A stretch of DNA of 64,000 nucleotides from a virus. The first letter of the stretch is position 1. The number at the start of each line of letters is the position of its first letter. The DNA lies in the IMG/VR virus record IMGVR_UViG_3300028392_000060, positions 9,471 to 73,470 of that record; one strand, 5' to 3'. Of this stretch, positions 1 through 64,000 are shown one piece after another. The notes beneath the pieces are model-generated. The model saw only the letters and a program-made list of their open reading frames with translations. It had not been told where the DNA came from and searched no databases. The position numbers were made by a program, and so were the translations under genes.

Positions 1-195
1 TGTTTCTGCTAAGTGGAATGGAACTATTTTGGCTGTTGCCATTATGTTTATGTAGTTAACCATATACTGAAGCAATGATTCATTTACATAAGCACTCTCG
101 TGAAGCATTTTGTAAGCCAAAGCAGCAGGCGATAGGTCAGCGTGGCCTAGGCCCTCAACTATCTGCTTGTGTAACTTCTCGCTACGCACTGTCAT
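1..195 (-). CDS. hypothetical protein (partial, runs off left edge)
   Basis: ATG at 195 overlapping the stop of the upstream gene; open frame MTVRSEKLHKQIVEGLGHADLSPAALAY... to the window edge; not in ORF track. Confidence 0.7.
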   Translation of the reverse strand, partial: MTVRSEKLHKQIVEGLGHADLSPAALAYKMLHESAYVNESLLQYMVNYINIMATAKIVPFHLAET

Positions 196-554
196 TACTC
201 TGTCTCCTCAACTGCTAAGATTAAATTTTCCTTAACTAGCCAGTCTACTACATCAGAGCCCTCTATGTCAAACCCGCCCCAAGGTGTTGCCCAGAATGTA
301 TTCCAGATTGTTTTTAGATCTGTGTTAGGGGCCAAGATTGAATCCCATTCGTCTAGTTCCAGGACCACATCACGTATGGTGTCCCATACAAACAGCCAAC
401 CCAGCGAGAAACCGACGGGGAGTGTCTGAAGATCATCTAGAATACTATTAAACTTATCATACAACTCATCACCTAGATTTTCATTAACCATTTGCCTTCT
501 CCAAATCTGATTGATAGAATATGATATCATAGCACATATTGTAGATATTTTCAA
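195..554 (-). CDS. hypothetical protein (true start probably ~491, MVNENL)
   Basis: ORF track; tightly coupled in the leftward operon. Confidence 0.65.
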   Translation of the reverse strand: MKISTICAMISYSINQIWRRQMVNENLGDELYDKFNSILDDLQTLPVGFSLGWLFVWDTIRDVVLELDEWDSILAPNTDLKTIWNTFWATPWGGFDIEGSDVVDWLVKENLILAVEETE

Positions 555-714
555 TAGCGTCTAGATAACCAATTGCCCATTGTTCATTTCCAAAATCCTT
601 ATGTTGCCATTCATACATAATGTTTTTCAGCTCCCCCTGCAGTACATCAATTAAAGGAACATTATGTTCTATGGCCTTTTTCATTTGTGGAGATAAATCA
701 TTGTAATTAAGCAT
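484..714 (-). CDS. hypothetical protein
   Basis: ORF track; overlaps neighbours in operon fashion. Confidence 0.65.
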   Translation of the reverse strand: MLNYNDLSPQMKKAIEHNVPLIDVLQGELKNIMYEWQHKDFGNEQWAIGYLDAIENIYNMCYDIIFYQSDLEKANG

Positions 715-1438
715 TTGTCATCTCCCTATGATCTTCGCACTTGTCTATATCTGCACCATAGAAGCAATTGCGGCATACTTCATTTTCACAATCTTCACAC
801 CACATATCAGAAGGGTCTCCAATATATTTGTAATCACATTCATTGCATTGCCAGTTCCAAGATGTATCTGATATTACTTCACCTCTAAGGATTTCCATTT
901 CCCCGCCCCAGCCTGTCTCCTCTTCATATGAAAGCGTAAAGAGTAGTTCAGGATACTGAGAAGATAGATTAGTTAATGCTTCATTAGGAACACCCCAAGC
1001 AGTATTAAAGTTATAATAAACTACTTTGTTATCGCCATTGTCAACAGGACCTTCCATACGTGTATCAGGATATTGTTCTTCACTAGACACGGCAACGTCC
1101 CACTTAACACCCCAGTTGCGGAGATTCCAGTTGTACCAATCATTGCCGACCTCTTGTTCGGCGTGGACTTCTTTCCACATATCTTCGCCTTTGGCCTCAA
1201 GGTTAACTTTTGCCTTTGCGTGATTGTGATACGCCTCTAAGTCTGTTGGTTTAATTATATTCCAGAATGCGAAAAGCGGGGCGGGATAAAGAATATCTTT
1301 TGCAACACTTGTCTTAGTATTAATATCCCAAGCGTGGGGATGAAATACTTTAAATGGTTGATTCATTTGATTTACTAATTTAGTTACAGATTCAGGATTA
1401 CCTTCTATAGTTAATCCATTAAATACCCAGTTTGGCAT
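707..1438 (-). CDS. DUF1281/YubB ferredoxin-like domain protein with C-terminal Cys cluster
   Basis: Motifs MPNW, WYNWNLRNWGVKWD, FNTAWGVP, LSSQYPEL.FTLSYEEE are typical of this phage family. Confidence 0.7.
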   Translation of the reverse strand: MPNWVFNGLTIEGNPESVTKLVNQMNQPFKVFHPHAWDINTKTSVAKDILYPAPLFAFWNIIKPTDLEAYHNHAKAKVNLEAKGEDMWKEVHAEQEVGNDWYNWNLRNWGVKWDVAVSSEEQYPDTRMEGPVDNGDNKVVYYNFNTAWGVPNEALTNLSSQYPELLFTLSYEEETGWGGEMEILRGEVISDTSWNWQCNECDYKYIGDPSDMWCEDCENEVCRNCFYGADIDKCEDHREMTNA

Positions 1439-1620
1439 TATTTATTCTCCTCATCAAAGGCTCCATAACTTGGAGTTATTCCGCTAAGCCACTCATAATA
1501 ACTTAATTTTCCCCCTAATTCCCAGCATTGTAAACAGAAAGTGCCAAATTGTTGTGCTACAACATAAGCAGGAATTGGAGAAATTGTTTTACAATTAGTA
1601 CAAGTTATTCTTTCAGTCAT
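1438..1620 (-). CDS. small Zn-finger-like hypothetical protein
   Basis: CxxC...CxxC; RBS (GAAAGGA) and PafBC-type promoter directly upstream. Confidence 0.65.
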   Translation of the reverse strand: MTERITCTNCKTISPIPAYVVAQQFGTFCLQCWELGGKLSYYEWLSGITPSYGAFDEENK

Positions 1621-1647
1621 TATTGTCCTTTCGTTGGGTAGGGTCTT

Positions 1648-1669
1648 ATTGTAGCATAGGGTACTGACA
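1648..1669 (-). promoter_or_regulatory. PafBC/RecA-NDp-type promoter
   Basis: Minus strand TGTCAG-taccctatgc-TACAAT (10-nt spacer). Confidence 0.8.
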
Positions 1670-1674
1670 TTTGG

Positions 1675-1983
1675 CTAGTCCCGCACCTTGTCAGTAGCCT
1701 CATCGTAAAGCAACCAGTCTATATCTATAGAATAGACAATCGTAATTGATTTGTCTAAAAGCTGGAGAACCACATGGTCCCCCTCTGTGTATCCAATTAG
1801 TTTAGCATCTTGAATTTGTTCACGACTAAAAGATCTATCTTCGTAAACGGCGGGAATGTGATTAAAGTAATAAGTATCACTATGAATACTATCCATTATA
1901 TCAAGCATTAGAATACTCCAATTCATTTTGTGATAAAGTAAATACAGTAAAATTAACACCATTGTTATAACAGAAGTTAACAC
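1675..1983 (-). CDS. hypothetical protein (start probably ~1908)
   Basis: ORF track. Confidence 0.5.
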   Translation of the reverse strand: MLTSVITMVLILLYLLYHKMNWSILMLDIMDSIHSDTYYFNHIPAVYEDRSFSREQIQDAKLIGYTEGDHVVLQLLDKSITIVYSIDIDWLLYDEATDKVRD

Positions 1984-2122
1984 AATTTATCAGAGATTCT
2001 GATTCATATAGTGGATATCCACCTGTATCGTAATCATTATCTAAATCAGGATATACTTCAAACATATTTATACCCCCTGGTGATACTGAATAATCTATTT
2101 CATATATTCTAAAGGTTTCCAT
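1901..2122 (-). CDS. hypothetical protein, probably leaderless mRNA
   Basis: ORF track; TAGACT-N18-TAAAAT promoter (2129-2158) places the start site at or next to the ATG. Confidence 0.65.
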   Translation of the reverse strand: METFRIYEIDYSVSPGGINMFEVYPDLDNDYDTGGYPLYESESLINCVNFCYNNGVNFTVFTLSQNELEYSNA

Positions 2123-2164
2123 AGGTAGATTTTAGCATATCGTAATCGTAAAAGTCTAATCGTA

Positions 2165-2230
2165 ATCTCATATTTTGAGATATATTTCAGTGATATATAT
2201 CACATATCGTAAAGTGTGATTTTAATCACA
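2165..2230. promoter_or_regulatory. operator cluster: ATCTCA-N5-TGAGAT palindrome plus two CRP-like boxes
   Basis: ATCTCATATTTTGAGAT 2165-2181; AGTGA-N6-TCACA 2189-2204; perfect TGTGA-N6-TCACA 2215-2230. Confidence 0.7.
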
Positions 2231-2404
2231 CCCCCGCGCCCAGCTGTCCCACTTTGTCAAGTGGGACACGCAAGGTTTTACATATAACTTACTATAAATT
2301 CCATAGTCATATGCAAATTACAATCACAATCATTTTTTGCAGAATCAAAGTGATCTTGATATTGCTCATAGATAAGTGTTACAAGTTCATCTATAGTGTA
2401 TGGT

Positions 2405-2770
2405 TTATGTGTTGTGGTAATTGTGAACCTCTTCCATATATGAAATAAAACTTTCAAAACTGTGCCAATGTCCATTATCATTTACCATTTGAGTAGTGAA
2501 ATCTATTTCTACTACTTCGTCCATATAAGGTGTGTCAGCATTTGCTACATAGATACCGAAGCCTGTTTCGCTATCCCGCCCATCTTTTGTTAGTTGGTCA
2601 ATTACAATGCGGAGAGCATACGGAACATCTCCCATATCAGTACGCTTTTTTGCGGCGGTAAGTGCTAACGCTAAATCCTCACGCCAAGTTGTTTCGCCCC
2701 AATGTGAATATAGCACAATGTTAGGCATATCTAACTCTGTTTTAAATACGAAATTAACTCTTGCTCCCAT
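2405..2770 (-). CDS. hypothetical phage protein (MGARVNFVF...LYSHWG)
   Basis: ORF track 2405..2860; start reassigned to 2770 because an AGGAG RBS lies just upstream. Confidence 0.7.
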   Translation of the reverse strand: MGARVNFVFKTELDMPNIVLYSHWGETTWREDLALALTAAKKRTDMGDVPYALRIVIDQLTKDGRDSETGFGIYVANADTPYMDEVVEIDFTTQMVNDNGHWHSFESFISYMEEVHNYHNT

Positions 2771-2901
2771 TAAAGTATTCCTCCTATCGCTATAAATACT
2801 CCAAGTAATACTGCTAAGATTAAAACTACTGCCGTTGAGTTCATTATCATATCCTATCAAATAAGTGGCGGGAAGTCAATTACCCTTCCCGCCCAAGTTA
2901 A

Positions 2902-3318
2902 TTAGAGATATTGAGCGATAGACTTCATAGTGGAAGCATTAACTGTTTCCTCATCTGTCATACGCAAGATGTTAAGAGCGTTTGTGATTTCCTCTTTGGA
3001 ATTTTTGTATTCATAATTTGCCATTTGGTTAAACTCACGGGTTGGCTCAACAGGGAAGTTAGAGCCTTTTGTGCTGACATCAAAATCAACATTTAGAGTT
3101 TCACTCCAAGAACGATACCCTGTGCGAAGGTTAGTTGCGGTTGCGATATTAGCGAGAGCGAAGTCTTTTAGACTATCTTGCCAAGCCTTGTATGCTTCTT
3201 GGAACTTTGCTTCGTTGGCTTCTTGACCAGCGTAGTCTATCTCAATTTGGGCTAACTTAGCCTCTAGTGCCTTGATTACCTTTGGTGTTGCCACCTTTAC
3301 TGTTATTGCTCTAGCCAT
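2902..3318 (-). CDS. hypothetical helical protein
   Basis: ORF track; RBS AAAGGA and PafBC-type promoter upstream. Confidence 0.75.
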   Translation of the reverse strand: MARAITVKVATPKVIKALEAKLAQIEIDYAGQEANEAKFQEAYKAWQDSLKDFALANIATATNLRTGYRSWSETLNVDFDVSTKGSNFPVEPTREFNQMANYEYKNSKEEITNALNILRMTDEETVNASTMKSIAQYL

Positions 3319-3351
3319 TTGGTTTCCTTTGTTAGTTGGGTTGGTAGGATT

Positions 3352-3373
3352 ATTATATCAGGGGGGTCTGACA
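3352..3373 (-). promoter_or_regulatory. PafBC/RecA-NDp-type promoter
   Basis: TGTCAG-acccccctga-TATAAT. Confidence 0.85.
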
Positions 3374-3448
3374 TAAACTTAAGTGCTAGTTCTTACTTAC
3401 GACATTGGGCTAGAACTCTAGCAAACTGCCCCTGTTTCGTTGTCCCCT

Positions 3449-3470
3449 ATTATATCATAGGGGTCTGACA
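3449..3470 (-). promoter_or_regulatory. PafBC/RecA-NDp-type promoter
   Basis: TGTCAG-acccctatga-TATAAT. Confidence 0.85.
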
Positions 3471-3698
3471 TTATGCTTCGTGCTTGGGCAAATCAACACG
3501 CACATTTTTCTGTATGTTAGAACTAATTAACTTACCTTGAAAAGCGACCATCATTTTTGCCAATTTCATTTCATCACCAGATGATAGTTCAATCTGGTTA
3601 TCATTTAAGACTACATATTCAACGCCATATTGAATAGCCTTGCCCAATCCATAGCCCATTTGGGCTTTGGACGGGACTTCTAAAGTAATAACTGCCAT
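3471..3698 (-). CDS. hypothetical protein
   Basis: ORF track; RBS GAGAGGA. Confidence 0.65.
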   Translation of the reverse strand: MAVITLEVPSKAQMGYGLGKAIQYGVEYVVLNDNQIELSSGDEMKLAKMMVAFQGKLISSNIQKNVRVDLPKHEA

Positions 3699-3699
3699 A

Positions 3700-4323
3700 T
3701 TAGGATTCCTCTCTTACATCATAAATAGAATAATCATTTACATCTACATCAGCACCATAAGTGGATACTGAAAGTTCATCATTTAACATAGTTTCTAAAT
3801 CATAATTATCGGTTAAAGATACACGCATAATTCCACTTACTTCTATTGTGGCAGAAAACTCTATTTCTTTACTTAGTTCAAGATTAAATAAATCTGCGAT
3901 AGTTGTTAAAGTATCTTGGTCATTACTGTCATCATAAGCGTCAATAATTATGTTATGAAGTGTAACTAACTTGTTGTTGAAATCAGCAACATCACTCTTA
4001 AGTTGACGGGCTTCACGAAGTTTCCACTCTAAATCATTAACTTTATCAGTTTGATAAGTTGTTTCGTTATTCTCAATTATCTTGTAGGTAACGAGTAGGT
4101 TTGGGTTATATTCTGTTGAAATATCCATTTGTTCCTCTTTCTTTGTAGTTGGGTCTATTGTAACATCTACCACCGACATCAGTATCATTTGTGTATCTGT
4201 CATACATTTTGGACACATATCACTTTGTGGAAGTCCATTAGATTTAATAGTCATTACAATATGGCTATCGCAATTTGGGCATACATAATCCCATTTAAAC
4301 CAGGTTTCATTTTTATTTGTCAT
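3700..4323 (-). CDS. hypothetical protein with N-terminal Zn ribbon (possible internal start at 4128)
   Basis: CPNC...CPKC; promoter TTGATT-N17-TAAAAT at 4331-4359. Confidence 0.65.
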   Translation of the reverse strand: MTNKNETWFKWDYVCPNCDSHIVMTIKSNGLPQSDMCPKCMTDTQMILMSVVDVTIDPTTKKEEQMDISTEYNPNLLVTYKIIENNETTYQTDKVNDLEWKLREARQLKSDVADFNNKLVTLHNIIIDAYDDSNDQDTLTTIADLFNLELSKEIEFSATIEVSGIMRVSLTDNYDLETMLNDELSVSTYGADVDVNDYSIYDVREES

Positions 4324-4330
4324 AGCGAGT

Positions 4331-4396
4331 ATTTTAGCAGGTTACTCACGGGTAATCAAACGACACGCCGTAAAACTCAGGGTGATTTTTATCACA
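4331..4396 (-). promoter_or_regulatory. sigma-A-type promoter with WhiA-type GACAC motif and CRP-like box
   Basis: CGGCGTGTCG-t-TTGATT-N17-TAAAAT; GGTGA-N6-TCACA at 4381-4396; TTACTCACGGGTAA in the spacer. Confidence 0.7.
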
Positions 4397-4403
4397 CTCG
4401 TAA

Positions 4404-4433
4404 CGACACGCCCGACCTCGGGGGGCGCGGCCC
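4404..4433. repeat. conserved GC-rich intergenic element, copy 1
   Basis: CGACACGCCCGACCTCGGGGG(G)CGCGGC, near-identical at 5769, 8592 and 9903. Confidence 0.9.
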
Positions 4434-4470
4434 ATGCATAATTATACATTGCAATGCATATTTATACATT
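4433..4470. promoter_or_regulatory. tandem ArgR (ARG box)-like operator
   Basis: CATGCATAATTATACATT-gc-AATGCATATTTATACATT: two 18-bp imperfect palindromes at a 20-bp period. Confidence 0.65.
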
Positions 4471-4479
4471 GAAGCTTTG

Positions 4480-4555
4480 CGATCCGTACGGGATTTGAAC
4501 CCGTGGTCTCTACAGTGACAGTGTAGTGAATTAAACCAAACTATTCTAACGGACC
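4480..4555 (-). tRNA. tRNA-Asp (GTC)
   Basis: Cloverleaf with acceptor GGTCCGT/ACGGATC, anticodon arm CTACA-CTGTCAC-TGTAG, T arm ACGGG-TTCAAAT-CCCGT and discriminator G; followed by CAA, not CCA. Confidence 0.95.
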
Positions 4556-4561
4556 TTGCGG

Positions 4562-4589
4562 TGAGCAGTTTTTACACTTGCTCAGGTGT
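4562..4589 (-). ncRNA. compact H-type pseudoknot motif, copy A
   Basis: ACAC-C-TGAGCA-A-GTGT-AAAAAC-TGCTCA; covaries with copies at 9977 and 10521. Confidence 0.7.
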
Positions 4590-4597
4590 TGCGAATT

Positions 4598-5626
4598 TTA
4601 TTTCGCTAGTGCTAAGACTTGCTTAACAATTTTATTTTTTTCAGCAGTTACAACAGGGTCAAAACCACTTGCGCCTGCCATTAGGCTATCGCCATCTTTT
4701 CGGGCTGTGCGATAATAATCTAGGCGTTCTGTGAGAGCATTTACAACACCCCACGCAGTACCCTTGATATTATTATTGGTAGGCGAATTGTGATAAAGTT
4801 CATCAAGCAATACAACCTTATTTTCCCATTTCTTGATTGAACCCTTTTTGTCCAATTCAGGCTTTGGGTACATCTTGTTAATGATTTCTGAAAACTTTTT
4901 ATCAGTAACAGAAATTGCGAATAGTTCTTGCGCTTGCTTTTCAAATTCATCAGCATATGCGAAAGTTAATCCGAGAGCCTCTCGTGCTTGAGCAATTTTA
5001 CCATCAACAGTTTGTGTATGACGGATTTTGAAACTCTGCTTTGCTTTTTTCATAGCAAAATTAAGAGTGTTTTGGCACATAACACGAACAGGGGTAATAG
5101 CAGATTGAACCGCTACTGAGCCATCGTGTGAAGTCCAAACAATTAGATAAAGTTTTGTTTCATCGTTCACACCTTTAGGGTCTAATACGATTGTGCGGGG
5201 AACGGACATTGTGCCAAACACAACATTGCCACCCTTGAGAGAGCCTGCGCTTTCCCAAAATACATCTTGATTTCCATCGTGTAAGTTATCAGCAAACGAA
5301 AATAATTCCTCGTTTTGAACTTCTTTATAGCGTGAACCTACAACGGAGAGAACATCAGTTTGTCCCGCAGTATAAGGGTTATCACGAATTACAAGTTGAT
5401 TATCCTTGAGAGAGTTCCAATTCTCAGGGAGATAATCAGCAACAGGAGCAAGGCGAACGTTCCAATTAGATAGTTTAGCACCATCTAACATTTGAGCAGT
5501 TGTTACTGCTTCATCTTGATTGAATACCTTATTGGCAAAAGAGTGCCAAGCGGGTACTGTGCGGAGATTTACGGCAAGAGAAACTTCTCCGCCTTCAACC
5601 TCTGATTTATGAGCCAAGTTGGTCAT
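4598..5626 (-). CDS. DUF932 family phage/plasmid protein (TIGR03299-like)
   Basis: Motifs PAWH, LSVVGSRY..VQNEELF.FAD, ESAGSLKGG, SHDGS, TPVRVMCQNTL, IRHT, GTAWG..NALTE..DY. Confidence 0.9.
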   Translation of the reverse strand: MTNLAHKSEVEGGEVSLAVNLRTVPAWHSFANKVFNQDEAVTTAQMLDGAKLSNWNVRLAPVADYLPENWNSLKDNQLVIRDNPYTAGQTDVLSVVGSRYKEVQNEELFSFADNLHDGNQDVFWESAGSLKGGNVVFGTMSVPRTIVLDPKGVNDETKLYLIVWTSHDGSVAVQSAITPVRVMCQNTLNFAMKKAKQSFKIRHTQTVDGKIAQAREALGLTFAYADEFEKQAQELFAISVTDKKFSEIINKMYPKPELDKKGSIKKWENKVVLLDELYHNSPTNNNIKGTAWGVVNALTERLDYYRTARKDGDSLMAGASGFDPVVTAEKNKIVKQVLALAK

Positions 5627-5655
5627 ATGATTTCCTTTCTTTGTTTGTTAAATTG

Positions 5656-5677
5656 AGTATAACATATGGCACCGACA
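5656..5677 (-). promoter_or_regulatory. PafBC/RecA-NDp-type promoter for the DUF932-tRNA unit
   Basis: TGTCGG-tgccatatgt-TATACT. Confidence 0.85.
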
Positions 5678-5726
5678 TTTGTCCACTTTAAATAATCATT
5701 TTAAGACACATTCAACCAATTTTGCG

Positions 5727-5797
5727 TGTGAGAAATATCACAGAGATTTTTTCGGCGTGTCGTAAATGCGACACGCCCGACCTCGGGGGCGCGGCCC
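5727..5797. repeat. CRP-like box, inverted GACAC pair and conserved GC-rich element copy 2
   Basis: TGTGAGAAATATCACA 5727-5742; CGTGTCG-taaatg-CGACACG; element at 5769-5797. Confidence 0.85.
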
Positions 5798-6087
5798 AAA
5801 AATTTAATTTTGTCAAGTCAACACGCAGCTATTTTTTAAATAAAAAAAATATTTTTAATATAACAATAATGGCCACCGTGTAAAATAATTGTGAAAACAC
5901 GTTGACCATTAATTGCATTTTATCCCCTCGTTTAAATATATTTTATAAGATCTTTTGTTTTTCTACAATTTTTCTAGCCTTTGCAGATAACGGTTTACCT
6001 GGGCAGTTCATATGAAAATAAGTTATTAGCATATCTTCTTCATTTGTTGTTGTGGCCCCGCATTTATGGCAGGACCACGATTCTTTT

Positions 6088-6411
6088 TTATTCTTCATCA
6101 GTGTACACGCATTCTGCACAGTCGCATTCCCATGAATGCGGTAGCCATGCGTCTAAGTGATGCGCTTCTGCAATTGCGGATGCGGGAGCACTTTCTTCTC
6201 CACGCCATGACACGCCTTCGGGAAGTTTAATCAAGCGAGAATAATCTTCTTCATGATATGCATCAATTGCATCTAGGCAAGGTTGCACCATTGAAGAGGG
6301 GACGGGTGGGTAGTGATTACCCTTCAAGTGAATTTTTAATTGTGTGCGAATATCTATAGCCATATCCGCTAGATCATTTGCAAAAACACTTCCCATATTA
6401 GTTATCTCCAT
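6088..6411 (-). CDS. hypothetical phage protein (HLxGNHYPPVP...AHHLDAW)
   Basis: ORF track; operon-coupled. Confidence 0.75.
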   Translation of the reverse strand: MEITNMGSVFANDLADMAIDIRTQLKIHLKGNHYPPVPSSMVQPCLDAIDAYHEEDYSRLIKLPEGVSWRGEESAPASAIAEAHHLDAWLPHSWECDCAECVYTDEE

Positions 6412-6682
6412 TTTCTATTGAATCAAACATATTTTGAATTTCTAGGGCTTCATCCGCCATTTTATCAAAGTCCTCACCCATTAGCAAGTGCGACACTCTA
6501 GTAGCGACTACACTAGCAAGTAAAGTAGAATAAGCAAACATCATTTCAGAAATACGATCTAATTTTTCTGAATTACCTTCAGCATAGTCCCAAGCAATTT
6601 CACGAGCAGCATTCATCACTTCAATATCAATTACTGAATCAGCAGTCGCTTCTCTAATTTCAAAGAAAGTAGAAATACTCAT
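6398..6682 (-). CDS. hypothetical protein
   Basis: ORF track; coupled to neighbours. Confidence 0.7.
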   Translation of the reverse strand: MSISTFFEIREATADSVIDIEVMNAAREIAWDYAEGNSEKLDRISEMMFAYSTLLASVVATRVSHLLMGEDFDKMADEALEIQNMFDSIENGDN

Positions 6683-6888
6683 TATTCCACCACCTTTAAT
6701 AATGCGTAAGAATTATTTTCGTTTAATTCATCTAAGATATCTGTTAGTTTAGGAACGATTAACGCCTTAAGCATATCCTCAAGCATAGCCACTTGTTGTT
6801 CATATGGGAGAGATAGTAGACGGCGGGCAGTAGGATTATTTTCATCCAATTCTGTTTCAAACTTTAGCGTGTGAGGGATTTTTACCAT
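6682..6888 (-). CDS. hypothetical protein
   Basis: ORF track; RBS AAAGGA and promoter upstream. Confidence 0.7.
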   Translation of the reverse strand: MVKIPHTLKFETELDENNPTARRLLSLPYEQQVAMLEDMLKALIVPKLTDILDELNENNSYALLKVVE

Positions 6889-6922
6889 TTATTTATTGTC
6901 CTTTTCTTTGTTGGGAGTAGTT

Positions 6923-6944
6923 AGTATATCACGAGCCACCGACA
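6923..6944 (-). promoter_or_regulatory. PafBC/RecA-NDp-type promoter
   Basis: TGTCGG-tggctcgtga-TATACT. Confidence 0.85.
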
Positions 6945-7008
6945 TTAGTTCGGTGGAGAAAGTGTTATCTATGAAATTATTCCATAGTGTATCAAGTTGA
7001 TTATTCAT

Positions 7009-7212
7009 TTATTCCCCTTCGTCATATTCTAGGGACATAGGGAAGGCATCTAGCCCCATAAATCCCATATCTTCTTGATCATAGCACTCAGGGCAGACAT
7101 AGTCATCGCCATATATTTCATATTCATCTACGGAGTAAAAAGTTTCTTTAGCCCCGCATATTTCATAGTATAGACACGCTACTACAAAAATTTCATCTTG
7201 TTGATTTATCAT
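7009..7212 (-). CDS. small acidic Cys-rich protein
   Basis: ORF track 7009..7308; start reassigned to MINQQDE (RBS GAAAGGT) because the upstream part spans the promoter. Confidence 0.65.
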   Translation of the reverse strand: MINQQDEIFVVACLYYEICGAKETFYSVDEYEIYGDDYVCPECYDQEDMGFMGLDAFPMSLEYDEGE

Positions 7213-7243
7213 AAGTTTACCTTTCTTGTTGTTGATATTGGCA

Positions 7244-7265
7244 AGTATAACATAGGGCACCGACA
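7244..7265 (-). promoter_or_regulatory. PafBC/RecA-NDp-type promoter
   Basis: TGTCGG-tgccctatgt-TATACT; CRP-like GGTGA-N6-TCACA at 7294-7309 upstream. Confidence 0.85.
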
Positions 7266-7344
7266 CGATCAAACAACACGCCGCAAAACTCAGGGTGATT
7301 AAAATCACACTCGTAACACGGCGTGTCGGCTTGACAGCCGCGGC

Positions 7345-7377
7345 AAAAAATTTGCAGCTTTTGCAAACTACAAATTT
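7345..7377 (-). terminator. probable intrinsic terminator (similar one at ~8618-8652)
   Basis: Minus strand AAATTTGTAG-loop-CTGCAAATTT ending in a T run. Confidence 0.5.
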
Positions 7378-7502
7378 ATTTTTTTATTTATTCAAATTTA
7401 TTTTTATATTTATTTTTTCTTGAATAAATTTTTTTATTTTTAATTGGTGTTGCCGCATTACTGCGACGCAATTCTTGAATGCGTTTTACTTTTTCCATAA
7501 TT

Positions 7503-7706
7503 TTATTTACCCCCAATTTTACCACCACGATACAAAATTTTTGTATGTAATTTCCCGCTTGGCTCTAATAAATTAACAGTTGCGTATTCATTAGCAAATC
7601 CCCAATCAACAAAACTGCGATAAGAATTTACTGCGTCTAACGCATTATCTAACACCATTGACCAATGCGGTGCTTTGCCATCATAGGCACAAGTTATTTT
7701 GTACAT
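7503..7706 (-). CDS. hypothetical protein
   Basis: ORF track; RBS GGAG. Confidence 0.7.
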   Translation of the reverse strand: MYKITCAYDGKAPHWSMVLDNALDAVNSYRSFVDWGFANEYATVNLLEPSGKLHTKILYRGGKIGGK

Positions 7707-7798
7707 TAGTTATTTCTCCAAACATTTATTGCATAGGGCATAATTATTTGAGAAATAAACACGATAACATCTAACGCATTTGCTTAGTTTAGTTTTCA

Positions 7799-7987
7799 TT
7801 AGTTATTCTCCCAATTCTTGAATAGTTGGTGAAAATCTGCAATTTTTTCCGCAGAAATTTGAGTTGGATTACACTCACAATAATCAAAATCAAAATCTCC
7901 GTCTGGTGATGACCAACCTGTGAAACCTTGACCATAGCACTCAGGGCAAGTTAAAATTTCGGTGATTACTTCTTTTACTTTAGACAT
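7799..7987 (-). CDS. small Zn-ribbon protein (CPEC.G.G...YCECNP)
   Basis: ORF track 7799..8011; start at MSKVKE with RBS GAAAGGA. Confidence 0.7.
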   Translation of the reverse strand: MSKVKEVITEILTCPECYGQGFTGWSSPDGDFDFDYCECNPTQISAEKIADFHQLFKNWENN

Positions 7988-8029
7988 TAGTTGTCCTTTC
8001 TTGTTTGACATTTACACTTTGTTAATTGT

Positions 8030-8051
8030 ATTCTATCACCCACCACCGACA
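8030..8051 (-). promoter_or_regulatory. PafBC/RecA-NDp-type promoter
   Basis: TGTCGG-tggtgggtga-TAGAAT. Confidence 0.8.
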
Positions 8052-8090
8052 AGGTGGCGAGTGTTGAACAGTTATCGCATAAGTAAATCA

Positions 8091-8312
8091 TTACTCATCT
8101 ACTTTGATATAAACAGTTGCGAAAAAATCAGGCTTAGGGTAACCTTCGCCTGTGTAAGTTGGGCGAACTTTACAAGCGAACGCATAAACGCCTTCGCTTA
8201 AACCGCAAATATCTTTTCGCAATTTTGCGTATTGGATAATTCCGTCTTGACCTGTTCGGGCATAAGAACGGCTACGATAGTATTTTCCCTCTAGGGCTTC
8301 TGAGATTAGCAT
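8091..8312 (-). CDS. hypothetical protein
   Basis: ORF track; RBS GAAGGT. Confidence 0.7.
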   Translation of the reverse strand: MLISEALEGKYYRSRSYARTGQDGIIQYAKLRKDICGLSEGVYAFACKVRPTYTGEGYPKPDFFATVYIKVDE

Positions 8313-8419
8313 TATTTGCTACCTTCTTTCTTTGTTGAGTTAATTATAACATTTACCACCGACACGGCAGACTGACGGCGGGTTTCAAGTACGTGTGCCT
8401 TGAATTCATCTAGGTTCAT
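8312..8419 (-). CDS. small hypothetical protein MNLDEFKAHV... (35 aa)
   Basis: 3' part of track ORF 8312..8596; RBS GAAGGT; contains an internal promoter. Confidence 0.55.
   Translation of the reverse strand: MNLDEFKAHVLETRRQSAVSVVNVIINSTKKEGSK
8343..8364 (-). promoter_or_regulatory. PafBC/RecA-NDp-type promoter (intragenic)
   Basis: TGTCGG-tggtaaatgt-TATAAT. Confidence 0.8.
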
Positions 8420-8450
8420 TATTTGACCTTCTTTCTTTCTTGTTATGGCA

Positions 8451-8472
8451 AGTATACCAAAACCCACTGACA
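8451..8472 (-). promoter_or_regulatory. PafBC/RecA-NDp-type promoter
   Basis: TGTCAG-tgggttttgg-TATACT. Confidence 0.85.
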
Positions 8473-8481
8473 TTATTCTAC

Positions 8482-8617
8482 TTACTAGCCAGTAATTCCA
8501 TATTTTGAGACGCTCAAGCGGTGTGATAAATATCACACGACACGCCCGAAAGATGAATTTTAGATGAATTTTAATCCACACGTAATCCACAGACACGCCC
8601 GACCTCGGGGGCGCGGC
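8482..8617. promoter_or_regulatory. dense operator array ending in GC-rich element copy 3
   Basis: TTACT-N4-AGTAA 8482-8495; TTCCATATTTTGAGAC 8496-8511; TGTGA-N6-TCACA 8522-8537; CGACACGCC; (AGATGAATTTT)x2 8551-8572; TAATCCACA x2; element 8592-8617. Confidence 0.75.
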
Positions 8618-8682
8618 AAAAAATTTGCAGCTTTTTAATTCTGCAAATCTTTTTTATTTTTATTTATTTTTATTTATTTTTT

Positions 8683-8796
8683 TTATTTAAAATTTTTAAA
8701 AATTTCTTCAACAATTTTTAACTGTTCATCGTTAAGATGTTCAATTTGAATTGCATCTGCAAATCCAAAAATATCTTTTTGATTTTCATTAGTCAT
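8683..8796 (-). CDS. small hypothetical protein MTNENQKDIFGFADAI... (37 aa)
   Basis: Read by hand; overlaps the stop of the upstream gene. Confidence 0.5.
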   Translation of the reverse strand: MTNENQKDIFGFADAIQIEHLNDEQLKIVEEIFKNFK

Positions 8797-8983
8797 TGAA
8801 ACATGCTTCCCAAAAACGATCCGCATCAAAATTTGGATTATCGTTTTCAAAAATTGTTATGAAACGATTTACCAAACCATTTTCAAATTCATTTGTAAAA
8901 GATGGGCGGGTTTCCAAATTATTTTCTTTTAAATAATCATTAAGGATTTTAGCCGTAGCGATATAAGTTTTTCTAGTCATCAT
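8789..8983 (-). CDS. small protein, MMTRK family paralogue 1
   Basis: ORF track; paralogous to 10012..10191. Confidence 0.75.
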   Translation of the reverse strand: MMTRKTYIATAKILNDYLKENNLETRPSFTNEFENGLVNRFITIFENDNPNFDADRFWEACFND

Positions 8984-9076
8984 TTATTTATTCTCTTCAA
9001 TCTCATCTAGTAGTTCCCAAAGAATTGGCTCTAACGCTTTTGCGCTTTCATCTAATTTTTCTTGTAGTGTTTTCAT
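8984..9076 (-). CDS. small hypothetical protein MKTLQEKLDESAKALEPILWELLDEIEENK
   Basis: Read by hand; exactly fills the gap between adjacent genes. Confidence 0.6.
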   Translation of the reverse strand: MKTLQEKLDESAKALEPILWELLDEIEENK

Positions 9077-9283
9077 TTATTTATAGTATTCCATTTCTGT
9101 TAGTAAGTGAGCATAACCATCTTTATTAGACTTTAGCGATAATTCGCAAGGCTCGCATTTCCATTCATATTTTAATGTTCTACCTGTTCCCAATGTTGCA
9201 ACAGCCCAATGGGTCATTTTACGAGAACACACAGGGCAGTAGCAAGAAATTTCTTGCCCTAGCCCACCAATTTTAATAGTCAT
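9077..9283 (-). CDS. small Zn-ribbon protein
   Basis: CPVC...CEPC. Confidence 0.7.
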   Translation of the reverse strand: MTIKIGGLGQEISCYCPVCSRKMTHWAVATLGTGRTLKYEWKCEPCELSLKSNKDGYAHLLTEMEYYK

Positions 9284-9477
9284 TATTTAACCACGCTTTC
9301 TTTAAATTCTTTTTGATTACAAGTTAAGGCAAGGATTTCACCCTTAGCATTTACGATACGAGCATTTACTATATCGTGTTCATCACTAACATTAGTGATT
9401 TCATTTATTAGGTAATTCTCATTTTTCCAAATAAAGAGACACCCTACGAATAATTTATTTATAAGTGTTAAAGTCAT
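9283..9477 (-). CDS. hypothetical protein
   Basis: ORF track 9283..9495; coupled start at MTLTL. Confidence 0.6.
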   Translation of the reverse strand: MTLTLINKLFVGCLFIWKNENYLINEITNVSDEHDIVNARIVNAKGEILALTCNQKEFKESVVK

Positions 9478-9671
9478 TAGATACACACCACGCATTCACA
9501 CTTAGGGGCATTAACAGATAATAAAATTTTTAACAACGCTTTACGCTGTCCAAAATTTAAGCCATAAGTGGATTTACACCCACCATTATTAAAATCGTGT
9601 ATGATACGATTTTCTAATTCCGCACTAATATTTAGTGCCTTACCTATATTTATTTTATTTAGTGTAGTCAT
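9477..9671 (-). CDS. hypothetical protein
   Basis: ORF track; RBS GAAAGGTGG; WhiA-type promoter upstream. Confidence 0.7.
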   Translation of the reverse strand: MTTLNKINIGKALNISAELENRIIHDFNNGGCKSTYGLNFGQRKALLKILLSVNAPKCECVVCI

Positions 9672-9706
9672 CTTAGACCACCTTTCTTTATTGTTTAACT
9701 ATCGTT

Positions 9707-9747
9707 AGTTTAGCAGACTTTCTGCCGAAAATCAAGGCGACACGCCG
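9707..9747 (-). promoter_or_regulatory. sigma-A-type promoter with WhiA-type motif
   Basis: CGGCGTGTCGCC-TTGATT-N17-TAAACT. Confidence 0.7.
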
Positions 9748-9860
9748 TAGATTTCTAACTTTTTTTTCTATATTTAATTTTCTATAATGGAATTGTAACA
9801 TAAAAAATCGCTACTGTCTAGTATACTCGTGAGTAGTCTCAATATATGGAGCGTGGGCTT

Positions 9861-9929
9861 TGTGATAAAAATCACAAAGATTTTTTTAATCGTACGTAAA
9901 TGCGACACGCCCGACCTCGGGGGCGCGGC
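9861..9929. repeat. CRP/Rex-like box and GC-rich element copy 4
   Basis: TGTGATAAAAATCACA 9861-9876; element 9903-9929. Confidence 0.85.
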
Positions 9930-9935
9930 GAAAAA

Positions 9936-9949
9936 CGAACAGATGTTCG
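9936..9949. promoter_or_regulatory. LexA (SOS) box, Gram-positive/actinobacterial type
   Basis: CGAACAGATGTTCG matches CGAAC-N4-GTTCG. Confidence 0.8.
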
Positions 9950-9976
9950 CATTAAAAAAATAGCTGTAAAAAAAAT

Positions 9977-10005
9977 TAAGCAGTTTTAAAACTTACTTAG
10001 GTTTT
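9977..10005 (-). ncRNA. compact pseudoknot motif, copy C
   Basis: AAAAC-C-TAAGTA-A-GTTTT-AAAAC-TGCTTA. Confidence 0.65.
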
Positions 10006-10011
10006 TATTTT

Positions 10012-10191
10012 TTAAACGTTTAAATTTTTAAAACACTCTTCCCAAAATCTATCGCTATCAAATCTTTCGTTATCAGCGAAAAACATTTCGGAAAAATCAT
10101 TTACTAAATCTTCAAACACTTCTAATTTCATTTCGCCACCATAAGAATTTAAAATCTCTGCGGTTGCTACGTAGTCTTTTCTTGTCATCAT
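10012..10191 (-). CDS. small protein, MMTRK family paralogue 2 (59 aa)
   Basis: Read by hand: MMTRKDYVATAEILNSY...FFADNERFDSDRFWEECFKNLNV; RBS AAAGGA. Confidence 0.8.
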   Translation of the reverse strand: MMTRKDYVATAEILNSYGGEMKLEVFEDLVNDFSEMFFADNERFDSDRFWEECFKNLNV

Positions 10192-10317
10192 TTTTGTTCT
10201 TTTCCTTTTCTTTAGTTAATAGATTAAGTGGGGCATAGGTTGATTACGGAGACTTACTCGCACTCTTGCCTTAAGACTCAGCGAAGCCCGACCCACTTAA
10301 TTATATTTATTATAGCA

Positions 10318-10488
10318 TTACTTAGATGTTTTAACCATTGCTAAACGCTTTGAGCCATTTGCTAAAGTTAAACCAACACGAGTTACTTTGTTAGAAATTG
10401 GAGCGAAAGAATTTATTCGTCCAGTAATTCCAGTTGTTGATGTTGTGAATAAATCACCGATTTGGTAAGTGTATCCTTGTATTGTCAT
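10318..10488 (-). CDS. small beta-rich protein, TYQIGDLFTT family paralogue 1 (56 aa)
   Basis: Read by hand: MTIQGYTYQIGDLFTTSTTGITGRI...; RBS AAAGGA. Confidence 0.8.
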   Translation of the reverse strand: MTIQGYTYQIGDLFTTSTTGITGRINSFAPISNKVTRVGLTLANGSKRLAMVKTSK

Positions 10489-10520
10489 TTATTTTATATC
10501 CTTTTCTTTTGTTGGGTTGT

Positions 10521-10549
10521 TGAGCAGTTTTATATCTTGCTCAGGATAT
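10521..10549 (-). ncRNA. compact pseudoknot motif, copy B
   Basis: ATATC-C-TGAGCA-A-GATAT-AAAAC-TGCTCA. Confidence 0.7.
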
Positions 10550-10568
10550 TTAGGGTATTTCCCTAAAC

Positions 10569-10733
10569 TTATGCGAGTGAAACTGTTGTGTAACGCTCTG
10601 TTCCATCAACATCAAGCAGAACACGAGTTAGTGTTTTGCTAATTGGTTCAATAGCCTTGATAACGCCTGTTACCTTGCTTTTTTGTGTAGTGAATAAATC
10701 ACCGATTTGGTAAGTCTTGTTATTTATAGTCAT
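10569..10733 (-). CDS. small beta-rich protein, TYQIGDLFTT family paralogue 2 (54 aa)
   Basis: Read by hand: MTINNKTYQIGDLFTTQKSKVTGVI...; RBS AAAGGA. Confidence 0.8.
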   Translation of the reverse strand: MTINNKTYQIGDLFTTQKSKVTGVIKAIEPISKTLTRVLLDVDGTERYTTVSLA

Positions 10734-10765
10734 TTTTTTCCTTTTCTTTTGTTGTTGTTAGTGAT

Positions 10766-10787
10766 AGTCTACCATAGACTACCGACA
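10766..10787 (-). promoter_or_regulatory. PafBC/RecA-NDp-type promoter
   Basis: TGTCGG-tagtctatgg-TAGACT. Confidence 0.8.
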
Positions 10788-10795
10788 TTTGCTTT

Positions 10796-10981
10796 CTATC
10801 TTTGATTTAATAAAGATTTACAACCTGCGAAGGGGCATCTTATATGTTGCGCCCTATGGATTTTATAAGTATATTTTCCGACATTAGAAAGGCGGGGGCT
10901 ATGGTGAGTGCTACCATAAGCGGGGGCGGGAATTAGTAGTGCTATTAGAATTACTATAACTATTCTTTTAATCATTTCCAC
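10796..10981 (-). CDS. small secreted/membrane hypothetical protein
   Basis: Signal-peptide-like N terminus. Confidence 0.5.
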   Translation of the reverse strand: MEMIKRIVIVILIALLIPAPAYGSTHHSPRLSNVGKYTYKIHRAQHIRCPFAGCKSLLNQR

Positions 10982-11075
10982 CCCTTAACTTCTTTAGCCA
11001 TATAGTAAAACATCATACCAAAGAAAGGCAAAGATATCAACATTATAGCCCGTAGGGCATAGGTGAGATATATCA

Positions 11076-11258
11076 CTAGAGTACCTCATCTATATCAAAA
11101 TTATCTACGGCTAGAAAGACATCTGCCATTTCATCAGCGTCAGATTTAGCCTCTGCTAATTCATCTAACATAGTATCAAAGGTATCGGCAAGTGTTTCCC
11201 ACTTGTCTGTCTTTCTATCAAACGAATATGAGTAAGTCATTATTTGACCCCCGCACAA
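11076..11258 (-). CDS. small acidic hypothetical protein
   Basis: ORF track; likely start MTYSY at 11240. Confidence 0.6.
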   Translation of the reverse strand: MCGGQIMTYSYSFDRKTDKWETLADTFDTMLDELAEAKSDADEMADVFLAVDNFDIDEVL

Positions 11259-11383
11259 TTCATATTGCCACTTCCGAGAGTAGCATAAGCAGAAAGTGGT
11301 CTACCATTTTGATAGATGATTTTTTCACTACAACGAGAGCAGGTTGTAACCTGTTCGGTAGGTTGAGTAGGATTGTGTAACAT
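11240..11383 (-). CDS. small Cys-containing hypothetical protein
   Basis: 3' part of track ORF 11240..11473; RBS GAGGT before MLHNPT. Confidence 0.55.
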   Translation of the reverse strand: MLHNPTQPTEQVTTCSRCSEKIIYQNGRPLSAYATLGSGNMNCAGVK

Positions 11384-11444
11384 ATTAGTTACCTCTATTC
11401 TTTTAATTAGATTGAGAACCTTTCTCAATTTCTTTAATACTGTA

Positions 11445-11484
11445 ATTATAGCACACAAAATCGGAAAAGTCAAGCGACACGCCG
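11445..11484 (-). promoter_or_regulatory. strong sigma-A-type promoter with WhiA-type motif
   Basis: CGGCGTGTCGC-TTGACT-N17-TATAAT. Confidence 0.8.
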
Positions 11485-11648
11485 TTAATTACACGCTTGT
11501 AATTAGTGATATACACCACAAAACGCCCTATTTCTAGACATACTGGCGAGTAATGTCTAATATTCGGGCGCACTATTATTTTTTTATTTTTTTATTTAAA
11601 AAGTGTATCATGCATTTTAAAAATCCATTCACATTTTGACCAAATGTG

Positions 11649-11662
11649 GTTTCACGTGAAAC
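11649..11662. promoter_or_regulatory. parS site (ParB binding)
   Basis: Perfect 14-bp palindrome GTTTCACGTGAAAC in intergenic DNA. Confidence 0.85.
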
Positions 11663-11722
11663 AATTTTGAGGGGAGTGGCATAATGTTTTCTATTAACTA
11701 TCTTAGAAAAATATCGTGGCAT

Positions 11723-12583
11723 TTAAATCTTCAAATCCAAATCTGTAATGTAATAGGTTTCATAGAAGTTTTGAGAAATTCTACGATTTAATATATAGTA
11801 GAAAATCTGGCGGGATATAGAAAGCTCATCAAAATCAAAACTATCCAGATACTCTATAGCTATTTTAGCATCATTACTATCTATAGCATGTTTTCCATTA
11901 AGAGGACTGGCACTTATTTTATCAAAACACTTATTTACTATGCTAAGATCACGCAATATTTTGTCGGGAGACCAAGAATCTTCCCCCCGATCCCTTAAAG
12001 CTGGATAAATATGACATGGAGAAATAGCAAAAGTACCTCTTGTCCAATGTACATTAGGATATTTTGTTCTAATTACAGATTCTTCTTCTTCAAAATATTC
12101 TATAAGGCGTAAAACCCTAGAATTTTCATTTTTTATAGCATTTTTCCATCTTGTATCAGCAATATGTTGTTTTCCATTACGATTTCGTGATTGTGAAAAG
12201 ACAGGAAGGCGAGAAATTAAATCATTTGCTTTAATTTCTTTAGAATTATAAGACTTTCTCTCTATTTGATAATTAACTTCTTCTATAGAGGTTCTTTTTG
12301 GCCTAATTTTGCTTAATTCAGACAGTTCTGCATCTGTGCATGATAATAAATACTCATTTTGAGTATAATGAGCTTCTAAACCATATTGTAAGTGTTTAAA
12401 ACCAGATGCGGGGATTATAAAAAAATATTTATCAGTATAAATATGATAAGAATCTTCACTAGATACATGTAAATATTTAATATTGTGACATAAATCACTA
12501 ATTGGTTTCATTTTTCCTAATCCATAGTTGATATCCTGAATGAATAATTTCAATTTTATCTTTATAGCATGCAAGAAAAGCAT
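11723..12583 (-). CDS. hypothetical protein (start probably ~12511, MKPISDL)
   Basis: ORF track. Confidence 0.65.
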   Translation of the reverse strand: MLFLHAIKIKLKLFIQDINYGLGKMKPISDLCHNIKYLHVSSEDSYHIYTDKYFFIIPASGFKHLQYGLEAHYTQNEYLLSCTDAELSELSKIRPKRTSIEEVNYQIERKSYNSKEIKANDLISRLPVFSQSRNRNGKQHIADTRWKNAIKNENSRVLRLIEYFEEEESVIRTKYPNVHWTRGTFAISPCHIYPALRDRGEDSWSPDKILRDLSIVNKCFDKISASPLNGKHAIDSNDAKIAIEYLDSFDFDELSISRQIFYYILNRRISQNFYETYYITDLDLKI

Positions 12584-13070
12584 CTATAGCAATTTTTGGT
12601 TTTTGATACTCTGGGTATGGTGGAGGCCATCCATAATCATCAAATGCAATAATTCCTCCATGCTTTAAATTTTCAAAAGAATTTATTGCATCTTTTAAAA
12701 CTTGTGGAGCTAAATGGCTTCCATCTACATATATAAAATCATACATTGGGCGTGGGTATTTAAAAAACTCATCGCTAGTCATTTTATACTTGTTGATTGT
12801 ATTATTAGCAATATAAAGATCTAATTTTTCATTATAGATTTGCTCTACTTCATTAAAATTAAATCCCTCATGCTCCATAGATCCACTCCATGTATCTACA
12901 TCATCAAGGCGGGAATCTGGATGAGTCAATACATTCTCACATAACCATAAAGAACAATCTCCAGTATATGCACCTACCTGTAAAACATGTATAGGAGTTC
13001 CAGATAATGGAACTAATTTTTCTTTAAATGTAGACATCATTCCAGCAAACCAATTAGGATATTGATTCAT
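12498..13070 (-). CDS. class I SAM-dependent methyltransferase (Methyltransf_24-like)
   Basis: VLQVGAYTGD, DVDTW, YDFIYVDGSH, LKHGGIIAFDDY. Confidence 0.85.
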   Translation of the reverse strand: MNQYPNWFAGMMSTFKEKLVPLSGTPIHVLQVGAYTGDCSLWLCENVLTHPDSRLDDVDTWSGSMEHEGFNFNEVEQIYNEKLDLYIANNTINKYKMTSDEFFKYPRPMYDFIYVDGSHLAPQVLKDAINSFENLKHGGIIAFDDYGWPPPYPEYQKPKIAIDAFLACYKDKIEIIHSGYQLWIRKNETN

Positions 13071-13339
13071 TATTCTTTATCCATTTCAAATAGAGAGTCC
13101 TGCAGATCTTGATCTGCTGTTTCATCTTCAAATATAAAAGACGGGGCGGGAGCAAGAATCTGTCCAGATTCGTGTAAAGAGAACAATCCCTTAGCATCAG
13201 CACCTAATTTATCTGCAATAATAGATAACATATCATAATTTCTCTGTTCTTGTATAAATATAGCTCCTAGCAATTCACGGGTATTGGACAAAATATCCAA
13301 TATCTCCCTAGTTTCCAACTCTTCTCCTAGATTTCCCAT
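13070..13339 (-). CDS. hypothetical protein
   Basis: ORF track; coupled. Confidence 0.7.
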   Translation of the reverse strand: MGNLGEELETREILDILSNTRELLGAIFIQEQRNYDMLSIIADKLGADAKGLFSLHESGQILAPAPSFIFEDETADQDLQDSLFEMDKE

Positions 13340-13569
13340 ATATGTTCTCCTTTACTATTTAATATCTCTTTGGTTATATGATCCCATTTATTGGCTTCCA
13401 TTCCCGCCGAATTATTTATAACTAAATCCCCATCTTCATTATTTATAGTATACAGCCATTTAAAAGGGTGATCTAATTCTACCCTACCGATCAATATTTT
13501 GTCTACATGTATCTCAATAGCAAGATTTTGATCATCATTCTCATCATATGACTCTATATAGGCTTTCAT
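13327..13569 (-). CDS. hypothetical protein
   Basis: ORF track; coupled. Confidence 0.65.
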   Translation of the reverse strand: MKAYIESYDENDDQNLAIEIHVDKILIGRVELDHPFKWLYTINNEDGDLVINNSAGMEANKWDHITKEILNSKGEHIWEI

Positions 13570-13585
13570 TTCTACTTTTTCGGCC

Positions 13586-14452
13586 TCAATTGCTTTCCCG
13601 CACGAATGTGATAGCTCGTGAATTATGAATTAAAGATGTATGGCCAGTTTGTTGAGGAGTAAAATCTTCACCATGAAGATAAACTAAAGGTACATTCTGT
13701 TTTTCCAAAAATTCTATTAAATTGGGATTTCTTGTCATAGAGCCTAAAACTATAAGATCAAATTGATTTATATCTTCAGCATTTTTTAATCCGCTTATGG
13801 TATTGGCTTTAAGTACTTTAGAATAGCCAAATCCCCGCCCATAAAGAGTTTTTGTGTCCATTTGATAGTTGTCATATAAATAAGGAGTTATAAAAGCCTC
13901 TACGCACTTTTGTCCAAATAATTGCTTAAACCCTATTAAAGTCATTATACTTAGATAATCTTCAGTTTGAGGAAGTGATTGATCTATAAATAAAACATTT
14001 TTTGGAGTTACTTTTGCTGATTTCATAATATATTTTGCCATTGCGCTACATGTAAGGTTATTTATAAAATTAGCAGATATTAATTGTCTTTCTTCTACCG
14101 ACGGCGGCTCATTTGTTCGCTGAAAACGTTCGTATATATCCATATATAATTCTTTAAGATGATGAGTCATTGTGTATTTAGGTATTTGAACAGCATCTGC
14201 CATAAGTGGCATTGTTCCAGAAACCATAATTTCCAAATGACGCATACAATCCCAACCTGCTTTTTTCATTGTTACGCCATAATAAGATTTTTGATATTCT
14301 GCTAAATATAAAGATTCATCGCTATACGAATAAGAATTGCCAGGTACTATATCAGCTATTAATTTTTCCTTTATGTATAAATATGGAGTTTTTGGATAAC
14401 TAAAAGATATTGGATAATATCCATTTTCTTTATAACAATCTTCAAATATCAT
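13586..14452 (-). CDS. putative glycosyltransferase-like protein
   Basis: YL.EYQKSYYGVTMKKAGWDCMRHLEIM.SG.MP resembles a GT-B C-terminal motif; family uncertain. Confidence 0.55.
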   Translation of the reverse strand: MIFEDCYKENGYYPISFSYPKTPYLYIKEKLIADIVPGNSYSYSDESLYLAEYQKSYYGVTMKKAGWDCMRHLEIMVSGTMPLMADAVQIPKYTMTHHLKELYMDIYERFQRTNEPPSVEERQLISANFINNLTCSAMAKYIMKSAKVTPKNVLFIDQSLPQTEDYLSIMTLIGFKQLFGQKCVEAFITPYLYDNYQMDTKTLYGRGFGYSKVLKANTISGLKNAEDINQFDLIVLGSMTRNPNLIEFLEKQNVPLVYLHGEDFTPQQTGHTSLIHNSRAITFVRESN

Positions 14453-14456
14453 TTTT

Positions 14457-14933
14457 TTATATACTATTTACTAACGGATAATCTTCTGCCATCATTTTAT
14501 TAAATTCTTCATTACCAATCCAAAATATATTTCCTAATACCCGCCATGCAAAATTAGTTCCTTCAGATAAATGTTTTTCTATTGCCCAAGATAATACTTC
14601 TGAATCTAGTTTCCGTCCCGCCTCAATCAGCATCGTATATTCAATATCTTTAATTTTACGAGTAGTAAATATAGCGTTTGATTTTGAAGGTTTAAAACTA
14701 TCAGGCATTGTTTTATCTGTTAAATAATCACATTTAAATATTTGACATGGATTCATTGGTCTTGTATTATATTCCCCACAACCTTCTCCGACTTTAACAA
14801 AAGGACAAGGAACAATAGAACCATCATCTGCCATACCCATAAAATTACCCTTTATATCAGCCCTTAAATGCCCTTCACAGCACTTTGTACAACCTTCACA
14901 GGATCTTCCATCAACTATGGGTAAAAAGTTCAT
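14457..14933 (-). CDS. YkgJ-like CxxCxxCC cysteine-cluster protein
   Basis: CEGCTKCC...CPF....GC..Y..RP..PC..F.C. Confidence 0.8.
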   Translation of the reverse strand: MNFLPIVDGRSCEGCTKCCEGHLRADIKGNFMGMADDGSIVPCPFVKVGEGCGEYNTRPMNPCQIFKCDYLTDKTMPDSFKPSKSNAIFTTRKIKDIEYTMLIEAGRKLDSEVLSWAIEKHLSEGTNFAWRVLGNIFWIGNEEFNKMMAEDYPLVNSI

Positions 14934-14947
14934 TTCTTACTTTTGTC

Positions 14948-15439
14948 TCACTGATAAATTAATCTAAATGCTAAATCTTTAGGCGTAACAAGTGCATGTT
15001 TCTTTTCTGAAACTTTAACTCCCCCGACAGAATATGCCCATGCTACTAATTGTGAACAAATTACTGAATTTTCATTTTCTGCTCTTTTAATTAAATTAGG
15101 TAATACTTTAAGCCCAATAGATTTAACTCCTAATACAAATATTGACCATTTGCCATATCTATCACCTACAAAGCCTTTTGCTCTTTCTACAATTCTTTGT
15201 CTTTGTTCAAATGGAGTAATAAATTTTTCATGTTGATTCCAAGCTATTTGATATCCATCATATTTAGAAAGATCAGAAATTGTTACTCCCTGCGGACGTG
15301 CCTCAATAATTTTTCCATCTCCTATATATATACCTGCATGATTCCAATCTGAAAATGTTCCAATTCTAATTAACATTCCTACAAGTCCATGCGTCTTAAC
15401 TACAAAGTAGTCCCCCGCAATTGGTGTATATTTATTCAT
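14948..15439 (-). CDS. permuted papain-like (YiiX/YaeF, NlpC/P60 superfamily) enzyme
   Basis: GD, WNHAGIYIG...IEA, CSQLVAWAY, TPKDL. Confidence 0.85.
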   Translation of the reverse strand: MNKYTPIAGDYFVVKTHGLVGMLIRIGTFSDWNHAGIYIGDGKIIEARPQGVTISDLSKYDGYQIAWNQHEKFITPFEQRQRIVERAKGFVGDRYGKWSIFVLGVKSIGLKVLPNLIKRAENENSVICSQLVAWAYSVGGVKVSEKKHALVTPKDLAFRLIYQ

Positions 15440-15671
15440 TTTCTACTTCCTTAATTTTATTTAATATATTTTCATATAATTGTAGTCCAACAACTTGTTC
15501 ATACCCACATGCTGTACAGTATAGCATAATTTTATCATCTTGATCTTTATGATTAAGCCAATAAATTACATCTGTAAATCCATAATCTTCTTTATGTCCA
15601 GGGCAAGCGAGAGGTTTTACCCTACCCGCCTGCGCTAGATTATAATACTGAGAAAATATTTGAATTCTCAT
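15432..15671 (-). CDS. small Zn-ribbon hypothetical protein
   Basis: CPGH...CTAC. Confidence 0.65.
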   Translation of the reverse strand: MRIQIFSQYYNLAQAGRVKPLACPGHKEDYGFTDVIYWLNHKDQDDKIMLYCTACGYEQVVGLQLYENILNKIKEVENE

Positions 15672-16342
15672 CAGTATGCTATGTTTGCTTTTCTAAATAC
15701 AGATGTGACATATTGGTATACCGTAGGATTTCCAGGAACTGGTTTGTTCCAAGATCCAATATCACCCGCTCTTGATGGATATAGATGTGCTGCAACTGCT
15801 TTTCTCCAGTCTTGATACTTTGCATAAGAAGCTTTTAATTCGCCAATCATGCGTTTATCTTGTACCCATTCTGGTGCATCACAGGCGCTTTTATAGCCCA
15901 TATAGTTATTCCATGATACGTTCATATATTGAAATGCTCCACATGCACTACTGGAATAAGACTTGCGATAATATGCTCCAACTCCGCCAGTTTCTTGGCT
16001 CTTGATTGCATTCGCTAGTCTTGAAATTATTACCCTGTTGTCTACTCTTTGTTTTAGATTTAGCTTTATGCTATATGAGGGCATTGTAAAAGTTGAACCA
16101 TCTGTTAAATCGTTTACACGATAAACAACATTCTTCTTTTTACTGATATCAATATTTATAGCGTTCTTAATATTAACTAAGTTTATATATTTATTGATAT
16201 ACAATATATCGCTGCTGTACGATATAGTTGGTGCTGTTAGCGCATGGGCTTGTTCAGAATCTAATCCAAACATCAATGTAAGAATACTTACACATATCAT
16301 AGTCCATACTGTTCTTATCCTTGCTTTGTTCATATTATTCAT
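15671..16342 (-). CDS. secreted lysozyme-like/transglycosylase domain protein
   Basis: Signal peptide; AIKSQETGG, SSACGAFQYM..SW, QD. Confidence 0.75.
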   Translation of the reverse strand: MNNMNKARIRTVWTMICVSILTLMFGLDSEQAHALTAPTISYSSDILYINKYINLVNIKNAINIDISKKKNVVYRVNDLTDGSTFTMPSYSIKLNLKQRVDNRVIISRLANAIKSQETGGVGAYYRKSYSSSACGAFQYMNVSWNNYMGYKSACDAPEWVQDKRMIGELKASYAKYQDWRKAVAAHLYPSRAGDIGSWNKPVPGNPTVYQYVTSVFRKANIAY

Positions 16343-16675
16343 ATGTACCTCCTGGGGTAAAGAGTAGAGCTTAATCGTACCATGTATTAAAATTCATGTC
16401 AAGGTTTACGCTTGTTAGACATGTACAATAATAGTATGATACAATCAGGATAGGTTTGTGGGGGCTTTTCACTAGAACTCATAATGATGGAAATATTTTT
16501 CCAGATTTGTTTGGTGAAGCACTCTTTCTCTAATTTTTCAATTTTTGAAAATGAGGGGAGGGGGAGCTTTGCCTAGAATCTTTAAATCAGGAAATAATTA
16601 TTTAAAATAAATTTAATATATATAATATGATTATATTTCTAAAATGCTATACTTAGTTTTGTTGGAAGGTTTTAA

Positions 16676-17674
16676 TTGAAAATTTCATTTACTGGTGCTC
16701 CAGAATATATGGATCGTAATGTTGGTTACGGAGAAGCATCATGGCAAATATGGAAAGAATTTGAAAAACAAGGAATAGAATGCCTTATTGGTTCGCCAAA
16801 AGCTAAAATTGGAATTTCTTTTATTCAACCTCAAATGTATAGATTTGGTAAAGCTCAATATAAAATTGGATATAGTCCATGGGAATCAACTGAAATTCCA
16901 GATGTATGGAAACCAAATCTTATAAATGGTATAGATGAATTATGGACAACTTCTCCATGGTGTGCAGATATTTTAAAAAATTTTACTTCAAAGCCAATTT
17001 TTGTTTATGAACACGGTATTAATGATAATTGGGTGCCTTTAAAAAGAAATATCAATCCTTCCCGCCCATTTAGATTTTTACATATAGGAGAGCCGTATTT
17101 TAGAAAAGATGCTCAAAGAGTAGTAGAAGCATTTATTAATACTTTTGGAGACGATCCAAATTATGAATTAATTTTAAAATGTACAAGAATGAACACAACT
17201 AGAATTTCAGATCCTGTAACTGGAAAAATTCAAGGTTCTCCAGGAGCATTTTATAAAAATATTAAAACTATTGAAGGAATGCTTACAACAGAACAAATGA
17301 ATGGTCTATATGATTTATGTGATGTTTTTGTTTACCCATCTTGGGGAGAAGGATTTGGTTTAAATCCACTTCAAGCAATGGCAAAAGGGATTCCAACAAT
17401 TTGCACAAAAGATTGGGCTTCTTATTCAAGATACATTACTATGCCTTTAAATTCAGAATTAGTTCCGTCTCCTTGGCCCAATTTACATCCTGGCAATATG
17501 TATAAATCTAATTTTGAACAGATTATGTTTTACATGAAAGACGTATCTGAAAACTACGATAAATACAGCGACTTATCTTACAAAAATGCATTTTTAATTC
17601 ATAAAGATTATAATTGGAATAAAGTTACCAAACCAGCAATTCAAAGGTTAAAAAAAATACATGAAAATTTATAA
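16676..17674 (+). CDS. glycosyltransferase family 4 (GT-B)
   Basis: GYG N-terminus, WES, RKD, CDVFVYPSWGEGFGLNPLQAMAKG.PTI. Confidence 0.9.
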   Translation: MKISFTGAPEYMDRNVGYGEASWQIWKEFEKQGIECLIGSPKAKIGISFIQPQMYRFGKAQYKIGYSPWESTEIPDVWKPNLINGIDELWTTSPWCADILKNFTSKPIFVYEHGINDNWVPLKRNINPSRPFRFLHIGEPYFRKDAQRVVEAFINTFGDDPNYELILKCTRMNTTRISDPVTGKIQGSPGAFYKNIKTIEGMLTTEQMNGLYDLCDVFVYPSWGEGFGLNPLQAMAKGIPTICTKDWASYSRYITMPLNSELVPSPWPNLHPGNMYKSNFEQIMFYMKDVSENYDKYSDLSYKNAFLIHKDYNWNKVTKPAIQRLKKIHENL

Positions 17675-17737
17675 AATTTTGATTTTAAAACAATCAGTAT
17701 GATACACTTAAGATCTTAATCTAAAAAACCTAGGAGC

Positions 17738-19675
17738 ATGATGTCTAACACTATTAAAAACCCATATGAAAATTTTATTGCACTTTCTCGCTACGCCCGT
17801 TGGCTAGAAGAAGAAAATCGTCGTGAAACTTGGGGTGAAACAGTAGACCGATACTTTAAGTTTATGGTTATACAGTTACGTGAAAAACATGGGTATGTTC
17901 CTAATGATAAAATTCTTACAGAATTGCGTGATGCAGTTTTTAATCGTAATGTAATGCCATCAATGCGTTCTGTAATGACAGCAGGAGTAGCGTTAGAAAG
18001 AGAAAATGTTTCTGGATATAACTGTGCATTTCTTCCAGTAGATAATGCTAGATCATTTGATGAAGCTATGTATATCTTAATGTGTGGAACTGGTGTTGGA
18101 TTTTCTGTTGAGTATAAGTATATTAATAAACTCCCGCCACTTCCTGAAACGCTTGAAAAATCTTCTACTACAGTTATTGTAGGAGATTCAAAAGAAGGTT
18201 GGGCAAAAGCATATCGTGAATTTTTAGGATTACTTTGGGCAGGACAAATTCCACAAATTGATGTTAGTAAAGTTCGCCCTGCAGGTGCACGTCTTAAAAC
18301 AATGGGCGGAAGATCATCTGGTCCACAACCATTGGTTAATCTTTTTGATTTTACAGTACAAATATTTAAGGGAGCGCTTGGTCGCAGCCTTAAACCAATT
18401 GAATGTCATGACATTATGTGTAAAGTTGGAGAGGTTGTAGTTGTTGGCGGTGTTCGTCGTTCTGCAATGATATCTCTTTCAAATATAAACGATATTGAAA
18501 TGGCAGCAGCAAAATCTGGAAATTGGTGGGAAAAAAATTCTCAAAGATCTTTGTCAAATAATTCAGTTGCATATTCTCGCAAACCAGAAATGGCTCAATT
18601 TATTGCAGAATGGAAATCTTTATATGATTCTAAATCAGGAGAAAGAGGGATTTATAATGTTGCCGCAGCACAATCTCAAGCCGCAAAATATGGAAGAAGA
18701 AGTGCTGATATACATTATGGAACTAACCCATGTTCTGAAATTATTTTAAGACCATATCAATTTTGTAATCTTTCAGAAGTTGTTCTTCGTGAAAAAGATA
18801 CAGTTGATGATGTTGCAAATAAAGTTCGTCTTGCATCTATTTTGGGTACATGGCAATCAACACTTACAGACTTTAAATACATTCGTAAAATTTGGAAAGA
18901 CAATACAGAAGAAGAACGTTTACTTGGAGTTTCTTTAACTGGCCAATTTGGGCATAAGTTTTTTTCAGGACAAGAGGGAACAGAAAAACTTTCTTTAGTA
19001 CTTGACAGACTTCGTATGCTTGCGGTTGAAACAAATGTTGAAGAAGCAGAGAAAATTGGGATTCCATCTTCAGCAGCAGTAACTTGTGTTAAACCATCAG
19101 GCACAGTATCTCAATTGGTCGGGGTAAGTTCAGGAATGCACCCATGGCATTCAGATTATTATATTAGAACTGTAAGAGGTTCTAAAAATGATCCTATTTC
19201 ACAATTTTTAAAAGACTCTGGAATTCCAACAGAAGATGATGTAATGAAACCAAATGAAACATATGTATTTTCATTTCCAGTAAAATCTCCATCACATGCT
19301 ATTACTAGAAATAAATTAACAGCATTACAACAACTTGAAATTTGGCTAACATATCAAAGACATTGGTGTGAACACAAACCATCTATAACCGTATCTGTAA
19401 AAGAAGAAGAATGGATGGAAGTAGGCGCTTGGGTTTATAAGCATTTTGATGAAGTTTCTGGAATATCATTTTTACCATATTCTGAGCATACATATGTTCA
19501 AGCTCCTTATCAAGAAATTGAAAAAGAACAATACTTGGCTCTTGAAGAAAAAATGCCTAAAAATATTGATTGGAATGCATTGTCTTTATACGAACTGGAA
19601 GATTCTACAACTGGGTCTCAAGCTCTAGCTTGCGTAAGCGGAGAATGTGAAATTGTAGATATTGGTCAAAATTGA
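17738..19675 (+). CDS. nrdJ: class II (adenosylcobalamin-dependent) ribonucleotide reductase
   Basis: YNCAF, GGVRRSA, GTNPCSEI, CVKPSGTVSQL and C-terminal CVSGEC redox pair. Confidence 0.95.
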   Translation: MMSNTIKNPYENFIALSRYARWLEEENRRETWGETVDRYFKFMVIQLREKHGYVPNDKILTELRDAVFNRNVMPSMRSVMTAGVALERENVSGYNCAFLPVDNARSFDEAMYILMCGTGVGFSVEYKYINKLPPLPETLEKSSTTVIVGDSKEGWAKAYREFLGLLWAGQIPQIDVSKVRPAGARLKTMGGRSSGPQPLVNLFDFTVQIFKGALGRSLKPIECHDIMCKVGEVVVVGGVRRSAMISLSNINDIEMAAAKSGNWWEKNSQRSLSNNSVAYSRKPEMAQFIAEWKSLYDSKSGERGIYNVAAAQSQAAKYGRRSADIHYGTNPCSEIILRPYQFCNLSEVVLREKDTVDDVANKVRLASILGTWQSTLTDFKYIRKIWKDNTEEERLLGVSLTGQFGHKFFSGQEGTEKLSLVLDRLRMLAVETNVEEAEKIGIPSSAAVTCVKPSGTVSQLVGVSSGMHPWHSDYYIRTVRGSKNDPISQFLKDSGIPTEDDVMKPNETYVFSFPVKSPSHAITRNKLTALQQLEIWLTYQRHWCEHKPSITVSVKEEEWMEVGAWVYKHFDEVSGISFLPYSEHTYVQAPYQEIEKEQYLALEEKMPKNIDWNALSLYELEDSTTGSQALACVSGECEIVDIGQN

Positions 19676-19703
19676 TATAATATAAAAGCACACCGATCCG
19701 CAT

Positions 19704-19735
19704 AATCCCGCCCACTTCCACGGGGCGGGATTTTC
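19704..19735 (+). terminator. intrinsic terminator
   Basis: AATCCCGCCC-loop-GGGCGGGATT followed by T residues. Confidence 0.75.
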
Positions 19736-19797
19736 TATGTTTTATAACCTTTAAATGGTAGAATGACTATATAAATCTTTACATATGAGGTGCATAA

Positions 19798-20142
19798 ATG
19801 GCAATTCAAGAAATTAATTATGATGTTATTCAAAATGATACATGGTCTGTTGATATAACCGTTAAAGATTCAACTGGAACATTGATAAATTTTAGTGGAT
19901 ATAACTTCTTAATGGAAGTAAGAGATAGAGAAGGCGGGAATGTTCTTTGTGCTTCTGCTAGTCTAGGTAATGGAATAACAGTTACTGGAACAGGCATAAT
20001 TCATGTTGAATTAACCCCCGCTCAAACAAATAAATTTAATTTACCAAAATCTAAATATCAAATCATATCCATAGACGGAAGTTCAAGACGCAGAACTCTT
20101 GTTCAAGGATGGTTTCAAGTTAGGGCTAATACAATAATATAA
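19798..20142 (+). CDS. virion structural protein (Ig-like/BppU-like)
   Basis: ORF track; beta-rich; first gene of the fibre cluster. Confidence 0.6.
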   Translation: MAIQEINYDVIQNDTWSVDITVKDSTGTLINFSGYNFLMEVRDREGGNVLCASASLGNGITVTGTGIIHVELTPAQTNKFNLPKSKYQIISIDGSSRRRTLVQGWFQVRANTII

Positions 20143-20795
20143 TGACAGATAATATTTATGTTACTCAACAAAATAATGAAATAACTGTTACAGAATCTAA
20201 TAATGAAGTAATAGTAGCAACCTCTGGGTATCAAGGAGCAAAAGGCTCACAGATATTAACTGGAAATGGTGCTCCATCTTCAAGCCTAGGACTTCAAGGA
20301 GACTTTTATATTGATAAAAGTTCTTATTATGTTTATGGTCCAAAAATATCAAATACACAATGGGATTATACTCCAGCTATAAGCTTGGCTGGAACAAATG
20401 GAAAATCATTTTTAACGGGTTCTGGTGCACCAGCACAATCTCTTGGTAGCAACGGAGATAGCTATTTAAATACTTCAACTGGAGACCTTTATTTAAAATC
20501 TTCACCAATAGATTTTTCTCAAGGAACTTGGTCAATAACTACAAATATCATTAATCCCGCAAGAATTTCTTTTGTTTTTGAACAACAAAGTGCCTCAAAG
20601 GGCGGAAGGACGCCAGCAGATGGCGGGACTGGTAATGGAGGCTGGTATGTATACCATAACTTAGGCTATAAACCAGCCGTTACAATTTCAGATTATGGAA
20701 ATAATAATGTAGAATGTGATATAGAGCATGTAAATGTTAATTTACTTATACTTACTTTTTCAACAAGCATATCTGGTTACGCATACTGCTCATAA
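20142..20795 (+). CDS. virion fibre-associated protein
   Basis: Repeated LTG.GAP..SLG..GD.Y motif; C-terminal HNLG..P.V domain. Confidence 0.7.
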   Translation: MTDNIYVTQQNNEITVTESNNEVIVATSGYQGAKGSQILTGNGAPSSSLGLQGDFYIDKSSYYVYGPKISNTQWDYTPAISLAGTNGKSFLTGSGAPAQSLGSNGDSYLNTSTGDLYLKSSPIDFSQGTWSITTNIINPARISFVFEQQSASKGGRTPADGGTGNGGWYVYHNLGYKPAVTISDYGNNNVECDIEHVNVNLLILTFSTSISGYAYCS

Positions 20796-20820
20796 AAAAA
20801 ATAAATAGGGGAACAAATAA

Positions 20821-23547
20821 ATGGCAAAAGTATTTTTAACAAATATAAATCTTAAAGGTAATCAGCTTTTAAATGCTGTACTTGCTCCAGGATCTCAACC
20901 AACTGGTTTAGCGGCTGGTCAAGTTTATTATAATACTACATCAAATCTCCTATACACATACAATGGAAGCGCCTGGAACCCTGTTAATGGCGGTATAATT
21001 ACTGGTGGTTCAACATTTTATGGTGTAACAACACTTGCAGGAACTTCAAATCAAATTACTTTAACACCTTCTGGATCAACCCCATCTGGAACAGTTACTT
21101 TTTCTATCCCCTCTGCATTTACATTTCCAGGAACAGCGGCATTAACATCAGGTAACACATTAACATTAGGCGCATCAACAACAGCAGGAGCATCATTAAA
21201 TATGCCTGCAGGTTCTGCACCAACTACACCAAATACTGGTGATGCATGGCTTACAGCTTCAGGATTAAATATTCGTTATGGTGGAACTCCAGCAAACCAT
21301 ACACTTGCAGATCTTGATACAACACAAACTTTAACTAATAAAACTTTAACATCTCCATCGCTAACAACACCAACTGTTGGATCAGCGGGAGCAAACTTTG
21401 CAGGATCAACTTCAGGTAACACAACACTTGCAGCATCCGCAATTGCTTCAGGAACACTTACACTTCCTGCAACAACTGATACTCTTGTAGGTGCAGCATT
21501 TACACAAACCCTTACAAACAAAACTTTAACATCCCCAACATTAACAACCCCAGCAATTGGTTCAGGTGGCCTTACACTTGCAGGCTCAACATCTGGAACT
21601 ATCACAGTGGTTCCACAAACAGGTATCGTATCTGGAACAATTACAGTTCCTTCGGTTGCATCAACTGACACTGTAGCACTTGTTGGACTTGCTCAAACAC
21701 TTACAAATAAGACTTTAACTGCACCAACAATTAATGGTGGTACTCACACAGCAGTTACTTCTCTTGGAATAAGAGACACATCTGCTGCATTTGATGTAAC
21801 GCTTGCTGCATCTTCATCTGTAGCATTAACTGCTGGAAGAACATTAACTCTTGATCTTCAAAATGCTGCAAGAACAGTATCACTTGCTGGAAATATTTCA
21901 CTTGCTGGTAATTTAACTACAGCAGGTGCATTTACAACTGCAGGTGCTTTTGGACTTACACTTACAGCAACAAATACTACAAATGCTACAATTCCAGCGG
22001 GAACTGTAACACTTGTTGATCTTGCTTCATCTCAAGCATTAACAGGTAAGACTTATAACGGTCTTTCATTAACATCAAATGCAACTGGATTCTCAATTGC
22101 TGGCGGAACTACATCAAAGACTCTTACTGCTAATAACTCTCTAACATTAGCTGGTACAGATTCAACAACAATTACATTCCCATCAGCTAACCTATCATTC
22201 TCATTACCTACAGCTACAGCAACTACATTAAATATACCAGCTACTGGTACAGTATCTTTAGTTGATCTTTCAACATCTCAATCTCTTACTAATAAAACAA
22301 TTAGTGGATTAACAGTATCTACAACAACTGGTACTTTGACAATTCCAAATGGTACAACTCTTGCGCTTTCAGGTGCAAATAACCTTACATTTACAACAAC
22401 AGGTGCTACAAACGTAACATTGCCTACAACTGGCACAATTGCTACACTTGCTGGTACTGAAACACTTACAAATAAAACTCTTACTACCGCAACACTTGGC
22501 TCAGCCCTTGCTGCAGGTGGATTTAAGATTACAGGTCTTGCAGATCCAACATCTGCTCAAGATGCTGCAACTAAGGCTTACGTAGATGCATCAACTCAAG
22601 GACTTAACGTTCATGATGCTGTAAAGTATGCAACAACAACCAGTTTAACTGCAACATATGCTAATGGAACTTCAGATGCTAGCCAGGGACTTGGAGTAGG
22701 TGCAACACTTACTAACTCAGGAACTCAAGCAGCATTTGTTATTGATACAAAGACTGTAGTTGTTGGAGACAGAATTCTTGTTAAAAATCAAGCAACTGCT
22801 ACTCAAAATGGTCTTTATACAGTTACAGTAGTTGGAACAGGATCAACTAACTGGATACTTACTCGTGCAACAGATGCAGATAACCATATAGCAGGACAAC
22901 TTCTTGCTGGTGACTTTGTGTTTGTATCAGATGGATCTGCAAATCTTTCAACTGGATATGTAATGTCATCACAAGGTACTGCAACAACTCCTGTAAATGG
23001 AATTAAAATTGGTACAGATAGTATTGCCTATACACAGTTCTCTGGTACAGGTACATATTCTGCATCAAATGGCGTATTATTAACTGGTACTAACTTTACC
23101 TTTGCACCACTTACAAATGGTGGTTTGCAAACAGCATCAGGTGGAGCATCTATCTTACTCCCAGCAAACTCAGGTTTGTCAACAACTTCTTCAGGTTTGG
23201 CAGTTGGAGTTGGAACTGGTCTTACAGTTTCAGGTTCAACAGTATCTTATTCAACTGGTACAACTACACAAACTGGATCGGGAATTACTGGAGGAGCATA
23301 TACTTATGCAACACAAAAACAAGTTGCAACAATTACGGGTAATGGAACACTAACAAGCTTTGCAGTAAACCATAACCTTAACTCTCAAGATATGACAGTT
23401 CAAGTTTATCAAACATCTGCAACTCCAGATACTCAATATTCTGAGGTTGAAGCTGATATTGTAAGAACTTCTACCTCTGTGGTTACAGTATCATTTGCTG
23501 CAGCCCCAGCATCTGGTGTTACTTATAACGTGGTAATGGTTGGATAA
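20821..23547 (+). CDS. Thr/Ser-rich fibre protein
   Basis: QTLTNKTLT repeats; ADPTSAQDAATKAYVD motif; GDRILVKNQ...NGLY..WILTRATDAD domain. Confidence 0.8.
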   Translation: MAKVFLTNINLKGNQLLNAVLAPGSQPTGLAAGQVYYNTTSNLLYTYNGSAWNPVNGGIITGGSTFYGVTTLAGTSNQITLTPSGSTPSGTVTFSIPSAFTFPGTAALTSGNTLTLGASTTAGASLNMPAGSAPTTPNTGDAWLTASGLNIRYGGTPANHTLADLDTTQTLTNKTLTSPSLTTPTVGSAGANFAGSTSGNTTLAASAIASGTLTLPATTDTLVGAAFTQTLTNKTLTSPTLTTPAIGSGGLTLAGSTSGTITVVPQTGIVSGTITVPSVASTDTVALVGLAQTLTNKTLTAPTINGGTHTAVTSLGIRDTSAAFDVTLAASSSVALTAGRTLTLDLQNAARTVSLAGNISLAGNLTTAGAFTTAGAFGLTLTATNTTNATIPAGTVTLVDLASSQALTGKTYNGLSLTSNATGFSIAGGTTSKTLTANNSLTLAGTDSTTITFPSANLSFSLPTATATTLNIPATGTVSLVDLSTSQSLTNKTISGLTVSTTTGTLTIPNGTTLALSGANNLTFTTTGATNVTLPTTGTIATLAGTETLTNKTLTTATLGSALAAGGFKITGLADPTSAQDAATKAYVDASTQGLNVHDAVKYATTTSLTATYANGTSDASQGLGVGATLTNSGTQAAFVIDTKTVVVGDRILVKNQATATQNGLYTVTVVGTGSTNWILTRATDADNHIAGQLLAGDFVFVSDGSANLSTGYVMSSQGTATTPVNGIKIGTDSIAYTQFSGTGTYSASNGVLLTGTNFTFAPLTNGGLQTASGGASILLPANSGLSTTSSGLAVGVGTGLTVSGSTVSYSTGTTTQTGSGITGGAYTYATQKQVATITGNGTLTSFAVNHNLNSQDMTVQVYQTSATPDTQYSEVEADIVRTSTSVVTVSFAAAPASGVTYNVVMVG

Positions 23548-23567
23548 TATTTAAAGTAGTACAATTG

Positions 23568-23597
23568 GGGGTGGGACTAAACATCCTGCCCCTTTTT
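23568..23597 (+). terminator. intrinsic terminator
   Basis: GGGGTGGGA-loop-TCCTGCCCC-TTTTT. Confidence 0.7.
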
Positions 23598-23611
23598 AAT
23601 ATAGGAGAAAA

Positions 23612-24073
23612 ATGACAAAGCAGTTTAAAGTATCCATACAGGTACCGTCTATTTCAATTATTGATGGTACTTCAAGTCAATATCTTATGGCTGATGGATC
23701 CACAACCACAACCACTTCAAGTTATACTGCCCCAGATATTATTCCGTTAGATAATTTACAATATGAATTTGATGGAGTTGGATCAAGATTCTATCCAAAA
23801 AATGCAGGAATAGTTCAAACTATTACTAACCCTTTTAAGCTTTTATTGACCTTAAATGGTATAATACAAAGTGTAAGCTTTCAGGAAGTTGTTTGGGGAA
23901 CTCCATTCAGTTATGATGGCTTTACAATAGATTCAGATGGCTACATTGCATTTTCTGAAGCACCACCAGCAGGTTCTACATTTCACGCAAGAGTAATGGC
24001 GGGACCTACAACACAAAGCAGTACAAATACTTATCCATTCAAAGCAATGGACATTTTACTAGGAGCATATTAA
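23612..24073 (+). CDS. virion structural protein
   Basis: ORF track; LNGIIQ...FTI..I.FSEAP beta domain. Confidence 0.65.
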   Translation: MTKQFKVSIQVPSISIIDGTSSQYLMADGSTTTTTSSYTAPDIIPLDNLQYEFDGVGSRFYPKNAGIVQTITNPFKLLLTLNGIIQSVSFQEVVWGTPFSYDGFTIDSDGYIAFSEAPPAGSTFHARVMAGPTTQSSTNTYPFKAMDILLGAY

Positions 24074-24074
24074 T

Positions 24075-27000
24075 ATGGCAAGAAAGATTATATTAGAAAC
24101 AGGTTATACGTTTAGTCCATCTTTAAAGACGGTGGTAATTCCAAGAATTGTTGATCAAGAACGTTTAGTACTTATAACTAATACCACTAAAAATAAAGTC
24201 ATTTATAATTTTTCTGATGCATCGCTCCTTGCAACAACATATACAACATATGGAGAAAATTATCTAACAGCGGGTATTATTTCAGCCACAGCTTCTGGTT
24301 CTGCAATAACATTTACCGCAAACAACTCTTTTACAGTTGGACAAAATGTAACAATTACTGGTGTAACACCAGCATCATTTAATATTTCAGGAACTATTAC
24401 AGCAACAACTTCAACTACATTTACTGTTTCATCAACAGTTGTTGGAACATATGTTTCAGGTGGTCAAGCAGCAATTTCTGAAAATACTGTTTTAGTTTTT
24501 AACTATAATACATCTGCAATGGCAGCAACAGATAAGTTGCAAATTACAATTGATGAATATGCAGAAAAATTTGAGCCATCACAAGAATTAACAGACCCAG
24601 TTGGAAAACTAAGAACTTCTTCTGCACAAGCTCTTATTGATACTGACTTTGAATATGGCCCACAAACTTCTAAATGGGAAAATTTAGGTTTAATTAATCA
24701 AAAGCCTTTTTCTTATGCATTTAACTTTAACGCTCTTTTAATTTCAGATATTCAATCAGGCGCAGCTGGAACCAAAACAATTACGGTAACGCTTACCACA
24801 TCTACAGCAACAGCTTCAAATGCAATTGGTAACGGAACAACAGCTGTTTACACAACATCTTCTGCACACGGATTTTCAGTGGGACAACTTGTTACAGTCG
24901 GCTCTGGTTTTACTGGAGGTTCTTATGCAACAACTTCAGGATTTCCAAGTCCAATTCTAGCAATTCCATCACCAACATCGTTTATTATTGCAAATGCAAC
25001 TGCAGCAAATACGCCAACTACGGCAGGAACTGCAACAGTAACGGCGGGAGTAGCTCCAGCAATTGGTTCTCCAATTTCAATTATTGATACTCTTACACCA
25101 ACAGCAACTGGAAACTATACAGTTGAAACTCGTGCAAATGAAACAACATTTACATATACAGCAAAAGGCTCAACACCTACAGGTTGGGCATCACAAACAA
25201 TTTTTGATACAAATAAAACACTTATAGCTCTAGGCAACCTTTATTCTGGATCAGCAATTACAGCTTCTTCAATTACAAACTCTTCAAACTTAGTAACAGT
25301 TACAACTAATTATCCTCACGGATTGCATATTGGAAATGAAATTTCACTTATTGGGTCAACAGCAACAACAAATGCACCTAATGGCAACTGGACGGTAGCT
25401 GGCGTAACATCTCCAACAGTATTTACATTTTATGCAACAAGCGTACCAACAGGAACAATAGCAGTCAGCCAAACAGCAACAACAGCATCAGGATCTTCAT
25501 CTTCTAATATTATTACAGTTGCTTCAGCAACAAATATTGTTGTTGGAATGATTGTTGCAGCAGCAGGTATTTCAACAGGAACAATTGTTACGGGTGTACA
25601 AGGAACTGTTATAACATTATCACAAAACTTAACAGCTGCATTGTCTACAACATCAACAACATTTTATACATCAATTTATGTTCGTTCTCAAGCACAGGTA
25701 AAGCATCGTGCATTTGATGGTGGAGTTTTGTTTTCAAGTAATGGAACTTCAAATAACGCATCACAAGTTCGTCAAACACGTCGTTACTTTAGATATCAAT
25801 CAGGTAAAGGCATTCAAATTTCTTCAGGAACAATTCTTAAGCCAACTTATGGAATTGACTCTTTAACTTATTCAAGCCCATATGTTTCAGTTCAAACAAA
25901 AGAAGCACACGGATTGCAACCAGGTTATCAAGTTACAATTTATGGCGCAAATGAAAATGGATATAATGGAGCATTTGCGGTAGCTTCAGTTACTGGTGTT
26001 ACTACATTTACATACATTCCATTGACAGCACCAGCTACAGCAATTGCATCAGGATCTTATTATGCATCAGTTTCAGGTTGGAATGGTGCTTCAAATAGAC
26101 TAGGAATGTTTGATCAGCAAAATGGTGTATTTTTTGAGTTTGATGGCACTACTTTAAATGCGGTACGTCGTTCATCTATTTATCAAACAGCAGGTAAAGT
26201 TTCTATAACTCAAGGACAGAATACTGTATCACAAACAAGCACAAATTATCCAACATCATTTAATAAGCAGTTAGTTCCAGGAGACTATATTGTTCTTCGT
26301 GGACAATCTTATAAGATTACAGATATTGCTTCTGATACATCTCTTACAATTCAACCAGCATATCGTGGAGCATCAGCTACAAACGTAATTGTGTCTAAAA
26401 CAATTGATACCAAGATTCCACAATCACAATGGAATATTGACAAGTGCGATGGAACTGGTCCTTCAGGATACAATATTGATCTTACAAAGATGCAAATGTT
26501 TTATATTGATTACTCTTGGTATGGAGCGGGTGCAGTAAGATGGGGATTTAGAGGTCCAAAGGGACAGATTATTTACGTACATAAGCAAGCAAATAATAAT
26601 CAAAATGCTACAGCATACATGCGTTCTGGTAACTTGGCGGGTCGTTATGAATCTACAACTCTTCCATCAACCACACAAACAACAGCAACTTTTGCAACAA
26701 CTGATACAACAATCAGCGTTGCAGGCACAGGCGGACTTTATGTTCCATCTTCAATCACACAAACACTAACAGGTGGATCATCTGGAACAAATACAGTAAC
26801 AGTAGGCTCTACAGCGGGCATAACAGTTGGAATGTTTGCTTCAGGAACAGGAATTGCTGCTGGAGCACTAGTTACAGCAATTAATACATCAACATCAACA
26901 ATTACACTTTCAATTAATAACACAGGAACAGTTTCGGGAACTGGAACATTCCAAACATATCCAGGAACTGCAGTTGTTAGAAATGGATCAAACTGGGAGT

Positions 27001-28247
27001 ATATTAACTACACAGGAATAACATCCAATACTCTAACTGGTATTACTCGTGGACAAGCAGGAGCAACAGCAGTTGCAACTACACTTGCAGTTGGATCTAA
27101 TATAGCAACTGTAACTTCTACAGCAGGATTACAAGTGGGCATGAGAGCAATCAGCCCAGCACTTCCAGATGGAACAAAGATTGAGTATATTGCAGGAACA
27201 ACGACATTGGTTTTGTCAGCATCTCCAACAACTGCTAATCCAACTATTTGGTTCCCAGCTATGGGCACCACGTCTGGAACACCAGGCTCTACTTCGGGCA
27301 CAACAGTAACAACAGGAGCAAATGCATTTGCATATTCAGCAACTGCACCAACAGTTGTAGAACAAGCATTTCCAACATTTGGACCTTCAATATCACACTG
27401 GGGAACATCTGTTATTATGGATGGTCGTTTTGATGATGATAAATCACTTCTCTTTACTTATGGTCAAACAGCAGCCACAACTTTGGGTGGAACTACTCCA
27501 GCAACATATGTTTATGCATCAGGTGGAGCATCAGGTCAAGCAACTGTAGTTGTAACAGTAACTGCAGGAACTGTTATTCCAATAGGCTCTCTAATTTCAG
27601 GAACAGGTGTTTCAACAGGAACTATTATTACAAACGTAGTTCAAACAACCACAACTACATATACGCTAACTCTATCTGCAAACTTAACAACACAAGCTGC
27701 AAATAATTATGTAGTTTCAGGTGCAACATCTAAAGCATTGCTATCAATCCGCATTGCACCTTCTGTAGATAATGGTTTTGCAGCAGCATTTGGTGCTCGT
27801 GAACTTCTTAATAAGATGCAATTACAAACAAAGGCACTAGATATTTCATTGCTTGGTTCTACAAATGGTAACGTGCTTGTACAGGCTTATCTAAATGGAT
27901 CAGTATATAATCAAATTGCAACAACAAATACAGCATGGACAAATGCTGTAAGAAACTCTGTAAATACTCCAAACTCTTCTCTTGCTCAGATTGCTGATTA
28001 TTCAGGATCATCTTATTTGATTCAGGGCGGTGAAGTTACAGGTGGATTCTTTGCTAACTCAACAGGAACAATTGACTTCTCTCAGGTTCGTGATTTAGGA
28101 AATGCAGTTCTTGGTGGAGGTTCTGGATACTCAAATACACAGGTTTACCCAGATGGTCCAGATACACTTACTATTGTTGTAACAAATGTAGGTACAACTC
28201 CTCAGTCAGTTCTAGGTCGTATTTCTTGGACTGAAGCACAAGCTTAA
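24075..28247 (+). CDS. large Thr-rich virion protein with repeated small beta (HG...G..V.I) domains
   Basis: RQTRRYFRYQSGKG, IDYSWYGAG and HWGTSVIMDG.FD.D conserved blocks. Confidence 0.75.
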   Translation: MARKIILETGYTFSPSLKTVVIPRIVDQERLVLITNTTKNKVIYNFSDASLLATTYTTYGENYLTAGIISATASGSAITFTANNSFTVGQNVTITGVTPASFNISGTITATTSTTFTVSSTVVGTYVSGGQAAISENTVLVFNYNTSAMAATDKLQITIDEYAEKFEPSQELTDPVGKLRTSSAQALIDTDFEYGPQTSKWENLGLINQKPFSYAFNFNALLISDIQSGAAGTKTITVTLTTSTATASNAIGNGTTAVYTTSSAHGFSVGQLVTVGSGFTGGSYATTSGFPSPILAIPSPTSFIIANATAANTPTTAGTATVTAGVAPAIGSPISIIDTLTPTATGNYTVETRANETTFTYTAKGSTPTGWASQTIFDTNKTLIALGNLYSGSAITASSITNSSNLVTVTTNYPHGLHIGNEISLIGSTATTNAPNGNWTVAGVTSPTVFTFYATSVPTGTIAVSQTATTASGSSSSNIITVASATNIVVGMIVAAAGISTGTIVTGVQGTVITLSQNLTAALSTTSTTFYTSIYVRSQAQVKHRAFDGGVLFSSNGTSNNASQVRQTRRYFRYQSGKGIQISSGTILKPTYGIDSLTYSSPYVSVQTKEAHGLQPGYQVTIYGANENGYNGAFAVASVTGVTTFTYIPLTAPATAIASGSYYASVSGWNGASNRLGMFDQQNGVFFEFDGTTLNAVRRSSIYQTAGKVSITQGQNTVSQTSTNYPTSFNKQLVPGDYIVLRGQSYKITDIASDTSLTIQPAYRGASATNVIVSKTIDTKIPQSQWNIDKCDGTGPSGYNIDLTKMQMFYIDYSWYGAGAVRWGFRGPKGQIIYVHKQANNNQNATAYMRSGNLAGRYESTTLPSTTQTTATFATTDTTISVAGTGGLYVPSSITQTLTGGSSGTNTVTVGSTAGITVGMFASGTGIAAGALVTAINTSTSTITLSINNTGTVSGTGTFQTYPGTAVVRNGSNWEYINYTGITSNTLTGITRGQAGATAVATTLAVGSNIATVTSTAGLQVGMRAISPALPDGTKIEYIAGTTTLVLSASPTTANPTIWFPAMGTTSGTPGSTSGTTVTTGANAFAYSATAPTVVEQAFPTFGPSISHWGTSVIMDGRFDDDKSLLFTYGQTAATTLGGTTPATYVYASGGASGQATVVVTVTAGTVIPIGSLISGTGVSTGTIITNVVQTTTTTYTLTLSANLTTQAANNYVVSGATSKALLSIRIAPSVDNGFAAAFGARELLNKMQLQTKALDISLLGSTNGNVLVQAYLNGSVYNQIATTNTAWTNAVRNSVNTPNSSLAQIADYSGSSYLIQGGEVTGGFFANSTGTIDFSQVRDLGNAVLGGGSGYSNTQVYPDGPDTLTIVVTNVGTTPQSVLGRISWTEAQA

Positions 28248-28264
28248 TAAAGGGGGAATAGTAA

Positions 28265-28879
28265 ATGGCTTTAAACAAGCTACAACATCAATATACTGAA
28301 CCCTTTAAAGTATCTGCATTAAATGTTGACAGTAATTTAAACGTTGGCGGAATTGTAAATGCTTCTAATTTTACAATAAATGGTAAACCATTAAGTGTTG
28401 ATCTATCTGGAGTAATTAATAATAGTCTTACAACCACTACTGGAGATTTAATTTATGCTTCTTCAGCTAATACCCCCGCTCGTTTAGGAATTGGTTCTAC
28501 AAATCAAGTTCTTACAGTAGTAGGTGGCGTACCAGCATGGGCCGCAGCAACTGGAGGCGGGGCAACAACCACTACATTTACTTTATCTTCAAATACAATT
28601 ACAACTGTAGAAACTGTAGCATTATCTACATTTACCACAATTGAATATACATTATCAATTAAACAAGGAACAAAAATAAGAAGTTCTAAGATATATGTAC
28701 AAACTGATGGATCAAGCAATGTTGATTATGTAGAATATGCAGTAATGTCAACTGGAGGAACAATGACGGGAATTTCAATAGTTTCCGCCCTATCTAGCAC
28801 AAATATGATTTTACAAGCAACAATAACAGATGCTGCTTCAACAAATGCTACAATTAAATATCAAAAAGTGACAATATAA
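28265..28879 (+). CDS. virion fibre-associated protein
   Basis: TTGDLIYAS...RLGIGS..QVLTV motif. Confidence 0.65.
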   Translation: MALNKLQHQYTEPFKVSALNVDSNLNVGGIVNASNFTINGKPLSVDLSGVINNSLTTTTGDLIYASSANTPARLGIGSTNQVLTVVGGVPAWAAATGGGATTTTFTLSSNTITTVETVALSTFTTIEYTLSIKQGTKIRSSKIYVQTDGSSNVDYVEYAVMSTGGTMTGISIVSALSSTNMILQATITDAASTNATIKYQKVTI

Positions 28880-28880
28880 A

Positions 28881-31103
28881 ATGGCAATTCAACCATTTGA
28901 AATTACAGGCAATTTAACAGTAGATGGAAATTATAAAAACCCTGTTGTAACTAATCCATTATTTGTTGCAGTATCAAACTCAACAACAGCCGTATCATCA
29001 ACAGATAGCATAACCTGGACGTTACGTACTATGCCATCATCTGCAAATTGGAGTTCAATAACCTATGGCAATGGAGTATTTGTTGCAATAGCAGGATCTC
29101 CATCAACCTCAGCAGCCTCATCAATTGATGGAATAACATGGTCTTTAAGAACTATGCCGTCATCTGCAAATTGGATAGCAGTAACTTATGGCAATGGAGT
29201 ATTTGCTGCAGTAACATTTAGTTCATCATCAGCAGCCTCATCAACTGATGGCATTACTTGGTCTTTAAGAACTTTGCCAGTAGCTGCAGGTTGGCAATCA
29301 GTAACTTATGGCAATGGAGTATTTTTTGTAGTAGTATATGCCTCTACAACAGCAGCTTCATCAACTGATGGTATAACTTGGGCCTTACGTACTTTGCCAT
29401 CATCTGCAGCATGGTATTCAGTAACTTACGGCAATGGAGTATTTGCTGCAGTAGCAAATAGCTCAAACTCAGCCGCCTCATCAACCAATGGCGTAACTTG
29501 GACATTACGCACTTTGCCAGTATCTGCAACCTGGTATTCAGTAACTTATGGCAACGGAGTATTTGCTGCAGTAACAAACAGCTCAACAGCAGCAGCTTCA
29601 TCAACTGATGGCATAACTTGGTCCTTACGTACTTTGCCATCATCTCCAGCATGGTATTCAGTAACTTACGGCAATGGAGTATTTGCTGCAGTAGCAAATA
29701 GCTCAACAGCAGCAGCTTCATCAACCAATGGTATTACTTGGGCCTTACGTACTTTGCCATCAACTGCAACTTGGCAATCAGTAACCTATGGCATTTCAAC
29801 TCAAATTAATTTAGTTCCTGCATCTACTTTAATCCCAAATAATCAAAATGTAACTTCTAACATTCAAACACAATTAAATGCATTAGCACCTTTAAATAAC
29901 CCAACATTAACATCTGCAAGTTTAATATCAAGTAATTTACAAAGTAATGTATTTGCTGCAGTAGCACAATCCTCAACCTCAGCAGCTTCATCAACCGATG
30001 GTATAACATGGACTCTAAGAACTATGCCATCATCTACAACTTGGATAGCAGTAACTTATGGCAATGGAGTATTTGCTGCAGTAGCATATAGCTCAACAGC
30101 AGCAGCTTCATCAACCGATGGTATTACTTGGGCCTTACGCACTTTGCCAGCATCTGCAATTTGGGTTTCAATATCTTATGGCAATGGAGTATTTGCTGCA
30201 GTAGCACAAAGCTCAACCTCAGCCGCCTCATCAACCAATGGCGTAACTTGGACATTACGCACTTTGCCATCATCTGCAACTTGGCAATCATTAGCTTATG
30301 GCAATGGAGTATTTGTTGCAGTAGCACTTAGCACAACAGCAGCAGCTTCATCAACCGATGGTATTACTTGGGCCTTACGTACTCTGCCATCATCTACAGG
30401 TGCAGTAACTTATGGCAATGGAGTATTTGCTGCAGTATCAAATGGCACATCATCAGCAGCCTCATCAACTGATGGTATAACCTGGACGTTACGTACTATG
30501 CCATCAGCTACAGCATGGTTTTCAGTAACTTACGGCAACGGAGTATTTGCTGCAGTAGCAAATAGCTCAACAACAGCAGCCTCATCAACCAATGGCATAA
30601 CATGGACTCTAAGAACTTTGCCAGTATCTGCAAATTGGTATTCAGTAACTTATGGCAATGGAGTATTTGCTGCAGTTGTACAAGGTTCAACTTCGGCAGC
30701 CTCATCAACTGATGGAATAACATGGTCTTTAAGAACTATGCCAGTATCTGTATTTTGGCAATCAGTAACTTCAGCACCAACCCAATTTTCAATAAATTCA
30801 CAATCAATTCAAGGGCAATATGTAGGCCCAATTACAACTCCAACATATACTGTAGGGCCATATGATAAATATATAACTATTAATACAACAGCAACGCATA
30901 CTATAACCCTTCCCGCCCCAGGTTTATATCCAAATAGAGAAATAACAATAAAACAAATTGCTGCGTTTACTGTTGTTTCCGCATCTTCTAACGTAATTCC
31001 GCTTACATCAAATACGGCGGGAACTGCAATACTTTCTGGATTAGGTAAATTTGCAACATTAATATCTGACGGTTATAACTGGATAATAAGGGAATCTAAT
31101 TAA
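28881..31103 (+). CDS. Asp-box-like beta-propeller repeat protein 1 (2x7 repeats)
   Basis: 14 copies of a ~40-aa unit W.SVTYGNGVFAAVA.SST.AASSTDGITW.LRTLP. Confidence 0.85.
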   Translation: MAIQPFEITGNLTVDGNYKNPVVTNPLFVAVSNSTTAVSSTDSITWTLRTMPSSANWSSITYGNGVFVAIAGSPSTSAASSIDGITWSLRTMPSSANWIAVTYGNGVFAAVTFSSSSAASSTDGITWSLRTLPVAAGWQSVTYGNGVFFVVVYASTTAASSTDGITWALRTLPSSAAWYSVTYGNGVFAAVANSSNSAASSTNGVTWTLRTLPVSATWYSVTYGNGVFAAVTNSSTAAASSTDGITWSLRTLPSSPAWYSVTYGNGVFAAVANSSTAAASSTNGITWALRTLPSTATWQSVTYGISTQINLVPASTLIPNNQNVTSNIQTQLNALAPLNNPTLTSASLISSNLQSNVFAAVAQSSTSAASSTDGITWTLRTMPSSTTWIAVTYGNGVFAAVAYSSTAAASSTDGITWALRTLPASAIWVSISYGNGVFAAVAQSSTSAASSTNGVTWTLRTLPSSATWQSLAYGNGVFVAVALSTTAAASSTDGITWALRTLPSSTGAVTYGNGVFAAVSNGTSSAASSTDGITWTLRTMPSATAWFSVTYGNGVFAAVANSSTTAASSTNGITWTLRTLPVSANWYSVTYGNGVFAAVVQGSTSAASSTDGITWSLRTMPVSVFWQSVTSAPTQFSINSQSIQGQYVGPITTPTYTVGPYDKYITINTTATHTITLPAPGLYPNREITIKQIAAFTVVSASSNVIPLTSNTAGTAILSGLGKFATLISDGYNWIIRESN

Positions 31104-33328
31104 TGGCTAATTTATCATTTGAAATTACAGGAGATATACAAGCAGATGCAAATTATAGATATCCTAGTCTACCCACTCCATTATTTGTTTCAGTAGCAAA
31201 CGGCTCAACATCAGCAGCCTCATCAACCGACGGCATAACATGGTCTTTGCAAACTTTGCCATCATCTGCATTTTGGGAATCATTAGCTTATGGCAATGGA
31301 GTATTTGTTTCAGCAGCAAATAACTCAACCACAGCAGCCTCATCAACTGATGGCATTACATGGTCTTTAAGAACTTTGCCAGTATCTGCAAACTGGTTTT
31401 CATCAGCTTATGGCAATGGAGTATTTGCTGCAATAGCATATGGCACAACAGCAGCCGCCTCATCAACTAATGGTATTACATGGACTTTACGTACTATGCC
31501 ATCATCTGCATTTTGGGAATCATTATCTTATGGCAATGGAGTATTTGTTGCAGCAGCAAACAGCACAACCACAGCAGCCTCATCAACTGATGGCATTACT
31601 TGGTCTTTAAGAACTTTGCCAGTATCTGCAAATTGGCTTACAACAACTTATGGTAATGGAGTATTTATTGCAGCAGCAAACAGCTCAACATCAGCAGCCT
31701 CATCAACCGATGGTATTACATGGTCCTTACGTACTTTGCCAACATTGGCATATTGGTATTCAATAACTTATGGCAATGGAGTATTTGTTGCAGCAGCAAA
31801 CAGCACAACCACAGCAGCCTCATCAACTGATGGCATTACTTGGTCTTTAAGAACTTTGCCAGTAGCTGCAGCTTGGTCTTCAACAGCTTATGGCAATGGA
31901 TTATTTATTGCAGTAGCACAAAGCTCAACATCAGCTTCATCAACCAATGGTATTACTTGGAATCTACGCACTTTGCCATCAGATACAGGTTGGTATTCAG
32001 TAACTTATGGCACTCAACCTCCATTAATTGTCCCCGCATCTACTTTAATCCCAAATAATCAAAATGTTACATCAAATATTCAAACACAAATAAATCAATT
32101 AGCACCTTTAAATAACTCAACATTAACATCTGCAAGTTTAATATCAAGTAATTTACAAAGTAATGTATTTGCTGCAGTAGCATATAGCTCAACATCAGCA
32201 GCAACATCAACTGATGGTATAACTTGGACTTTACGTACTTTGCCATCATCTGCAAACTGGCAAGCAATAACTTATGGCAATGGAGTATTTGCTGCAGTAG
32301 CAACAACATCATCAACTACAGCAACCTCATCAACTGATGGTATAACTTGGACTTTAAGAACTTTGTCATCATCTGCATATTGGCAATCATTAGCTTATGG
32401 CAATGGAGTATTTGTTGCAATATCAAACTCAACAACAGCCGTATCATCAACAGATGGCATAACTTGGACTACAAGAACTTTTCCATCATCTGCAAACTGG
32501 CAAGCAATAACTTATGGCAATGGAGTATTTGCTGCAGTAGCAAATGGCATAACAACAGCAGCCTCATCAACTGATGGTATTACTTGGTCTTTAAGAACTT
32601 TGCCAGTAGCTGGAAACTGGTATTTAATAACTTACGGCAATGGAGTATTTGCTGCAGTAGTAAGTAGCTCAACCACAGCAGCCTCATCAACTGATGGAAT
32701 AACATGGGCTTTAAGAACTTTACCAGTATCTACACTTTGGTATTCAATAACTTATGGCAATGGAGTATTTGCTGCAGTAGCAGGTAGCACAACCACAGCA
32801 GCCTCATCAACCGATGGCATAACATGGTCTTTAAGAACTATGCCAGCATCTGCAACTTGGGGTTCAATAACTTACGGTAATGGAGTATTTGTTGCAGCAG
32901 GATATAACTCAACCACAGCAGCCTCATCAACCAATGGAATAACTTGGTCTTTAAGAACTTTGCCATCATCTGCAGCATGGCAATCAGTAACTTCAGCACC
33001 AACCCAATCTTCAATAAATTCACAATCAATTCAAGGGCAAACAATTCAATATGTATCAACCAATACATATGTTGTAGGATTATATGATAAAAGTATAACA
33101 TTTAATGGAACCGCAACATGTACAGTAACTTTACCAATTGCAGGACAATATCCAGGAAGAGAAATACATTTAAAAACAATTGCTGCATTTACTGTGATTT
33201 CTGCTTCTTCTAACGTATTCCCGCTCGCAACAAATACGGCGGGAACTGCAATATTATCAGCAACAGCAGGAAAATATGCTAAATTAGTATCAGATGGATA
33301 TTTCTGGGTTATAATGGAGGCTAACTAA
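31103..33328 (+). CDS. beta-propeller repeat protein 2 (2x7 repeats)
   Basis: Same architecture as the upstream paralogue. Confidence 0.85.
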   Translation: MANLSFEITGDIQADANYRYPSLPTPLFVSVANGSTSAASSTDGITWSLQTLPSSAFWESLAYGNGVFVSAANNSTTAASSTDGITWSLRTLPVSANWFSSAYGNGVFAAIAYGTTAAASSTNGITWTLRTMPSSAFWESLSYGNGVFVAAANSTTTAASSTDGITWSLRTLPVSANWLTTTYGNGVFIAAANSSTSAASSTDGITWSLRTLPTLAYWYSITYGNGVFVAAANSTTTAASSTDGITWSLRTLPVAAAWSSTAYGNGLFIAVAQSSTSASSTNGITWNLRTLPSDTGWYSVTYGTQPPLIVPASTLIPNNQNVTSNIQTQINQLAPLNNSTLTSASLISSNLQSNVFAAVAYSSTSAATSTDGITWTLRTLPSSANWQAITYGNGVFAAVATTSSTTATSSTDGITWTLRTLSSSAYWQSLAYGNGVFVAISNSTTAVSSTDGITWTTRTFPSSANWQAITYGNGVFAAVANGITTAASSTDGITWSLRTLPVAGNWYLITYGNGVFAAVVSSSTTAASSTDGITWALRTLPVSTLWYSITYGNGVFAAVAGSTTTAASSTDGITWSLRTMPASATWGSITYGNGVFVAAGYNSTTAASSTNGITWSLRTLPSSAAWQSVTSAPTQSSINSQSIQGQTIQYVSTNTYVVGLYDKSITFNGTATCTVTLPIAGQYPGREIHLKTIAAFTVISASSNVFPLATNTAGTAILSATAGKYAKLVSDGYFWVIMEAN

Positions 33329-33329
33329 T

Positions 33330-35558
33330 ATGGCTAATTTACCTTTTGAAATTACATCAGATATAGCAGTAGATGGAAGTTATATTGATCCTACAGGAAC
33401 TGTTTTAGTTCCCGCATCTACATTAATTACAAATAATCAAAATGTAACTTCAAATATTCAAACACAAATAAATGGATTAGCAACTTTAAATAATACAACA
33501 TTAACATCCGCAAATTTAATATCAAGTAATTTACAAAGTAATGTATTTGTTGCAGTAGCACAAAGCTCAACAACAGCAGCCTCATCAACCGATGGTATTA
33601 CATGGACGCTACGTACTTTGCCAGTATTTGCAAGTTGGTATTCAGTAACCTACGGCAATGGAGTATTTGCTGCAACAACAATTACCTCAACCTCAGCAGC
33701 TTCATCAACTGATGGCATAACTTGGTCCTTAAGAACTTTGCCAGTATCTGCAGCTTGGTATTCAGTAACCTATGGCAATGGATTATTTGCTGCAATATCA
33801 GGTAACTCATCAGCAGCTTCATCAACTGATGGCATAACTTGGTCCTTAAGAACTTTGCCAGCAGCTTTAGGTTGGAATTCAGTAACTTATGGCAATGGAG
33901 TATTTGCTGTAGTTGTAATAGATTCAATTTCGGCAGCCTCATCAACTGATGGCATAACATGGACGCTACGCACTTTGCCAGCATCTGCAATTTGGACTTC
34001 AATAACTTATGGCAACGGAGTATTTGCTGCAGTAGCACAAAGCTCAACATCAGCAGCTTCATCAACTGATGGCATAACATGGACGCTACGCACTTTGCCA
34101 TCATCTGCAAGTTGGTTTTCAGTAATTTATGGCAATGGAGTATTTGCTGCAGTAGCATATAGCTCAACCTCAGCAGCCTCATCAACTGATGGCATAACAT
34201 GGACGCTACGCACTTTGCCAGCATTTGCAACTTGGCAATCAGTATCTTATAGTAATGGAGTATTTGTTGCAATAGCACAAAGCTCAACAACAGCAGCCTC
34301 ATCAACCGATGGCATTACATGGTCTTTAAGAACTTTGCCAGCAAATGCATTTTGGAATTCAGTAACTTCAGCACCAATTCAATCTTCAATAAATTCTCAA
34401 TCAATTCAAGGGCAAGTTATTAATTCAATTACAACTCCATCTTATACCGTAGGACCTTATGATAAATATATTATTTATAATAGTTCAAACCTTAGTTCTA
34501 CTGGAATATTTGCTGCAGTATCACAAGTCTCATCAACAACAGCAGCTTCATCAACTGATGGCATAACATGGACTTTAAGAACTTTGCCAACAGCTGCAGG
34601 TTGGTATGCAATATCTGCAGGAAATGGAGTATTTATTGCATTAGGATCTAGTACAACCACAGCAGCCTCATCCTTCAACGGCACAACTTGGACTTTAAGA
34701 ACTTTGCCAGTATCTACAAACTGGAAAAATTCAATTTATGGTAATGGATTATTTGTTGCGCCATCATTTGGTAACTCAACAACAGCAGTTTCATCAACTG
34801 ATGGTATAACTTGGTCACTACGCACTATGCCAGCAGCACTAAACTGGTCTTCAATAACTTATGGTAATGGAGTATTTGCTGCAGTATCAAGCAACAACAT
34901 CACAACAGCAGCCTCATCAACCGATGGCATAACATGGACTTTAACAACTTTACCAGTATCTGGCCTCTGGAGCTTAGCAACTTATGGTAATGGATTATTT
35001 GTTGCAGTAGCACAAAGCTCAACAACAGCAGCCTCATCAACTGATGGCATAACTTGGGCCTTACGTACTCTGCCAACAAATGCAATTTGGACATCAGCAG
35101 CTTATGGCAATGGAGTATTTGTTGTAGGAGGTGGAGCAAGTGGAACAACATCAACAGATGGAGTTACTTGGACTTTAAGAACTTTGGGTTTTATTTCACA
35201 GTCATTATCTTATGCCAATGGAATATTTGTTGGAATAGAATATAACTCAACAACAGCAGCCTCATCAACCAATGGCATAACATGGACTTTAAGAACTTTG
35301 CCAACATTGGCATATTGGACTGGAGTATCTTACGGCAACGGAATACTTGATGCAACAATAACTCTTCCAAATGCTGGTATATACCCAGGTCGGGAAATTA
35401 CAATAAAATCTTTAGGCAATGGCAGTATAAATTCAAATTCTTCTAACGTAATTCCGCTTACATCAAATACGGCGGGAACTGCAATACTTTCTGGTGCAGG
35501 TAAGTTTGCCAGATTAGTTAGTGATGGATACAATTGGGTAATTGTCAGATCAAATTAA
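33330..35558 (+). CDS. beta-propeller repeat protein 3 (2x7 repeats, rearranged)
   Basis: Same repeats; linker comes first and the second block is inserted into the C-terminal domain. Confidence 0.85.
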   Translation: MANLPFEITSDIAVDGSYIDPTGTVLVPASTLITNNQNVTSNIQTQINGLATLNNTTLTSANLISSNLQSNVFVAVAQSSTTAASSTDGITWTLRTLPVFASWYSVTYGNGVFAATTITSTSAASSTDGITWSLRTLPVSAAWYSVTYGNGLFAAISGNSSAASSTDGITWSLRTLPAALGWNSVTYGNGVFAVVVIDSISAASSTDGITWTLRTLPASAIWTSITYGNGVFAAVAQSSTSAASSTDGITWTLRTLPSSASWFSVIYGNGVFAAVAYSSTSAASSTDGITWTLRTLPAFATWQSVSYSNGVFVAIAQSSTTAASSTDGITWSLRTLPANAFWNSVTSAPIQSSINSQSIQGQVINSITTPSYTVGPYDKYIIYNSSNLSSTGIFAAVSQVSSTTAASSTDGITWTLRTLPTAAGWYAISAGNGVFIALGSSTTTAASSFNGTTWTLRTLPVSTNWKNSIYGNGLFVAPSFGNSTTAVSSTDGITWSLRTMPAALNWSSITYGNGVFAAVSSNNITTAASSTDGITWTLTTLPVSGLWSLATYGNGLFVAVAQSSTTAASSTDGITWALRTLPTNAIWTSAAYGNGVFVVGGGASGTTSTDGVTWTLRTLGFISQSLSYANGIFVGIEYNSTTAASSTNGITWTLRTLPTLAYWTGVSYGNGILDATITLPNAGIYPGREITIKSLGNGSINSNSSNVIPLTSNTAGTAILSGAGKFARLVSDGYNWVIVRSN

Positions 35559-35594
35559 ATATGCTACAATATACTAAACAACAAGGAGAAATAA

Positions 35595-35888
35595 ATGTCA
35601 GCAAGATATGAAATAGAAGAAGGAACAAATGCAGTAATGGTATTTTATGGGGAGTCCCCGCAACCTTCTCTTTATCAACCAAATTGGCCAGGAGGGGATC
35701 CTTGGGCAGATATTGCAGAAGCAGAAACATGGGCAAAACTTTATATTGCATCAGTTACAGATGAGTCTGCTCCATACGCACCAAATCATCCAGGGGAAGA
35801 AGGCGCACCAAAGCCAACTCCAGAAGAAATTGCTGCAATGCAAGCCGAAATTGAAGCTCGTAAAAATCCTGCCCTTCCAAATGCTTAA
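35595..35888 (+). CDS. hypothetical protein
   Basis: ORF track; RBS AAGGAG; TGCTACAAT promoter at 35562. Confidence 0.7.
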   Translation: MSARYEIEEGTNAVMVFYGESPQPSLYQPNWPGGDPWADIAEAETWAKLYIASVTDESAPYAPNHPGEEGAPKPTPEEIAAMQAEIEARKNPALPNA

Positions 35889-35915
35889 ATAGTTTTAATT
35901 AAACAAAGGATTTAA

Positions 35916-36581
35916 ATGGAACACTATGACGTGTTGATTGCAACACCTGGATCCGTGTTAGAAGCACAATATGTAAAAAGTTTAGTTTTAACATTAGCCG
36001 AATGTGATAAACGTGGCATTTCTTATAAATGGCTTAATGCTTATTCTTCTTTAGTGCATCATGCACGGGAATTAACTGCATCGGGCGGTACTGGATTAGA
36101 ATTAAATCCAGATCATAAAGGTCCTGTAGGAGATTCTGTAACATATAAAAAGATATTCTGGATAGATTCAGATATTGCATGGACACCAGAACAATTTTTT
36201 AAAATTTATGATTCTGAATATGATGTAATTGCAGGATGTTATTTGTTAGCAGATGGAATTACAACTACAATACATCCATGGGGTAATAATAATGGAATTC
36301 CCGTCAATGAAATTTTACAAATGAAAGAACCTTTAAAAGTACAAAGTATAGGGTTTGGATTTGTTGCAATGAAATCAGGAGTATTTGAAAAATTACCAAG
36401 ACCCTGGTTTAAACATTTTGATCAAGCAGTAATGACATCTATGGGAAATCAAATTGTAGATTCTATAGGTGAAGACATATCTTGGTGTATTAAAGCATAT
36501 CAGGCAGGAATAAATATTTATTTTGATCCCGCCGTTCTAGTCAATCATATGAAGAAAATGGAAATTAAATGGCCGAAGTAA
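35916..36581 (+). CDS. GT-A fold glycosyltransferase-like protein
   Basis: VLIATP, FWIDSDI (DxD), GFGFVAMK..VFE, GEDISWC, H. Confidence 0.8.
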   Translation: MEHYDVLIATPGSVLEAQYVKSLVLTLAECDKRGISYKWLNAYSSLVHHARELTASGGTGLELNPDHKGPVGDSVTYKKIFWIDSDIAWTPEQFFKIYDSEYDVIAGCYLLADGITTTIHPWGNNNGIPVNEILQMKEPLKVQSIGFGFVAMKSGVFEKLPRPWFKHFDQAVMTSMGNQIVDSIGEDISWCIKAYQAGINIYFDPAVLVNHMKKMEIKWPK

Positions 36582-37282
36582 AAAAGAAAAGTATTTATAT
36601 AGCAACACCAATGTATAACTCTACATGTAGTGGGTATTATGCAAGAAGTCTAACAGATTTAGTAATCACATTATTACAAAATGGACATGAAGTACATTTT
36701 CAAGATGTATACAATTCCAGTTTAATAACAGAAGCTAGAAATTTTCTTACAGAAGATTTCCTTAGAAAAGGCTATGATTATATGTTATTTATAGATGCAG
36801 ATCAAGGTTTTAATCCTATGGGTGTATTAAAAATGATTGAAGAAGATGAAGATGTTATTGCTGGTGTAGTCCCGCTTAAAATTATAAATTGGGATGGTGT
36901 ACTACAAGCATCAAGGCAAGGTAAAATAGATTTACAAAATTATACAACTGCACATAATGTTGTTCCTTTAAATGATTTACAAGCAGACAGAAACAAAAAA
37001 ATTGAAGTAAAATCAGCGGGGACAGGATTACTTCTTATAAGTCGTAAAGTATTTGAAATTTTAAAACCCCTAGTAAAAACATATAAATTTTCAGGTACAC
37101 CTTGTTTAAATCTTAATCAAGGAGATTCTATTTCTAATTTTTGGGATTTGTACATTGATGATGATGGAAATAAATTTGGAGAAGATGTTAATTTTTGTAA
37201 ACTTTGGCGGGGAACTGGCGGAAAAGTTTATACAACATTTTGGCCACAAGCTACACACATAGGAAATCACGTATATCGTTAA
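36569..37282 (+). CDS. GT-A fold glycosyltransferase-like protein
   Basis: IYIATPMY, SLITEARN, LFIDAD, GTGLLLISR.VFE, GEDVNFC..WR, HIG. Confidence 0.8.
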   Translation: MAEVKKKSIYIATPMYNSTCSGYYARSLTDLVITLLQNGHEVHFQDVYNSSLITEARNFLTEDFLRKGYDYMLFIDADQGFNPMGVLKMIEEDEDVIAGVVPLKIINWDGVLQASRQGKIDLQNYTTAHNVVPLNDLQADRNKKIEVKSAGTGLLLISRKVFEILKPLVKTYKFSGTPCLNLNQGDSISNFWDLYIDDDGNKFGEDVNFCKLWRGTGGKVYTTFWPQATHIGNHVYR

Positions 37283-37390
37283 TGAATTTAGTTCAAAGAT
37301 CTGTTGAAAAAGGTGGAAAATTAGCCTATATATCAGTAAAAATGGCATTGAATTGTTCACTTTTTAAGAATTAGATGGTATTATTGGCAT

Positions 37391-37729
37391 ATGAGCAAAA
37401 TGAAAGTAACACCTATTGATGAGGTAAATTGGGGTCTATACGCCTGGATGATGCCAGATGAAACACTTGTTATGGATGAAGAAGGTGGATATTTAAGTAT
37501 TCCTTCTATGAAAGGCGATATCCGTCAAATAAAAAAACTTAAAGATGCAGCAAAGCACTACGGCTTAGAGGATGGTCATCCAGTATTTTTTGCGGGGCAT
37601 AGACCAGTAGACAATGAAGAACTTGAAACGCAAAAACAAAGAATGGAATTGGGTCTTGTACCAGATGTTATGGACACTCCAGCAATGCTTGAATATTATA
37701 AAGAAATGAAAGAGATGAAAATTGGCTAA
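37391..37729 (+). CDS. hypothetical protein preceding portal
   Basis: ORF track; overlaps the portal start. Confidence 0.7.
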   Translation: MSKMKVTPIDEVNWGLYAWMMPDETLVMDEEGGYLSIPSMKGDIRQIKKLKDAAKHYGLEDGHPVFFAGHRPVDNEELETQKQRMELGLVPDVMDTPAMLEYYKEMKEMKIG

Positions 37730-39302
37730 TTTAACTATAGATGACAGTATTGACGATGATGAGAGTGGAATTACAGTTAAGTTAGATGCTCCATCTCATA
37801 CAGTAGAGCATGATTTTAATGATCCATTTAATGCTCCGTGGGAAGATATTAGAAAAGCAGAAGGTTTAAGTCCTAATTTTCGCAGACAAGCATCAAGACT
37901 TGAAAAGTCATTTGTGGGGCAGGGTGATGCAAAATCTAAAAAGCTTGATCCACTTGATTTAACAGGTTATTCTTTATTCCAAATTGTTCAACCACCATAC
38001 AATGTTCTTTACTTAGCACAATTATATGATGTGTCTCCATATCATCATTCTGCTGTTAATGCTAAAGCAGCAAATGTCGTGGGTTTAGGATATAAATTTG
38101 AAAATACATGGAGCACAACTTCTAAAATTGAAGAAGTTATGGATACTCCAAAAAAACTTGATAAGCTACGTTCAAAAATTGAGGGGTTAAAAGAACAGTT
38201 AAGAAACTATTTAGAATCACTTAATTCAGATGATTCATTTACAGAAACAATGAAAAAGATTTTTATTGATTTAGAATCAACTGGTAATGCATACATGGAA
38301 GTTGGTCGGATGACAAATGGAAAGATTGGTTATATTGGCCATGTTCCTACAACCACTATGCGTATCCGCCGTCATCGTGATGGTTTTGTACAAGTTGTTT
38401 ATAACCGCTATACATTTTTTAGAAACTTTGGAGATACTGAAACTCCAGATCAAATAGGTACAGATCCACAACCAAATGAAATAATTCATTTTAAAGTATT
38501 TACTCCTTCAAATACATATTATGGAGTGCCAGATGTTCTTTCTGCAAAAAATGCAGTTGCAGGAGATGAATTTGCACAGCGTTTTAACTTAGATTATTTT
38601 GAAAATAAAGCTGTTCCACGTTATATTATTACAGTAAAGGGAGCAAAACTTACTGCTGATTCAGAGCGTAAATTGCTTGAATTTTTTCAAACAGGATTAA
38701 AGGGAAGAAATCATAGAACTCTTTATATTCCATTGCCTTCAGATGGAGAACAAGGTCGTGTTGAGTTTAATATGGAACCAATTGAAGCTGGTATTCAAGA
38801 CTCATCATTTAGAAATTATGCTGTAGAAAATAGAGATCGTATTCTTCTTTCTCATCGGGTTCCAGTATCAAAGCTGGGAATGCCAGCAAATGTATCATTG
38901 GCAAATGCTAAAGATGCAGATAAAACATTTAAAGAACAAGTTTGTCGTCCACGTCAAGAAGAACTTGAGTTTAAAATTAATTTGATTATTAGAGAATTTA
39001 CAGATGCATTTGTTTTAAGATTTAATGAACTTGCACTTACAGATGAAGAAACTCAATCACGAATTGATGATCGTTATCTTAAAGATCAAGTTATTACTCC
39101 TAACGAAGTTCGTCAACGTCGTGGAATGGCTCCCCTTGAAGGCGGAGATGCGGTTCTTGTTCTTAATCCAAAACAACTACAAGATGCAGCCTCTGATGCA
39201 AGTGGAAATAAAACTCGTGATCAAAATAGAACTTTAAATGCTCCAGATAAGATGGGAACTGCCCGTAATGCTAAGGGCGAAGGACGGCAAGAAGGAAATT
39301 AA
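37722..39302 (+). CDS. portal protein
   Basis: TGNAYMEV, EIIHFK, YYGVP, YFEN.AVP, ITPNEVR...GM.PLEGGD. Confidence 0.93.
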   Translation: MANLTIDDSIDDDESGITVKLDAPSHTVEHDFNDPFNAPWEDIRKAEGLSPNFRRQASRLEKSFVGQGDAKSKKLDPLDLTGYSLFQIVQPPYNVLYLAQLYDVSPYHHSAVNAKAANVVGLGYKFENTWSTTSKIEEVMDTPKKLDKLRSKIEGLKEQLRNYLESLNSDDSFTETMKKIFIDLESTGNAYMEVGRMTNGKIGYIGHVPTTTMRIRRHRDGFVQVVYNRYTFFRNFGDTETPDQIGTDPQPNEIIHFKVFTPSNTYYGVPDVLSAKNAVAGDEFAQRFNLDYFENKAVPRYIITVKGAKLTADSERKLLEFFQTGLKGRNHRTLYIPLPSDGEQGRVEFNMEPIEAGIQDSSFRNYAVENRDRILLSHRVPVSKLGMPANVSLANAKDADKTFKEQVCRPRQEELEFKINLIIREFTDAFVLRFNELALTDEETQSRIDDRYLKDQVITPNEVRQRRGMAPLEGGDAVLVLNPKQLQDAASDASGNKTRDQNRTLNAPDKMGTARNAKGEGRQEGN

Positions 39303-39304
39303 AA

Positions 39305-40171
39305 ATGGCAACAGGACTAGATGTTTTAAATGTTGCCAGAACACAAATAGGCTTTGTTGAAGGCCCAAATAATGAAAGTCCTTATGGAACATGGTTTGGA
39401 ATCCCAAATCAACCTTATTGCGCTATGGGAATTAGTTGGTGTTTTGCACAAGTTGGTTTATCACATTTAGTTGCGGGACAAACAATAAAGGGATTTGCTT
39501 CTTGTCAAGTTGGGTTAAGTTGGTTTCAACGTCAAGGTAAAGTTGTAAACAAATTTCAAGGACAACCAGGAGATATTGTATTTTTTTCATTTTCAAATAA
39601 CGGTCAGGCAGACCACGTAGAACTTCTTGAAGCGGCTTCTCCAAATGGAATAACAACTATTGGATTTAATACAAGCCCAGATCATGTAGATGGAAGCCAA
39701 AGCAATGGCGGTGGCTGTTATAGAAGACATAGGCCGTATTTAAATGTTATTGCAATAGTAAGACCAGCCTATCCAGTATTGCTTAAACCAACAATTGCAG
39801 TTTCTAAAACTAAAAAAGCAACTGCAGGTGTTGCAACAACTGGAGCTTTAGTTGCGGGAGCAACAGGAGCAGTAACAACTGGACCTACATCTAGTTCACC
39901 TACTCCCACCCCCAGCCCTACTGTATGGGCCGCACCACCGTTTCCAATAGATAAAACTTCTTTTATAATTGGTGCAAAAAGTGATGCAGTATTGGCAGTA
40001 GAAATGGCTTTAGCAAAATCGGGTTTATTGCCTACAGAATATGTTGATGCTTTAATGGATGCACACACTGTATCTGCTTTAAAGAAATATGAAATTAAAA
40101 ACCCTAAACTTGGCATCAAAGATGGGTCTGTAAATCAAAAAGTTTATGATGCATTAAAGGCAACAATATGA
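39305..40171 (+). CDS. CHAP-domain endolysin with C-terminal peptidoglycan-binding-like domain
   Basis: PYCAMGISWC, PGDIVFF, DHV, TIGFNTS; Pro/Thr linker. Confidence 0.8.
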   Translation: MATGLDVLNVARTQIGFVEGPNNESPYGTWFGIPNQPYCAMGISWCFAQVGLSHLVAGQTIKGFASCQVGLSWFQRQGKVVNKFQGQPGDIVFFSFSNNGQADHVELLEAASPNGITTIGFNTSPDHVDGSQSNGGGCYRRHRPYLNVIAIVRPAYPVLLKPTIAVSKTKKATAGVATTGALVAGATGAVTTGPTSSSPTPTPSPTVWAAPPFPIDKTSFIIGAKSDAVLAVEMALAKSGLLPTEYVDALMDAHTVSALKKYEIKNPKLGIKDGSVNQKVYDALKATI

Positions 40172-40518
40172 AGTTAAAACATCATTTTAAGTTTAATATA
40201 TCAGATGCAAAACAGCTTGGAATCGCTCTTATAAGCTCGTATGGAATGTGGGCAGCTACTGGGTTTCAAAAAAGCATTACAGGCTTAATGTATCCAATAA
40301 TGGGGTTTGTTACTGGAGGTTTGGCTTCCCACCATAGCACCTCTAGTCCAAATATTTTGCCAGAAAATCATATTGAAACCCCTTATGTAAACAATATAAA
40401 TGATGGAAATAAAGGGTCTCCAATGACAAATACAGAAATAAAAACATATGCTCCCGAAGTTGCGGATGTAAAAAAAGTCATTAAAATAAACAGCAATATT
40501 ATAAAAAATATTAGTTAA
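40168..40518 (+). CDS. membrane protein, possible holin
   Basis: Two short hydrophobic segments; overlaps the endolysin stop. Confidence 0.45.
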   Translation: MKLKHHFKFNISDAKQLGIALISSYGMWAATGFQKSITGLMYPIMGFVTGGLASHHSTSSPNILPENHIETPYVNNINDGNKGSPMTNTEIKTYAPEVADVKKVIKINSNIIKNIS

Positions 40519-40560
40519 AATTATGAGTTAGTTATAAATCCTGCTATTATTTATTTACAT

Positions 40561-41997
40561 ATGGATATTCAAAAAACTTATTGGTCAAACAGCGAATCAT
40601 CTATGGCTCTGGCTTTTCCTATTTCTAAGGTTAATAAGGAAAAGAGAACAGTCTCAGGTTTTGCATCCCTGGACAATTTAGATCGTCATGGAGATATTGT
40701 AACATCAGAAGCAAACAAAAAAGCTTTTGAAAGATTTAGAGGAAATATTCGTGAAATGCACGGACCAGTGGCAGTTGGTAAAATGCTTAATTTTAAAGAA
40801 GACAATTTTTTTGATCCAGAAACAAATAAAAAATATAATGGTATTTATGTAACTGCTTATATTTCAAAGGGCGCCCAAGATGCTTGGGAAAAAGTTCTTG
40901 ATGGAACATATTCAGGATTTTCAATTGGTGGAAATATTGTTGATGCTAAAATGGAAAAATCTGATGATGGTTCAAATAAAGATCGCAGAGTAATTCATGA
41001 TTATGATTTACATGAACTATCGCTAGTAGATTCTCCAGCAAATCAACTTGCAAACTTTTTTTCTATTGAAAAAAATACAGATGGAAGTACTTTTGTAAAA
41101 GGTATGATTGCAGACGTTACATTAGAAAATGTTTTTTGGTGTAAGCAAGATGAAATTGCTTCAACATCAAATGCAACAACAAAAGACTGCGTTGTATGCG
41201 ATGCACAAATGATTAATATTGGTTGGGTAGAACAAGCAGATATTGAAAAGTTTGAAGCAATTGAAAAAGTAATTGATTCTTATTTTAAGAAAGATGATGC
41301 GCCAACATCAGCACATGAAGCAACAGAGACAGCGTCTCCAGGTTTGGCGGGGAATGTAATTGATAGCAATGCTACAATTAATCTTTATCCCGATCAAAAT
41401 AAAACAAAACAAAAAGTTACGTTTGATAACGGACTTAAAAAGAGTGATGATATTTCACTCACAGAAGGAGGTAACAAAATGGCAGAAGATACAAATGCAG
41501 CAATTGAGAAGTCAATTGATGTAGAGACTCCAGCCGAAGAAGTTTCAATTGTTTCCGAAACTCCAGATGCTACACTTGAAAAAGCTGTAGAAATTTCAGA
41601 GGTTGAAGATACACTTGATTTAACAAAGATGGTCACTGACCTCAAGACCTTCTTTGGTGAGTCTATTACAAAATCTAATGAGAACTATGCTACACACGCA
41701 GCAACAGTTCAAGATATGTACAACATTGTTAACGAAACTAGAGCTGAAATGGCTCGTTTGTCAAAGGGATATGAGGATATCTCAAAGTCAAATGAAGAAA
41801 TCGTTGCAAAGTATGAAGCATTAAATAAGTCAGTAACTGATATGTTCGGAAAAATTGAGTATGTTGATCATGCTTTAAAGAACTTTGAAGCAGCTACTGC
41901 AGTACAGAAGTCCGTTGGGGTACAAGCTCCAATGGGTCAAACAAAACCAAAACAAAGTGTATGGCAAGGTGCTTTCCTCAGTGCTTCAAACATATAA
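40561..41997 (+). CDS. prohead protease fused to scaffold
   Basis: RTVSGFAS, DRHGDIV, REMH, GFSIGG, ELSLVDSPAN; acidic coiled-coil C terminus. Confidence 0.9.
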   Translation: MDIQKTYWSNSESSMALAFPISKVNKEKRTVSGFASLDNLDRHGDIVTSEANKKAFERFRGNIREMHGPVAVGKMLNFKEDNFFDPETNKKYNGIYVTAYISKGAQDAWEKVLDGTYSGFSIGGNIVDAKMEKSDDGSNKDRRVIHDYDLHELSLVDSPANQLANFFSIEKNTDGSTFVKGMIADVTLENVFWCKQDEIASTSNATTKDCVVCDAQMINIGWVEQADIEKFEAIEKVIDSYFKKDDAPTSAHEATETASPGLAGNVIDSNATINLYPDQNKTKQKVTFDNGLKKSDDISLTEGGNKMAEDTNAAIEKSIDVETPAEEVSIVSETPDATLEKAVEISEVEDTLDLTKMVTDLKTFFGESITKSNENYATHAATVQDMYNIVNETRAEMARLSKGYEDISKSNEEIVAKYEALNKSVTDMFGKIEYVDHALKNFEAATAVQKSVGVQAPMGQTKPKQSVWQGAFLSASNI

Positions 41998-42031
41998 AAA
42001 AATATAAAAAAACAAGGTGGTGAAATAATAA

Positions 42032-43180
42032 ATGAGTAATGAACTTCTACAAAAAGTCATTGATACAACAAATCTTGGTTCTTCAGCTGTTAACGCTTCT
42101 GGCGATTCATCTAACCTCTCTGGTAATGGTTTACTATATCCAGATCAGGCTAATCGTTTCCTAGATTACATGTGGGATGCTACGATTCTTGCTAAGGCAG
42201 CTCGTACAATCCGTATGCGTTCAAACACAACCGAAATTGATCGTGTTGCAGTTGGACAACGTATCATGACAGTTGCACAGGAAGATAATCCACGTAATTT
42301 CGTGGCAAGTGGAGATAGCTATACAAATGCTAATTCTACAACTTTCTCTGCACAAAATGCAACATTCAACAAGGTTTCGCTTACTACTCGTAAGCTACGT
42401 CTTGACTGGGAACTTTCAGCAGAATCTCTAGAAGATAACGTTGAGGGTCCAGATCTTGAAGATCACATTGCACGTCTTATGGCTACCCAAGCTGGTAACG
42501 ATATTGAGGATACCCTTATTAACGGTACTGGTTCTGGTAGTGGTTTGATGTCAGCATTTGCAGGCTTCCGTTCACTAGCATTAAGCAACGCACACGTTGT
42601 TGATGCTGCTGGATATGGACTTGACAAAACAATTTTCAACCAAGCAATTAAGACTTTGCCTCGTAAGTACAAGCAACGTCGTAACCAACTACGTTTCTTC
42701 ACAGGATCTAACTTGGTACAGGACTACTTGTTCAACTTGACAGCCAACGCTGGTAACGGAAACCCATTTGATATCGCTTCAGGTATCATTCGTGGTGATG
42801 TTGCTGCTAACGATGGTGGTCCAGGCACAGTAACTCCGTTTGCCTTTGGCATTCCAGTTATCAACGTTCCTTTGATTGATGAGACTCGTGCGGGAGATTA
42901 TTCTTCTCCTTCAGGATCACACGGTGATGTCCACTTGACATTCCCACAAAACTTCATTATTGGTATCAAGCGTGATGTAACAGTCTATCGTTTGTTCCAG
43001 CCAAAGAAGGACACAATTGAATACACTCTATTCATTCGTGTCGGTTGCGTAATGGAAAACTACGATGCACACGTTATCGTTAAAAACGTTAAGGTTGCAG
43101 GTTCAGTATCTAGCATTACATTTGGAACTCCATATAATGGTTCAAATGTAACTGGTGGAACTAACGGAAATACATACTAA
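42032..43180 (+). CDS. major capsid protein (HK97 fold)
   Basis: Position after protease; ESLEDNVEG, GNDIEDTLING, FGIPV; strongly biased codon usage. Confidence 0.92.
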   Translation: MSNELLQKVIDTTNLGSSAVNASGDSSNLSGNGLLYPDQANRFLDYMWDATILAKAARTIRMRSNTTEIDRVAVGQRIMTVAQEDNPRNFVASGDSYTNANSTTFSAQNATFNKVSLTTRKLRLDWELSAESLEDNVEGPDLEDHIARLMATQAGNDIEDTLINGTGSGSGLMSAFAGFRSLALSNAHVVDAAGYGLDKTIFNQAIKTLPRKYKQRRNQLRFFTGSNLVQDYLFNLTANAGNGNPFDIASGIIRGDVAANDGGPGTVTPFAFGIPVINVPLIDETRAGDYSSPSGSHGDVHLTFPQNFIIGIKRDVTVYRLFQPKKDTIEYTLFIRVGCVMENYDAHVIVKNVKVAGSVSSITFGTPYNGSNVTGGTNGNTY

Positions 43181-43198
43181 TTTTTAATTAGTTGCAAG

Positions 43199-43234
43199 CG
43201 TAAGGGAGATAGAAATATCTCCCTTACGTATTTT
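43199..43234 (+). terminator. intrinsic terminator after capsid gene
   Basis: CGTAAGGGAGATA-GAAA-TATCTCCCTTACG-TATTTT. Confidence 0.85.
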
Positions 43235-43267
43235 CTGATATAATAAACAATGACGAGAGGAAGTCAA

Positions 43268-43666
43268 ATGTCATTTACAGATCTAAAAATTACAGAATTA
43301 AGAAAAGTTGCAGATTCTTTTGCTATTGATGCTAAAGAATTAAAAACAAAACAAGAAATTATTGCAATTCTTGAAGAAGAAGGAATTAGCTATCAAATGT
43401 ATGCTAAGTTTAATAAAGCTGAAAAAGAAGAAATTAAAGTTCCTGAAAATGAAAAGAAAAAGAGAGAGCAAAAAATTATGAAAACAGCAAATCAGATTTT
43501 AGTAAGAATGGTTAGAGATAATCATTCATATCAAACAGGTGGATATGAATTTACACAAGAACATCCATTTGTTGCCATGTCAGAAACAGATGCTCAAAGA
43601 ATTTTTGATACTCAAGAGGGATTTCGCATAGCGACCCCTAGAGAAGCTCAAGAATACTACGCATAA
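43268..43666 (+). CDS. head-associated protein with Rho-N-like N terminus
   Basis: LKITELRKVA...KTKQEII; start set by RBS GAGGA. Confidence 0.65.
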   Translation: MSFTDLKITELRKVADSFAIDAKELKTKQEIIAILEEEGISYQMYAKFNKAEKEEIKVPENEKKKREQKIMKTANQILVRMVRDNHSYQTGGYEFTQEHPFVAMSETDAQRIFDTQEGFRIATPREAQEYYA

Positions 43667-43689
43667 AAAATAAATAGGGGGTGTTGTAA

Positions 43690-44646
43690 TTGCAAACAAT
43701 CAACACAAATAGTCAAGTAAAGATTTATCTGCGAGTATACAAAGATGGAGTTCTATCTCAAGTAGATTCTGCAACAAATCCTACTTTATCAATTTTTAAT
43801 GCTGATAGCGATACAAATGCAATTACAAATTTTTCATCTTTAAATTCTATTAATGAAGCCCCTTCAGGAGTATATTCTTATCTTTTAACCCCCGCTATAA
43901 CTAATATAAACAGAATCTTAGAAGTAAGATGGTCTTATATCATTGGCGGGGTTACAACAACTCAAACAGATTATTATCAAGTTGAAACTCCATATGCTAC
44001 AATTTCAGAAGTTGTTGATTTTCTTCAATTTGGGTCAGATCCAGCAAGTTTAAATTATGTTGACTCAAACAGTATAATCAATGCAGAAAAAGTCGCCAGA
44101 ACCATCGTAGAGGGCTATACAGGTATAAAATTTTATACATACTATGGAAGTCAAGAAGCTCATGCAATTGGCGCTAATACAATTCAATTAACAGAAAAAA
44201 TGTTAACAGTTGATAAAATGTATGAAAATCAAATTCTTGTATATGATGGAACGCAAAACCCTGTATACGATACATTTGGTTACAATACGGAAATCAGTCC
44301 TAGCGGATATCAATTAAGAATTTGGTACCCCGCCTTCCCTACTGGCTGGAATAATGAAATGGATCCTACTATTTATGAAGCGGGACGTTTTAGGGATAAT
44401 TATCTTTATAAATTTGTAGGGCAAATTGGTTATAAGTATGTTCCAGAAGATATTAAATTGGCGACTATGCTTTTAATCAATGATGTTCTTTCAAATGATT
44501 ACAATTGGAGGAATAAATATTTGTCAAAAGTTAACCTAAGCGAAATTTCATTTGAAATGGCTAAAGGTGCTTTTAATGGTACAGGAAATATTACAGTTGA
44601 TAATATTCTTGATCAATATCGTAAAACAAATATTGTTATCATTTAA
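43690..44646 (+). CDS. head-to-tail adaptor
   Basis: PYATISEV, ARTIVEGYTG, GYKYVPEDIKLA, TGN..VD.ILDQY. Confidence 0.8.
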   Translation: MQTINTNSQVKIYLRVYKDGVLSQVDSATNPTLSIFNADSDTNAITNFSSLNSINEAPSGVYSYLLTPAITNINRILEVRWSYIIGGVTTTQTDYYQVETPYATISEVVDFLQFGSDPASLNYVDSNSIINAEKVARTIVEGYTGIKFYTYYGSQEAHAIGANTIQLTEKMLTVDKMYENQILVYDGTQNPVYDTFGYNTEISPSGYQLRIWYPAFPTGWNNEMDPTIYEAGRFRDNYLYKFVGQIGYKYVPEDIKLATMLLINDVLSNDYNWRNKYLSKVNLSEISFEMAKGAFNGTGNITVDNILDQYRKTNIVII

Positions 44647-45104
44647 TGTTTAATAAAAATTATTCAAATTCATTTGTAGGGTCAGTTTTGAATATGTCTG
44701 CTGATATATATACACAACAAAATACACAAGATCCAGATACGGGGGCTATAAAGCGTTCCTGGGTATATTCAAAAACTATACAATGTAAAATTTCTCCTGT
44801 TAAAATAAAAGGCGCCTCAACTAGAACCGATAATAAAAGTTTTGGGAATACATCTGATTTAAATTATAATGAAAAAATACAACTAAAAATGTATTGTTTT
44901 GAATTATTAAGTAAGCGTTCACGCATTGAAAATATTCGTACAAGCAATAATGCTCCAATTTTTATTGAAATTGATAAAATAAATAATCCAGATACTAAGT
45001 TTGAAGTTACAGGCTCCCATGCTGTTATGGACCCATTTGGAAAAATTGCTTATTACGAAACATCTCTTTTAAGAACCGAGTTACAAGATGACTCTCAAGC
45101 TTGA
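44646..45104 (+). CDS. head closure/stopper protein
   Basis: Synteny and size. Confidence 0.65.
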   Translation: MFNKNYSNSFVGSVLNMSADIYTQQNTQDPDTGAIKRSWVYSKTIQCKISPVKIKGASTRTDNKSFGNTSDLNYNEKIQLKMYCFELLSKRSRIENIRTSNNAPIFIEIDKINNPDTKFEVTGSHAVMDPFGKIAYYETSLLRTELQDDSQA

Positions 45105-45807
45105 AATTGACACAAAACAATTAGTTAATGAACTTAGCGGTTTAGTTGTTGGGCTAGAAGAACTTACAAAGCCAACAGTATTATCTGAAATATCTAAAGC
45201 AGTATTTTCAATTACTGGAGAAAGATTTATGTTGGCTGCCGATAATTATGCAAGATTAAATCCTAAAAAAATGCATCATGTTTATGAATGGGGCGGTATT
45301 GGTAGACCTACATCAAGACTTTTTGTTTTAGAAAGAAGTCAAATTATTTATGGAAATCTTATAATTTCTGCAAATTTTTTGCCATCTAGGATACCAGTTC
45401 CAATTAACCCTGAGTTGTTACAACCTGGCAGAACTGGGAAAATTGTATCTAGAAAAAATATATTTAGAAATAAAGCAGAAATTATGGAAAGAGGAACTCC
45501 TGTTTCTTTTTCTGCAAAAAGAGTATTAGCTTTTATGGGAAATGATGGAATAGCTTTTATATCACCAGGAACACAAGTTAACATTTTACATCCAGGTGGC
45601 ATAAATACAACAAATTCATTTACAAAATATTTAGTTGAATGGTATACTAAAAAGGGTAATGTTATAATGGAATCTTCTGGATTTTATGAAAAATTATCTA
45701 ATAACGTAGCTTTAGCATTAAGTTCTAATAAACCTAATATTTCTACAGTACGTGCAGCAGTTACAAAAATTGTAAATCAAATTGATTTGGGAGTAATTAT
45801 AAAATGA
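45088..45807 (+). CDS. neck/tail completion protein
   Basis: Synteny; HHVYEWG, KAEIMERG. Confidence 0.6.
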   Translation: MTLKLEIDTKQLVNELSGLVVGLEELTKPTVLSEISKAVFSITGERFMLAADNYARLNPKKMHHVYEWGGIGRPTSRLFVLERSQIIYGNLIISANFLPSRIPVPINPELLQPGRTGKIVSRKNIFRNKAEIMERGTPVSFSAKRVLAFMGNDGIAFISPGTQVNILHPGGINTTNSFTKYLVEWYTKKGNVIMESSGFYEKLSNNVALALSSNKPNISTVRAAVTKIVNQIDLGVIIK

Positions 45808-46331
45808 CAACAGATTATTCAAGAGTTGCGGTATTTGATGTAAGAAATGCTATGTGGGCATCTCTTCAAAGTGCGGGAATTTTAAATAGCAATGACTATA
45901 TTGCAGAAGGCTTTACAACACCATTAATTCCAATTATTCCATCTCAACAAGTTCCAGAATTTAATAATTTATTACCAGGTAAAACATATATGACATACGA
46001 TATAGTCCAAAAAAATTATGGCAGTCAATGGTGGATTTCAGAAGAAACCATGGTTATGCAAATAATTTCAAGAAGTAATTCTCAAATTCTTACAATAATT
46101 AATTTTCTTACAGACCTAGTTAGAAGATATGAGCTTTCAGCAATTGATGTAAATTCTGCAGCTAGTTCTTCAGCAAGTCCATTTAAATTTCTTTATTTTA
46201 GGCTAGAATCAGCAAATCCCGTTCAACCTTTTATAGATGAAGGTGGATTTATGAGCGGGGACTTCGCATTTGTTTATACATATACCCGTCAAGTAGATGA
46301 AGGAATATCAAATACTGGTAAATATATCTAA
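45804..46331 (+). CDS. tail terminator protein
   Basis: Synteny, directly before the major tail protein. Confidence 0.65.
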   Translation: MTTDYSRVAVFDVRNAMWASLQSAGILNSNDYIAEGFTTPLIPIIPSQQVPEFNNLLPGKTYMTYDIVQKNYGSQWWISEETMVMQIISRSNSQILTIINFLTDLVRRYELSAIDVNSAASSSASPFKFLYFRLESANPVQPFIDEGGFMSGDFAFVYTYTRQVDEGISNTGKYI

Positions 46332-46430
46332 ATTTGACTTATTAGGTTTTAATGATATGATTTTACATGAGGAAGCAAGTTGTCATCTTCTTTTGTTTTA
46401 ATAAAATAAATAAGGTGGTGAAATAAATAA

Positions 46431-47249
46431 ATGGCTACAAATACTAAAAACGTAATCGTTGGTGCCGCAGCACTCTTTACTAGCGTTGGAAACAGCTCTA
46501 ATAATTCAGGTCGTCCATCAACAAACCAAGCAGCTCTTTCAGCTTTAATGCCAGCAAATACATCTGCTCGCACAGCACTTCTTAATTCAAACACAGGTGC
46601 TGGAATAGGATACCGTGAAGTTGGTTACACAACTACTGGTATTGAAATTTCATACGAACCATCATATGGTGAAGTAATGGTTGATCAACTTCTTGATGCA
46701 GCTCGTATTTTTAAGCAAACTCTTAAGGTAATGCTAAAAACAGAACTAACAGAAGCAACTCTTGAAAACATGCAGTTTTCATGGGGTCAAATGGATAGCG
46801 TATATGTTGCTAATGCTAATAACTCAGTTGTTAACGTTCCAACATTGCTTAATAATGATTCTGCTGTTAACAGCACACCAGATACTCCAGCAGCAACATT
46901 AAATATTGCAGCAGGTGCTTTAGGTGATGCTCCAGTAGAGCGTGTATTAATTGCAGTTGGACAAGCTCCAGCACAAATTGGTACATCAGCAGCATTTAAT
47001 GATCCAGCAGCTACAGGTTCAACACCAGTAGTTTCAGTTGGAACAGGTGCAAATACTACTGTTGCTCGCAATAAAGAGCGTGTATATGTTGCACGTCGTG
47101 TTGTTTCAATTGATACAACAATGCATTCTTTGAAGCGTGATTCAGCAACTGTGTTCCCAGTGAACTTCCGTTGTTTGCCTGATTCAGATGGATCTTATGC
47201 AGGTTCAGAATACGGTGTCGTTATTGACCGCGTATACGGAACATTCTAA
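46431..47249 (+). CDS. major tail protein
   Basis: NVIVGAA, VGYTTTG.E.SYEP, VDQLLD, LTEATLEN, FPVNFRCLP. Confidence 0.85.
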   Translation: MATNTKNVIVGAAALFTSVGNSSNNSGRPSTNQAALSALMPANTSARTALLNSNTGAGIGYREVGYTTTGIEISYEPSYGEVMVDQLLDAARIFKQTLKVMLKTELTEATLENMQFSWGQMDSVYVANANNSVVNVPTLLNNDSAVNSTPDTPAATLNIAAGALGDAPVERVLIAVGQAPAQIGTSAAFNDPAATGSTPVVSVGTGANTTVARNKERVYVARRVVSIDTTMHSLKRDSATVFPVNFRCLPDSDGSYAGSEYGVVIDRVYGTF

Positions 47250-47267
47250 AAAAACTTAATATATATT

Positions 47268-47303
47268 TCAGACCCCTGCCGAAAGGCGGGGGTTCTGAGT
47301 TTG
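47268..47303 (+). terminator. intrinsic terminator
   Basis: CAGACCCCTGCC-GAAA-GGCGGGGGTTCTG then T-rich tail. Confidence 0.75.
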
Positions 47304-47354
47304 TTTATACTAATATTCTTGGTATAATTTAATTAATAACAAAGGAGCAATAAA

Positions 47355-47690
47355 TTGGCAACAACCGTATATGATGTAGTAGAAATTGAATTAAGTGATG
47401 GATCAACACTTACACTAAAGCCATTGCCTATAAAGCAATTAAGAAAATTTATGGATATTGTAAATTCCATGTCAGTTGATGAAGGTAAAAGTGAATTAGA
47501 TGCCATGGATCTTTTTGTAGATGCAGCAATAATTTGCTTGCAAGGACTTGGAAGACCAGACCTTTCAGATAAAGATAAATTTGAAGATGTAATAGAAGTT
47601 CCTACTATGATGAAAATTCTTGAAGTTGCTGGTGGTTTAAAGTTGACTGACCCAAACCTTCTGGGAGCGGCTCTAGTTGGGACGAACTAG
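47355..47690 (+). CDS. tail assembly chaperone (gpG-like)
   Basis: Between major tail and tape measure genes; slippery site near the 3' end. Confidence 0.85.
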   Translation: MATTVYDVVEIELSDGSTLTLKPLPIKQLRKFMDIVNSMSVDEGKSELDAMDLFVDAAIICLQGLGRPDLSDKDKFEDVIEVPTMMKILEVAGGLKLTDPNLLGAALVGTN

Positions 47691-47962
47691 ACCTAAGCTC
47701 CTTGGAGTCTGAAGTTTTTCTTGCAGGTCATTGGAAGAATTTTGATGAGCTGGAAGAAAGTCTTTCTATCAATGAACTTAATGCTTTAGTAAAAGCTTTA
47801 AGAGAAAAAGAAGAAAGAAGTATGAAGTTTCATGCAGCAATTAATGGCGTTGATCTTGAAGAAAAAGAGCCAGAAGATGTTGCGGTACTTAAGAGTTCAA
47901 GTATAGCATCAAAAGAAGGTTTCGGTGTTGGCGAAGGACTCGGCTTTATGTCACAAGAATAA
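47651..47962 (+). CDS. tail assembly chaperone -1 frameshift extension (gpT-like)
   Basis: C CCA AAC heptamer at 47651-47657; the -1 frame opens right after TGA 47648-47650 and runs to 47962. Confidence 0.8.
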   Translation, partial: PKPSGSGSSWDELDLSSLESEVFLAGHWKNFDELEESLSINELNALVKALREKEERSMKFHAAINGVDLEEKEPEDVAVLKSSSIASKEGFGVGEGLGFMSQE

Positions 47963-47977
47963 TGGAGTAGATAATTA

Positions 47978-50900
47978 ATGGCAAAAATAGAATTAAATAT
48001 AGTTGCCCTTGGTGATTTTTCCGCAGTCAATGCACAAATAAAAGCTCTTCAAGTACAAGTTGATTCACTTAATAAAGGCGTCGCTGGTGTTGGATTAGGA
48101 TCAACACTAACTAAAGATTTAGCTAACGCACAAGCAGCATTTAAATCAACAATGCTATCAACTGGACAGTTTACAATGCAAACTGTTAAAATGGCTTCTG
48201 AAACAGAAAAATTTGGAAGAGCGCTTACTTCAGGTAAATTAAAACTTTCAGAGTATTTTAATATAATAACTGGAAAAGCAGGTCAAGCAACAGCATCAAT
48301 GAATGCTCTTGCTGAATCACAAATAAGATTACAAAATTCTGTTGTTGTTAGAAACAAAAATGGATTTTTAGATGTTTATACACCAACTGCATTTAATAAA
48401 GTTGCACAGGCTGAAGAACTTGTAGCAATGAAAGCTATGGTAATGCAAAAGGCTATTGATGGTGGATCAATGGCACTTATTAATTTTGGTAAAAATACGC
48501 AATGGGCAGGACGACAGCTTACTGTTGGTTTAACAATGCCTATGGTTTTGTTTGGTGCAGCAGCAGTTAAATCTTTTAAAGAAACAAATATTGAATTAAC
48601 AAGATTACAAAGACTTTATGGAGAAGGTTTAACACCACCATCTCAAACACAAATTAATCAAATTTCAAGTCAAGTCTTAAAACTTGGAACGACCATAGCA
48701 CAAACAATGGGAATAGCTCAAACCGAAACAGTTAAAGCAGCAGCAAATTTTGCAGCTATGGGTCGGGAAGGACAAAATCTTATTGATACAACGGCACAAA
48801 CAATGCGTCTATCAAAATTAGGAGCAGTAAGTACAGCAGATGCAACAAATACTGTTGTTGCTTTACAAAATGTTTATAAGGTAAGTACAAATGATTTAGC
48901 AACTGCAGTTAACTTTTTATCAGATATACAGAAGCAAACAACAATGACTTTAAATGATATGACACAAGCTATTCCACGTGTTGGTCCAATTATGCAACAA
49001 CTCGGAGGAACATATAAAGATACTGCAGTTATGCTTGTTGCAATGCGTGAATCAGGTATTCCTGCTGCACAAGCTGCTAACGCAATAAAATCTGCAATGG
49101 CATCTATAATTGCTCCAACTTCAGCAGCTACTAGAGAATTTGCTAAATTTGGAATTAATTTAGATTCTATAAAAAATGCTGGTGGACCAGTACAAATGAT
49201 AGAACAATTACAAGCAGGACTTTCAAAATTATCTCCACTTGTTAGAGAACAACTTATTGAAAAATTATTTGGTAAATTTCAATTTGCTCGTGTATCAGCA
49301 CTTATTGAAAACTTTGGTAAAGCGGGAAGTCAAACAGTAAATGCTCTTAAAATTGCAGGAGCAACATCAAATCAATTAGCAGTACTTGCAAATCAAGAAA
49401 TGAAACAAGCAACAGAATCTACAACAGCTAAATGGCAAAGATCGTTAGAAGGATTTAAAGCAACATTATATCCAATTGGACAAAAATTTCTTGAAATGGG
49501 AACAATAATTTTAAATGTTGCAAATAAAATTGGACATGCATTTAGTAGCTTACCATCACCATTAAAAGGATTTTTTGGATTTTTAGCAATAGGAGCAGCA
49601 TTAGCGGGACCTCTTATTATGTTAACTGGATTATTATCAAATTTTGCGGGGTATTTGTTAAAAGCTGGAGGATTTATATTAAAACTAGCTAATGGTGGAA
49701 TGTCACTAAAAGAATTACTTACTCCCGAAATTATTGCATCTCAAAAAGCAGCAGAACTATTTTCAAATCAAATAGTTAATGATGTAGATGCTGTTGATCT
49801 ATTAAATCAAGCAATTGAAAGACTTACAATATCATTATCTGAAATGTCTGGTGCTATGGTTACGGGTACAGGTGATGTAGCTACTAAAGTTGCAGCAGCA
49901 AATGCTTTAAATATAAAACCTGGAAAAGAAATGTATGGAGCTATGTCTGGAGCAGAATACCGATATCTATCTTCAATGGGACTTGCAGGAACAAATACTC
50001 TTTATAAATCAGGAACTTCAATAGGGCAAAAACCAAAATTTTTAAATGTTCCTGAAAATGAAGCTATCTATGCTAAACCAACTACAGGAATTTTTGCTAA
50101 AACTGATACGGGAGTAAGCAATACAGCATTAACTGGAGCTGGAGTAGAGCCAAGAGCATATTTAGCAGCAGCAGCAGGAGCAACAGGAGCAGATGTTTTA
50201 AGTAAAGAGTATGCAACAAAATATAAAACTAGCACAAGTTTATTTTTAGATGCATTAACAAAACAAACAGTAACCTTAGAAAATGGAACAAAAGTACAAT
50301 TATTAAATGATGAAAAAGCAAATATGCTTAAAGCACAACTTAATAAAGAGCTTGAAACACAAGTACTTGGTTTGGAAAAAATTAATGACATAAATAATCC
50401 TTTGGCAGCAGTTGAAAAACAAATTCTTGCAAAACTAGAAGAAGAAGGAATGTTAATAGGATTAAGTATAGAACAAACTAGAGAATTAATTAATCAAATA
50501 AGATTTGGAATGAGTAATGTTCACGATATTAACGCAGCAGGGGGAGCTGGTGCTTGGCTTGGAGGAGGAAATACTGGACTTTCTAGGTTTAAATTAGATT
50601 TTACAGGTTTAAAAAGTCAAAATATAGAATTTTGGCATGCATTTAATGCTGAAGCAAAAGCAGCCTGGGAAGCAGTTCTTGTTGATATGCGTGGTGCGGG
50701 TGCACAGATTATAGAATATCAAGGTGAATTAGGAAAAGATGCAGCACTAAAATTTACAGAATCTGAAATTGAAATGTTAAGAAAATTAAATCCAGAACTA
50801 TTATCACAATCTGTAATATTAGAAGAAGAAGTTGGAAAAGCAAGAGCTGATATGGCTGCTGCATCAGGAAAACTAGTTGCTAAAATATTTTCAGAATCTG

Positions 50901-53900
50901 AAATTGCAACATTAAAACAGGTATATCCAAGTATATTGACGGCTACAGTATTAAATGAAGAAGAAATTGCAAATGCTAAAATAGCTATACAAGAATCTAC
51001 GTTAGCAAAAGAAAAAATAATTGCTGAAGAAGAAATTGCAGTACGTAGTGGGATGCTTGGTCGTTTGGGTGGTCGTTTAGGTGTAGGCACTGGAAAACCA
51101 AGCGGCATGGGCGCTATGGGCATTGCAATGGCTGGCATGATGATTGGTATGCCAATGTCTAGTAGTAAAAATCAAGCAGTAAGTACGGCGGGATCAGGAA
51201 TTATGATGGGTGCTAATGCCGCAATGATAGCTTCATTTTTGCCTATAGCACCAGAATTAATAATTCCAATAGCGTTAGCTGTTGGAGGACTTACTGTAGC
51301 TTATAAAGCTCTTTCTAAAGTTATGGCTGATCAAAAAGCACATAATGATGCCATAGAAGCATCATTTAAATCATCATCAAGTGTTATATCAGCATACGGC
51401 GGAACAATGATTACTGCAAAACAAGCAGTATATAACTTTATTGATGCTAACAAAGAATCAAAAGATGTATTAAGTAAAACAGCACAAGATGTTGCTGAAA
51501 TTAAAAAATTAGGAACATCTGATCCATTAAAACAAGTTGGAGAATTATTAAAAGGCGGGACTACGGCAAGTGGAGTTATAGGAACATTAAATCAATTTGC
51601 TGCAGCACAAGTAGCAAATGGTATGGATCCAAAAGCTGTATCTCAAATGGTTACAGATTTATTAACATATTCTGGACAAACAAAATATCTTAATCAAGCA
51701 TTAAAAGAAATTACAAATAATACAAAAGACATGTCTACTGCTACTGCAACAATGATTAATAAATTAAAAAATAATGGAGATGCAAATCTTATTACTGCAA
51801 CAACTTATAAAGATTTGTCTAAAGCACAAAAAGCATTTGCTGATGGATTGCTTACAACAACAAATATAATATCTGATCAAGCCACTCCATTTCAAGTTGC
51901 AGCAGATAAAATTAAAGCTTTGCGAGATACTTCAGATAATAGTATAGGTTCTGTAAACGCCCTAGCTTTAGCATTAAAAAATGCGGGGGCATCTGCAGAA
52001 ACTCTTACTGCAATGGCTAATTTAGCTAAAATAGGTGTTACTAATTTAGGTGAAATTTCAACAATATTAATGCTTAATGCCGCAGGAATTAAAGTTAATA
52101 CAACAGATGCTACAAAAACTACTAAAGATGTTACAAATGGTATTGTAGAATATGTTAAACAAAAACAAAAAGCATTAATAGCAGCTGATAAAGATGCTTT
52201 AAAAATTGAAGAAAATAAAGTTGTTGCAGCTAAAAAAGCTGCAGAAACTGCTGCAAAAACTGCTACAACTAAACAATTAAAAAATGAACAAGCGGCTTTA
52301 GGAATAGAAGGCGCAAAACAATATGAAACAGATCAAAAACAAGTAAAAGTATTAGAAGCACAATTAGCAACATTAAAATTACAAACTTCAGAATTACAAA
52401 AACAACAACAATATCAACTAAATCAACAAGATTTAGAAAATCAAGCAAAACAAGCAGAAATGTCAGGAAATTATTTACAAGCAGCAATGCTTAATCAACA
52501 AAAAGCTTATAATACTTCACAATATAATCAAAATAATTCACAAGATGAATTACAAAAAGAATTAGATAATTTAAAACAAAGTCTTGCAGATCGTGCATTA
52601 TTAATTCAAAATGAAACAGATAGTACATCTTCATCTACTGTTGATACATCAGGTGTGATTCTAGCTAAGCAAAAACTTAAGGATGATAAATTAATTGGAA
52701 CACAATTAGCTTCTGAAATGACTACGTTATTGGCTGACTCTGGTTTAACTGGATTTAAAGCAATGGTTGATGGTAAAGGTAATTATATAATTACAACTAC
52801 AGGTAACGTAAATGTAAATGGAACATCAGAAAGAACATTGGGAAGTGCTTCTAATCCAATTTCGCTTTCAGGAAATATAGCCAACGATGAAAAAGTAGGT
52901 CGCAGTCCTTCTTCTGATTTGACACAATGGAATAGTCCATTAGGTAACACTAGATCAGTAGTTCATCAATATGCAAATGATAATAAAATAACTAAAAATC
53001 AATATTTTTCAATAGATCAGTATAATGTGCATTATGTTTTTTATGAAGATGCAGATGGAAATATAACAATGATTTCTGCTGATGGAGCCTATAATGGGCC
53101 AAATACAATACTTAGATTACCAAAAAATGCTAATGTTACAAAGGCCAAAGCTGTAAAAAAAGCAACAGGTGGACATATATCTGGACCAGGAACGGGGACT
53201 TCAGATTCAATTCCCGCATATCTTTCAAATGGCGAATATGTAATTAAAGCAGATGCTGTATCTCATTATGGACCAAGTTTTTTTGATTCTGTAAATGCAA
53301 AGAAATTTGCAAATGGTGGAGAAGTAACTAAAAATGGATGGCTTCAAAAATGGGCTAAGAGTTTAACTGGAATGCCTGCTGCAGAAATGTTTGGCACAGC
53401 ATCAATATTAAGAAAGTTTGCGGGTCTTGGCAAACCTGGAGATAATCTAGCCACAGCTTTATTCCCGCTTAATTTTATGGGTATGGGCGGAGGAAAAAGT
53501 TTATTCCTTGGTATGCCTCGTGGCGTGAAAGATTTAGAAGAAGCACTTAAAGCTGAAAAAATAATGCAAGATATACACGCTTCTATTCAAGCAAGCAATT
53601 TTAAAAGCCTACCAATTACAAAACTAGGCGAACAGTTAGAGGCAACAGTTGGAAAAAGTTTTCCAGTAAGCGGTATTGGTGGGTTGTATAAAGGCGCTAA
53701 TGGAACAAAAGAATTTGTCAAGCCAGTAACAGATGCGTTATCTGGTCTATCTGAAATTAGATCTAATCAGATTGCAAGAGATGTACAAGGCTTAGATACA
53801 CCAATTCAAGAATTAATAAAAATCATGGACCCTTCAGATCCTAAAGGAAAGAGAACACTGTTAGCATTAAGATCTGCTTTTAACCCAGAATTTGCAAATC

Positions 53901-55633
53901 CAACTGGGAAGTTTACAAAAGATCAGTATTTTAGACAGTTAGTTTCTTCTTTATTAAGAGGAGATAAAGACTTACAAATAGCAAATTTATCAGGCAATAA
54001 CCTTGTTGATGCTGGAACTTCAGGGGTATTTAACCTAGCTTCTGGAATAAGAACGTTATCTAAATCAATGCCGTCAATGCAAGAGCAAGCTACTATAAAT
54101 TTATTAGGTGTTAAAGGTGGAGCAAAAAGATTCTTTGCTGAATCTACAGCATCAATTGCAAAATCAATGACTCCAAAAGAATATCATGATGCAATTGTGG
54201 CAGAAATTAAAAGAGAAATTCCTTTATTAGAAAAAACAATAGCTTCATTTAAACTTACAGATCCAGATGAAATTGAAGCATATGCTAATATGTTGGAAAG
54301 ATTAAAGGCGGGAGCAAAACCAGGAGTAGATTGGTCATCATTCCAAACAATGGCAGCAAGCGTAGTTCCAGCTCCACCAAAAACACCAACAGCAGCAGCA
54401 CTTGCTAAAAAAGCTGAAGAACTAACATTAAAGAAAAGACAATCTGGACATGCCGTAGGTTTTTCTGATATTATGTTTAAAGATCAACTTGGCGGGTATG
54501 CAAATGGTGGAGCAGTAAATTCAATGTCAAAAAATGGTTGGTTACAAAAATACTCTAAATCACTTGATAAATCTGGTCCAGATATTATGGGAACTCATGC
54601 ATTAATAAGATTATTAGCAGGTTTAAGTAATGGTAAATCAGATTTTCTTTCTGCCGCTTTAATTCCATTAAATTTTACGGGTATAGGTAGAGGACTAAAA
54701 GGTGCAAAAATTGGTGCAGAAGTTGCTGCAGAAATTGGTGCAAAAATTGGTGCAGAAGTTGATGCATCTAAATTATCTAAGTATTTCTTACATGCTAGTT
54801 CCGATGGAGACATAACGGGCATAGATACAATTATGTCTACTATGACTTATAAAGGTGATAGAACTATAGCAGGTTGGTCACGATTAGCACATGATCCACT
54901 TGGAGATGGCTCAAAATTATTCTCTATGGGAAATCTATATGACAATATGGGAACCAGAGATCTTCTAGCATTATCATTGATGCAAGCAGCAAAAGAATCT
55001 GGATTTACAAAAACTGGAATAAATCTTGCTGCTTCACCTGATAGATCAATTTTTAGTCAAGCAATGGTTTCATCATTAAAAAAGAGAGGACTTGGAAATG
55101 TAATTGGTTTACCAGAACTAGAAGCACAATCTGTAGGTAATACAGCAATTGAAGCTCAATCTTGGTTCTTTAAAGAATTAAGTAGTATGAATAGAAATAA
55201 TTCTTTATTAAGTGATGCATCTCCTATTTCAAATGTATCTTTAGATGCAGCCAGAAAAGCATTACATCAAATTTTTATGAAAGAGTACAATCAAAAAGAA
55301 TTTGCTTCTTTACTAAAAACTTATGTAAAGGGACACGCTTTAGGAGGACAAGTTAAATTGCCTTCATTTGCCGTTGGAACAAATTTTGTTCCAAATGATA
55401 TGATTGCTCAAATACATAAAGGTGAAAGAATTATACCTGCATCTCAAAATAATGGTACAATGGATGGATCAACATATAATATTTCTGTATTAGTTAATAA
55501 TAAAGATGCAAATGAGATAGCAAATGTTATAATGGATAAGATAAAAAGCGTTAACGCTGGAGCACCAAGCATTGCAAAAGCAACAACAAATGGCAAGCCC
55601 GTACTAGTTAGTAATGCACCACAGTATAATTGA
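47978..55633 (+). CDS. tape measure protein with C-terminal accessory domains
   Basis: 2551 aa, Ala/Gly-rich helical; NFGKNTQWAGRQL; GPGTGTSDSIPA.LSNGEYVI motif. Confidence 0.93.
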   Translation: MAKIELNIVALGDFSAVNAQIKALQVQVDSLNKGVAGVGLGSTLTKDLANAQAAFKSTMLSTGQFTMQTVKMASETEKFGRALTSGKLKLSEYFNIITGKAGQATASMNALAESQIRLQNSVVVRNKNGFLDVYTPTAFNKVAQAEELVAMKAMVMQKAIDGGSMALINFGKNTQWAGRQLTVGLTMPMVLFGAAAVKSFKETNIELTRLQRLYGEGLTPPSQTQINQISSQVLKLGTTIAQTMGIAQTETVKAAANFAAMGREGQNLIDTTAQTMRLSKLGAVSTADATNTVVALQNVYKVSTNDLATAVNFLSDIQKQTTMTLNDMTQAIPRVGPIMQQLGGTYKDTAVMLVAMRESGIPAAQAANAIKSAMASIIAPTSAATREFAKFGINLDSIKNAGGPVQMIEQLQAGLSKLSPLVREQLIEKLFGKFQFARVSALIENFGKAGSQTVNALKIAGATSNQLAVLANQEMKQATESTTAKWQRSLEGFKATLYPIGQKFLEMGTIILNVANKIGHAFSSLPSPLKGFFGFLAIGAALAGPLIMLTGLLSNFAGYLLKAGGFILKLANGGMSLKELLTPEIIASQKAAELFSNQIVNDVDAVDLLNQAIERLTISLSEMSGAMVTGTGDVATKVAAANALNIKPGKEMYGAMSGAEYRYLSSMGLAGTNTLYKSGTSIGQKPKFLNVPENEAIYAKPTTGIFAKTDTGVSNTALTGAGVEPRAYLAAAAGATGADVLSKEYATKYKTSTSLFLDALTKQTVTLENGTKVQLLNDEKANMLKAQLNKELETQVLGLEKINDINNPLAAVEKQILAKLEEEGMLIGLSIEQTRELINQIRFGMSNVHDINAAGGAGAWLGGGNTGLSRFKLDFTGLKSQNIEFWHAFNAEAKAAWEAVLVDMRGAGAQIIEYQGELGKDAALKFTESEIEMLRKLNPELLSQSVILEEEVGKARADMAAASGKLVAKIFSESEIATLKQVYPSILTATVLNEEEIANAKIAIQESTLAKEKIIAEEEIAVRSGMLGRLGGRLGVGTGKPSGMGAMGIAMAGMMIGMPMSSSKNQAVSTAGSGIMMGANAAMIASFLPIAPELIIPIALAVGGLTVAYKALSKVMADQKAHNDAIEASFKSSSSVISAYGGTMITAKQAVYNFIDANKESKDVLSKTAQDVAEIKKLGTSDPLKQVGELLKGGTTASGVIGTLNQFAAAQVANGMDPKAVSQMVTDLLTYSGQTKYLNQALKEITNNTKDMSTATATMINKLKNNGDANLITATTYKDLSKAQKAFADGLLTTTNIISDQATPFQVAADKIKALRDTSDNSIGSVNALALALKNAGASAETLTAMANLAKIGVTNLGEISTILMLNAAGIKVNTTDATKTTKDVTNGIVEYVKQKQKALIAADKDALKIEENKVVAAKKAAETAAKTATTKQLKNEQAALGIEGAKQYETDQKQVKVLEAQLATLKLQTSELQKQQQYQLNQQDLENQAKQAEMSGNYLQAAMLNQQKAYNTSQYNQNNSQDELQKELDNLKQSLADRALLIQNETDSTSSSTVDTSGVILAKQKLKDDKLIGTQLASEMTTLLADSGLTGFKAMVDGKGNYIITTTGNVNVNGTSERTLGSASNPISLSGNIANDEKVGRSPSSDLTQWNSPLGNTRSVVHQYANDNKITKNQYFSIDQYNVHYVFYEDADGNITMISADGAYNGPNTILRLPKNANVTKAKAVKKATGGHISGPGTGTSDSIPAYLSNGEYVIKADAVSHYGPSFFDSVNAKKFANGGEVTKNGWLQKWAKSLTGMPAAEMFGTASILRKFAGLGKPGDNLATALFPLNFMGMGGGKSLFLGMPRGVKDLEEALKAEKIMQDIHASIQASNFKSLPITKLGEQLEATVGKSFPVSGIGGLYKGANGTKEFVKPVTDALSGLSEIRSNQIARDVQGLDTPIQELIKIMDPSDPKGKRTLLALRSAFNPEFANPTGKFTKDQYFRQLVSSLLRGDKDLQIANLSGNNLVDAGTSGVFNLASGIRTLSKSMPSMQEQATINLLGVKGGAKRFFAESTASIAKSMTPKEYHDAIVAEIKREIPLLEKTIASFKLTDPDEIEAYANMLERLKAGAKPGVDWSSFQTMAASVVPAPPKTPTAAALAKKAEELTLKKRQSGHAVGFSDIMFKDQLGGYANGGAVNSMSKNGWLQKYSKSLDKSGPDIMGTHALIRLLAGLSNGKSDFLSAALIPLNFTGIGRGLKGAKIGAEVAAEIGAKIGAEVDASKLSKYFLHASSDGDITGIDTIMSTMTYKGDRTIAGWSRLAHDPLGDGSKLFSMGNLYDNMGTRDLLALSLMQAAKESGFTKTGINLAASPDRSIFSQAMVSSLKKRGLGNVIGLPELEAQSVGNTAIEAQSWFFKELSSMNRNNSLLSDASPISNVSLDAARKALHQIFMKEYNQKEFASLLKTYVKGHALGGQVKLPSFAVGTNFVPNDMIAQIHKGERIIPASQNNGTMDGSTYNISVLVNNKDANEIANVIMDKIKSVNAGAPSIAKATTNGKPVLVSNAPQYN

Positions 55634-55654
55634 TAAACAATGAGGAGGTAAAAA

Positions 55655-56194
55655 ATGACATATGCAATTCCACAAGGAGTACAAGTATCTTTAGGATTAG
55701 ATATTAATGGAAGTGCTACAATTGTTCCAGCAAATATGGTTTGGTATAAATTATCTGATCATAATCGTCAACCAATAAATGTTACTTATCACCTTATTGA
55801 AGCAACAGATAGAATGGCAAACGGAACTTTAAGAAAATTTATTATTGCTCGTAAATTTGTTATTAAGATAGATTGGCAAAATTTTCCAACTTTAGACAGC
55901 AATCTAGTTGATTATAATGGCGGTAATTCATACGGAGCAGCTTGGTTTAAAGCGTTTTATGAAGGAAATGCATTTAATCCAATTTATGTAAAGTTGATAT
56001 ATGCCCTTGATACAGCACAATCAAACTCAATACCAGTATCAGGAAGTTATGTAGATTCTAAAAATTCAACAGGGCAAGTATATAATGCTTATATGACTAC
56101 TTTTACATATGATGTAATGAAAAGAATGGTTGCAACATCTGGTACAACAGGATATGATTATGTAAACTTATCAGTAGAGTTTACGGAGATTTAA
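55655..56194 (+). CDS. distal tail-like minor tail protein
   Basis: LSDHNRQP, RMANGTLRK, C-terminal F.EI; follows tape measure. Confidence 0.75.
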   Translation: MTYAIPQGVQVSLGLDINGSATIVPANMVWYKLSDHNRQPINVTYHLIEATDRMANGTLRKFIIARKFVIKIDWQNFPTLDSNLVDYNGGNSYGAAWFKAFYEGNAFNPIYVKLIYALDTAQSNSIPVSGSYVDSKNSTGQVYNAYMTTFTYDVMKRMVATSGTTGYDYVNLSVEFTEI

Positions 56195-59100
56195 TGCTAA
56201 ATAATGTCAGTTCTGATATTTTTTCTAATTCTAGTGCTATTGAAATTCAACCAATAGTTTCTGCTGAATGGAATCATAATTTATTCAATGCACCGTACGT
56301 TACTGTTGCTGGAACAGGCACTCTTATTACCCCCACTTTATCTTCTGGAACAATAACAACAGGAGGTACAGACAGTACACTCCCTGGATTTAGCATAAAT
56401 AATTTTATTTTAACGGCGGGATCAACAAGCGCTTATGGAAATGTAGTATATACAGCAAGTTCTTTAAGTTCTCCAGCATATAAAATAGTAACTTATTTTA
56501 AAACAAACAATAATTTGCCAGTTTCTGTAAATGCATATGCAAAAGGTGGATCTTCTACTCAAGCGGGATCTGCATATACAGAAGTAAATTCATATGGGTG
56601 GACTAAACTTGAAGCTTATGTAGGTGGATATAGTTCTTCGGATACAATATCTTCTTTAACTTATACCATATCTGTAAATTCATTAAATTCTGATAATAAT
56701 GCCACAACTATATACTTTACACCCCCTCAAATTTTTGAAACAACATTTTATAATTATCAAAATAATTCTTTATGGCCAACTGATAGCGCATTTACTTATT
56801 TTAGACCAGGAGAAACTTATGTGACAACTGGTAATATAAATGTTGCAACTCCTTCTAATTTTAGAAAAATAAATAGATCTTCAAGTATTTTAAATGGTTT
56901 TAGCGGATCAGCTTATGCACCTATAAGTTCAATATCTCAATCGCCAAGTTTTACAATGGCAAAACATTCTTTGCCATTGTATAAAAATTCTTTACCAAAC
57001 GAAATGGCAATTTATAAATATTTTGTTTCAGATACATCTACATTAACTAATCCAAAAATTGCAGCGTTATATGCTCAAAATATTAATGTAAATAAAATTG
57101 TTATTAAGTTTAATACTTTAATGAGTGTGCCAACATTTAATTTATATATTGATGGCTCAATTATAACTGTAGATGGAAGTACAACACTTACTACCCCGAC
57201 AAATTCTGATAGCATTGCAACAGGGGTTTTAGTCTTATATTGGACAGGATCGGCATGGACTAAAACAAAATGGTCAACAATGCCAGCATTTGATTCATCA
57301 GGTGTATTATCTAAATATACTTCATTTAAAAAAATATCTATAACTCAAACAAATGCTACAGCTACATCTCAATTTTCTTCATATAACAATTCAAACTTTA
57401 CCTCAGACCTTACTAGAATGCAACTGATAGAGCTGTCACCTAGACTTGAAATTGATGTTTCAGATTTTGTTAAAGATGTCACTATAAATAAATCGTTAGA
57501 TAGCAAAAATAACTTTGTTCCAATATCTTCAATAAATGCAAATGATGTTTCAATTAATCTTTCAGCAATTCCTATAGCATTAAATAATGGATTTATTCCA
57601 ATTTTTTCAAGTCAGAGTAATTTATCAACAAACGTGCTAGCAAATATGCTTAGAAAAAATATTAAATTTTATGTAAATTTTACATTAAAATCTTATTATG
57701 ATGCTACAACAAATAATTTTGTTCAATTAAATATACAAAGTGGCAAAACAGTTGGGACGCATATTCCTGGAGGAATATTTTACTCAGATTCATGGGATGA
57801 AACAGATATTAAAGATGTTAAAATTGTAGCGTATGATATTACAAGATATTTGCAGACTACAGCTGTTTCAGATTATGTTGCTAATTTAAAACCAGTATTT
57901 GATGTAATAACTAATATGCTGGATCTATCGGGCTTTACTGATTATGATGTAGATTCATTATATGATGTTTGCAATGATTACACTTCCCCGCTTGATCTTG
58001 CATATTTTTATACAAACGGGCGGGACACAACAATTGTTGATACCCTAGCAGGGATATTCCTAGCATATCAAATAGGTGCATATATTGATGAATATGGGGT
58101 AATGAAATTTAAAAGTTTATCTCAAATATTAAATAATAATACATCTAATTTAACTATATCCGATTCATCAATTTTAGTGGGTGGTTATTCTATTATAAAT
58201 AAAGCTAAACCTGGAAAACTTTCATTAAGATATCAAGTGCCTAAAATTAAACAAACATTATCTTTACAAAATGCTGCTACTCCAGATCAAAAAAATAGTC
58301 CATCTTTTATTATAACAACATCAACAGATATTATGTGGTCTCAAGAAACATCAGATGCAGTAGGATTTAATTATTTAAATTCAACTATGCAAGAAACAGA
58401 TAATTTTTATACTATTAATACAAACGATCTTCTTGATATATTTCATACTTTTAATTTAAGTAATAATGGATATGCGGTAATTGAGGATGAATTAGTTTCA
58501 TTTGTATATAAAGAGTATAAAATACAACAGTATTCAAATTCATCAAATTATGTTTATGTTTCTGTAAAAAATGACCTTGAGCTTAATTCAGAAGTTAATA
58601 GATTTGTTAAAAAATATTCAGCAGGATTAGTAAGTTCAAATTATGGCAATATAACTAATGCTTCTGGTGATGGTACAACTATGACTTTTACATGTAATAA
58701 CAATTTTAAAGCAGGTCTAAAGATTTATGTAACTGGTGTAACTCCAGCAGGATATAATGGGAATGGAAAAATTATTTCTGCAAATTCAACAACTTTTACA
58801 GTAAAAGGGGCAACTACTGGATCTTATGTTTCTGGCGGACAAGCAATTGTTGCTACAGATTACGATGTAGTAGTTATTCCGACAGGAAGAATTACAAACA
58901 CACAAAGAGGTCTTTTTGGCACAGTTCCTAAAACACATTCTATTGCTACAAGCGCTTCATCTAAAAATTTAATTGAAGCATCAATAAATGCAAGTAATGT
59001 AATGTCAACAGGAACAACAAGAACATCTATTGTAACAAACAGCTCGCCCTTACCCAACGTTACAAAACTTGCAATTACTGCACCAACTACCACCAAATGC

Positions 59101-60570
59101 CTAGTCTATCCATCATCTCAAGATATTGGATATCATACCTATTCAGTTAAATTTGACTTAACAAATCAACAAGTTGCTACGGCGGGCTTATTTTTTAATA
59201 ATAATGGATCAAATTCAAGTGGAACTTATTTTGTAGAATTATTACAATATAATACACCAACTGAATCAGCAGGTGCTACAATGAATAATCCAGCAATCTA
59301 TCAGTATATGATATCTATTTCACAAATTGTTAGCGGCACATTAACACAGTTAGCTTGGGCAGATGTAACAGGAACTGTAAAAAATATATTATTAAATAAT
59401 CCAAAAGTATTTTCTAAAAATGGAACAACATATACCACTATATCTGACGATGTATTTCATTTAAAAGCAATTCATTGGACATCTGATGGTACTGACGCAA
59501 CTAATTCAGAAGGTGAAGATGCTGGCCAATTAATTAAAGTCTTTTTAAATAACGCACTAGTAACTGGCTTTCAAGTACCAGGCAGTAGTTCAAACACATA
59601 TTTAACATCTAGCTGGAAAGCAACAGATAAAAACTTAGTAACAGGGTTAAGAAAAAATGTAGTTTTAAATAGTAGTTTTTTTAATACGTCTGGGAAATAC
59701 TTTGGATTTTGTACTTCAACTTCATTTTCTGGAATCAATGGAGGCAACCCAATTTATTCTTCTGTTTCATCTACCGTAATACCTGCAAATTTAAGAGAAA
59801 TTTATGCAAATGAAAAAATATTATCAGAACGCAGTGTAAATTATTGGTATCAAGATAGAGAATTTTTAAATGGAGTTATTCAAAAACAAAATATATTTGG
59901 TAAATATCGTGGCTACATGATGCAAACAACACCAGAAGTTGTAGGAATAAATGTTTATGATGTTCAATATACTAATCCAGCTGCAGTAACTGCAGATGCT
60001 TATTGGGGCGGGTACTTATTACAGTATTACCCTGGGTCAGAAGTATATGATCAAGCATATAAACAACAACAAGTAATTGATGAATATGGACTATCTTTTT
60101 CTACAGTATTAAATACAGGATTTAGAGCTAAATTTGCAGTTGCCAACAATAAAAGACAAATGGTATATCTTGCACATAAGCCTGATACAAATATACAATT
60201 AGATTCAAGATTTACTATTTGGACTCATGAAATTGTAAGTCAATCAGATCCACAAATTTTTGAAAAAATTACAGATAGATCAAATATATCTGAAGTAGCA
60301 CAAATTGATTCTGTGTGGATACAGTCTGAAGAAGCAGCAAATAAACTTTTAAAAGTAATTGAAAAAGGTTTTGACGGGTTTTCAAAAGATACTAAAATTC
60401 AACTATTTGGTAATCCATTAATTCAAGTAGGAGATGTTGTAACAATTAATTATTCATTATCTAAATTAAATCAACAAAAATATGCCGTACATTCAGTTTC
60501 ACAAGCATTTAATCAAGGTTTAAAAACAACTCTTGTCCTTAATCAAATTGATAAAGGGGTATCTTATTAA
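56194..60570 (+). CDS. large minor tail/baseplate hub protein
   Basis: YIDEYGVMKF and FGNPLIQVGDVVTI hub-type motifs. Confidence 0.75.
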   Translation: MLNNVSSDIFSNSSAIEIQPIVSAEWNHNLFNAPYVTVAGTGTLITPTLSSGTITTGGTDSTLPGFSINNFILTAGSTSAYGNVVYTASSLSSPAYKIVTYFKTNNNLPVSVNAYAKGGSSTQAGSAYTEVNSYGWTKLEAYVGGYSSSDTISSLTYTISVNSLNSDNNATTIYFTPPQIFETTFYNYQNNSLWPTDSAFTYFRPGETYVTTGNINVATPSNFRKINRSSSILNGFSGSAYAPISSISQSPSFTMAKHSLPLYKNSLPNEMAIYKYFVSDTSTLTNPKIAALYAQNINVNKIVIKFNTLMSVPTFNLYIDGSIITVDGSTTLTTPTNSDSIATGVLVLYWTGSAWTKTKWSTMPAFDSSGVLSKYTSFKKISITQTNATATSQFSSYNNSNFTSDLTRMQLIELSPRLEIDVSDFVKDVTINKSLDSKNNFVPISSINANDVSINLSAIPIALNNGFIPIFSSQSNLSTNVLANMLRKNIKFYVNFTLKSYYDATTNNFVQLNIQSGKTVGTHIPGGIFYSDSWDETDIKDVKIVAYDITRYLQTTAVSDYVANLKPVFDVITNMLDLSGFTDYDVDSLYDVCNDYTSPLDLAYFYTNGRDTTIVDTLAGIFLAYQIGAYIDEYGVMKFKSLSQILNNNTSNLTISDSSILVGGYSIINKAKPGKLSLRYQVPKIKQTLSLQNAATPDQKNSPSFIITTSTDIMWSQETSDAVGFNYLNSTMQETDNFYTINTNDLLDIFHTFNLSNNGYAVIEDELVSFVYKEYKIQQYSNSSNYVYVSVKNDLELNSEVNRFVKKYSAGLVSSNYGNITNASGDGTTMTFTCNNNFKAGLKIYVTGVTPAGYNGNGKIISANSTTFTVKGATTGSYVSGGQAIVATDYDVVVIPTGRITNTQRGLFGTVPKTHSIATSASSKNLIEASINASNVMSTGTTRTSIVTNSSPLPNVTKLAITAPTTTKCLVYPSSQDIGYHTYSVKFDLTNQQVATAGLFFNNNGSNSSGTYFVELLQYNTPTESAGATMNNPAIYQYMISISQIVSGTLTQLAWADVTGTVKNILLNNPKVFSKNGTTYTTISDDVFHLKAIHWTSDGTDATNSEGEDAGQLIKVFLNNALVTGFQVPGSSSNTYLTSSWKATDKNLVTGLRKNVVLNSSFFNTSGKYFGFCTSTSFSGINGGNPIYSSVSSTVIPANLREIYANEKILSERSVNYWYQDREFLNGVIQKQNIFGKYRGYMMQTTPEVVGINVYDVQYTNPAAVTADAYWGGYLLQYYPGSEVYDQAYKQQQVIDEYGLSFSTVLNTGFRAKFAVANNKRQMVYLAHKPDTNIQLDSRFTIWTHEIVSQSDPQIFEKITDRSNISEVAQIDSVWIQSEEAANKLLKVIEKGFDGFSKDTKIQLFGNPLIQVGDVVTINYSLSKLNQQKYAVHSVSQAFNQGLKTTLVLNQIDKGVSY

Positions 60571-60620
60571 AATGACCAAAAAGTGGTATAATCTATATAT
60601 AAATAAGAAAAGGTGGAATC

Positions 60621-61130
60621 GTGTCCTATATTAAAATTTCAGACCCTAATATTATTGACTTGGCTGCTTGGCATCAAGTTATTAATGTAATAAATCAGCA
60701 CAGCGATAGCTTAGCCGCAATAACTAATAATTTCGGGGTGTCTAGCTCAGTAACTTGGGATGCAGCTGGCTATGCACATCAATATGACCCAGCGTCTCAA
60801 GCAATTATATTTGGACGAGCTTCAAACAGAACTGCAGACTCGGGAGTAGCAGGTGTTTATTATGGATCAGTAACTTTTGCGGATTCAGCAACAGGCACAA
60901 ATTCATTTTCGGGGACTCCAATAGTAACAGCAACAATTTTTACTGGCAATGCAACAACAGTTGCAGCAACACTTGAAGATGTTGTAATAAATGTTTACAA
61001 TGTTTCATCTACAGGATTTAAGTATAGATTGTTTAAAACAGGAACTGGAACAACAGATACAACTCACACAATATCTTCAGGAAGCACAATTTATATTAAC
61101 TGGATGGCAATCGGTCCAAGATTAAGTTAG
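60621..61130 (+). CDS. minor tail protein (H-type lectin-like C terminus)
   Basis: F...PIVTAT...VSSTGF...INWMAIG. Confidence 0.65.
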   Translation: MSYIKISDPNIIDLAAWHQVINVINQHSDSLAAITNNFGVSSSVTWDAAGYAHQYDPASQAIIFGRASNRTADSGVAGVYYGSVTFADSATGTNSFSGTPIVTATIFTGNATTVAATLEDVVINVYNVSSTGFKYRLFKTGTGTTDTTHTISSGSTIYINWMAIGPRLS

Positions 61131-61140
61131 TGGGGGTAAG

Positions 61141-64000
61141 ATGAAATCTATACCAGGATCTAATAATGATGCGGCTAAAAAACCAACGCTCTATATACCC
61201 GATGGTGATCCTCGGGCAGCAAATAGTCTTGCCGCAGCAAATGCAGCATCAAAAAGTAATGCAGAAGTTAAAAATATTTCATCAAGATCATTTTCTTTAA
61301 CACAATTAAGTGGCGCAGCAGCTTCTGGAAGTCCAATTTCTACCGCTACATTACCTGCTACGCCAGGTAATTCACCATCAGTTAATATAGGTCCAATTAT
61401 TAAGGGTTTAGTTTTACCAGGTGGAATTACTAATTTTACAGCAGTTTGGGATGGCGATAATCTTGTATTTACTTTTAATTGTGATCCTACGGCATCACAA
61501 AATCAATATCTTTCTAATTTTTATTTTTTATTTACTCCAACAGGTAGTTCTACTCAGTATGCCTGGAGTCCACAAGCTACTCAAGTAAATAATTCGGGCA
61601 GTACACAAACAATTACTTTTACATTAACCGATAATACAAATACATTTAATACACAAGTTACAAGTTTTTCTGCAATTAGTGTTTCTGCACAAGATGGATT
61701 TGGCAATAGAGGCGATTATGTTTCTTTAACAACAATTCCGACATATAGTAGTGGATTGCCTATTCCAGTATATACAATTTCAGCTATTAATAATGGATAT
61801 TCTGTTGCGTGGACAGCAATTACAAATTCAAATTTTTATAGGATTCAAATACAGGAATATGTTTCAGATGCTACATCAGAACCAACAGGCGTTACTTATA
61901 CAGAAACTTATAATGGCACATTAAATCCCGCCGTAGTAATTGCTCCAACATTAAATAAAAGATGGGTTAAAGTAAGATTTTGGGCAACATCAAATGTTCC
62001 AGGTCCTTGGGGTGCAGCACAAGCAGTTACTCCAACAGCACCAATTTCAGTAAATACTACAGTGCCCACAGAAGTAACAGTAGGAACAGTATCTTGGTCG
62101 GGGACAAATATTGTTATTCCATACACACTACCTTCTACAAATGCAGGAGTTAGATTTTTAGTTAAATTAACAGCACCAAATTCACAAGTTGGATATTTTT
62201 ATTTTTTCCCAGATGGCACAACAAATTTAAGTCAATCACACACTATTAGTTCTGCTGATTTATATGCACAGTTTGGCGCATATTATTCTTCTTATTCTGG
62301 AGTTTTTGTTAGCTACTCATCTGTAGATGTAACTAGTAGCGGAGCCTCTTTTAATGTCCCCGCACGATCAAATCCCTTAGCAGCAATTACTCCAAATCCA
62401 ACAATAGTTGGAAACATTAATGGTTATAACGTAACATTTGATTTTTCTACAATCCCAGCAACTTATGCTGAAATTTATCAAAAGTATACAAGTTCTGCTT
62501 GGTCTTCTAACCCACCTGATGCTATTACTGCATCTTATTCTTCAGGCGGGGCTTCAGGAGCAACAACAATTGTAGTAAATACAGTAAAAGATAACGATGG
62601 GAATACATTAACTTCTATACAAGATGGATATTTAATTACTGGAACAGGAATTCCAACAAATACATATGTTTCTTCTGTTTCAGGAACTGCACCAACATTT
62701 ACCTTAACATTAAGTAAGGCTTTAACTACACAAGCAGCGGGAACTTATACTATGCAAGGTTTAGTGTGGGCTGGGGTAAGTCCAGCAAATATATTTAGTA
62801 ATTTATATATTCCTACATATGTAATTGTAAGATATTATGATAATTTTAATAATGCTTCTTTGCTTTCTTCTTCAACAACAGTTACTCCAATTGATCCATC
62901 TCTTTCTGTTATTAGCAATGCAGTACAAATAGGAAGCGGAGGAGCAATATATGTAGGAGCCAGTGCCACTAGTGGCGCAAGAGTAGTTTTAGGACCTTCT
63001 AAAAAAGCTCCAGATGGTTCGCAATATTCAGGCATATTTGCATTTGATTATGGATCAGCATCTGGAGATGCTGCAAGTACATCAATTATTACAAATCCTT
63101 CTGCGGGAGGATTTACATTTGAAACTATAAATGCAAAAATTGCAGACTGGACTATTTCAACAAATAAAATTGAAAGTACATTAGTAACAGGAATTACTAA
63201 ATATACTGGTTTATCAGCATCTAACACAAGTTATGCATTTTGGGCAGGCGCAACCGCTGCAGGAAATTCAGATGCATCAGCTCCTTTTAGCGTAACGCCG
63301 TTAGGAGCAGTAAATGCAAGTAATCTTACCATATCTGGAGGATCTATAAATGTAGGTAGTGGTACCTTTGTAGTTACTAGTGGAGGAGCATTAACCGCAA
63401 CAAGCGCAACCATAACTGGATCAATCTCAGCAACAGGAGGATCGTTTACTGGTAATGTATTAATAAATGGTGGGTCTTTATATTCTCCAAAAACATCAGG
63501 CATTCCATCTTCTTCTAATGCGGGAGTTATTTTTAATGGTCAAGGTGTTGCAGCCTATAATGGCACTGGCGGATATACAACTATGCTAACAACGGCAGAT
63601 GCAAATAGTTCTACATTTGCTACTACTGCAGCAACAATTGGGGGATGGGTAGTAAATGCAAATACAATACATTCTTCTGCAAATACCGCAATTATAGATT
63701 CTGGAGTAACAGGATCAGCATATGGGCAACCAACAATTTTTCTTAATAGTGGAACAAATTATGTAGGCATAACTACAGGTACATTAAGTAATACGGTTTT
63801 ATGGGCGGGGAGTAGTTTTTCAAGTAGAGATACAGCTAAATTTAGAGTAAATGGAGATGGAACACTATATGCTACTGGGGCAACCATTCAATCTAATAAT
63901 TCTTATTATGTAAAACTTGATGGTACAAATGATCAATTATTAATATATGGATTACCTGCAACTAATCCAGGTTCTTCACAAACATTTACGGCTTCAATTA
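61141..64000 (+). CDS. tail fibre/central tip protein (partial, runs off right edge)
   Basis: ATG at 61141 (MKSIPGSNND...); Ser/Thr-rich, FN3-like segments then IGGW / FWAG...APFSVT motifs; absent from the track, consistent with no stop in the window. Confidence 0.75.
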   Translation, partial: MKSIPGSNNDAAKKPTLYIPDGDPRAANSLAAANAASKSNAEVKNISSRSFSLTQLSGAAASGSPISTATLPATPGNSPSVNIGPIIKGLVLPGGITNFTAVWDGDNLVFTFNCDPTASQNQYLSNFYFLFTPTGSSTQYAWSPQATQVNNSGSTQTITFTLTDNTNTFNTQVTSFSAISVSAQDGFGNRGDYVSLTTIPTYSSGLPIPVYTISAINNGYSVAWTAITNSNFYRIQIQEYVSDATSEPTGVTYTETYNGTLNPAVVIAPTLNKRWVKVRFWATSNVPGPWGAAQAVTPTAPISVNTTVPTEVTVGTVSWSGTNIVIPYTLPSTNAGVRFLVKLTAPNSQVGYFYFFPDGTTNLSQSHTISSADLYAQFGAYYSSYSGVFVSYSSVDVTSSGASFNVPARSNPLAAITPNPTIVGNINGYNVTFDFSTIPATYAEIYQKYTSSAWSSNPPDAITASYSSGGASGATTIVVNTVKDNDGNTLTSIQDGYLITGTGIPTNTYVSSVSGTAPTFTLTLSKALTTQAAGTYTMQGLVWAGVSPANIFSNLYIPTYVIVRYYDNFNNASLLSSSTTVTPIDPSLSVISNAVQIGSGGAIYVGASATSGARVVLGPSKKAPDGSQYSGIFAFDYGSASGDAASTSIITNPSAGGFTFETINAKIADWTISTNKIESTLVTGITKYTGLSASNTSYAFWAGATAAGNSDASAPFSVTPLGAVNASNLTISGGSINVGSGTFVVTSGGALTATSATITGSISATGGSFTGNVLINGGSLYSPKTSGIPSSSNAGVIFNGQGVAAYNGTGGYTTMLTTADANSSTFATTAATIGGWVVNANTIHSSANTAIIDSGVTGSAYGQPTIFLNSGTNYVGITTGTLSNTVLWAGSSFSSRDTAKFRVNGDGTLYATGATIQSNNSYYVKLDGTNDQLLIYGLPATNPGSSQTFTASI

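Follow-up and report, generated by a model that had tools for sequence, protein, structure and literature searches.

Candidate PafBC-type promoters in the leftward small-gene block of a lake actinophage clade

Results

A one-stranded array of 22-nt sites

The window (the whole 64 kb stretch analysed here, part of a 73,470-base viral record from lake samples) begins with a leftward block of small genes, which includes genes for a DUF932 protein, a protein with a DUF1281_C domain, a tRNA-Asp and many small CxxC proteins (Table 1). The window has 11 exact matches to the 22-nt pattern TGTCRG-N10-TAnnnT, every one on the minus strand and within 1648-10787, compared with 0.92 expected by chance (sd 0.92, maximum 3, in 100 dinucleotide shuffles). 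The exact scan of the full record gave no extra match outside the window, and the plus strand had none at all. With the spacer set to 9 or 11 nt, no minus-strand match was added; TAnnnT stands exactly 10 nt downstream of 11 of the 19 minus-strand TGTCRG hexamers in the record. An earlier, sequence-only reading of this DNA had listed ten of these sites, with the right coordinates throughout and the fixed 10-nt spacer that we also find; its count was one short, since the site at 4157, inside the ORF 3700-4323, had been missed.

All 11 sites carry the TG of an extended -10 at positions 14-15, and seven read TGTCRGTG. An RBS and an ATG follow 27-42 nt downstream of the -10 at ten of them, in line with the distance of a few tens of nucleotides noted earlier; the eleventh (3449) forms a tandem promoter with 3352, 97 nt upstream of it. 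Two sites (5656, 7244) overlap a -35-like hexamer in a simple scan. The rescan likewise agrees with the earlier observation that no sites stand in front of virion genes: a search for the pattern with TGn and up to one mismatch, for which 2.4 matches in total were expected, gave on the plus strand only 57866, within a 1458-aa ORF.

Other regulatory elements are present in the same block: further -10 elements of the canonical SigA-like class found at 11445..11473, ending at 9707 and 4331; and a LexA-box-like palindrome whose sequence is that of the box lying directly after the PafBC-type promoter of recA in candidate hosts. The conserved operator-like elements of the region are CRP-like boxes and the GGCGTGTCG element.

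Table 1 Features of the leftward block (window coordinates; promoters are predicted).
Feature	Sequence	Coordinates	Strand	Remarks
Leftward small-gene block		1..11500	-	contains all 11 sites
Canonical SigA-like promoter	TTGACT-17-TATAAT with TGn	11445..11473	-	preceded by GGCGTGTCG
PafBC-type promoter	TGTCGGTAGTCTATGGTAGACT	10766..10787	-	RBS, ATG at 10733
LexA-box-like palindrome	CGAACAGATGTTCG	9936..9949	+	in phage block
PafBC-type promoter	TGTCAGTGGGTTTTGGTATACT	8451..8472	-	ATG at 8419; upstream module with GC-rich element and CRP-like box
PafBC-type promoter	TGTCGGTGGTAAATGTTATAAT	8343..8364	-	ATG at 8312
PafBC-type promoter	TGTCGGTGGTGGGTGATAGAAT	8030..8051	-	ATG at 7987
PafBC-type promoter	TGTCGGTGCCCTATGTTATACT	7244..7265	-	ATG at 7212; overlaps -35-like TTGATC, 17 nt spacer
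PafBC-type promoter	TGTCGGTGGCTCGTGATATACT	6923..6944	-	ATG at 6888
PafBC-type promoter	TGTCGGTGCCATATGTTATACT	5656..5677	-	ahead of DUF932 gene, ATG at 5626
DUF932 protein		4598-5626	-	in leftward block
tRNA-Asp		4479-4555	-	in leftward block
PafBC-type promoter	TGTCGGTGGTAGATGTTACAAT	4157..4178	-	inside ORF 3700-4323; then RBS, in-frame ATG at 4128
PafBC-type promoter	TGTCAGACCCCTATGATATAAT	3449..3470	-	upstream partner in tandem pair
PafBC-type promoter	TGTCAGACCCCCCTGATATAAT	3352..3373	-	ATG at 3318
PafBC-type promoter	TGTCAGTACCCTATGCTACAAT	1648..1669	-	ATG at 1620
Protein with DUF1281_C domain		707-1438	-	in leftward block

Conservation of the motif in related viruses

In 80 related viral contigs (1.35 Mb), the gene strand has 983 copies of the motif and the opposite strand 6. 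Other spacers in the same contigs gave, on the gene and the other strand, 12 and 11 matches (9 nt), 3 and 9 (11 nt), and 2 and 3 (17 nt). The logo of 826 unique sites reads AATGTCAGT(G/C)(C/G)..t.TGcTAtAAT, with the G of TGn correctly placed in 87% of the sites; the -35 positions carry no more than 0.2 bits, i.e. there is no conserved -35. A start codon preceded by an RBS lies 20-49 nt downstream at 640 of 813 unique sites, compared with 73 of 960 random positions. In each of five complete relatives, the sites fall within a single 10-13 kb block and on the same strand (11, 17, 9, 15 and 21 sites per genome; 0-3 in the control). Two cultured Streptomyces relatives showed no motif enrichment (Jay2Jay, 2 vs 5 in the control; Blueeyedbeauty, 0 vs 2); the motif is therefore a lineage-specific trait.

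Affiliation of the phage and search for regulators

Its gene content indicates that the phage is an actinophage despite a GC of ~35%, with Actinobacteria as the predicted host phylum: a WhiB-like gene (L009:2047-2361) reaches 38.1 bits (cut-off 23.6), WhiB was found in 16 of 16 related genomes, the closest cultured relatives are Streptomyces phages, the portal is 53% identical to that of Streptomyces Stanwilliamsviridae and the DUF932 protein about 50% to Streptomyces phage proteins. The actinobacterial setting assumed by the sequence-only reading fits these data; M. smegmatis or C. glutamicum is unlikely to be the host of this phage. The same reading had offered, as an alternative, a PafBC-like activator encoded by the phage itself, and here the search was negative: the WYL domain (PF13280) gave no hit in the phage record (E up to 1) nor, at E up to 0.1, in 15 relatives, of which 14 have a completeness of at least 90%. 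The sigma factor domain Sigma70_r2 (PF04542) gave none in 16 genomes at E up to 0.1.

PafBC and its motif in candidate hosts

Small aquatic actinobacteria were considered as candidate hosts, and their genomes carry both PafBC and the motif. WYL proteins are encoded by 250 of 251 genomes of the candidate-host class, and in one candidate genome two adjacent WYL genes are followed by tatC (pafB-pafC-tatC locus). A 327-aa WYL protein of a candidate host matches PafB chains (7p5x_AY, E 4e-39; 6sj9_A, named PafBC) and keeps RMFER, i.e. the DNA-reading arginines R46 and R50. In 14 of 15 small candidate genomes the 22-mer precedes recA (e.g. TGTCAGTGGCGCCTGCTACCTT), with the TGn shared with the phage and with a LexA box after the motif at 10 of 13 recA loci; it also lies ahead of carD, a Cas4/AddB-like nuclease gene beside pafBC and a LysM protein gene. 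TGTCRGTG-N8-TAnnnT has 68 sites in 11 candidate genomes compared with 6 in the control, and each candidate genome has only 4-9 strict sites; the looser 22-nt pattern showed no genome-wide enrichment (149 vs 127 in the control). The phage tRNA-Asp had no match in five candidate host genomes. GC was ~45-50% at the candidate-host loci read, vs ~35% in the phage. A variable-looking island in candidate hosts has some of the sites, ahead of genes for a DNA methylase, TPR proteins and a peptidase.

Discussion

Host PafBC as the putative activator

The pattern of the phage sites corresponds to the PafBC consensus tGTCgg(N10)tA(N3)T, which PMC8635444 describes as a -26 element plus a SigA -10, with GTC strictly conserved and no -35; this supports the match to the RecA-NDp consensus noted earlier. 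Shared with PafBC promoters such as that of mycobacterial recA are the whole tGTCgg-N10-tAnnnT pattern, the invariant GTC, the -26 element in place of a -35 and the SigA -10. We lean towards reading the 11 sites as phage promoters that belong to the PafBC-dependent (RecA-NDp) class and use the PafBC of the host. Host dependence is the best reading because the motif is conserved, the candidate hosts carry both PafBC and the motif, and the searches of the phage family for WYL and sigma genes were negative.

Each site would combine a -26 TGTCRG(TG), the fixed 10-nt spacer and an extended -10 TGnTAnnnT, with the conserved -35 missing, and host RNA polymerase with its housekeeping sigma would, by analogy with the mycobacterial system, be unable to use such a site unaided. 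PafBC, the host WYL activator, constantly present and turned on by single-stranded DNA (an activation reported in PMC11804915), would bind at the phage promoters, with sigma domain 4 on one side and the TGTCRG element on the other, and license initiation. The densely promoted small-gene block would in this way be tied to the LexA-independent damage signal of the host, arising in UV-damaged cells or from ssDNA produced by phage DNA entry or host DNA cutting; incoming phage DNA, or infection, may be the trigger. By analogy, the block would be expressed early, and it is probably a host-takeover module. The extended -10 may allow some PafBC-independent basal activity, and could even let the promoters work without any activator. 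The broader proposal, that this abundant lake actinophage clade uses the ssDNA-sensing PafBC of the host as its early-gene switch, triggered by ssDNA made during infection, and both exploits and drains the alarm, is tentative. Several observations are counterpoints to the PafBC reading: the Streptomyces hosts of the motif-less cultured relatives do bear PafBC, canonical SigA-like promoters are also present in the block, the candidate hosts differ from the phage in GC and in the bases just upstream of TGTC, five of them have no match to the phage tRNA-Asp, and the looser pattern is not enriched in them.

Alternative readings

A non-WYL activator encoded by the phage might instead read TGTCRG and bridge to the host sigma in a MotA/AsiA-like manner, the likeness to the PafBC motif being then convergence or competition for the same sites. 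Candidates would be one of the small zinc-ribbon proteins encoded in the block, or else WhiB, which all 16 genomes encode; proteins of the WhiB-like family bind sigma domain 4. The many small CxxC proteins of the block have no assigned function, its canonical promoters could express such a factor first, and the presence of the motif in the phage lineage and its absence in the Streptomyces relatives are what co-evolution with a phage factor predicts; T4 AsiA/MotA is also named as a related mode in PMC8635444. We nevertheless consider such an activator unlikely: WYL and sigma region 2 were not found in the 14 near-complete relatives, no candidate DNA-binding protein was identified, and the candidate-host recA and carD sites have the same hexamer, 10-nt spacer and TG at positions 7-8 as the phage sites, which is much for convergence.

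Extended -10 promoters need no -35 with E. coli-type RNA polymerase, and the sites could thus be plain, activator-free SigA promoters in which TGTCRG, lying in the spacer, is an operator for a host or phage repressor that shuts the block off. The G of TGn, in place at 11 of 11 sites and in most of the family, and the CRP-like boxes and GGCGTGTCG as further conserved operator-like elements are compatible with a repressor, which we regard as improbable since the element is a known activator site in sequence and position (PMC8635444), TGTCAG and TGn are combined likewise at candidate-host recA promoters, and TGTCRG is non-palindromic, typical repressor operators being palindromic. Least probable is a sponge, in which 11 to 21 strong PafBC sites per genome, multiplied by replication, draw PafBC off the damage and defence regulon of the host: the 9-21 sites per phage genome, the 4-9 strict sites per candidate host genome and the host sites in the methylase, TPR and peptidase island agree with it, but every phage site is positioned as a functioning promoter would be, an RBS and a start codon following at a set distance, and titration would be a by-product of PafBC-dependent promoters, not an alternative to them.

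Significance

In mycobacteria, host repair genes are the setting in which PafBC and sigma adaptation have been described, and WYL regulators are otherwise tied to phage defence; our literature search found no paper describing phage use of PafBC-type promoters. On the PafBC reading, the roughly one thousand natural PafBC-type promoters of this environmental phage clade would exemplify the opposite use, with a virus reading the damage signal of its host. If the broader proposal is true, it would be the first example of a virus that exploits a host WYL regulator for sigma adaptation. The 11-21 phage promoters would then outnumber the strict sites of the streamlined host genome, leaving less of the alarm for the repair genes, and possibly the defence genes, of the host. 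Three questions become testable: whether PafBC is activated when the phage enters; which positions other than GTC matter, the sites being a ready-made natural mutational series; and how phages of genome-streamlined freshwater actinobacteria, with few regulators, time their early genes. The motif is also a simple sequence marker for the phage clade and an actinobacterial host.

Comparison with known systems

The phage promoters and host PafBC promoters differ in several respects: the phage has 11-21 sites per genome ahead of small uncharacterised genes, whereas the host sites stand at repair genes; the extended -10 TGn is nearly universal in the phage; the bases just upstream of TGTC are AA in the phage consensus and T or CT at candidate-host sites; and the phage leader is ~20-30 nt with an RBS, several host sites being leaderless. 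T4 middle promoters (MotA box at -30 plus a sigma-70 -10) similarly have an upstream element that replaces the -35 and an adaptor on sigma domain 4, a parallel with T4 sigma appropriation that PMC8635444 draws; T4 encodes its adaptors, whereas this phage family has no detected WYL or sigma gene and its element matches the site of a host activator. Stanwilliamsviridae (clusters BE/BK, e.g. Jay2Jay and Blueeyedbeauty) have in common with the phage the leftward small-gene block and the same order of glycosyltransferase, ribonucleotide reductase, portal, protease, capsid and long tape measure genes; they differ from it in its ~35% GC, its lake origin and the motif, absent in the two Streptomyces phages searched. 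The takeover or pre-early modules of SPO1 (terminal redundancy) and T5 (first-step-transfer) are terminal in large lytic phages and driven by ordinary host sigma promoters; set beside them, the phage block likewise has ~10 kb of many small genes in short units, each with a strong predicted promoter. In Jay2Jay, the DUF932 homologue is found 1.6-2.7 kb from one record end and at a second place in the record, both places being presumably in the terminal repeat.

Promoters of the leftward gene block

In the window, the motif TGTCRG-N10-TAnnnT has 11 matches, on the minus strand only (1648-10787), where 100 shuffles give 0.92 on average (sd 0.92, at most 3), and we are very confident that these sites are promoters. 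The ten coordinates given by the sequence-only reading are all exact; the additional site, 4157, falls within the ORF 3700-4323, ahead of an RBS and an ATG (4128) in the frame of that ORF, and both the 207-aa full-length product and a shorter one of 142 aa may be made. The first 65 codons of this ORF resemble a zinc ribbon (two CxxC pairs). No further site was found in the remainder of the 73,470-base record, and the plus strand, which carries the virion genes, has none in the whole record, as that reading had claimed for the virion genes. The invariant 10-nt spacer held as well: spacers of 9 or 11 nt give no extra minus-strand match. Seven of the 11 sites have TGTCRGTG, the phage variant of the motif being rich in TGTCGG, and in ten an ATG with an RBS lies 27-42 nt downstream of the -10. 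Contigs of three lake-water metatranscriptomes contain 0.31, 0.29 and 0.18 of the sampled words of 1600-10800, which is no evidence that the block is expressed. By analogy, the block may be expressed early; SPO1 and T5 are comparison phages.

The sites have all the sequence features of the promoter class activated by PafBC, the WYL-domain regulator of the actinobacterial damage response, to which they had been assigned on first reading. As given in passages of PMC8635444, the in vivo PafBC consensus is tGTCgg(N10)tA(N3)T, whose strictly conserved GTC is read by R46 and R50 of PafB; the promoters have a canonical SigA -10 without a -35, and PafBC takes up a position between the DNA and domain 4 of sigma ('sigma adaptation'). 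Activation by binding of ssDNA to the WYL domains is shown in PMC11804915. Literature on PafBC/RecA-NDp and phages and on actinophage early promoters, judged mostly by listings, yielded no account of such promoters in phages, nor are they described in the passages seen of PMC5087735 and PMC12848934. The promoter class as such has been described before; what appears to be new is that a phage clade uses it.

Conservation in related phages

A scan of relatives, suggested by the sequence-only reading, bore the pattern out. The gene strand of 80 related viral contig loci (1.35 Mb) collected with the DUF932 protein carries 983 copies of the motif and the opposite strand 6, with at least two copies in every locus, and altered spacers are close to nil (gene/other strand: 9 nt, 12/11; 11 nt, 3/9; 17 nt, 2/3). 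The logo of 826 unique sites reads AATGTCAGT(G/C)(C/G)..t.TGcTAtAAT, followed by an A-rich leader with an RBS; an RBS-preceded start lies 20-49 nt downstream of 640 of 813 unique sites, compared with 73 of 960 random positions. The sites of five complete relatives are confined to one block of 10-13 kb on one strand (strand counts 11/2, 1/17, 9/4, 15/0 and 21/0; control 0-3). The wider viral collection was scanned exactly with a stricter pattern: among the matches listed, 65 of 79 new loci carry three or more sites on a single strand (606 against 11; control 5), and 64 of the 79 have proteins in common with this block. Two cultured Streptomyces phage relatives are without the motif (2 sites against 5 in the control; 0 against 2), and an origin ancestral to Stanwilliamsviridae was rejected on this ground.

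Identity of the phage and candidate hosts

The viral record, of which the window covers bases 9471-73470, is 66% complete, with a GC content of about 31-41% along the window. Genes for portal, protease, capsid, a 2551-aa tape measure and ribonucleotide reductase lie on its plus strand, and its left part, outside the window, codes for a WhiB-like protein (38.1 bits, cut-off 23.6), Cpn10 and SSB. The portal (53% identity), the DUF932 protein (about 50%) and the gene order are shared with Streptomyces phages of Stanwilliamsviridae. Together with the WhiB-like protein, this makes the phage a low-GC actinophage rather than one that infects low-GC Gram-positive bacteria. A phage database gave no DNA-level match to 1-12000 or 30000-50000 in megablast. 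Streptomyces phages of the BE cluster have a long terminal repeat. The plus-strand interval 28881-35558, flanked by a 1390-aa virion protein and the portal region, holds three ORFs in a row of near-equal length (740-742 aa), the first with weak PHROG hits only.

Host assignment through ribonucleotide reductase failed. The 26 loci found in genome contigs (L092-L117, 55-89% identical to the phage protein) belong to MAGs labelled cyanobacterium, Bacteroidia, Saccharibacteria, Brevundimonas, archaea and others, and are probably mis-binned phage contigs. One of them led to an 'Aquiluna' MAG, G001, with two adjacent WYL genes; WYL proteins occur in 250 of 251 genomes of its class (7 genomes unpublished). 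Genomes of 1.0-1.5 Mb from this class were taken as candidate relatives of the host. The phage tRNA-Asp has no match in five candidate host genomes, and WhiB gave viral clusters only in a protein atlas, hence no host clue.

In the candidate genome G140, tatC follows two WYL genes with products of 327 and 307 aa. Along its whole length the 327-aa product aligns with PafB chains (7p5x_AY, E 4e-39; 6sj9_A is named PafBC), and the RMFER arginines are conserved in it. In 14 of 15 candidate genomes the 22-mer stands upstream of recA (e.g. TGTCAGTGGCGCCTGCTACCTT), with TGn as in the phage, and is followed by a LexA box (TCGAACAGATGTTCG) in 10 of 13 loci. The loose 22-nt pattern is not enriched genome-wide in candidate hosts (149 against 127 in the control); TGTCRGTG-N8-TAnnnT is (68 against 6). 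The G140 motif also precedes carD, a LysM protein gene, a Cas4/AddB-like nuclease adjoining pafBC (match below the curated cut-off) and a cluster at G140:C1:439000-490000 (L141-L143) of TPR proteins, a trypsin-like peptidase, a C5 DNA methylase and unknown genes. Leaderless starts, in which 6 nt separate the -10 from the ATG, are seen in several of these genes. Most strict sites in candidate hosts are concentrated in a region of about 50 kb, possibly a variable or defence island under PafBC control. Phage proteins gave no hits at 1e-4 in the fetched host regions, so the island does not visibly derive from this phage.

Candidate activators

The best explanation, which we hold to be somewhat better than an even bet on these sequence comparisons, is that host PafBC with RNAP-SigA would serve the 11 phage promoters. 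Its weak points are the GC gap between phage and candidate hosts and the cultured relatives without the motif. A PafBC-like activator encoded by the phage, the alternative raised by the sequence-only reading, found no backing in the proteome search: no WYL domain was found in this record (E up to 1) or in 15 relatives (E up to 0.1), of which 14 are 90% complete or more. Sigma70_r2 was found in none of the 16 genomes and WhiB in all 16. That a phage factor without a WYL domain acts at these sites is unlikely in our estimate. All 11 sites carry an extended -10 (TG at positions 14-15), and the -35 is without information in the logo. Extended -10 promoters that need no activator, with an operator in their spacer, can be given still less credence. 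Titration of PafBC by the sites as a sponge is the most doubtful of the alternatives, and is compatible with service by host PafBC.

Other elements in the block

Coordinates of further elements in the block
Feature	Coordinates	Copies	Remark
Tandem promoter	3449, 3352		97 nt apart, 3449 upstream
CRP/GlxR-like boxes	2189, 2215, 4381, 5727, 7294, 8522, 9861		palindrome TGTGA-N6-TCACA, in intergenic modules of window 2189-9876
GGCGTGTCG	4361-11483	9	0.03 expected
LexA-box-like site CGAACAGATGTTCG	9936-9949	single copy	identical to box by recA promoter in candidate hosts

Control by host PafBC would be one input among several, because canonical SigA-like promoters and further conserved elements are present in the block too. 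TGTGA-N6-TCACA with at most one mismatch occurs 9 times in the window (2.7 expected), and exact copies number 732 strand-counted (about 366 sites) in all 80 related loci, against 2 for a control palindrome. The element GGCGTGTCG, which includes TGTCG, has 472 copies in 79 of the 80 loci (control 3); it immediately precedes the -35 of the canonical promoters whose -10 elements end at 11445, 9707 and 4331, and it also occurs within a GC-rich element, CGACACGCCCGACCTCGGGGGCGCGG. The LexA-box-like site is present in only 6 of the 80 loci and was rejected as a conserved feature of the clade. Two canonical extended -10 elements, at 4331 and 2129, are followed after 6-7 nt by ATGs at 4323 and 2122, an arrangement that suggests leaderless phage transcripts.

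Follow-up and report, generated by a model that had tools for sequence, protein, structure and literature searches.

The window analysed here is a stretch of 64,000 nucleotides from a 73.5-kb viral record (IMG/VR record IMGVR_UViG_3300028392_000060, positions 9,471 to 73,470), in which the region 2165-11662 was studied. The same record carries a WhiB gene (PF02467, E=1e-10), which supports the likely actinobacterial host proposed in the original prediction, and its major capsid protein is nearest to those of Streptomyces phages (~54% identity). On balance, we favour the view that the stretch is a leftward block of small, probably early genes from an uncultured freshwater phage of Actinobacteria with a genome of roughly 110 kb. 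The genes of the block encode small ORFan proteins, CxxC pairs being present in several of them, and a Pfam search of 30 early ORFs revealed no DNA-binding domain.

The gaps between these genes are ordered terminator and promoter control cassettes made of a few conserved words. Read on the minus strand, a spacer runs from a terminator hairpin through a GC-rich inverted repeat ending in GGCGTGTCG (the box), accessory words where present (TTACGA repeats, two DnaA-box-like sites, an 11-bp repeat or the ARG-like tandem), a CRP-consensus palindrome whose centre lies ~64.5, 74.5 or 84.5 bp before the start and a proximal slot (-57 to -38), occupied by GGCGTGTCG or a 12-15-bp palindrome, to the promoter. 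The GC-rich repeat is lineage-specific and has GGGCGTGTCG as its right arm, and the terminator-like hairpins with U-runs form on the minus strand. Two kinds of core promoter are seen, a sigma-A -35/-10 pair and a -35-less PafBC type (TGTCRG-N10-TAnnnT), downstream of which comes a leader with an SD or, in leaderless units, the start itself. A panel of sites devoid of promoters does not describe these spacers: each has at least one promoter, and 11 of the promoters belong to the PafBC type, a class not named in the original prediction.

Features of the block (letters in brackets give the cassette).
1648-1669, minus: PafBC-type promoter (TGTCAG-N10-TACAAT)
2123-2277, minus: cassette before gene 1901-2122, with hairpin GTCCCACTTGACAAAGTGGGAC and TTACGA repeats
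2166-2180, minus: TCTCA-N5-TGAGA, in 2123-2277
2190-2203 and 2215-2230, minus: CRP-type boxes, in 2123-2277
Ending 6 nt 5' of the ATG, minus: leaderless promoter TAGACT-N18-TAAAAT of 2123-2277, read from the sequence
3352-3373 and 3449-3470, minus: two PafBC-type promoters in one spacer (3352-3470)
4157-4178, minus: PafBC-type promoter within the long reading frame 3700-4323, 5' of internal start 4128
4324-4478, minus: cassette A, flanked by tRNA-Asp and gene 3700-4323
4331-4369, minus: box and TTGATT-N17-TAAAAT promoter, near-leaderless (A)
4382-4395 and 4405-4431, minus: CRP-type core and GC-rich element (A)
4435-4448 and 4455-4468, minus: ARG-like tandem cores (A)
4479-4555, minus: tRNA-Asp (GTC)
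5627-5942, minus: cassette B, before the 342-aa gene; orthologous spacers are kept in relatives
5656-5677 and 5727-5742, minus: PafBC-type promoter and CRP-type box (B)
5754-5777 and 5770-5795, minus: box palindrome GGCGTGTCG-N6-CGACACGCC and GC-rich element (B)
6923-6944, minus: PafBC-type promoter
7213-7387, minus: cassette C, with terminator hairpin and U-run at ~7345-7377
7244-7282, minus: variant box GGCGTGTTG, TTGATC and PafBC-type promoter (C)
7295-7308 and 7320-7328, minus: CRP-type core and inverted box (C)
8030-8051, minus: PafBC-type promoter
8343-8364, minus: PafBC-type promoter
8423-8682, minus: cassette D, the example chosen in the original prediction, with terminator hairpin at ~8618-8653
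8451-8472 and 8483-8494, minus: PafBC-type promoter and TACT palindrome (D)
8522-8537, 8538-8546 and 8551-8572, minus: CRP-type box, box and 11-bp direct repeat (D)
8572-8591 and 8592-8617, minus: two DnaA-box-like TAATCCACA and GC-rich element (D)
9672-10011, minus: cassette E, with LexA-like hairpin at 9936-9949, then U5
9707-9746, minus: box and TTGATT-N17-TAAACT promoter (E)
9792-9820, minus: TAGACA-N17-TACAAT promoter (E)
9812-9835, 9861-9876 and 9904-9929, minus: two TACT palindromes, CRP-type box and GC-rich element (E)
10766-10787, minus: PafBC-type promoter
10976-11076, minus: TTGATA-N17-TATGAT promoter (11012-11040) and CRP-type core (11063-11076)
11384-11722, minus: upstream edge of the block, with a parS 14-mer at 11649-11662
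11445-11483, minus: box and TTGACT-N17-TATAAT promoter, in 11384-11722
11541-11552, minus: TACT palindrome in a GC-stem hairpin, then U4, in 11384-11722

All the motifs named in the original prediction were recovered in 2165-11662, at the positions given there. CGACACGCC is present in seven copies (4361, 4404, 5769, 8538, 9738, 9903, 11475) with two more inverted (5754, 7320), TGTGA-N6-TCACA is exact at 2215, 5727, 8522 and 9861, and the core GTGA-N6-TCAC is found eight times; TACT-N4-AGTA occurs four times, TGCATAnnnATACA twice (4435 and 4455), the 11-bp direct repeat lies at 8551-8572, and CGAAC-N4-GTTCG, TCTCA-N5-TGAGA and GTTTCACGTGAAAC are located at 9936, 2166 and 11649, respectively. 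An excess of the multi-copy motifs was confirmed by 500 dinucleotide shuffles of 2165-11662, none of which matched the observed counts of CGACACGCC (9 versus 0.02), TGTGA-N6-TCACA (4 versus 0.01), GTGA-N6-TCAC (8 versus 0.07) or TACT-N4-AGTA (4 versus 0.18). Single-copy palindromes (1 versus 0.01 each) are uninformative since they were chosen after the sequence had been read. Perfect inverted repeats (arms of 5, gap 3-8) numbered 83 in the spacers (2628 nt) against 23.0 ± 5.9 in shuffles, and 54 against 43.7 in coding DNA (5397 nt). When the whole 73.5-kb record was scanned, CGACACGCC was limited to 4361-11483 and GTGA-N6-TCAC to -480 to 12498. The described tiling of 8482-8617 was also observed, identified elements spanning ~102 of 136 nt, and a further 23-nt block (8497-8519) is kept in distant relatives. 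The spacers are, as had been proposed, rich in non-random, conserved words resembling protein sites.

This conservation in related phages was evident at 80 loci, where the main words were present in 68-80 of them; the loci share descent and their counts are not independent, and a backwards reading served as the control. The CRP 16-mer was found 366 times versus 1 in the control, the PafBC-type promoter 983 times on the transcribed strand and 6 on the other (control 10/4), GGCGTGTCG 344 times forward and 128 reverse (control 0/3), and TTATCCACA 187/80 times (control 17/3). The resemblance to DnaA boxes is exact and conserved family-wide, and the CRP-type, PafBC-type and DnaA words hold in relatives down to 51-68% protein identity. 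In four complete relatives, PafBC-type and CRP-type sites alike are clustered within a single block of 7-10 kb.

The CRP/GlxR resemblance claimed originally is well founded, the palindromes being consensus-perfect, conserved in 80/80 related loci and aligned along a single helical face of the promoters. A PafBC-type promoter is present no more than 160 nt away from 461 unique CRP-like sites, of which 352 fall on -54.5, -64.5, -74.5, -84.5 or -94.5 to within 1 bp, and an off-phase class at -69.5 accounts for 27. In this window, seven of the eight CRP-type boxes are at -64.5 (three), -74.5, -83.5 and -85.5 (two), as derived by hand from coordinates. TGTGA-N6-TCACA is the consensus of CRP and Crp/GlxR, and class I CRP sites of E. 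coli are found at -61.5 and -71.5. The exact palindrome is common to these promoters, the actinobacterial Crp/GlxR sites and our cassettes, as are, for the class I promoters, sites upstream of the promoter in 10-bp steps on one helical face. In contrast, the centres at -54.5/-64.5/-74.5/-84.5, on our numbering, are displaced by ~3 bp from those of E. coli, the promoter that they accompany is often of the PafBC type and the binder is putative.

A scan of the 73.5-kb record gave 11 matches to TGTCRG-N10-TAnnnT, which all lie between 1648 and 10787 on the minus strand, the plus strand having none; 10 of them fall within 2165-11662 (0.04 in shuffles), and 10 of the 11 precede an SD and start codon ~25-35 nt downstream. 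The pattern equals the PafBC consensus with its -26 element, tGTCgg(N10)tA(N3)T, as given in PMC8635444. The PafBC-dependent (RecA-NDp) promoters of Mycobacterium and other Actinobacteria, described as read by 'sigma adaptation' (PMC8635444, PMC11804915), share with ours this bipartite motif (upstream part at -28 to -23), a canonical -10 and, in many copies, the lack of a recognisable -35 hexamer. Those of the phage differ in being clustered (11 on a single strand within 9 kb), in a PafBC dependence which is predicted, in driving small ORFan genes instead of repair genes, and in that many are preceded by a GGCGTGTCG box at -46, with a CRP-type box farther upstream. Counted from start to start, box and TGTCRG are 18 nt apart in 57 unique contexts and 17 nt apart in 9. 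Some of the PafBC-type promoters carry a TTGAnn hexamer at -35 as well (e.g. 7244-7282), and these may work without PafBC.

Other labels of the original prediction fared less evenly. For ArgR, the core TG(C/T)AT-N4-ATGCA and the tandem geometry match the ARG boxes of S. coelicolor, two adjacent boxes with a 20-nt period being described for Streptomyces ARG operators (PMC3293853, PMC5839063), and the family form TGCATAAATATGCA agrees with their argH and argG box cores; unlike the operators described there, the pair at 4435-4468 does not overlap a promoter but lies ~110-145 nt 5' of the next start, and it folds as a hairpin where other cassettes have the terminator, and exact cores are sporadic (18/80 relatives). 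The LexA-like site at 9936 is real but forms a hairpin stem followed by U5 and is found in only 6/80 relatives, and the parS, equally real, is sporadic (8/80 loci, 0/4 complete relatives). These three lie at least 100 nt from the next promoter. The IclR, TetR, PhoP/RegX3 and WhiA labels find no support: the first three rest on shape, the strict PHO pattern occurring once in 1.35 Mb, and the GACAC assigned to WhiA is just part of a conserved 9-11-nt box.

Several of the conserved words coincide with sites bound by master regulators of Actinobacteria, and we consider it reasonably probable, from sequence, that the spacers are cis-regulatory cassettes for host sigma-A RNA polymerase, host PafBC and a host CRP/GlxR-type protein. 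Domain searches found no HTH_Crp_2 in the record and five complete relatives, and no WYL or ParB_N in the record and four; if such factors read the sites, they are therefore the host's. Each unit would be transcribed by the host polymerase with sigma-A, assisted at PafBC-type promoters by the DNA-damage activator PafBC, the CRP/GlxR-type protein acting from a class-I-like position (pafBC and crp being assumed in the host), and the hairpin at the cassette head would close the previous unit. Binder identity, sign of regulation and early timing are predictions of this scheme.

A tentative alternative is that unrecognised phage regulators read most boxes, including the CRP-like and -26 elements, in ordinary temporal control, the likeness to host sites reflecting convergence or mimicry. 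The CxxC proteins among the 30 unassigned early ORFs could be such regulators, and GGCGTGTCG and the GC-rich repeat are lineage-specific, with left arms which vary between phages and are constant inside one. GGCGTGTCG, the most abundant word, matched none of the testable regulators, and it may be read by a factor of the host or by a small protein of the phage. Like the 13-14-bp stoperators described genome-wide in Cluster A mycobacteriophages (PMC9283540, PMC6550527), it is a short asymmetric word, often repeated and with an orientation bias (7 forward and 2 inverted here, besides the family bias above); unlike these, it occurs in the early block alone, either at set positions of the promoters or as a palindrome after terminators, and has no known repressor gene where stoperators have an identified immunity repressor. 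Alternative words hold fixed proximal positions as well. Against phage regulators stand the exact consensus of the CRP-type, PafBC-type and DnaA words across distant relatives, the failure to find CRP-type and WYL domains in the complete relatives searched (five and four, respectively), and the adaptor needed at -35-less promoters, PafBC being, in the sources cited, the known one for exactly this motif.

Less probably, the cassettes persist mainly as recombination substrates which let phages swap small genes, regulation being secondary. The block is a gene-scale mosaic (adjacent 100-nt bins are common to 0 up to 79 of 80 relatives) with breaks near gene or spacer borders, and from locus to locus the same words border different genes. 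The promoter-early stem-loop (PeSL) cassettes of T4-type phages, as described in PMC2839356 and PMC4122927, are similar terminator and promoter units between small variable genes of a plastic mosaic region; ours are much longer (150-340 nt), with another promoter type and several extra ordered protein-site words. This explanation leaves the 10-bp CRP phasing and the 17-18-nt box spacing unaccounted for, and the two roles are compatible.

It is quite improbable that the array is a decoy, as suggested originally, with amplifying phage DNA soaking up host repressors such as LexA, ArgR, CRP, DnaA and ParB, or with host proteins coating the first-injected DNA. The promoter-distant ARG-like, LexA-like and parS sites and the lack of ParB, CRP or WYL homologues in the phage searches above would fit, but sites are few (each complete genome has 2-6 exact CRP boxes, and this window has a single LexA-like site, a single ARG-like pair and a single parS), most relatives lack the LexA-like site and parS, and the abundant words keep fixed promoter distances, a geometry which favours cis-regulation over titration. 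In a 112-kb relative with defined ends (terminal repeats), the block is 30-39 kb inside, which argues against coating. That short palindromes simply cluster at random in AT-rich non-coding DNA has a negligible probability: although TCTCA-N5-TGAGA and CGAAC-N4-GTTCG cannot be judged alone and ~23 of the inverted repeats are expected, the shuffles, the inverted-repeat excess and the family recurrence rule it out for the multi-copy words.

The stretch is thus probably not a decoy. With host-read cassettes, early expression would follow the ssDNA/damage and cAMP signals of the host, and the phage probably couples the expression of its first genes to the condition of the host.

The spacers between the small minus-strand genes of 2165-11662 are rich in short repeated words. 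The original prediction took this stretch for an array of operators of many host regulators, acting as a sensor board or a decoy; all the motifs that it listed are present where it placed them, and the observed counts of the multi-copy words were reached in 0 of 500 dinucleotide shuffles of 2165-11662. In these shuffles, 0.02 copies were expected of the conserved word GGCGTGTCG or (ac)GGCGTGTCG (hereafter the box, counted as CGACACGCC), which occurs 9 times, and TGTGA-N6-TCACA was found 4 times against 0.01 (8 against 0.07 for the core GTGA-N6-TCAC) and TACT-N4-AGTA 4 times against 0.18. None of the multi-copy words was found in the remaining 60 kb of the record. Perfect inverted repeats showed a 3.6-fold excess in the spacers (83 versus 23.0 ± 5.9) and no clear excess in coding DNA (54 versus 43.7); chance alone would give about 23 such repeats, so no verdict can be passed on any single-copy palindrome by itself. 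TTACGA was rejected as an enriched word of the window (4 versus 2.3 in shuffles, not significant).

With the 342-aa gene at 4598-5626 as query, 80 related viral loci were recovered (51-93% identity, genomes of about 105-120 kb). Counts in these loci, which were not dereplicated and have a common ancestry, were compared with those of the same pattern read backwards. The main words recur far above this control: the CRP 16-mer 366 times (control 1), and the box 344 times forward and 128 times reverse (control 0 and 3) in 79 of the 80 loci. TCTCA-N5-TGAGA was counted 66 times (control 1) and TACT-N4-AGTA 132 times (control 56). In the most distant clade, the spacer 5' of the 342-aa gene has kept its blocks in order, which run from a hairpin through an inverted DnaA-box pair, a CRP box and CGGACA words to a PafBC-type promoter.

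The record (73,470 bp, with the window at 9471-73470; GC about 35%; CheckV completeness 66%) carries siphovirus-type virion genes in its right two thirds, among them a protease as well as the portal, the capsid and the tape measure (2551 aa) that PHROG matches showed to be of siphovirus type. Among 50,697 phage records, Megablast found no match, and the nearest capsid relatives are Streptomyces phages of about 130 kb (about 54% identity). A WhiB gene adjoins the left edge of the window (PF02467, E=1e-10). Together, WhiB, the capsid likeness and the promoter words make an actinobacterial host likely. A low-GC Firmicutes host with a T4 MotA-like -30 box, a reading based on the 35% GC and the strong Shine-Dalgarno sites, was dropped because WhiB was found and the PafBC consensus matched; a crAss-like or N4-like phage with virion-RNAP promoters was dropped in view of the siphovirus-type tape measure, portal and capsid.

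Positions 1-16400 hold small minus-strand genes, most of them ORFans, with strong Shine-Dalgarno sites, together with one tRNA-Asp. The size of the genes, their orientation and the density of promoters lead us to infer that this block would be expressed early. The Rfam search returned nothing beyond the tRNA. A methyltransferase domain was recognised in the early-block gene 12498-13070 (Methyltransf_24, E=2e-12), and a DUF1281_C ferredoxin-like domain in the 243-aa product of 707-1438. Two pairs of small paralogues (10318-10488/10569-10733 and 8789-8983/10012-10191) have in common the motifs TYQIGDLFTT and MMTRK.Y.ATA, every copy lying behind its own cassette, which fits duplication or shuffling via repeated spacers. 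To the left, positions 1-8685 of the whole record (plus strand) encode WhiB and GroES-like, thioredoxin-like, proteasome-subunit-like and SSB products, read from translations, WhiB alone being tested. Gene blocks running rightward and leftward meet at 680 bp of non-coding DNA, at 8686-9368 of the record (window -784 to -102). This DNA contains a GACATTACGA-like word in four copies, two CRP-type boxes that are exact, and AT-rich tracts. Its orthologue in four relatives (loci L009, L017, L027 and L031) has a perfect parS beside the GACATTACGA-like word. It is a candidate region for replication or partition.

On the transcribed strand (minus), the spacers share one order of parts: a hairpin plus U-run, a GC-rich element, accessory words, a CRP-type palindrome, a proximal word, a promoter, and then either a Shine-Dalgarno leader or a leaderless start. 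The elements located in the window are as follows.

7345-7377 and 8618-8653 (examples), minus strand: hairpin followed by a U-run, identified by folding
Four copies of 26-27 nt, minus strand: GC-rich element, an imperfect inverted repeat with terminal GGGCGTGTCG
4331-4369, 7244-7282, 9707-9746 and 11445-11483, minus strand: promoters of the form GGCGTGT(C/T)G, 1-3 nt, TTGAyn, N17, TAnnnT (n=4)
2120-2136 and 4321-4336, minus strand: promoters that would give leaderless or near-leaderless mRNAs, the -10 (TAAAAT) being separated from the ATG by 6-7 nt (starts 2122 and 4323)

Leaderless mRNAs are common in Actinobacteria. A generic terminator scan returned 9 sites versus 8.6 in shuffles; it missed AT-rich hairpins because three G-C pairs were required, and hairpins were folded separately. 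The left arm of the GC-rich repeat is constant inside one phage and varies from phage to phage, and a reading of the element as a lambda-nut-like antitermination hairpin was rejected because of its position 3' of terminators and 5' of promoters. A recurring hairpin word, CTGAGCAA...AAAACTGCTCA, was seen 3' of genes (4556-4597, 9972-10000 and 10489-10568) with a 6-bp stem, and is kept in relatives. Periodic A/T tracts (TTTATTTTTA-like) adjoin terminator hairpins at 7375-7440, 8650-8690 and 11575-11600 and may be intrinsically bent DNA or the tails of bidirectional terminators; one of them overlaps a doubtful Lys-rich 46-aa ORF (7388-7528). Likenesses of the GAGCGTCTCA.../CTCCATATATTGAGA blocks to the NrdR box and to HspR-HAIR were rejected, the spacing being wrong.

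PafBC, a WYL heterodimer that is activated by ssDNA, activates transcription with RNAP-sigma-A. The second promoter type of the spacers, TGTCRG-N10-TAnnnT, has 11 matches between 1648 and 10787, every one on the minus strand, and the opposite strand has none anywhere in the record; 10 were counted in 2165-11662 versus 0.04 in shuffles. The phage pattern agrees in word and position with the bipartite PafBC motif, a -26 element plus a -10, for which PMC8635444 gives the consensus tGTCgg(N10)tA(N3)T with the -26 element at -23 to -28. A link between PafBC and phage resistance is drawn in PMC12848934. The -35 hexamer is poor in most copies; TTGAnn at 17-nt spacing is found in some, such as 7244-7282, and in many relatives. 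Across the 80 loci, the transcribed strand has 983 matches and the opposite strand 6 (control 10 and 4). PafBC was absent from the regulators originally listed and, judged by its words, is among the strongest likenesses across the family.

The CRP consensus palindrome is TGTGA-N6-TCACA. To look at its placement, we collected 693 unique CRP-like sites (at most one mismatch), 232 of which had no PafBC-type promoter inside 160 nt. Among the 461 sites with such a promoter within 160 nt, 352 were centred at most 1 bp from -54.5, -64.5, -74.5, -84.5 or -94.5; an off-phase class at -69.5 comprised 27 sites. The centres in the window, worked out by hand with +1 set 7 nt after the -10, are -64.5 (three sites), -74.5, -83.5, -85.5 (two sites) and -100.5, 7 of the 8 being in phase. 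Class I CRP promoters of E. coli use the same word, also phased, and the phage centres are offset by about 3 bp from the class I positions. The sites are thus like CRP/GlxR sites in that they are exact, conserved in 80/80 loci and helically phased upstream of promoters, and binding by the receptor is predicted.

Between the CRP-type site and the promoter, the box begins 18 nt before the first base of TGTCRG in 57 unique contexts and 17 nt before it in 9, and so spans about -46 to -38 in its forward orientation. In the slot between -57 and -38 several words alternate, each at its own fixed place: -46 for the box in forward orientation and -54 when it is inverted, -50 for the TACT palindrome, -57 for the TCTCA palindrome and -56 for CGGACA. 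The WhiA core, GACAC, makes up only a part of the box, a conserved word of 9-11 nt, (ac)GGCGTGTCG, and as a 5-mer is too short for its specificity to be judged in this stretch. The IclR, TetR and PhoP labels had a basis in shape only, the TCTCA and TACT palindromes being conserved words nonetheless. A PHO box consists of 11-nt direct repeats with a GTTCACC-like core; the 11-nt repeat of the minus strand is AAAATTCATCT twice, which departs from this pattern, and the strict PHO pattern gave one match in 1.35 Mb of relatives, with a looser likeness seen by eye in a few orthologous spacers.

Two ARG-like cores, at 4435-4448 and 4455-4468, both read TGTAT-N4-ATGCA on the minus strand, with one mismatch each and a 20-nt period. 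This matches the geometry of tandem ARG boxes, described in PMC3293853 as 18-nt boxes 2 bp apart or adjacent 20-nt boxes. The family form TGCATAAATATGCA agrees with the cores of the S. coelicolor argH and argG boxes and with their adjacent tandem layout, and Streptomyces ARG operators are among the closest known systems. The setting, however, is unlike that of an ArgR operator: the pair lies between the end of the tRNA-Asp and a GC-rich element and overlaps no promoter, the next start being over 100 nt away; together with its flanks it can form a hairpin of -16.8 kcal/mol, at the site where other cassettes hold their terminator; and exact TGCAT-N4-ATGCA cores (22, control 0) occur in only 18/80 loci. 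The actinobacterial LexA SOS box is TCGAAC-N4-GTTCGA. The palindrome CGAAC-N4-GTTCG is indeed present at 9936-9949, but as a single copy flanked by G and T instead of T and A; it folds into a stem of 6 bp closed by a 4-nt loop, with U5 behind it, the next -35 lies about 115 nt downstream, and the site is rare in the family (7, control 1, in 6/80 loci; full LexA 16-mer in 5/80). Both the ArgR-like and the LexA-like sites are clear of any obvious promoter, as had been noticed originally. For ParB, an exact parS 14-mer, matching the palindrome consensus GTTTCACGTGAAAC, lies at 11649-11662 (0 in 500 shuffles); it is sporadic, with 8 copies (control 0) in 8/80 loci at three different places and none, at up to one mismatch, in four complete relatives. 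The DnaA box, a 9-mer with consensus TTATCCACA, was not named originally and is, from its family counts, among the strongest likenesses (exact boxes 187 and 80, control 17 and 3, in 68/80 loci); the window has two 8-of-9 copies only (TAATCCACA, 8572-8591).

A GTDB-wide scan for GGCGTGTCG-N8-9-TGTCRG-N10-TAnnnT returned 105 stretches, about half of them in GC-rich Actinomycetota chromosomes, where an SOS-like box follows the -10 in some cases. The match count is of the same order as a rough chance estimate and so lends no evidence for the box as a host element. PafBC-type chromosomal promoters with the box 17-18 nt upstream (scan loci L086, L092, L107, L111, L130, L148, L172 and L182), a count near chance, often have GAAC-N4-GTTC right after the -10. 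About ten AT-rich phage-like contigs with the composite promoter are binned in MAGs of unrelated phyla (among them L119, L093, L098, L129, L138, L141, L146 and L176) and give no host clue; L119, a 106.5-kb contig with two matches, is binned as Burkholderiales. These are probably phage contigs mis-binned by coverage. Three metatranscriptome runs contain 17-32% of sampled words of the stretch, which says nothing on expression.

Taken together, fixed distances and helical phasing favour cis-regulation, and we consider it probable that the early promoters are regulated by host factors through these cassettes. Six-frame searches found no HTH_Crp_2 domain in the record and five relatives, and no WYL domain in the record and four complete relatives, nor any ParB_N domain in the record and four relatives (relatives 93-100% complete). 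Since these domains were not found, any acting CRP-, PafBC- or ParB-type proteins would be those of the host.

The boxes could instead be read by unrecognised phage regulators, which we regard as a rather unlikely alternative. The repeated asymmetric word resembles the stoperators of Cluster A phages, but the box is confined here to the early block and not spread genome-wide. Pfam found no DNA-binding domain among 30 small early-block ORFs and identified no immunity-repressor gene for the box among them. More doubtful still is a mainly recombinational role like that of the T4-type PeSL, in which a terminator stem-loop and an early promoter lie between variable small genes. This is an analogue in architecture with no relation in sequence; the early block is a gene-scale mosaic among relatives, as this role would have it, and the fixed promoter geometry speaks for regulation in cis. 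Titration of host repressors by a decoy array, as first suggested, is very improbable: a decoy requires neither fixed promoter distances nor phasing, and a complete genome has just 2-6 exact CRP boxes, all inside the promoter block. Coating of the first-injected DNA by host proteins finds no support, because in the relative with direct terminal repeats the block lies at 30-39 kb of 112 kb and is thus not at a genome end.

Regulation by host factors may be taken further, to several host regulators per cassette. In this speculative and rather doubtful form, PafBC as sigma adaptor, a phased CRP, optional DnaA, ArgR, LexA or ParB inputs and a reader of the box would bring at least four host proteins onto one cassette of 150-340 bp; the amplified copies might perturb host regulons, and a family of lake actinophages of about 110 kb would compute its early programme from the state of the host.

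As deduced from its words, the cassette joins a -35-less PafBC-type core to a CRP-type site in helical phase and to proximal words that can be exchanged, and it is conserved in 80 uncultured relatives. Besides Streptomyces ARG operators, its nearest known counterparts are PafBC promoters, class I CRP promoters, T4-type PeSLs and Cluster A stoperators. Phages borrowing single host regulators are known; we know of no cassette like this one. None of the papers listed by literature searches is on PafBC-type promoters or comparable cassettes in phages. If true, the cassettes would offer compact parts for actinobacterial synthetic biology and a readable promoter grammar for abundant, hard-to-culture freshwater Actinobacteria. 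If the proteins do bind, PafBC 'sigma adaptation' would give phages a route into the host transcription programme, and the ssDNA that activates PafBC may come from the infection itself.

What the first reader, a model, noticed from the sequence alone, without database searches (positions are those of the whole stretch)
4562..10549. Three-copy compact RNA pseudoknot with compensatory changes
Seen (minus strand): P1a-C-P2a-A-P1b-AAAA(A)C-P2b. P1 is ACAC/GTGT (4562-4589), ATATC/GATAT (10521-10549) and AAAAC/GTTTT (9977-10005). P2 is TGAGCA/TGCTCA twice and TAAGTA/TGCTTA once. P1 sequence varies while pairing is retained, which is strong evidence for selection on RNA structure. Each copy lies within ~20 nt after a stop codon; one precedes the tRNA and one precedes an RBS. 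Inference: an exoribonuclease roadblock, an antitermination signal, a small-ligand aptamer, or a mimic of pseudoknotted type III antitoxin RNA. I cannot assign it to a known family.
Basis: partly seen in the sequence, partly recalled or inferred. Interest (0 to 1): 0.78.

Follow-up and report, generated by a model that had tools for sequence, protein, structure and literature searches.

The report
Gene-end RNA pseudoknot of phages
The three repeats are real copies of a tiny, very conserved knotted RNA fold that phages of many bacterial groups place a few bases after a gene's stop codon; no RNA catalogue lists it, and it probably seals the end of the upstream message, though this is untested.

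Summary
Observation confirmed. All three minus-strand sites (4562-4589, 9977-10005, 10521-10549) fit one gapless 28-29 nt H-type pseudoknot: NNNC-C-URAGYA-A-GNNN-N-AAAAC-UGCUYA.

P1 was not in the search pattern, yet it pairs in nearly every pattern-selected copy, using 26 different stem sequences. P2 shows compensatory variants. G.U is tolerated, A.C is almost absent, and copies never lie on both strands of one locus, so this is RNA on the gene-sense strand. No Rfam 15 family matches, even at E<=10.

New context:
- The gap from stop codon to P1 core has a sharp floor of 5 nt (90 of 104 nearby cases at 5-9 nt). That puts the knot at the mRNA entrance of a terminating ribosome.
- It precedes the first tRNA of an array (39/68) but never an internal one (0/16).
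- No neighbouring protein family is shared.
- CRISPR spacers target it.
- Three cultured phages carry it.

Best reading (about 0.4): a ribosome-compatible cistron-end cap that stops 3'-to-5' decay. This scan found the same motif earlier in at least seven other genomes.

The parts
4562..4589 (-). Pseudoknot copy A. P1a 4589-4586, L1 C 4585, P2a 4584-4579, junction A 4578, P1b 4577-4574, L3 4573-4568, P2b 4567-4562.
   Evidence: Sequence; exact pattern match; covariance model 42.6 bits, E 2.9e-11.
9977..10005 (-). Pseudoknot copy C. It has a 5-bp P1. P2 carries a G-C to A-U swap and a U.G wobble.
   Evidence: Sequence; pattern match; covariance model 48.3 bits.
10521..10549 (-). Pseudoknot copy B, with a 5-bp P1.
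   Evidence: Sequence; pattern match; covariance model 50.9 bits. The orthologous site in locus L014 has the same flanks but a different, still complementary, P1.
4598..5626 (-). Upstream gene of copy A (342 aa, DUF932 / phrog_1221). Its TAA stop ends 8 nt before the P1 core.
   Evidence: ORF; families.
4479..4555 (-). tRNA-Asp(GTC) gene, starting 6 nt after copy A.
   Evidence: ARAGORN; Rfam tRNA, 62.8 bits.
10012..10191 (-). Upstream gene of copy C (59 aa). Its stop ends 7 nt before the P1 core.
   Evidence: ORF; sequence.
10569..10733 (-). Upstream gene of copy B (54 aa). Its stop lies 20 nt before the P1 core.
   Evidence: ORF; sequence.
10550..10567 (-). Small hairpin (UUAGGG-AAAUA-CCCUAA) between the stop codon and copy B. 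It is also present at the orthologous site in L014.
   Evidence: Read from the sequence.
10318..10488 (-). Downstream gene of copy B (56 aa). Its ATG lies 32 nt after the knot.
   Evidence: ORF; sequence.
9931..9950 (-). Terminator-like hairpin (5-bp stem, then T5), 27 nt after copy C. Seen by eye; the scan does not list it.
   Evidence: Sequence.

Best explanation
The element is a self-contained RNA pseudoknot of about 28 nt, transcribed as part of phage messages. It has a 4-5 bp variable stem P1, a one-base loop (C), a 6-bp conserved stem P2, one junction base, and an A-rich loop ending in AAAC that should lie in the P1 groove.

Shown:
- Both stems are under selection.
- The RNA is the gene-sense strand.
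- The element is anchored to the end of the upstream gene, and its first base pair starts no closer than 5 nt after the stop codon.

Inferred:
- At 5-9 nt the knot sits just outside the mRNA channel of a terminating ribosome, so it stays folded on a translated message.
- After the transcript is cut further downstream, the knot would stop 3'-to-5' exonucleases. The cut would come from RNase P at the 5' end of the next tRNA, or from an endonuclease in the U-rich stretch that often follows.
- The knot would thereby cap and stabilise the upstream cistron without acting as a transcription terminator.
For: Structure (shown):
- Among 117 non-redundant IMG/VR copies chosen only by a pattern that says nothing about P1, the base 5' of the core is C in 117/117. 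The next pairs are Watson-Crick in 117/117 and 116/117. There are 26 different P1a triplets.
- Among sites that meet only the loop and junction letters, are not of the canonical P2 sequence, and have a paired P1, 33 of 35 have at least 5 of 6 P2 pairs. When P1 is unpaired the figure is 4 of 81 (Fisher p 3.6e-22).
- On a 114-sequence alignment that was itself selected for pairing, the covariation score is 0.502 against 0.175 for shuffles (0 of 500 reach it) and at most 0.096 for slid partners.

Strand:
- At one P2 position there are 25 U.G against 92 C-G. At another there are 6 G.U against 1 A.C.
- 112 of 118 copies are co-oriented with the local ORFs.
- There are 175 copies in 1.14 Mb of viral loci and 0 on the reversed control. 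No locus has copies on both strands.

Gene-end anchoring:
- Of 104 copies whose upstream ORF (>=50 aa) ends within 12 nt of the P1 core, 90 have a gap of 5-9 nt and 2 have a gap of 0-4 nt.
- The distance to the next ORF start is broad (quartiles 34, 154 and 253 nt).
- The bacterial mRNA channel holds 11 nt after the first P-site base (passage read in PMC7282821). A 5-nt gap therefore puts the first pair at the channel entrance when the stop codon is in the A site.

Boundary with processing sites:
- 29 of 118 copies lie 1-12 nt before a tRNA gene.
- A knot precedes 39 of 68 first or solitary tRNAs and 0 of 16 internal ones (p 1.1e-5).

Downstream sequence and terminators:
- Directly after the knot, G is 2-4% at +1 and +2 and C is 36-38%.
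- T reaches 48-52% at +5 and +6. TTTT occurs within 12 nt in 46 of 187 copies.
- Only 12 of 188 copies have a terminator-like hairpin within 120 nt downstream.

Other:
- No protein family is shared by more than 41 of 115 loci. This argues against a dedicated, locally encoded protein partner.
Against: - There are no RNA-end or half-life data.
- An ordinary hairpin would also stop 3' exonucleases, so this reading does not explain why P2, both short loops and AAAC are nearly invariant across phyla.
- Copy C is followed by a terminator-like hairpin. The tiny-ORF loci in bacterial MAGs have terminators 20-40 nt after the knot. In those places a 3' cap would be redundant.
- The nested part of the fold is only modestly stable: -4.3 to -8.9 kcal/mol, with z-scores of -1.2 to -5.1.
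- The first-tRNA-only rule and the gene-end position fit a ribosome barrier or a downstream-protecting barrier equally well.
- About 36% of the viral loci belong to one clade, so the copies are not fully independent.
Confidence: 0.4

Rival explanations
1. It acts on the ribosome. A knot parked at the mRNA entrance while the stop codon is in the A site could tune termination. It could also block read-through, post-termination sliding or re-initiation into the following tRNA or cistron.
For: - The gap has a sharp 5-nt floor and peaks at exactly 5 nt (36 of 104).
- This matches the distance at which structures touch the mRNA entry channel and hinder A-site binding (passages in PMC7282821).
- The A-rich loop over P1 is the build of frameshift-type knots that resist ribosomal unwinding (recalled).
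- The knot is absent between tRNAs (0/16).
- In tiny-ORF loci the stop codon is the URA of P2a itself.
Against: - About a quarter of copies lie more than 20 nt from any ORF end, among them copy B of this window.
- There is no ORF to read into: a tRNA follows within 12 nt in 29 of 118 copies.
- A floor at 5 nt is also what simple avoidance of unwinding predicts.
Confidence: 0.2
2. It is a recognition or cleavage signal for a conserved RNase or RNA-binding protein. One example is RNase P cutting in loop 1 of a tRNA-acceptor-like stacked helix. It would mark where long messages are cut.
For: - The near-invariant sequence across phages of many phyla suggests a universal partner.
- A small H-type pseudoknot with a 3' RCCA is cut by bacterial RNase P in loop 1 (abstract of PMC12710915).
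- CCA is the commonest triplet after the final A (14 of 117).
- P2 stacked on P1 gives 10-11 pairs, close to a 12-bp acceptor/T arm (inference).
Against: - RCCA is absent in 103 of 117 copies and in all three window copies.
- Loop 1 is a single C.
- No neighbouring protein family is shared.
- No cleavage data exist.
Confidence: 0.15
3. It is a 5'-to-3' barrier in the manner of viral xrRNAs. It would stop RNase J or 5'-end-dependent decay and so protect the RNA downstream.
For: - It is a compact knot at a boundary, and it precedes the first tRNA or the next cistron.
- The coremin xrRNA is similarly small and sequence-conserved (abstract of PMC6546385).
Against: - Known frameshifter pseudoknots do not stall Xrn1 (abstract of PMC10321173).
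- The element is tightly spaced from the upstream stop but loosely from what follows.
- tRNAs lose their leader to RNase P anyway.
- RNase J is missing from many hosts (recalled).
Confidence: 0.1
4. It is a transcription signal acting through RNA polymerase: antitermination, a pause, or a weak terminator.
For: - Copy C lies 27 nt before a terminator-like hairpin.
- A T-rich stretch follows many copies (46 of 187 have TTTT within 12 nt).
- Terminator-like hairpins are enriched downstream (12/188 against 10/578; p 0.002).
Against: - 176 of 188 copies have no nearby terminator.
- A tRNA starts 1-12 nt after 29 copies, which leaves no room for a new promoter.
- It occurs in T7-like, T4-like and siphovirus-type phages with different polymerases.
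Confidence: 0.06
5. It is a small-ligand aptamer (riboswitch), a type III antitoxin mimic, or a DNA-level protein site.
For: - Its size and topology resemble the preQ1-I aptamer (recalled).
- TGAGCA / TGCTCA is an inverted repeat.
Against: - No Rfam hit, including the preQ1 families.
- Neighbouring genes are diverse.
- The junction base varies.
- No tandem array.
- P1 covaries, and G.U is tolerated on one strand only. A double-stranded DNA site would not show either.
Confidence: 0.05

Closest known systems
Autoregulatory pseudoknot of the gene 32 message of T-even phages
   Same: It is a phage intercistronic RNA and a classical H-type knot. A single base in loop 1 crosses a 6-7 bp stem 2, and a longer loop crosses stem 1. 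This geometry is recalled. For PMC3014915 I saw only the search listing and the start of the abstract, and my one attempt to read passages failed. For PMC535899 I saw the search listing and the start of the abstract.
   Different: That knot has one copy per genome, lies upstream of the SSB gene and is bound by gp32. Ours is dispersed (up to 7 copies in 14 kb) and follows unrelated genes. It has a different, cross-phylum conserved sequence and no shared neighbouring protein.
Compact luteovirus-type -1 frameshift pseudoknots
   Same: About 28 nt, a short loop 1, an unpaired junction base and an A-rich loop over stem 1 (recalled). The gap from the A-site codon is also the same, 5-9 nt.
   Different: Ours follows a stop codon, not a slippery heptamer. 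There is no overlapping ORF, and a tRNA follows 29 of 118 copies.
Coremin motif / xrRNA-C of plant RNA viruses
   Same: It is a very small, sequence-conserved viral RNA element. It stalls an exonuclease and also ribosomes (abstracts of PMC6546385 and PMC10321173). This is a possible functional analogue.
   Different: Coremin is defined by two hairpins of 3 and 4 bp, a YGAD loop and a conserved 10-nt spacer. It blocks the eukaryotic 5'-to-3' enzyme Xrn1. Ours has interleaved 4-5 and 6 bp stems, a different sequence, bacterial hosts and gene-end anchoring. It is not a member.
Small pseudoknot substrates of RNase P
   Same: An H-type knot of similar size whose stacked stems imitate a tRNA acceptor arm. 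It is cut in loop 1 (abstract of PMC12710915).
   Different: That cleavage needs a 3' RCCA. Only 14 of 117 copies have CCA after the last A, and none of the three window copies does.
preQ1-I riboswitch aptamer
   Same: A 30-35 nt H-type knot with a variable P1, a conserved short P2 and an A-rich 3' loop (recalled).
   Different: No Rfam match at E<=10. It has no link to queuosine or any other gene class. It follows genes rather than leading one, and its junction has one variable base, which leaves no evident pocket.
3' stabilising hairpins of bacterial and phage messages (terminator, REP and T7 RNase III-site hairpins)
   Same: The proposed job is the same: a structure left at the 3' end after processing that stops 3' exonucleases (recalled).
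   Different: Those are plain hairpins with no cross-phylum sequence conservation. This is a knotted fold with about 17 fixed bases.

Membership tests
Any Rfam 15 family | Covariance-model match at the family's gathering score, or at least at E<=10 | tested here: not met
   On the whole window, only tRNA reaches a gathering score. At E<=10 on the three sites, no hit overlaps the motif.
Classical H-type pseudoknot (fold class) | Two interleaved helices, each supported by covariation, with loops long enough to cross the grooves | tested here: met
   P1: 117/117 and 116/117 Watson-Crick, with 26 stem variants. P2: 33/35 against 4/81. The order P1a-L1-P2a-J-P1b-L3-P2b is read from the alignment. 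Folding in solution was not tested.
Coremin / xrRNA-C | Two separate hairpins of 3 and 4 bp; a YGAD loop on the first; a conserved 10-nt spacer (abstract of PMC6546385) | tested here: not met
   The stems are 4-5 and 6 bp and interleave, and no 10-nt spacer is present. The letters UGAG occur but are paired in P2.
Coremin / xrRNA-C | Stalls a 5'-to-3' exoribonuclease | not testable with these tools
   This needs an enzyme assay.
-1 programmed frameshift stimulator | A slippery heptamer 5-9 nt upstream and an overlapping -1 ORF downstream | tested here: not met
   A stop codon occupies that place in 90 of 104 nearby cases. A tRNA gene follows within 12 nt in 29 of 118. No formal scan for heptamers was run.
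Type III antitoxin RNA (ToxI-like) | A tandem array of repeats next to a toxin gene | tested here: not met
   No tandem repeat covers the sites. Copies are 544 and 5415 nt apart. A ToxN-type gene was not searched for.
preQ1-I riboswitch | Match to the Rfam model; position in the 5' leader of queuosine-related genes | tested here: not met
   No Rfam hit. No such family appears among 56 downstream or 52 upstream bacterial neighbours.
RNase P pseudoknot substrate | An unpaired RCCA directly 3' of the knot (abstract of PMC12710915) | tested here: not met
   CCA follows the last A in 14 of 117 copies and in none of the three window copies. Cleavage itself is not testable here.
Intrinsic terminator | A G+C-rich hairpin immediately followed by a U-tract; end of the transcription unit | tested here: not met
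   P2 has 3 G-C pairs. TTTT occurs within 12 nt in only 46 of 187 copies. tRNA genes start 1-12 nt after 29 copies.
Gene 32-type autoregulatory pseudoknot | Lies in the leader of the phage SSB gene and is bound by that protein | tested here: inconclusive
   No SSB family appears among the neighbours tallied. The viral neighbours were clustered but not named. Binding is not testable here.

The most novel reading that the evidence does not exclude
Phages across at least six bacterial phyla share one uncatalogued 28-nt 'cistron-end' pseudoknot, whose distance from the stop codon is set by the ribosome footprint. It would be a bacterial-world counterpart of viral exonuclease-resistant RNAs. It would work either by blocking 3'-to-5' decay or by engaging the terminating ribosome. 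Its fixed sequence would reflect a special tertiary fold or a universal host partner.
Probability: 0.35. Interest if true: 0.85.

Novelty: new variant of a known kind. Interest (0 to 1): 0.75.

Why it matters
If the function holds, this would be a general, portable 'full stop' for bacterial and phage messages. It is 28 nt long, works next to a translating ribosome, does not terminate transcription and has been kept across phyla.

That would explain how long phage transcripts are divided into separately stable pieces. It would open the question of exonuclease-resistant RNAs in bacteria. It would also give synthetic biology a very small insulator or stabiliser.

Its strict conservation is costly. 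One CRISPR array carries at least three spacers against it. This points to strong functional constraint.

The motif is directly testable, because three cultured phages carry it.

Tried and rejected
Nothing was laid, so these shares are no evidence of expression or habitat.
- Megablast of window 4000-11000 against cultured phages found no match.
- PHROGs on eight ORFs next to the copies hit only phrog_1221.
- A literature search for the motif letters returned only primers and unrelated sequences.
- Searches for a described phage or bacterial knot of this kind found none.
  - Passages read in two 2026 genome-language-model preprints do not describe it.
  - The IMG/VR catalogue of 8,495 candidate RNAs (PMC10690425; passages read) may contain it.
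- A generic pseudoknot scan with no sequence constraints was too noisy to use: 5,168 hits in 1.1 Mb.
- Neighbouring proteins: no common Pfam family, and no cluster in more than 41 of 115 loci.
- Streptomyces phage Beuffert, the closest cultured relative by portal protein (53.6% identity), has no copy. Its best model hit is 11 bits.
- NCBIfam on the 20-aa ORF found nothing.
- A backup-stop idea was considered and dropped. The in-frame position of the knot's own URA is the least used gap class (gap 7: 8 cases).
- Read-through was dropped because nothing lies downstream to read.

Full report
**What is there.** On the minus strand, the three sites read as one gapless motif: a 4-5 nt P1a ending in C; one C; P2a URAGYA; one junction base; P1b starting with G; a 6-nt stretch ending in AAAAC; and P2b UGCUYA. 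The core pattern matches exactly three times in the window. Shuffles average 0.12 matches, and 0 of 100 reach three. The whole 73.5-kb virus record has the same three, all on the reverse strand, and none for the backwards control. A covariance model built later scores them at 42.6-50.9 bits, while the next window hit scores 10.3 bits. The window therefore holds exactly three copies.

**It is a large family.** The scan of one genome per prokaryotic species found 88 contigs.

**P1 is under selection.** The search pattern says nothing about P1, so P1 is a fair test. Among 117 non-redundant viral copies:
- The base before the core is C in 117/117.
- The next two pairs are Watson-Crick in 117/117 and 116/117.
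- The fourth pair is Watson-Crick or G.U in 102/117.
- A fifth pair forms in 66/117.

There are 26 different P1a triplets. The site orthologous to copy B in locus L014 keeps its flanks but has a different, still complementary, P1.

**P2 is under selection too.** I looked in the same loci for sites that keep only the loop and junction letters. With P1 paired and a non-canonical P2, 33 of 35 have at least 5 of 6 P2 pairs. With P1 unpaired, 4 of 81 do (p 3.6e-22). The variants include double compensatory changes. On a 114-sequence alignment, the covariation score is 0.502 against 0.175 for shuffles (0 of 500 reach it) and at most 0.096 for slid partners. That alignment was chosen for pairing, so its paired percentage is not independent evidence.

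**It is RNA, on the gene-sense strand.**
- G.U is common where A.C would appear on the other strand: 25 U.G and 6 G.U against 1 A.C.
- 112 of 118 copies are co-oriented with the local ORFs.
- A family-wide definition finds 175 copies in 1.14 Mb of viral loci and none on reversed sequence. No locus has copies on both strands.
- Nested folding recovers only P2, at -4.3 to -8.9 kcal/mol, as expected for a knot.

**It is not catalogued.** Rfam 15 gives only the tRNA at gathering score. Nothing overlaps the motif at E<=10. My literature searches found no description (passages). The supplementary tables of the IMG/VR RNA catalogue (PMC10690425) were closed and may list it.

**This scan has found the same motif before.** At least seven earlier reports on other genomes describe it. 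I treated those as leads and retested the claims.

**Context.**
- The element is tied to the end of the upstream gene. Of 104 copies whose upstream ORF (>=50 aa) ends within 12 nt of the P1 core, the gaps are 5 nt (36), 6 (19), 7 (8), 8 (17) and 9 (10). Only two are at 0-4 nt. In three, the stop codon is the URA of P2a itself. The stop codons are TAA 80, TAG 15 and TGA 9.
- The distance to the next ORF is broad.
- The bacterial mRNA channel holds 11 nt beyond the first P-site base, and structures 11-12 nt from the P-site codon sit at the channel entrance (passages in PMC7282821). A 5-nt gap thus puts the first pair at the entrance when the stop codon is in the A site. This link is my inference.
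- 29 of 118 copies lie 1-12 nt before a tRNA gene, 25 of them tRNA-Asp.
- A knot precedes 39 of 68 first or solitary tRNAs but 0 of 16 internal ones (p 1.1e-5). The loci were chosen for having knots, which inflates the first figure but not the contrast.
- After the knot, G is nearly absent at +1 and +2. A T-rich stretch follows.
- Terminator-like hairpins follow within 120 nt in 12 of 188 copies, against 10 of 578 control positions.

**Who carries it.**
- The window's phage has a portal 53-54% identical to those of Streptomyces phages. One of these, Beuffert, has no copy.
- About a third of the IMG/VR loci (up to 41 of 115) share proteins with the window's early region. No protein cluster is more widespread.
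- The model finds one copy each (34-44 bits) in cyanophage S-RIM4 (T4-like), Mycobacterium phage Labelle and Paracoccus phage ParMal1 (T7-like). In each, the copy lies 6-10 nt after an annotated gene end.
- Bacterial hits span Saccharibacteria, Aminicenantes, Clostridia, Lactobacillus, Fusobacterium, cyanobacteria and others. 70 non-redundant copies pass a P1 filter. Their neighbours are mostly unnamed or phage-like, with no common family.
- Three of the bacterial hits lie inside CRISPR arrays. One array of at least 55 repeats has at least three spacers holding the knot.

**How it most likely works.** The fixed letters cluster at the junction of the two stems and in the two groove-crossing loops. 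This is typical of compact knots that rely on tertiary contacts (recalled), so the conservation may be structural. The knot stays just clear of terminating ribosomes, marks message-to-tRNA boundaries and is not a terminator. From this I favour a cistron-end cap against 3'-to-5' decay after downstream cleavage (about 0.4).

The rivals, with my estimates, are:
- an effect on the terminating ribosome (0.2);
- a recognition or cleavage site, for example for RNase P (0.15; abstract of PMC12710915);
- a 5'-to-3' barrier (0.1; weakened by the report that frameshifter knots do not stall Xrn1, abstract of PMC10321173);
- a transcription signal (0.06);
- an aptamer, antitoxin mimic or DNA site (0.05 together).

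None of these was tested directly.

**Comparison with known systems.** In fold it is closest to the gene 32 knot of T-even phages and to luteovirus-type frameshift knots (both recalled). In proposed job it is closest to 3' stabilising hairpins and, loosely, to the coremin xrRNA. It does not meet coremin's defining two-hairpin, YGAD-loop architecture (abstract of PMC6546385). It is a new RNA family built on a known kind of fold.

Noticed in passing
window 4361-11483, mostly minus strand: The 9-mer GGCGTGTCG occurs 9 times (0.03 expected; 0 of 100 shuffles reach 9) and is also in 46 related loci. In several places it sits 1-2 nt upstream of a -35-like TTGAYT, with a -10-like box 17 nt further on (for example 11483-11445 and 4369-4331). 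It is probably a promoter-linked element of this phage clade's early region.
   Followed up: partly
window near 4412, 5777 and 9911 (minus strand): A G+C-rich module (GCCGCGCCCCCGAGGTCGGGCGTGTCG) is repeated three times. It is followed by palindromes of the type TGTGAT-N5-ATCACA, which look like operator sites.
   Followed up: no
loci L121, L123, L140, L141, L149, L173, L175, L183, L189, L201 (Aminicenantes and other MAGs): A stand-alone tiny gene with its own promoter-like boxes, RBS and terminator. It encodes a peptide of about 20 aa, M..(V/I)PR.AHC(S)EGC...S. Its last codons and stop codon are P1a, loop 1 and the URA of the pseudoknot. Synonymous differences between loci indicate real coding. 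NCBIfam gave no match for three of them.
   Followed up: partly
L184:2500-6300, L197:6300-7000, L136:5980-6096: CRISPR arrays whose spacers contain the pseudoknot. L184 has at least 55 repeats and at least three such spacers, one of them a non-canonical variant. L197 (Fusobacterium) has 10 repeats.
   Followed up: partly
loci L022, L061, L104 (and similar in L036, L067, L083), 10-30 nt after the knot: A DnaA-box-like word (TTATCCACA, or GTCGTCCACAG) follows the knot in several relatives. It is not seen after the window's copies.
   Followed up: no
window 28881-35558, plus strand: Three back-to-back ORFs of 740, 741 and 742 aa, probably tandem paralogues. The first has weak EPTP / PAD_N Pfam matches. 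Only the first was scanned.
   Followed up: no
window 17738-19675 and 37722-43180, plus strand: A class II-like ribonucleotide reductase, a portal, a prohead protease and a major capsid protein. The portal is 53-54% identical to those of Streptomyces phages of Stanwilliamsviridae.
   Followed up: partly
loci with a tRNA after the knot (for example L013, L023, L065, L089): A short hairpin followed by an A-run often lies just upstream of the knot. The window's copy B has a similar arrangement.
   Followed up: no
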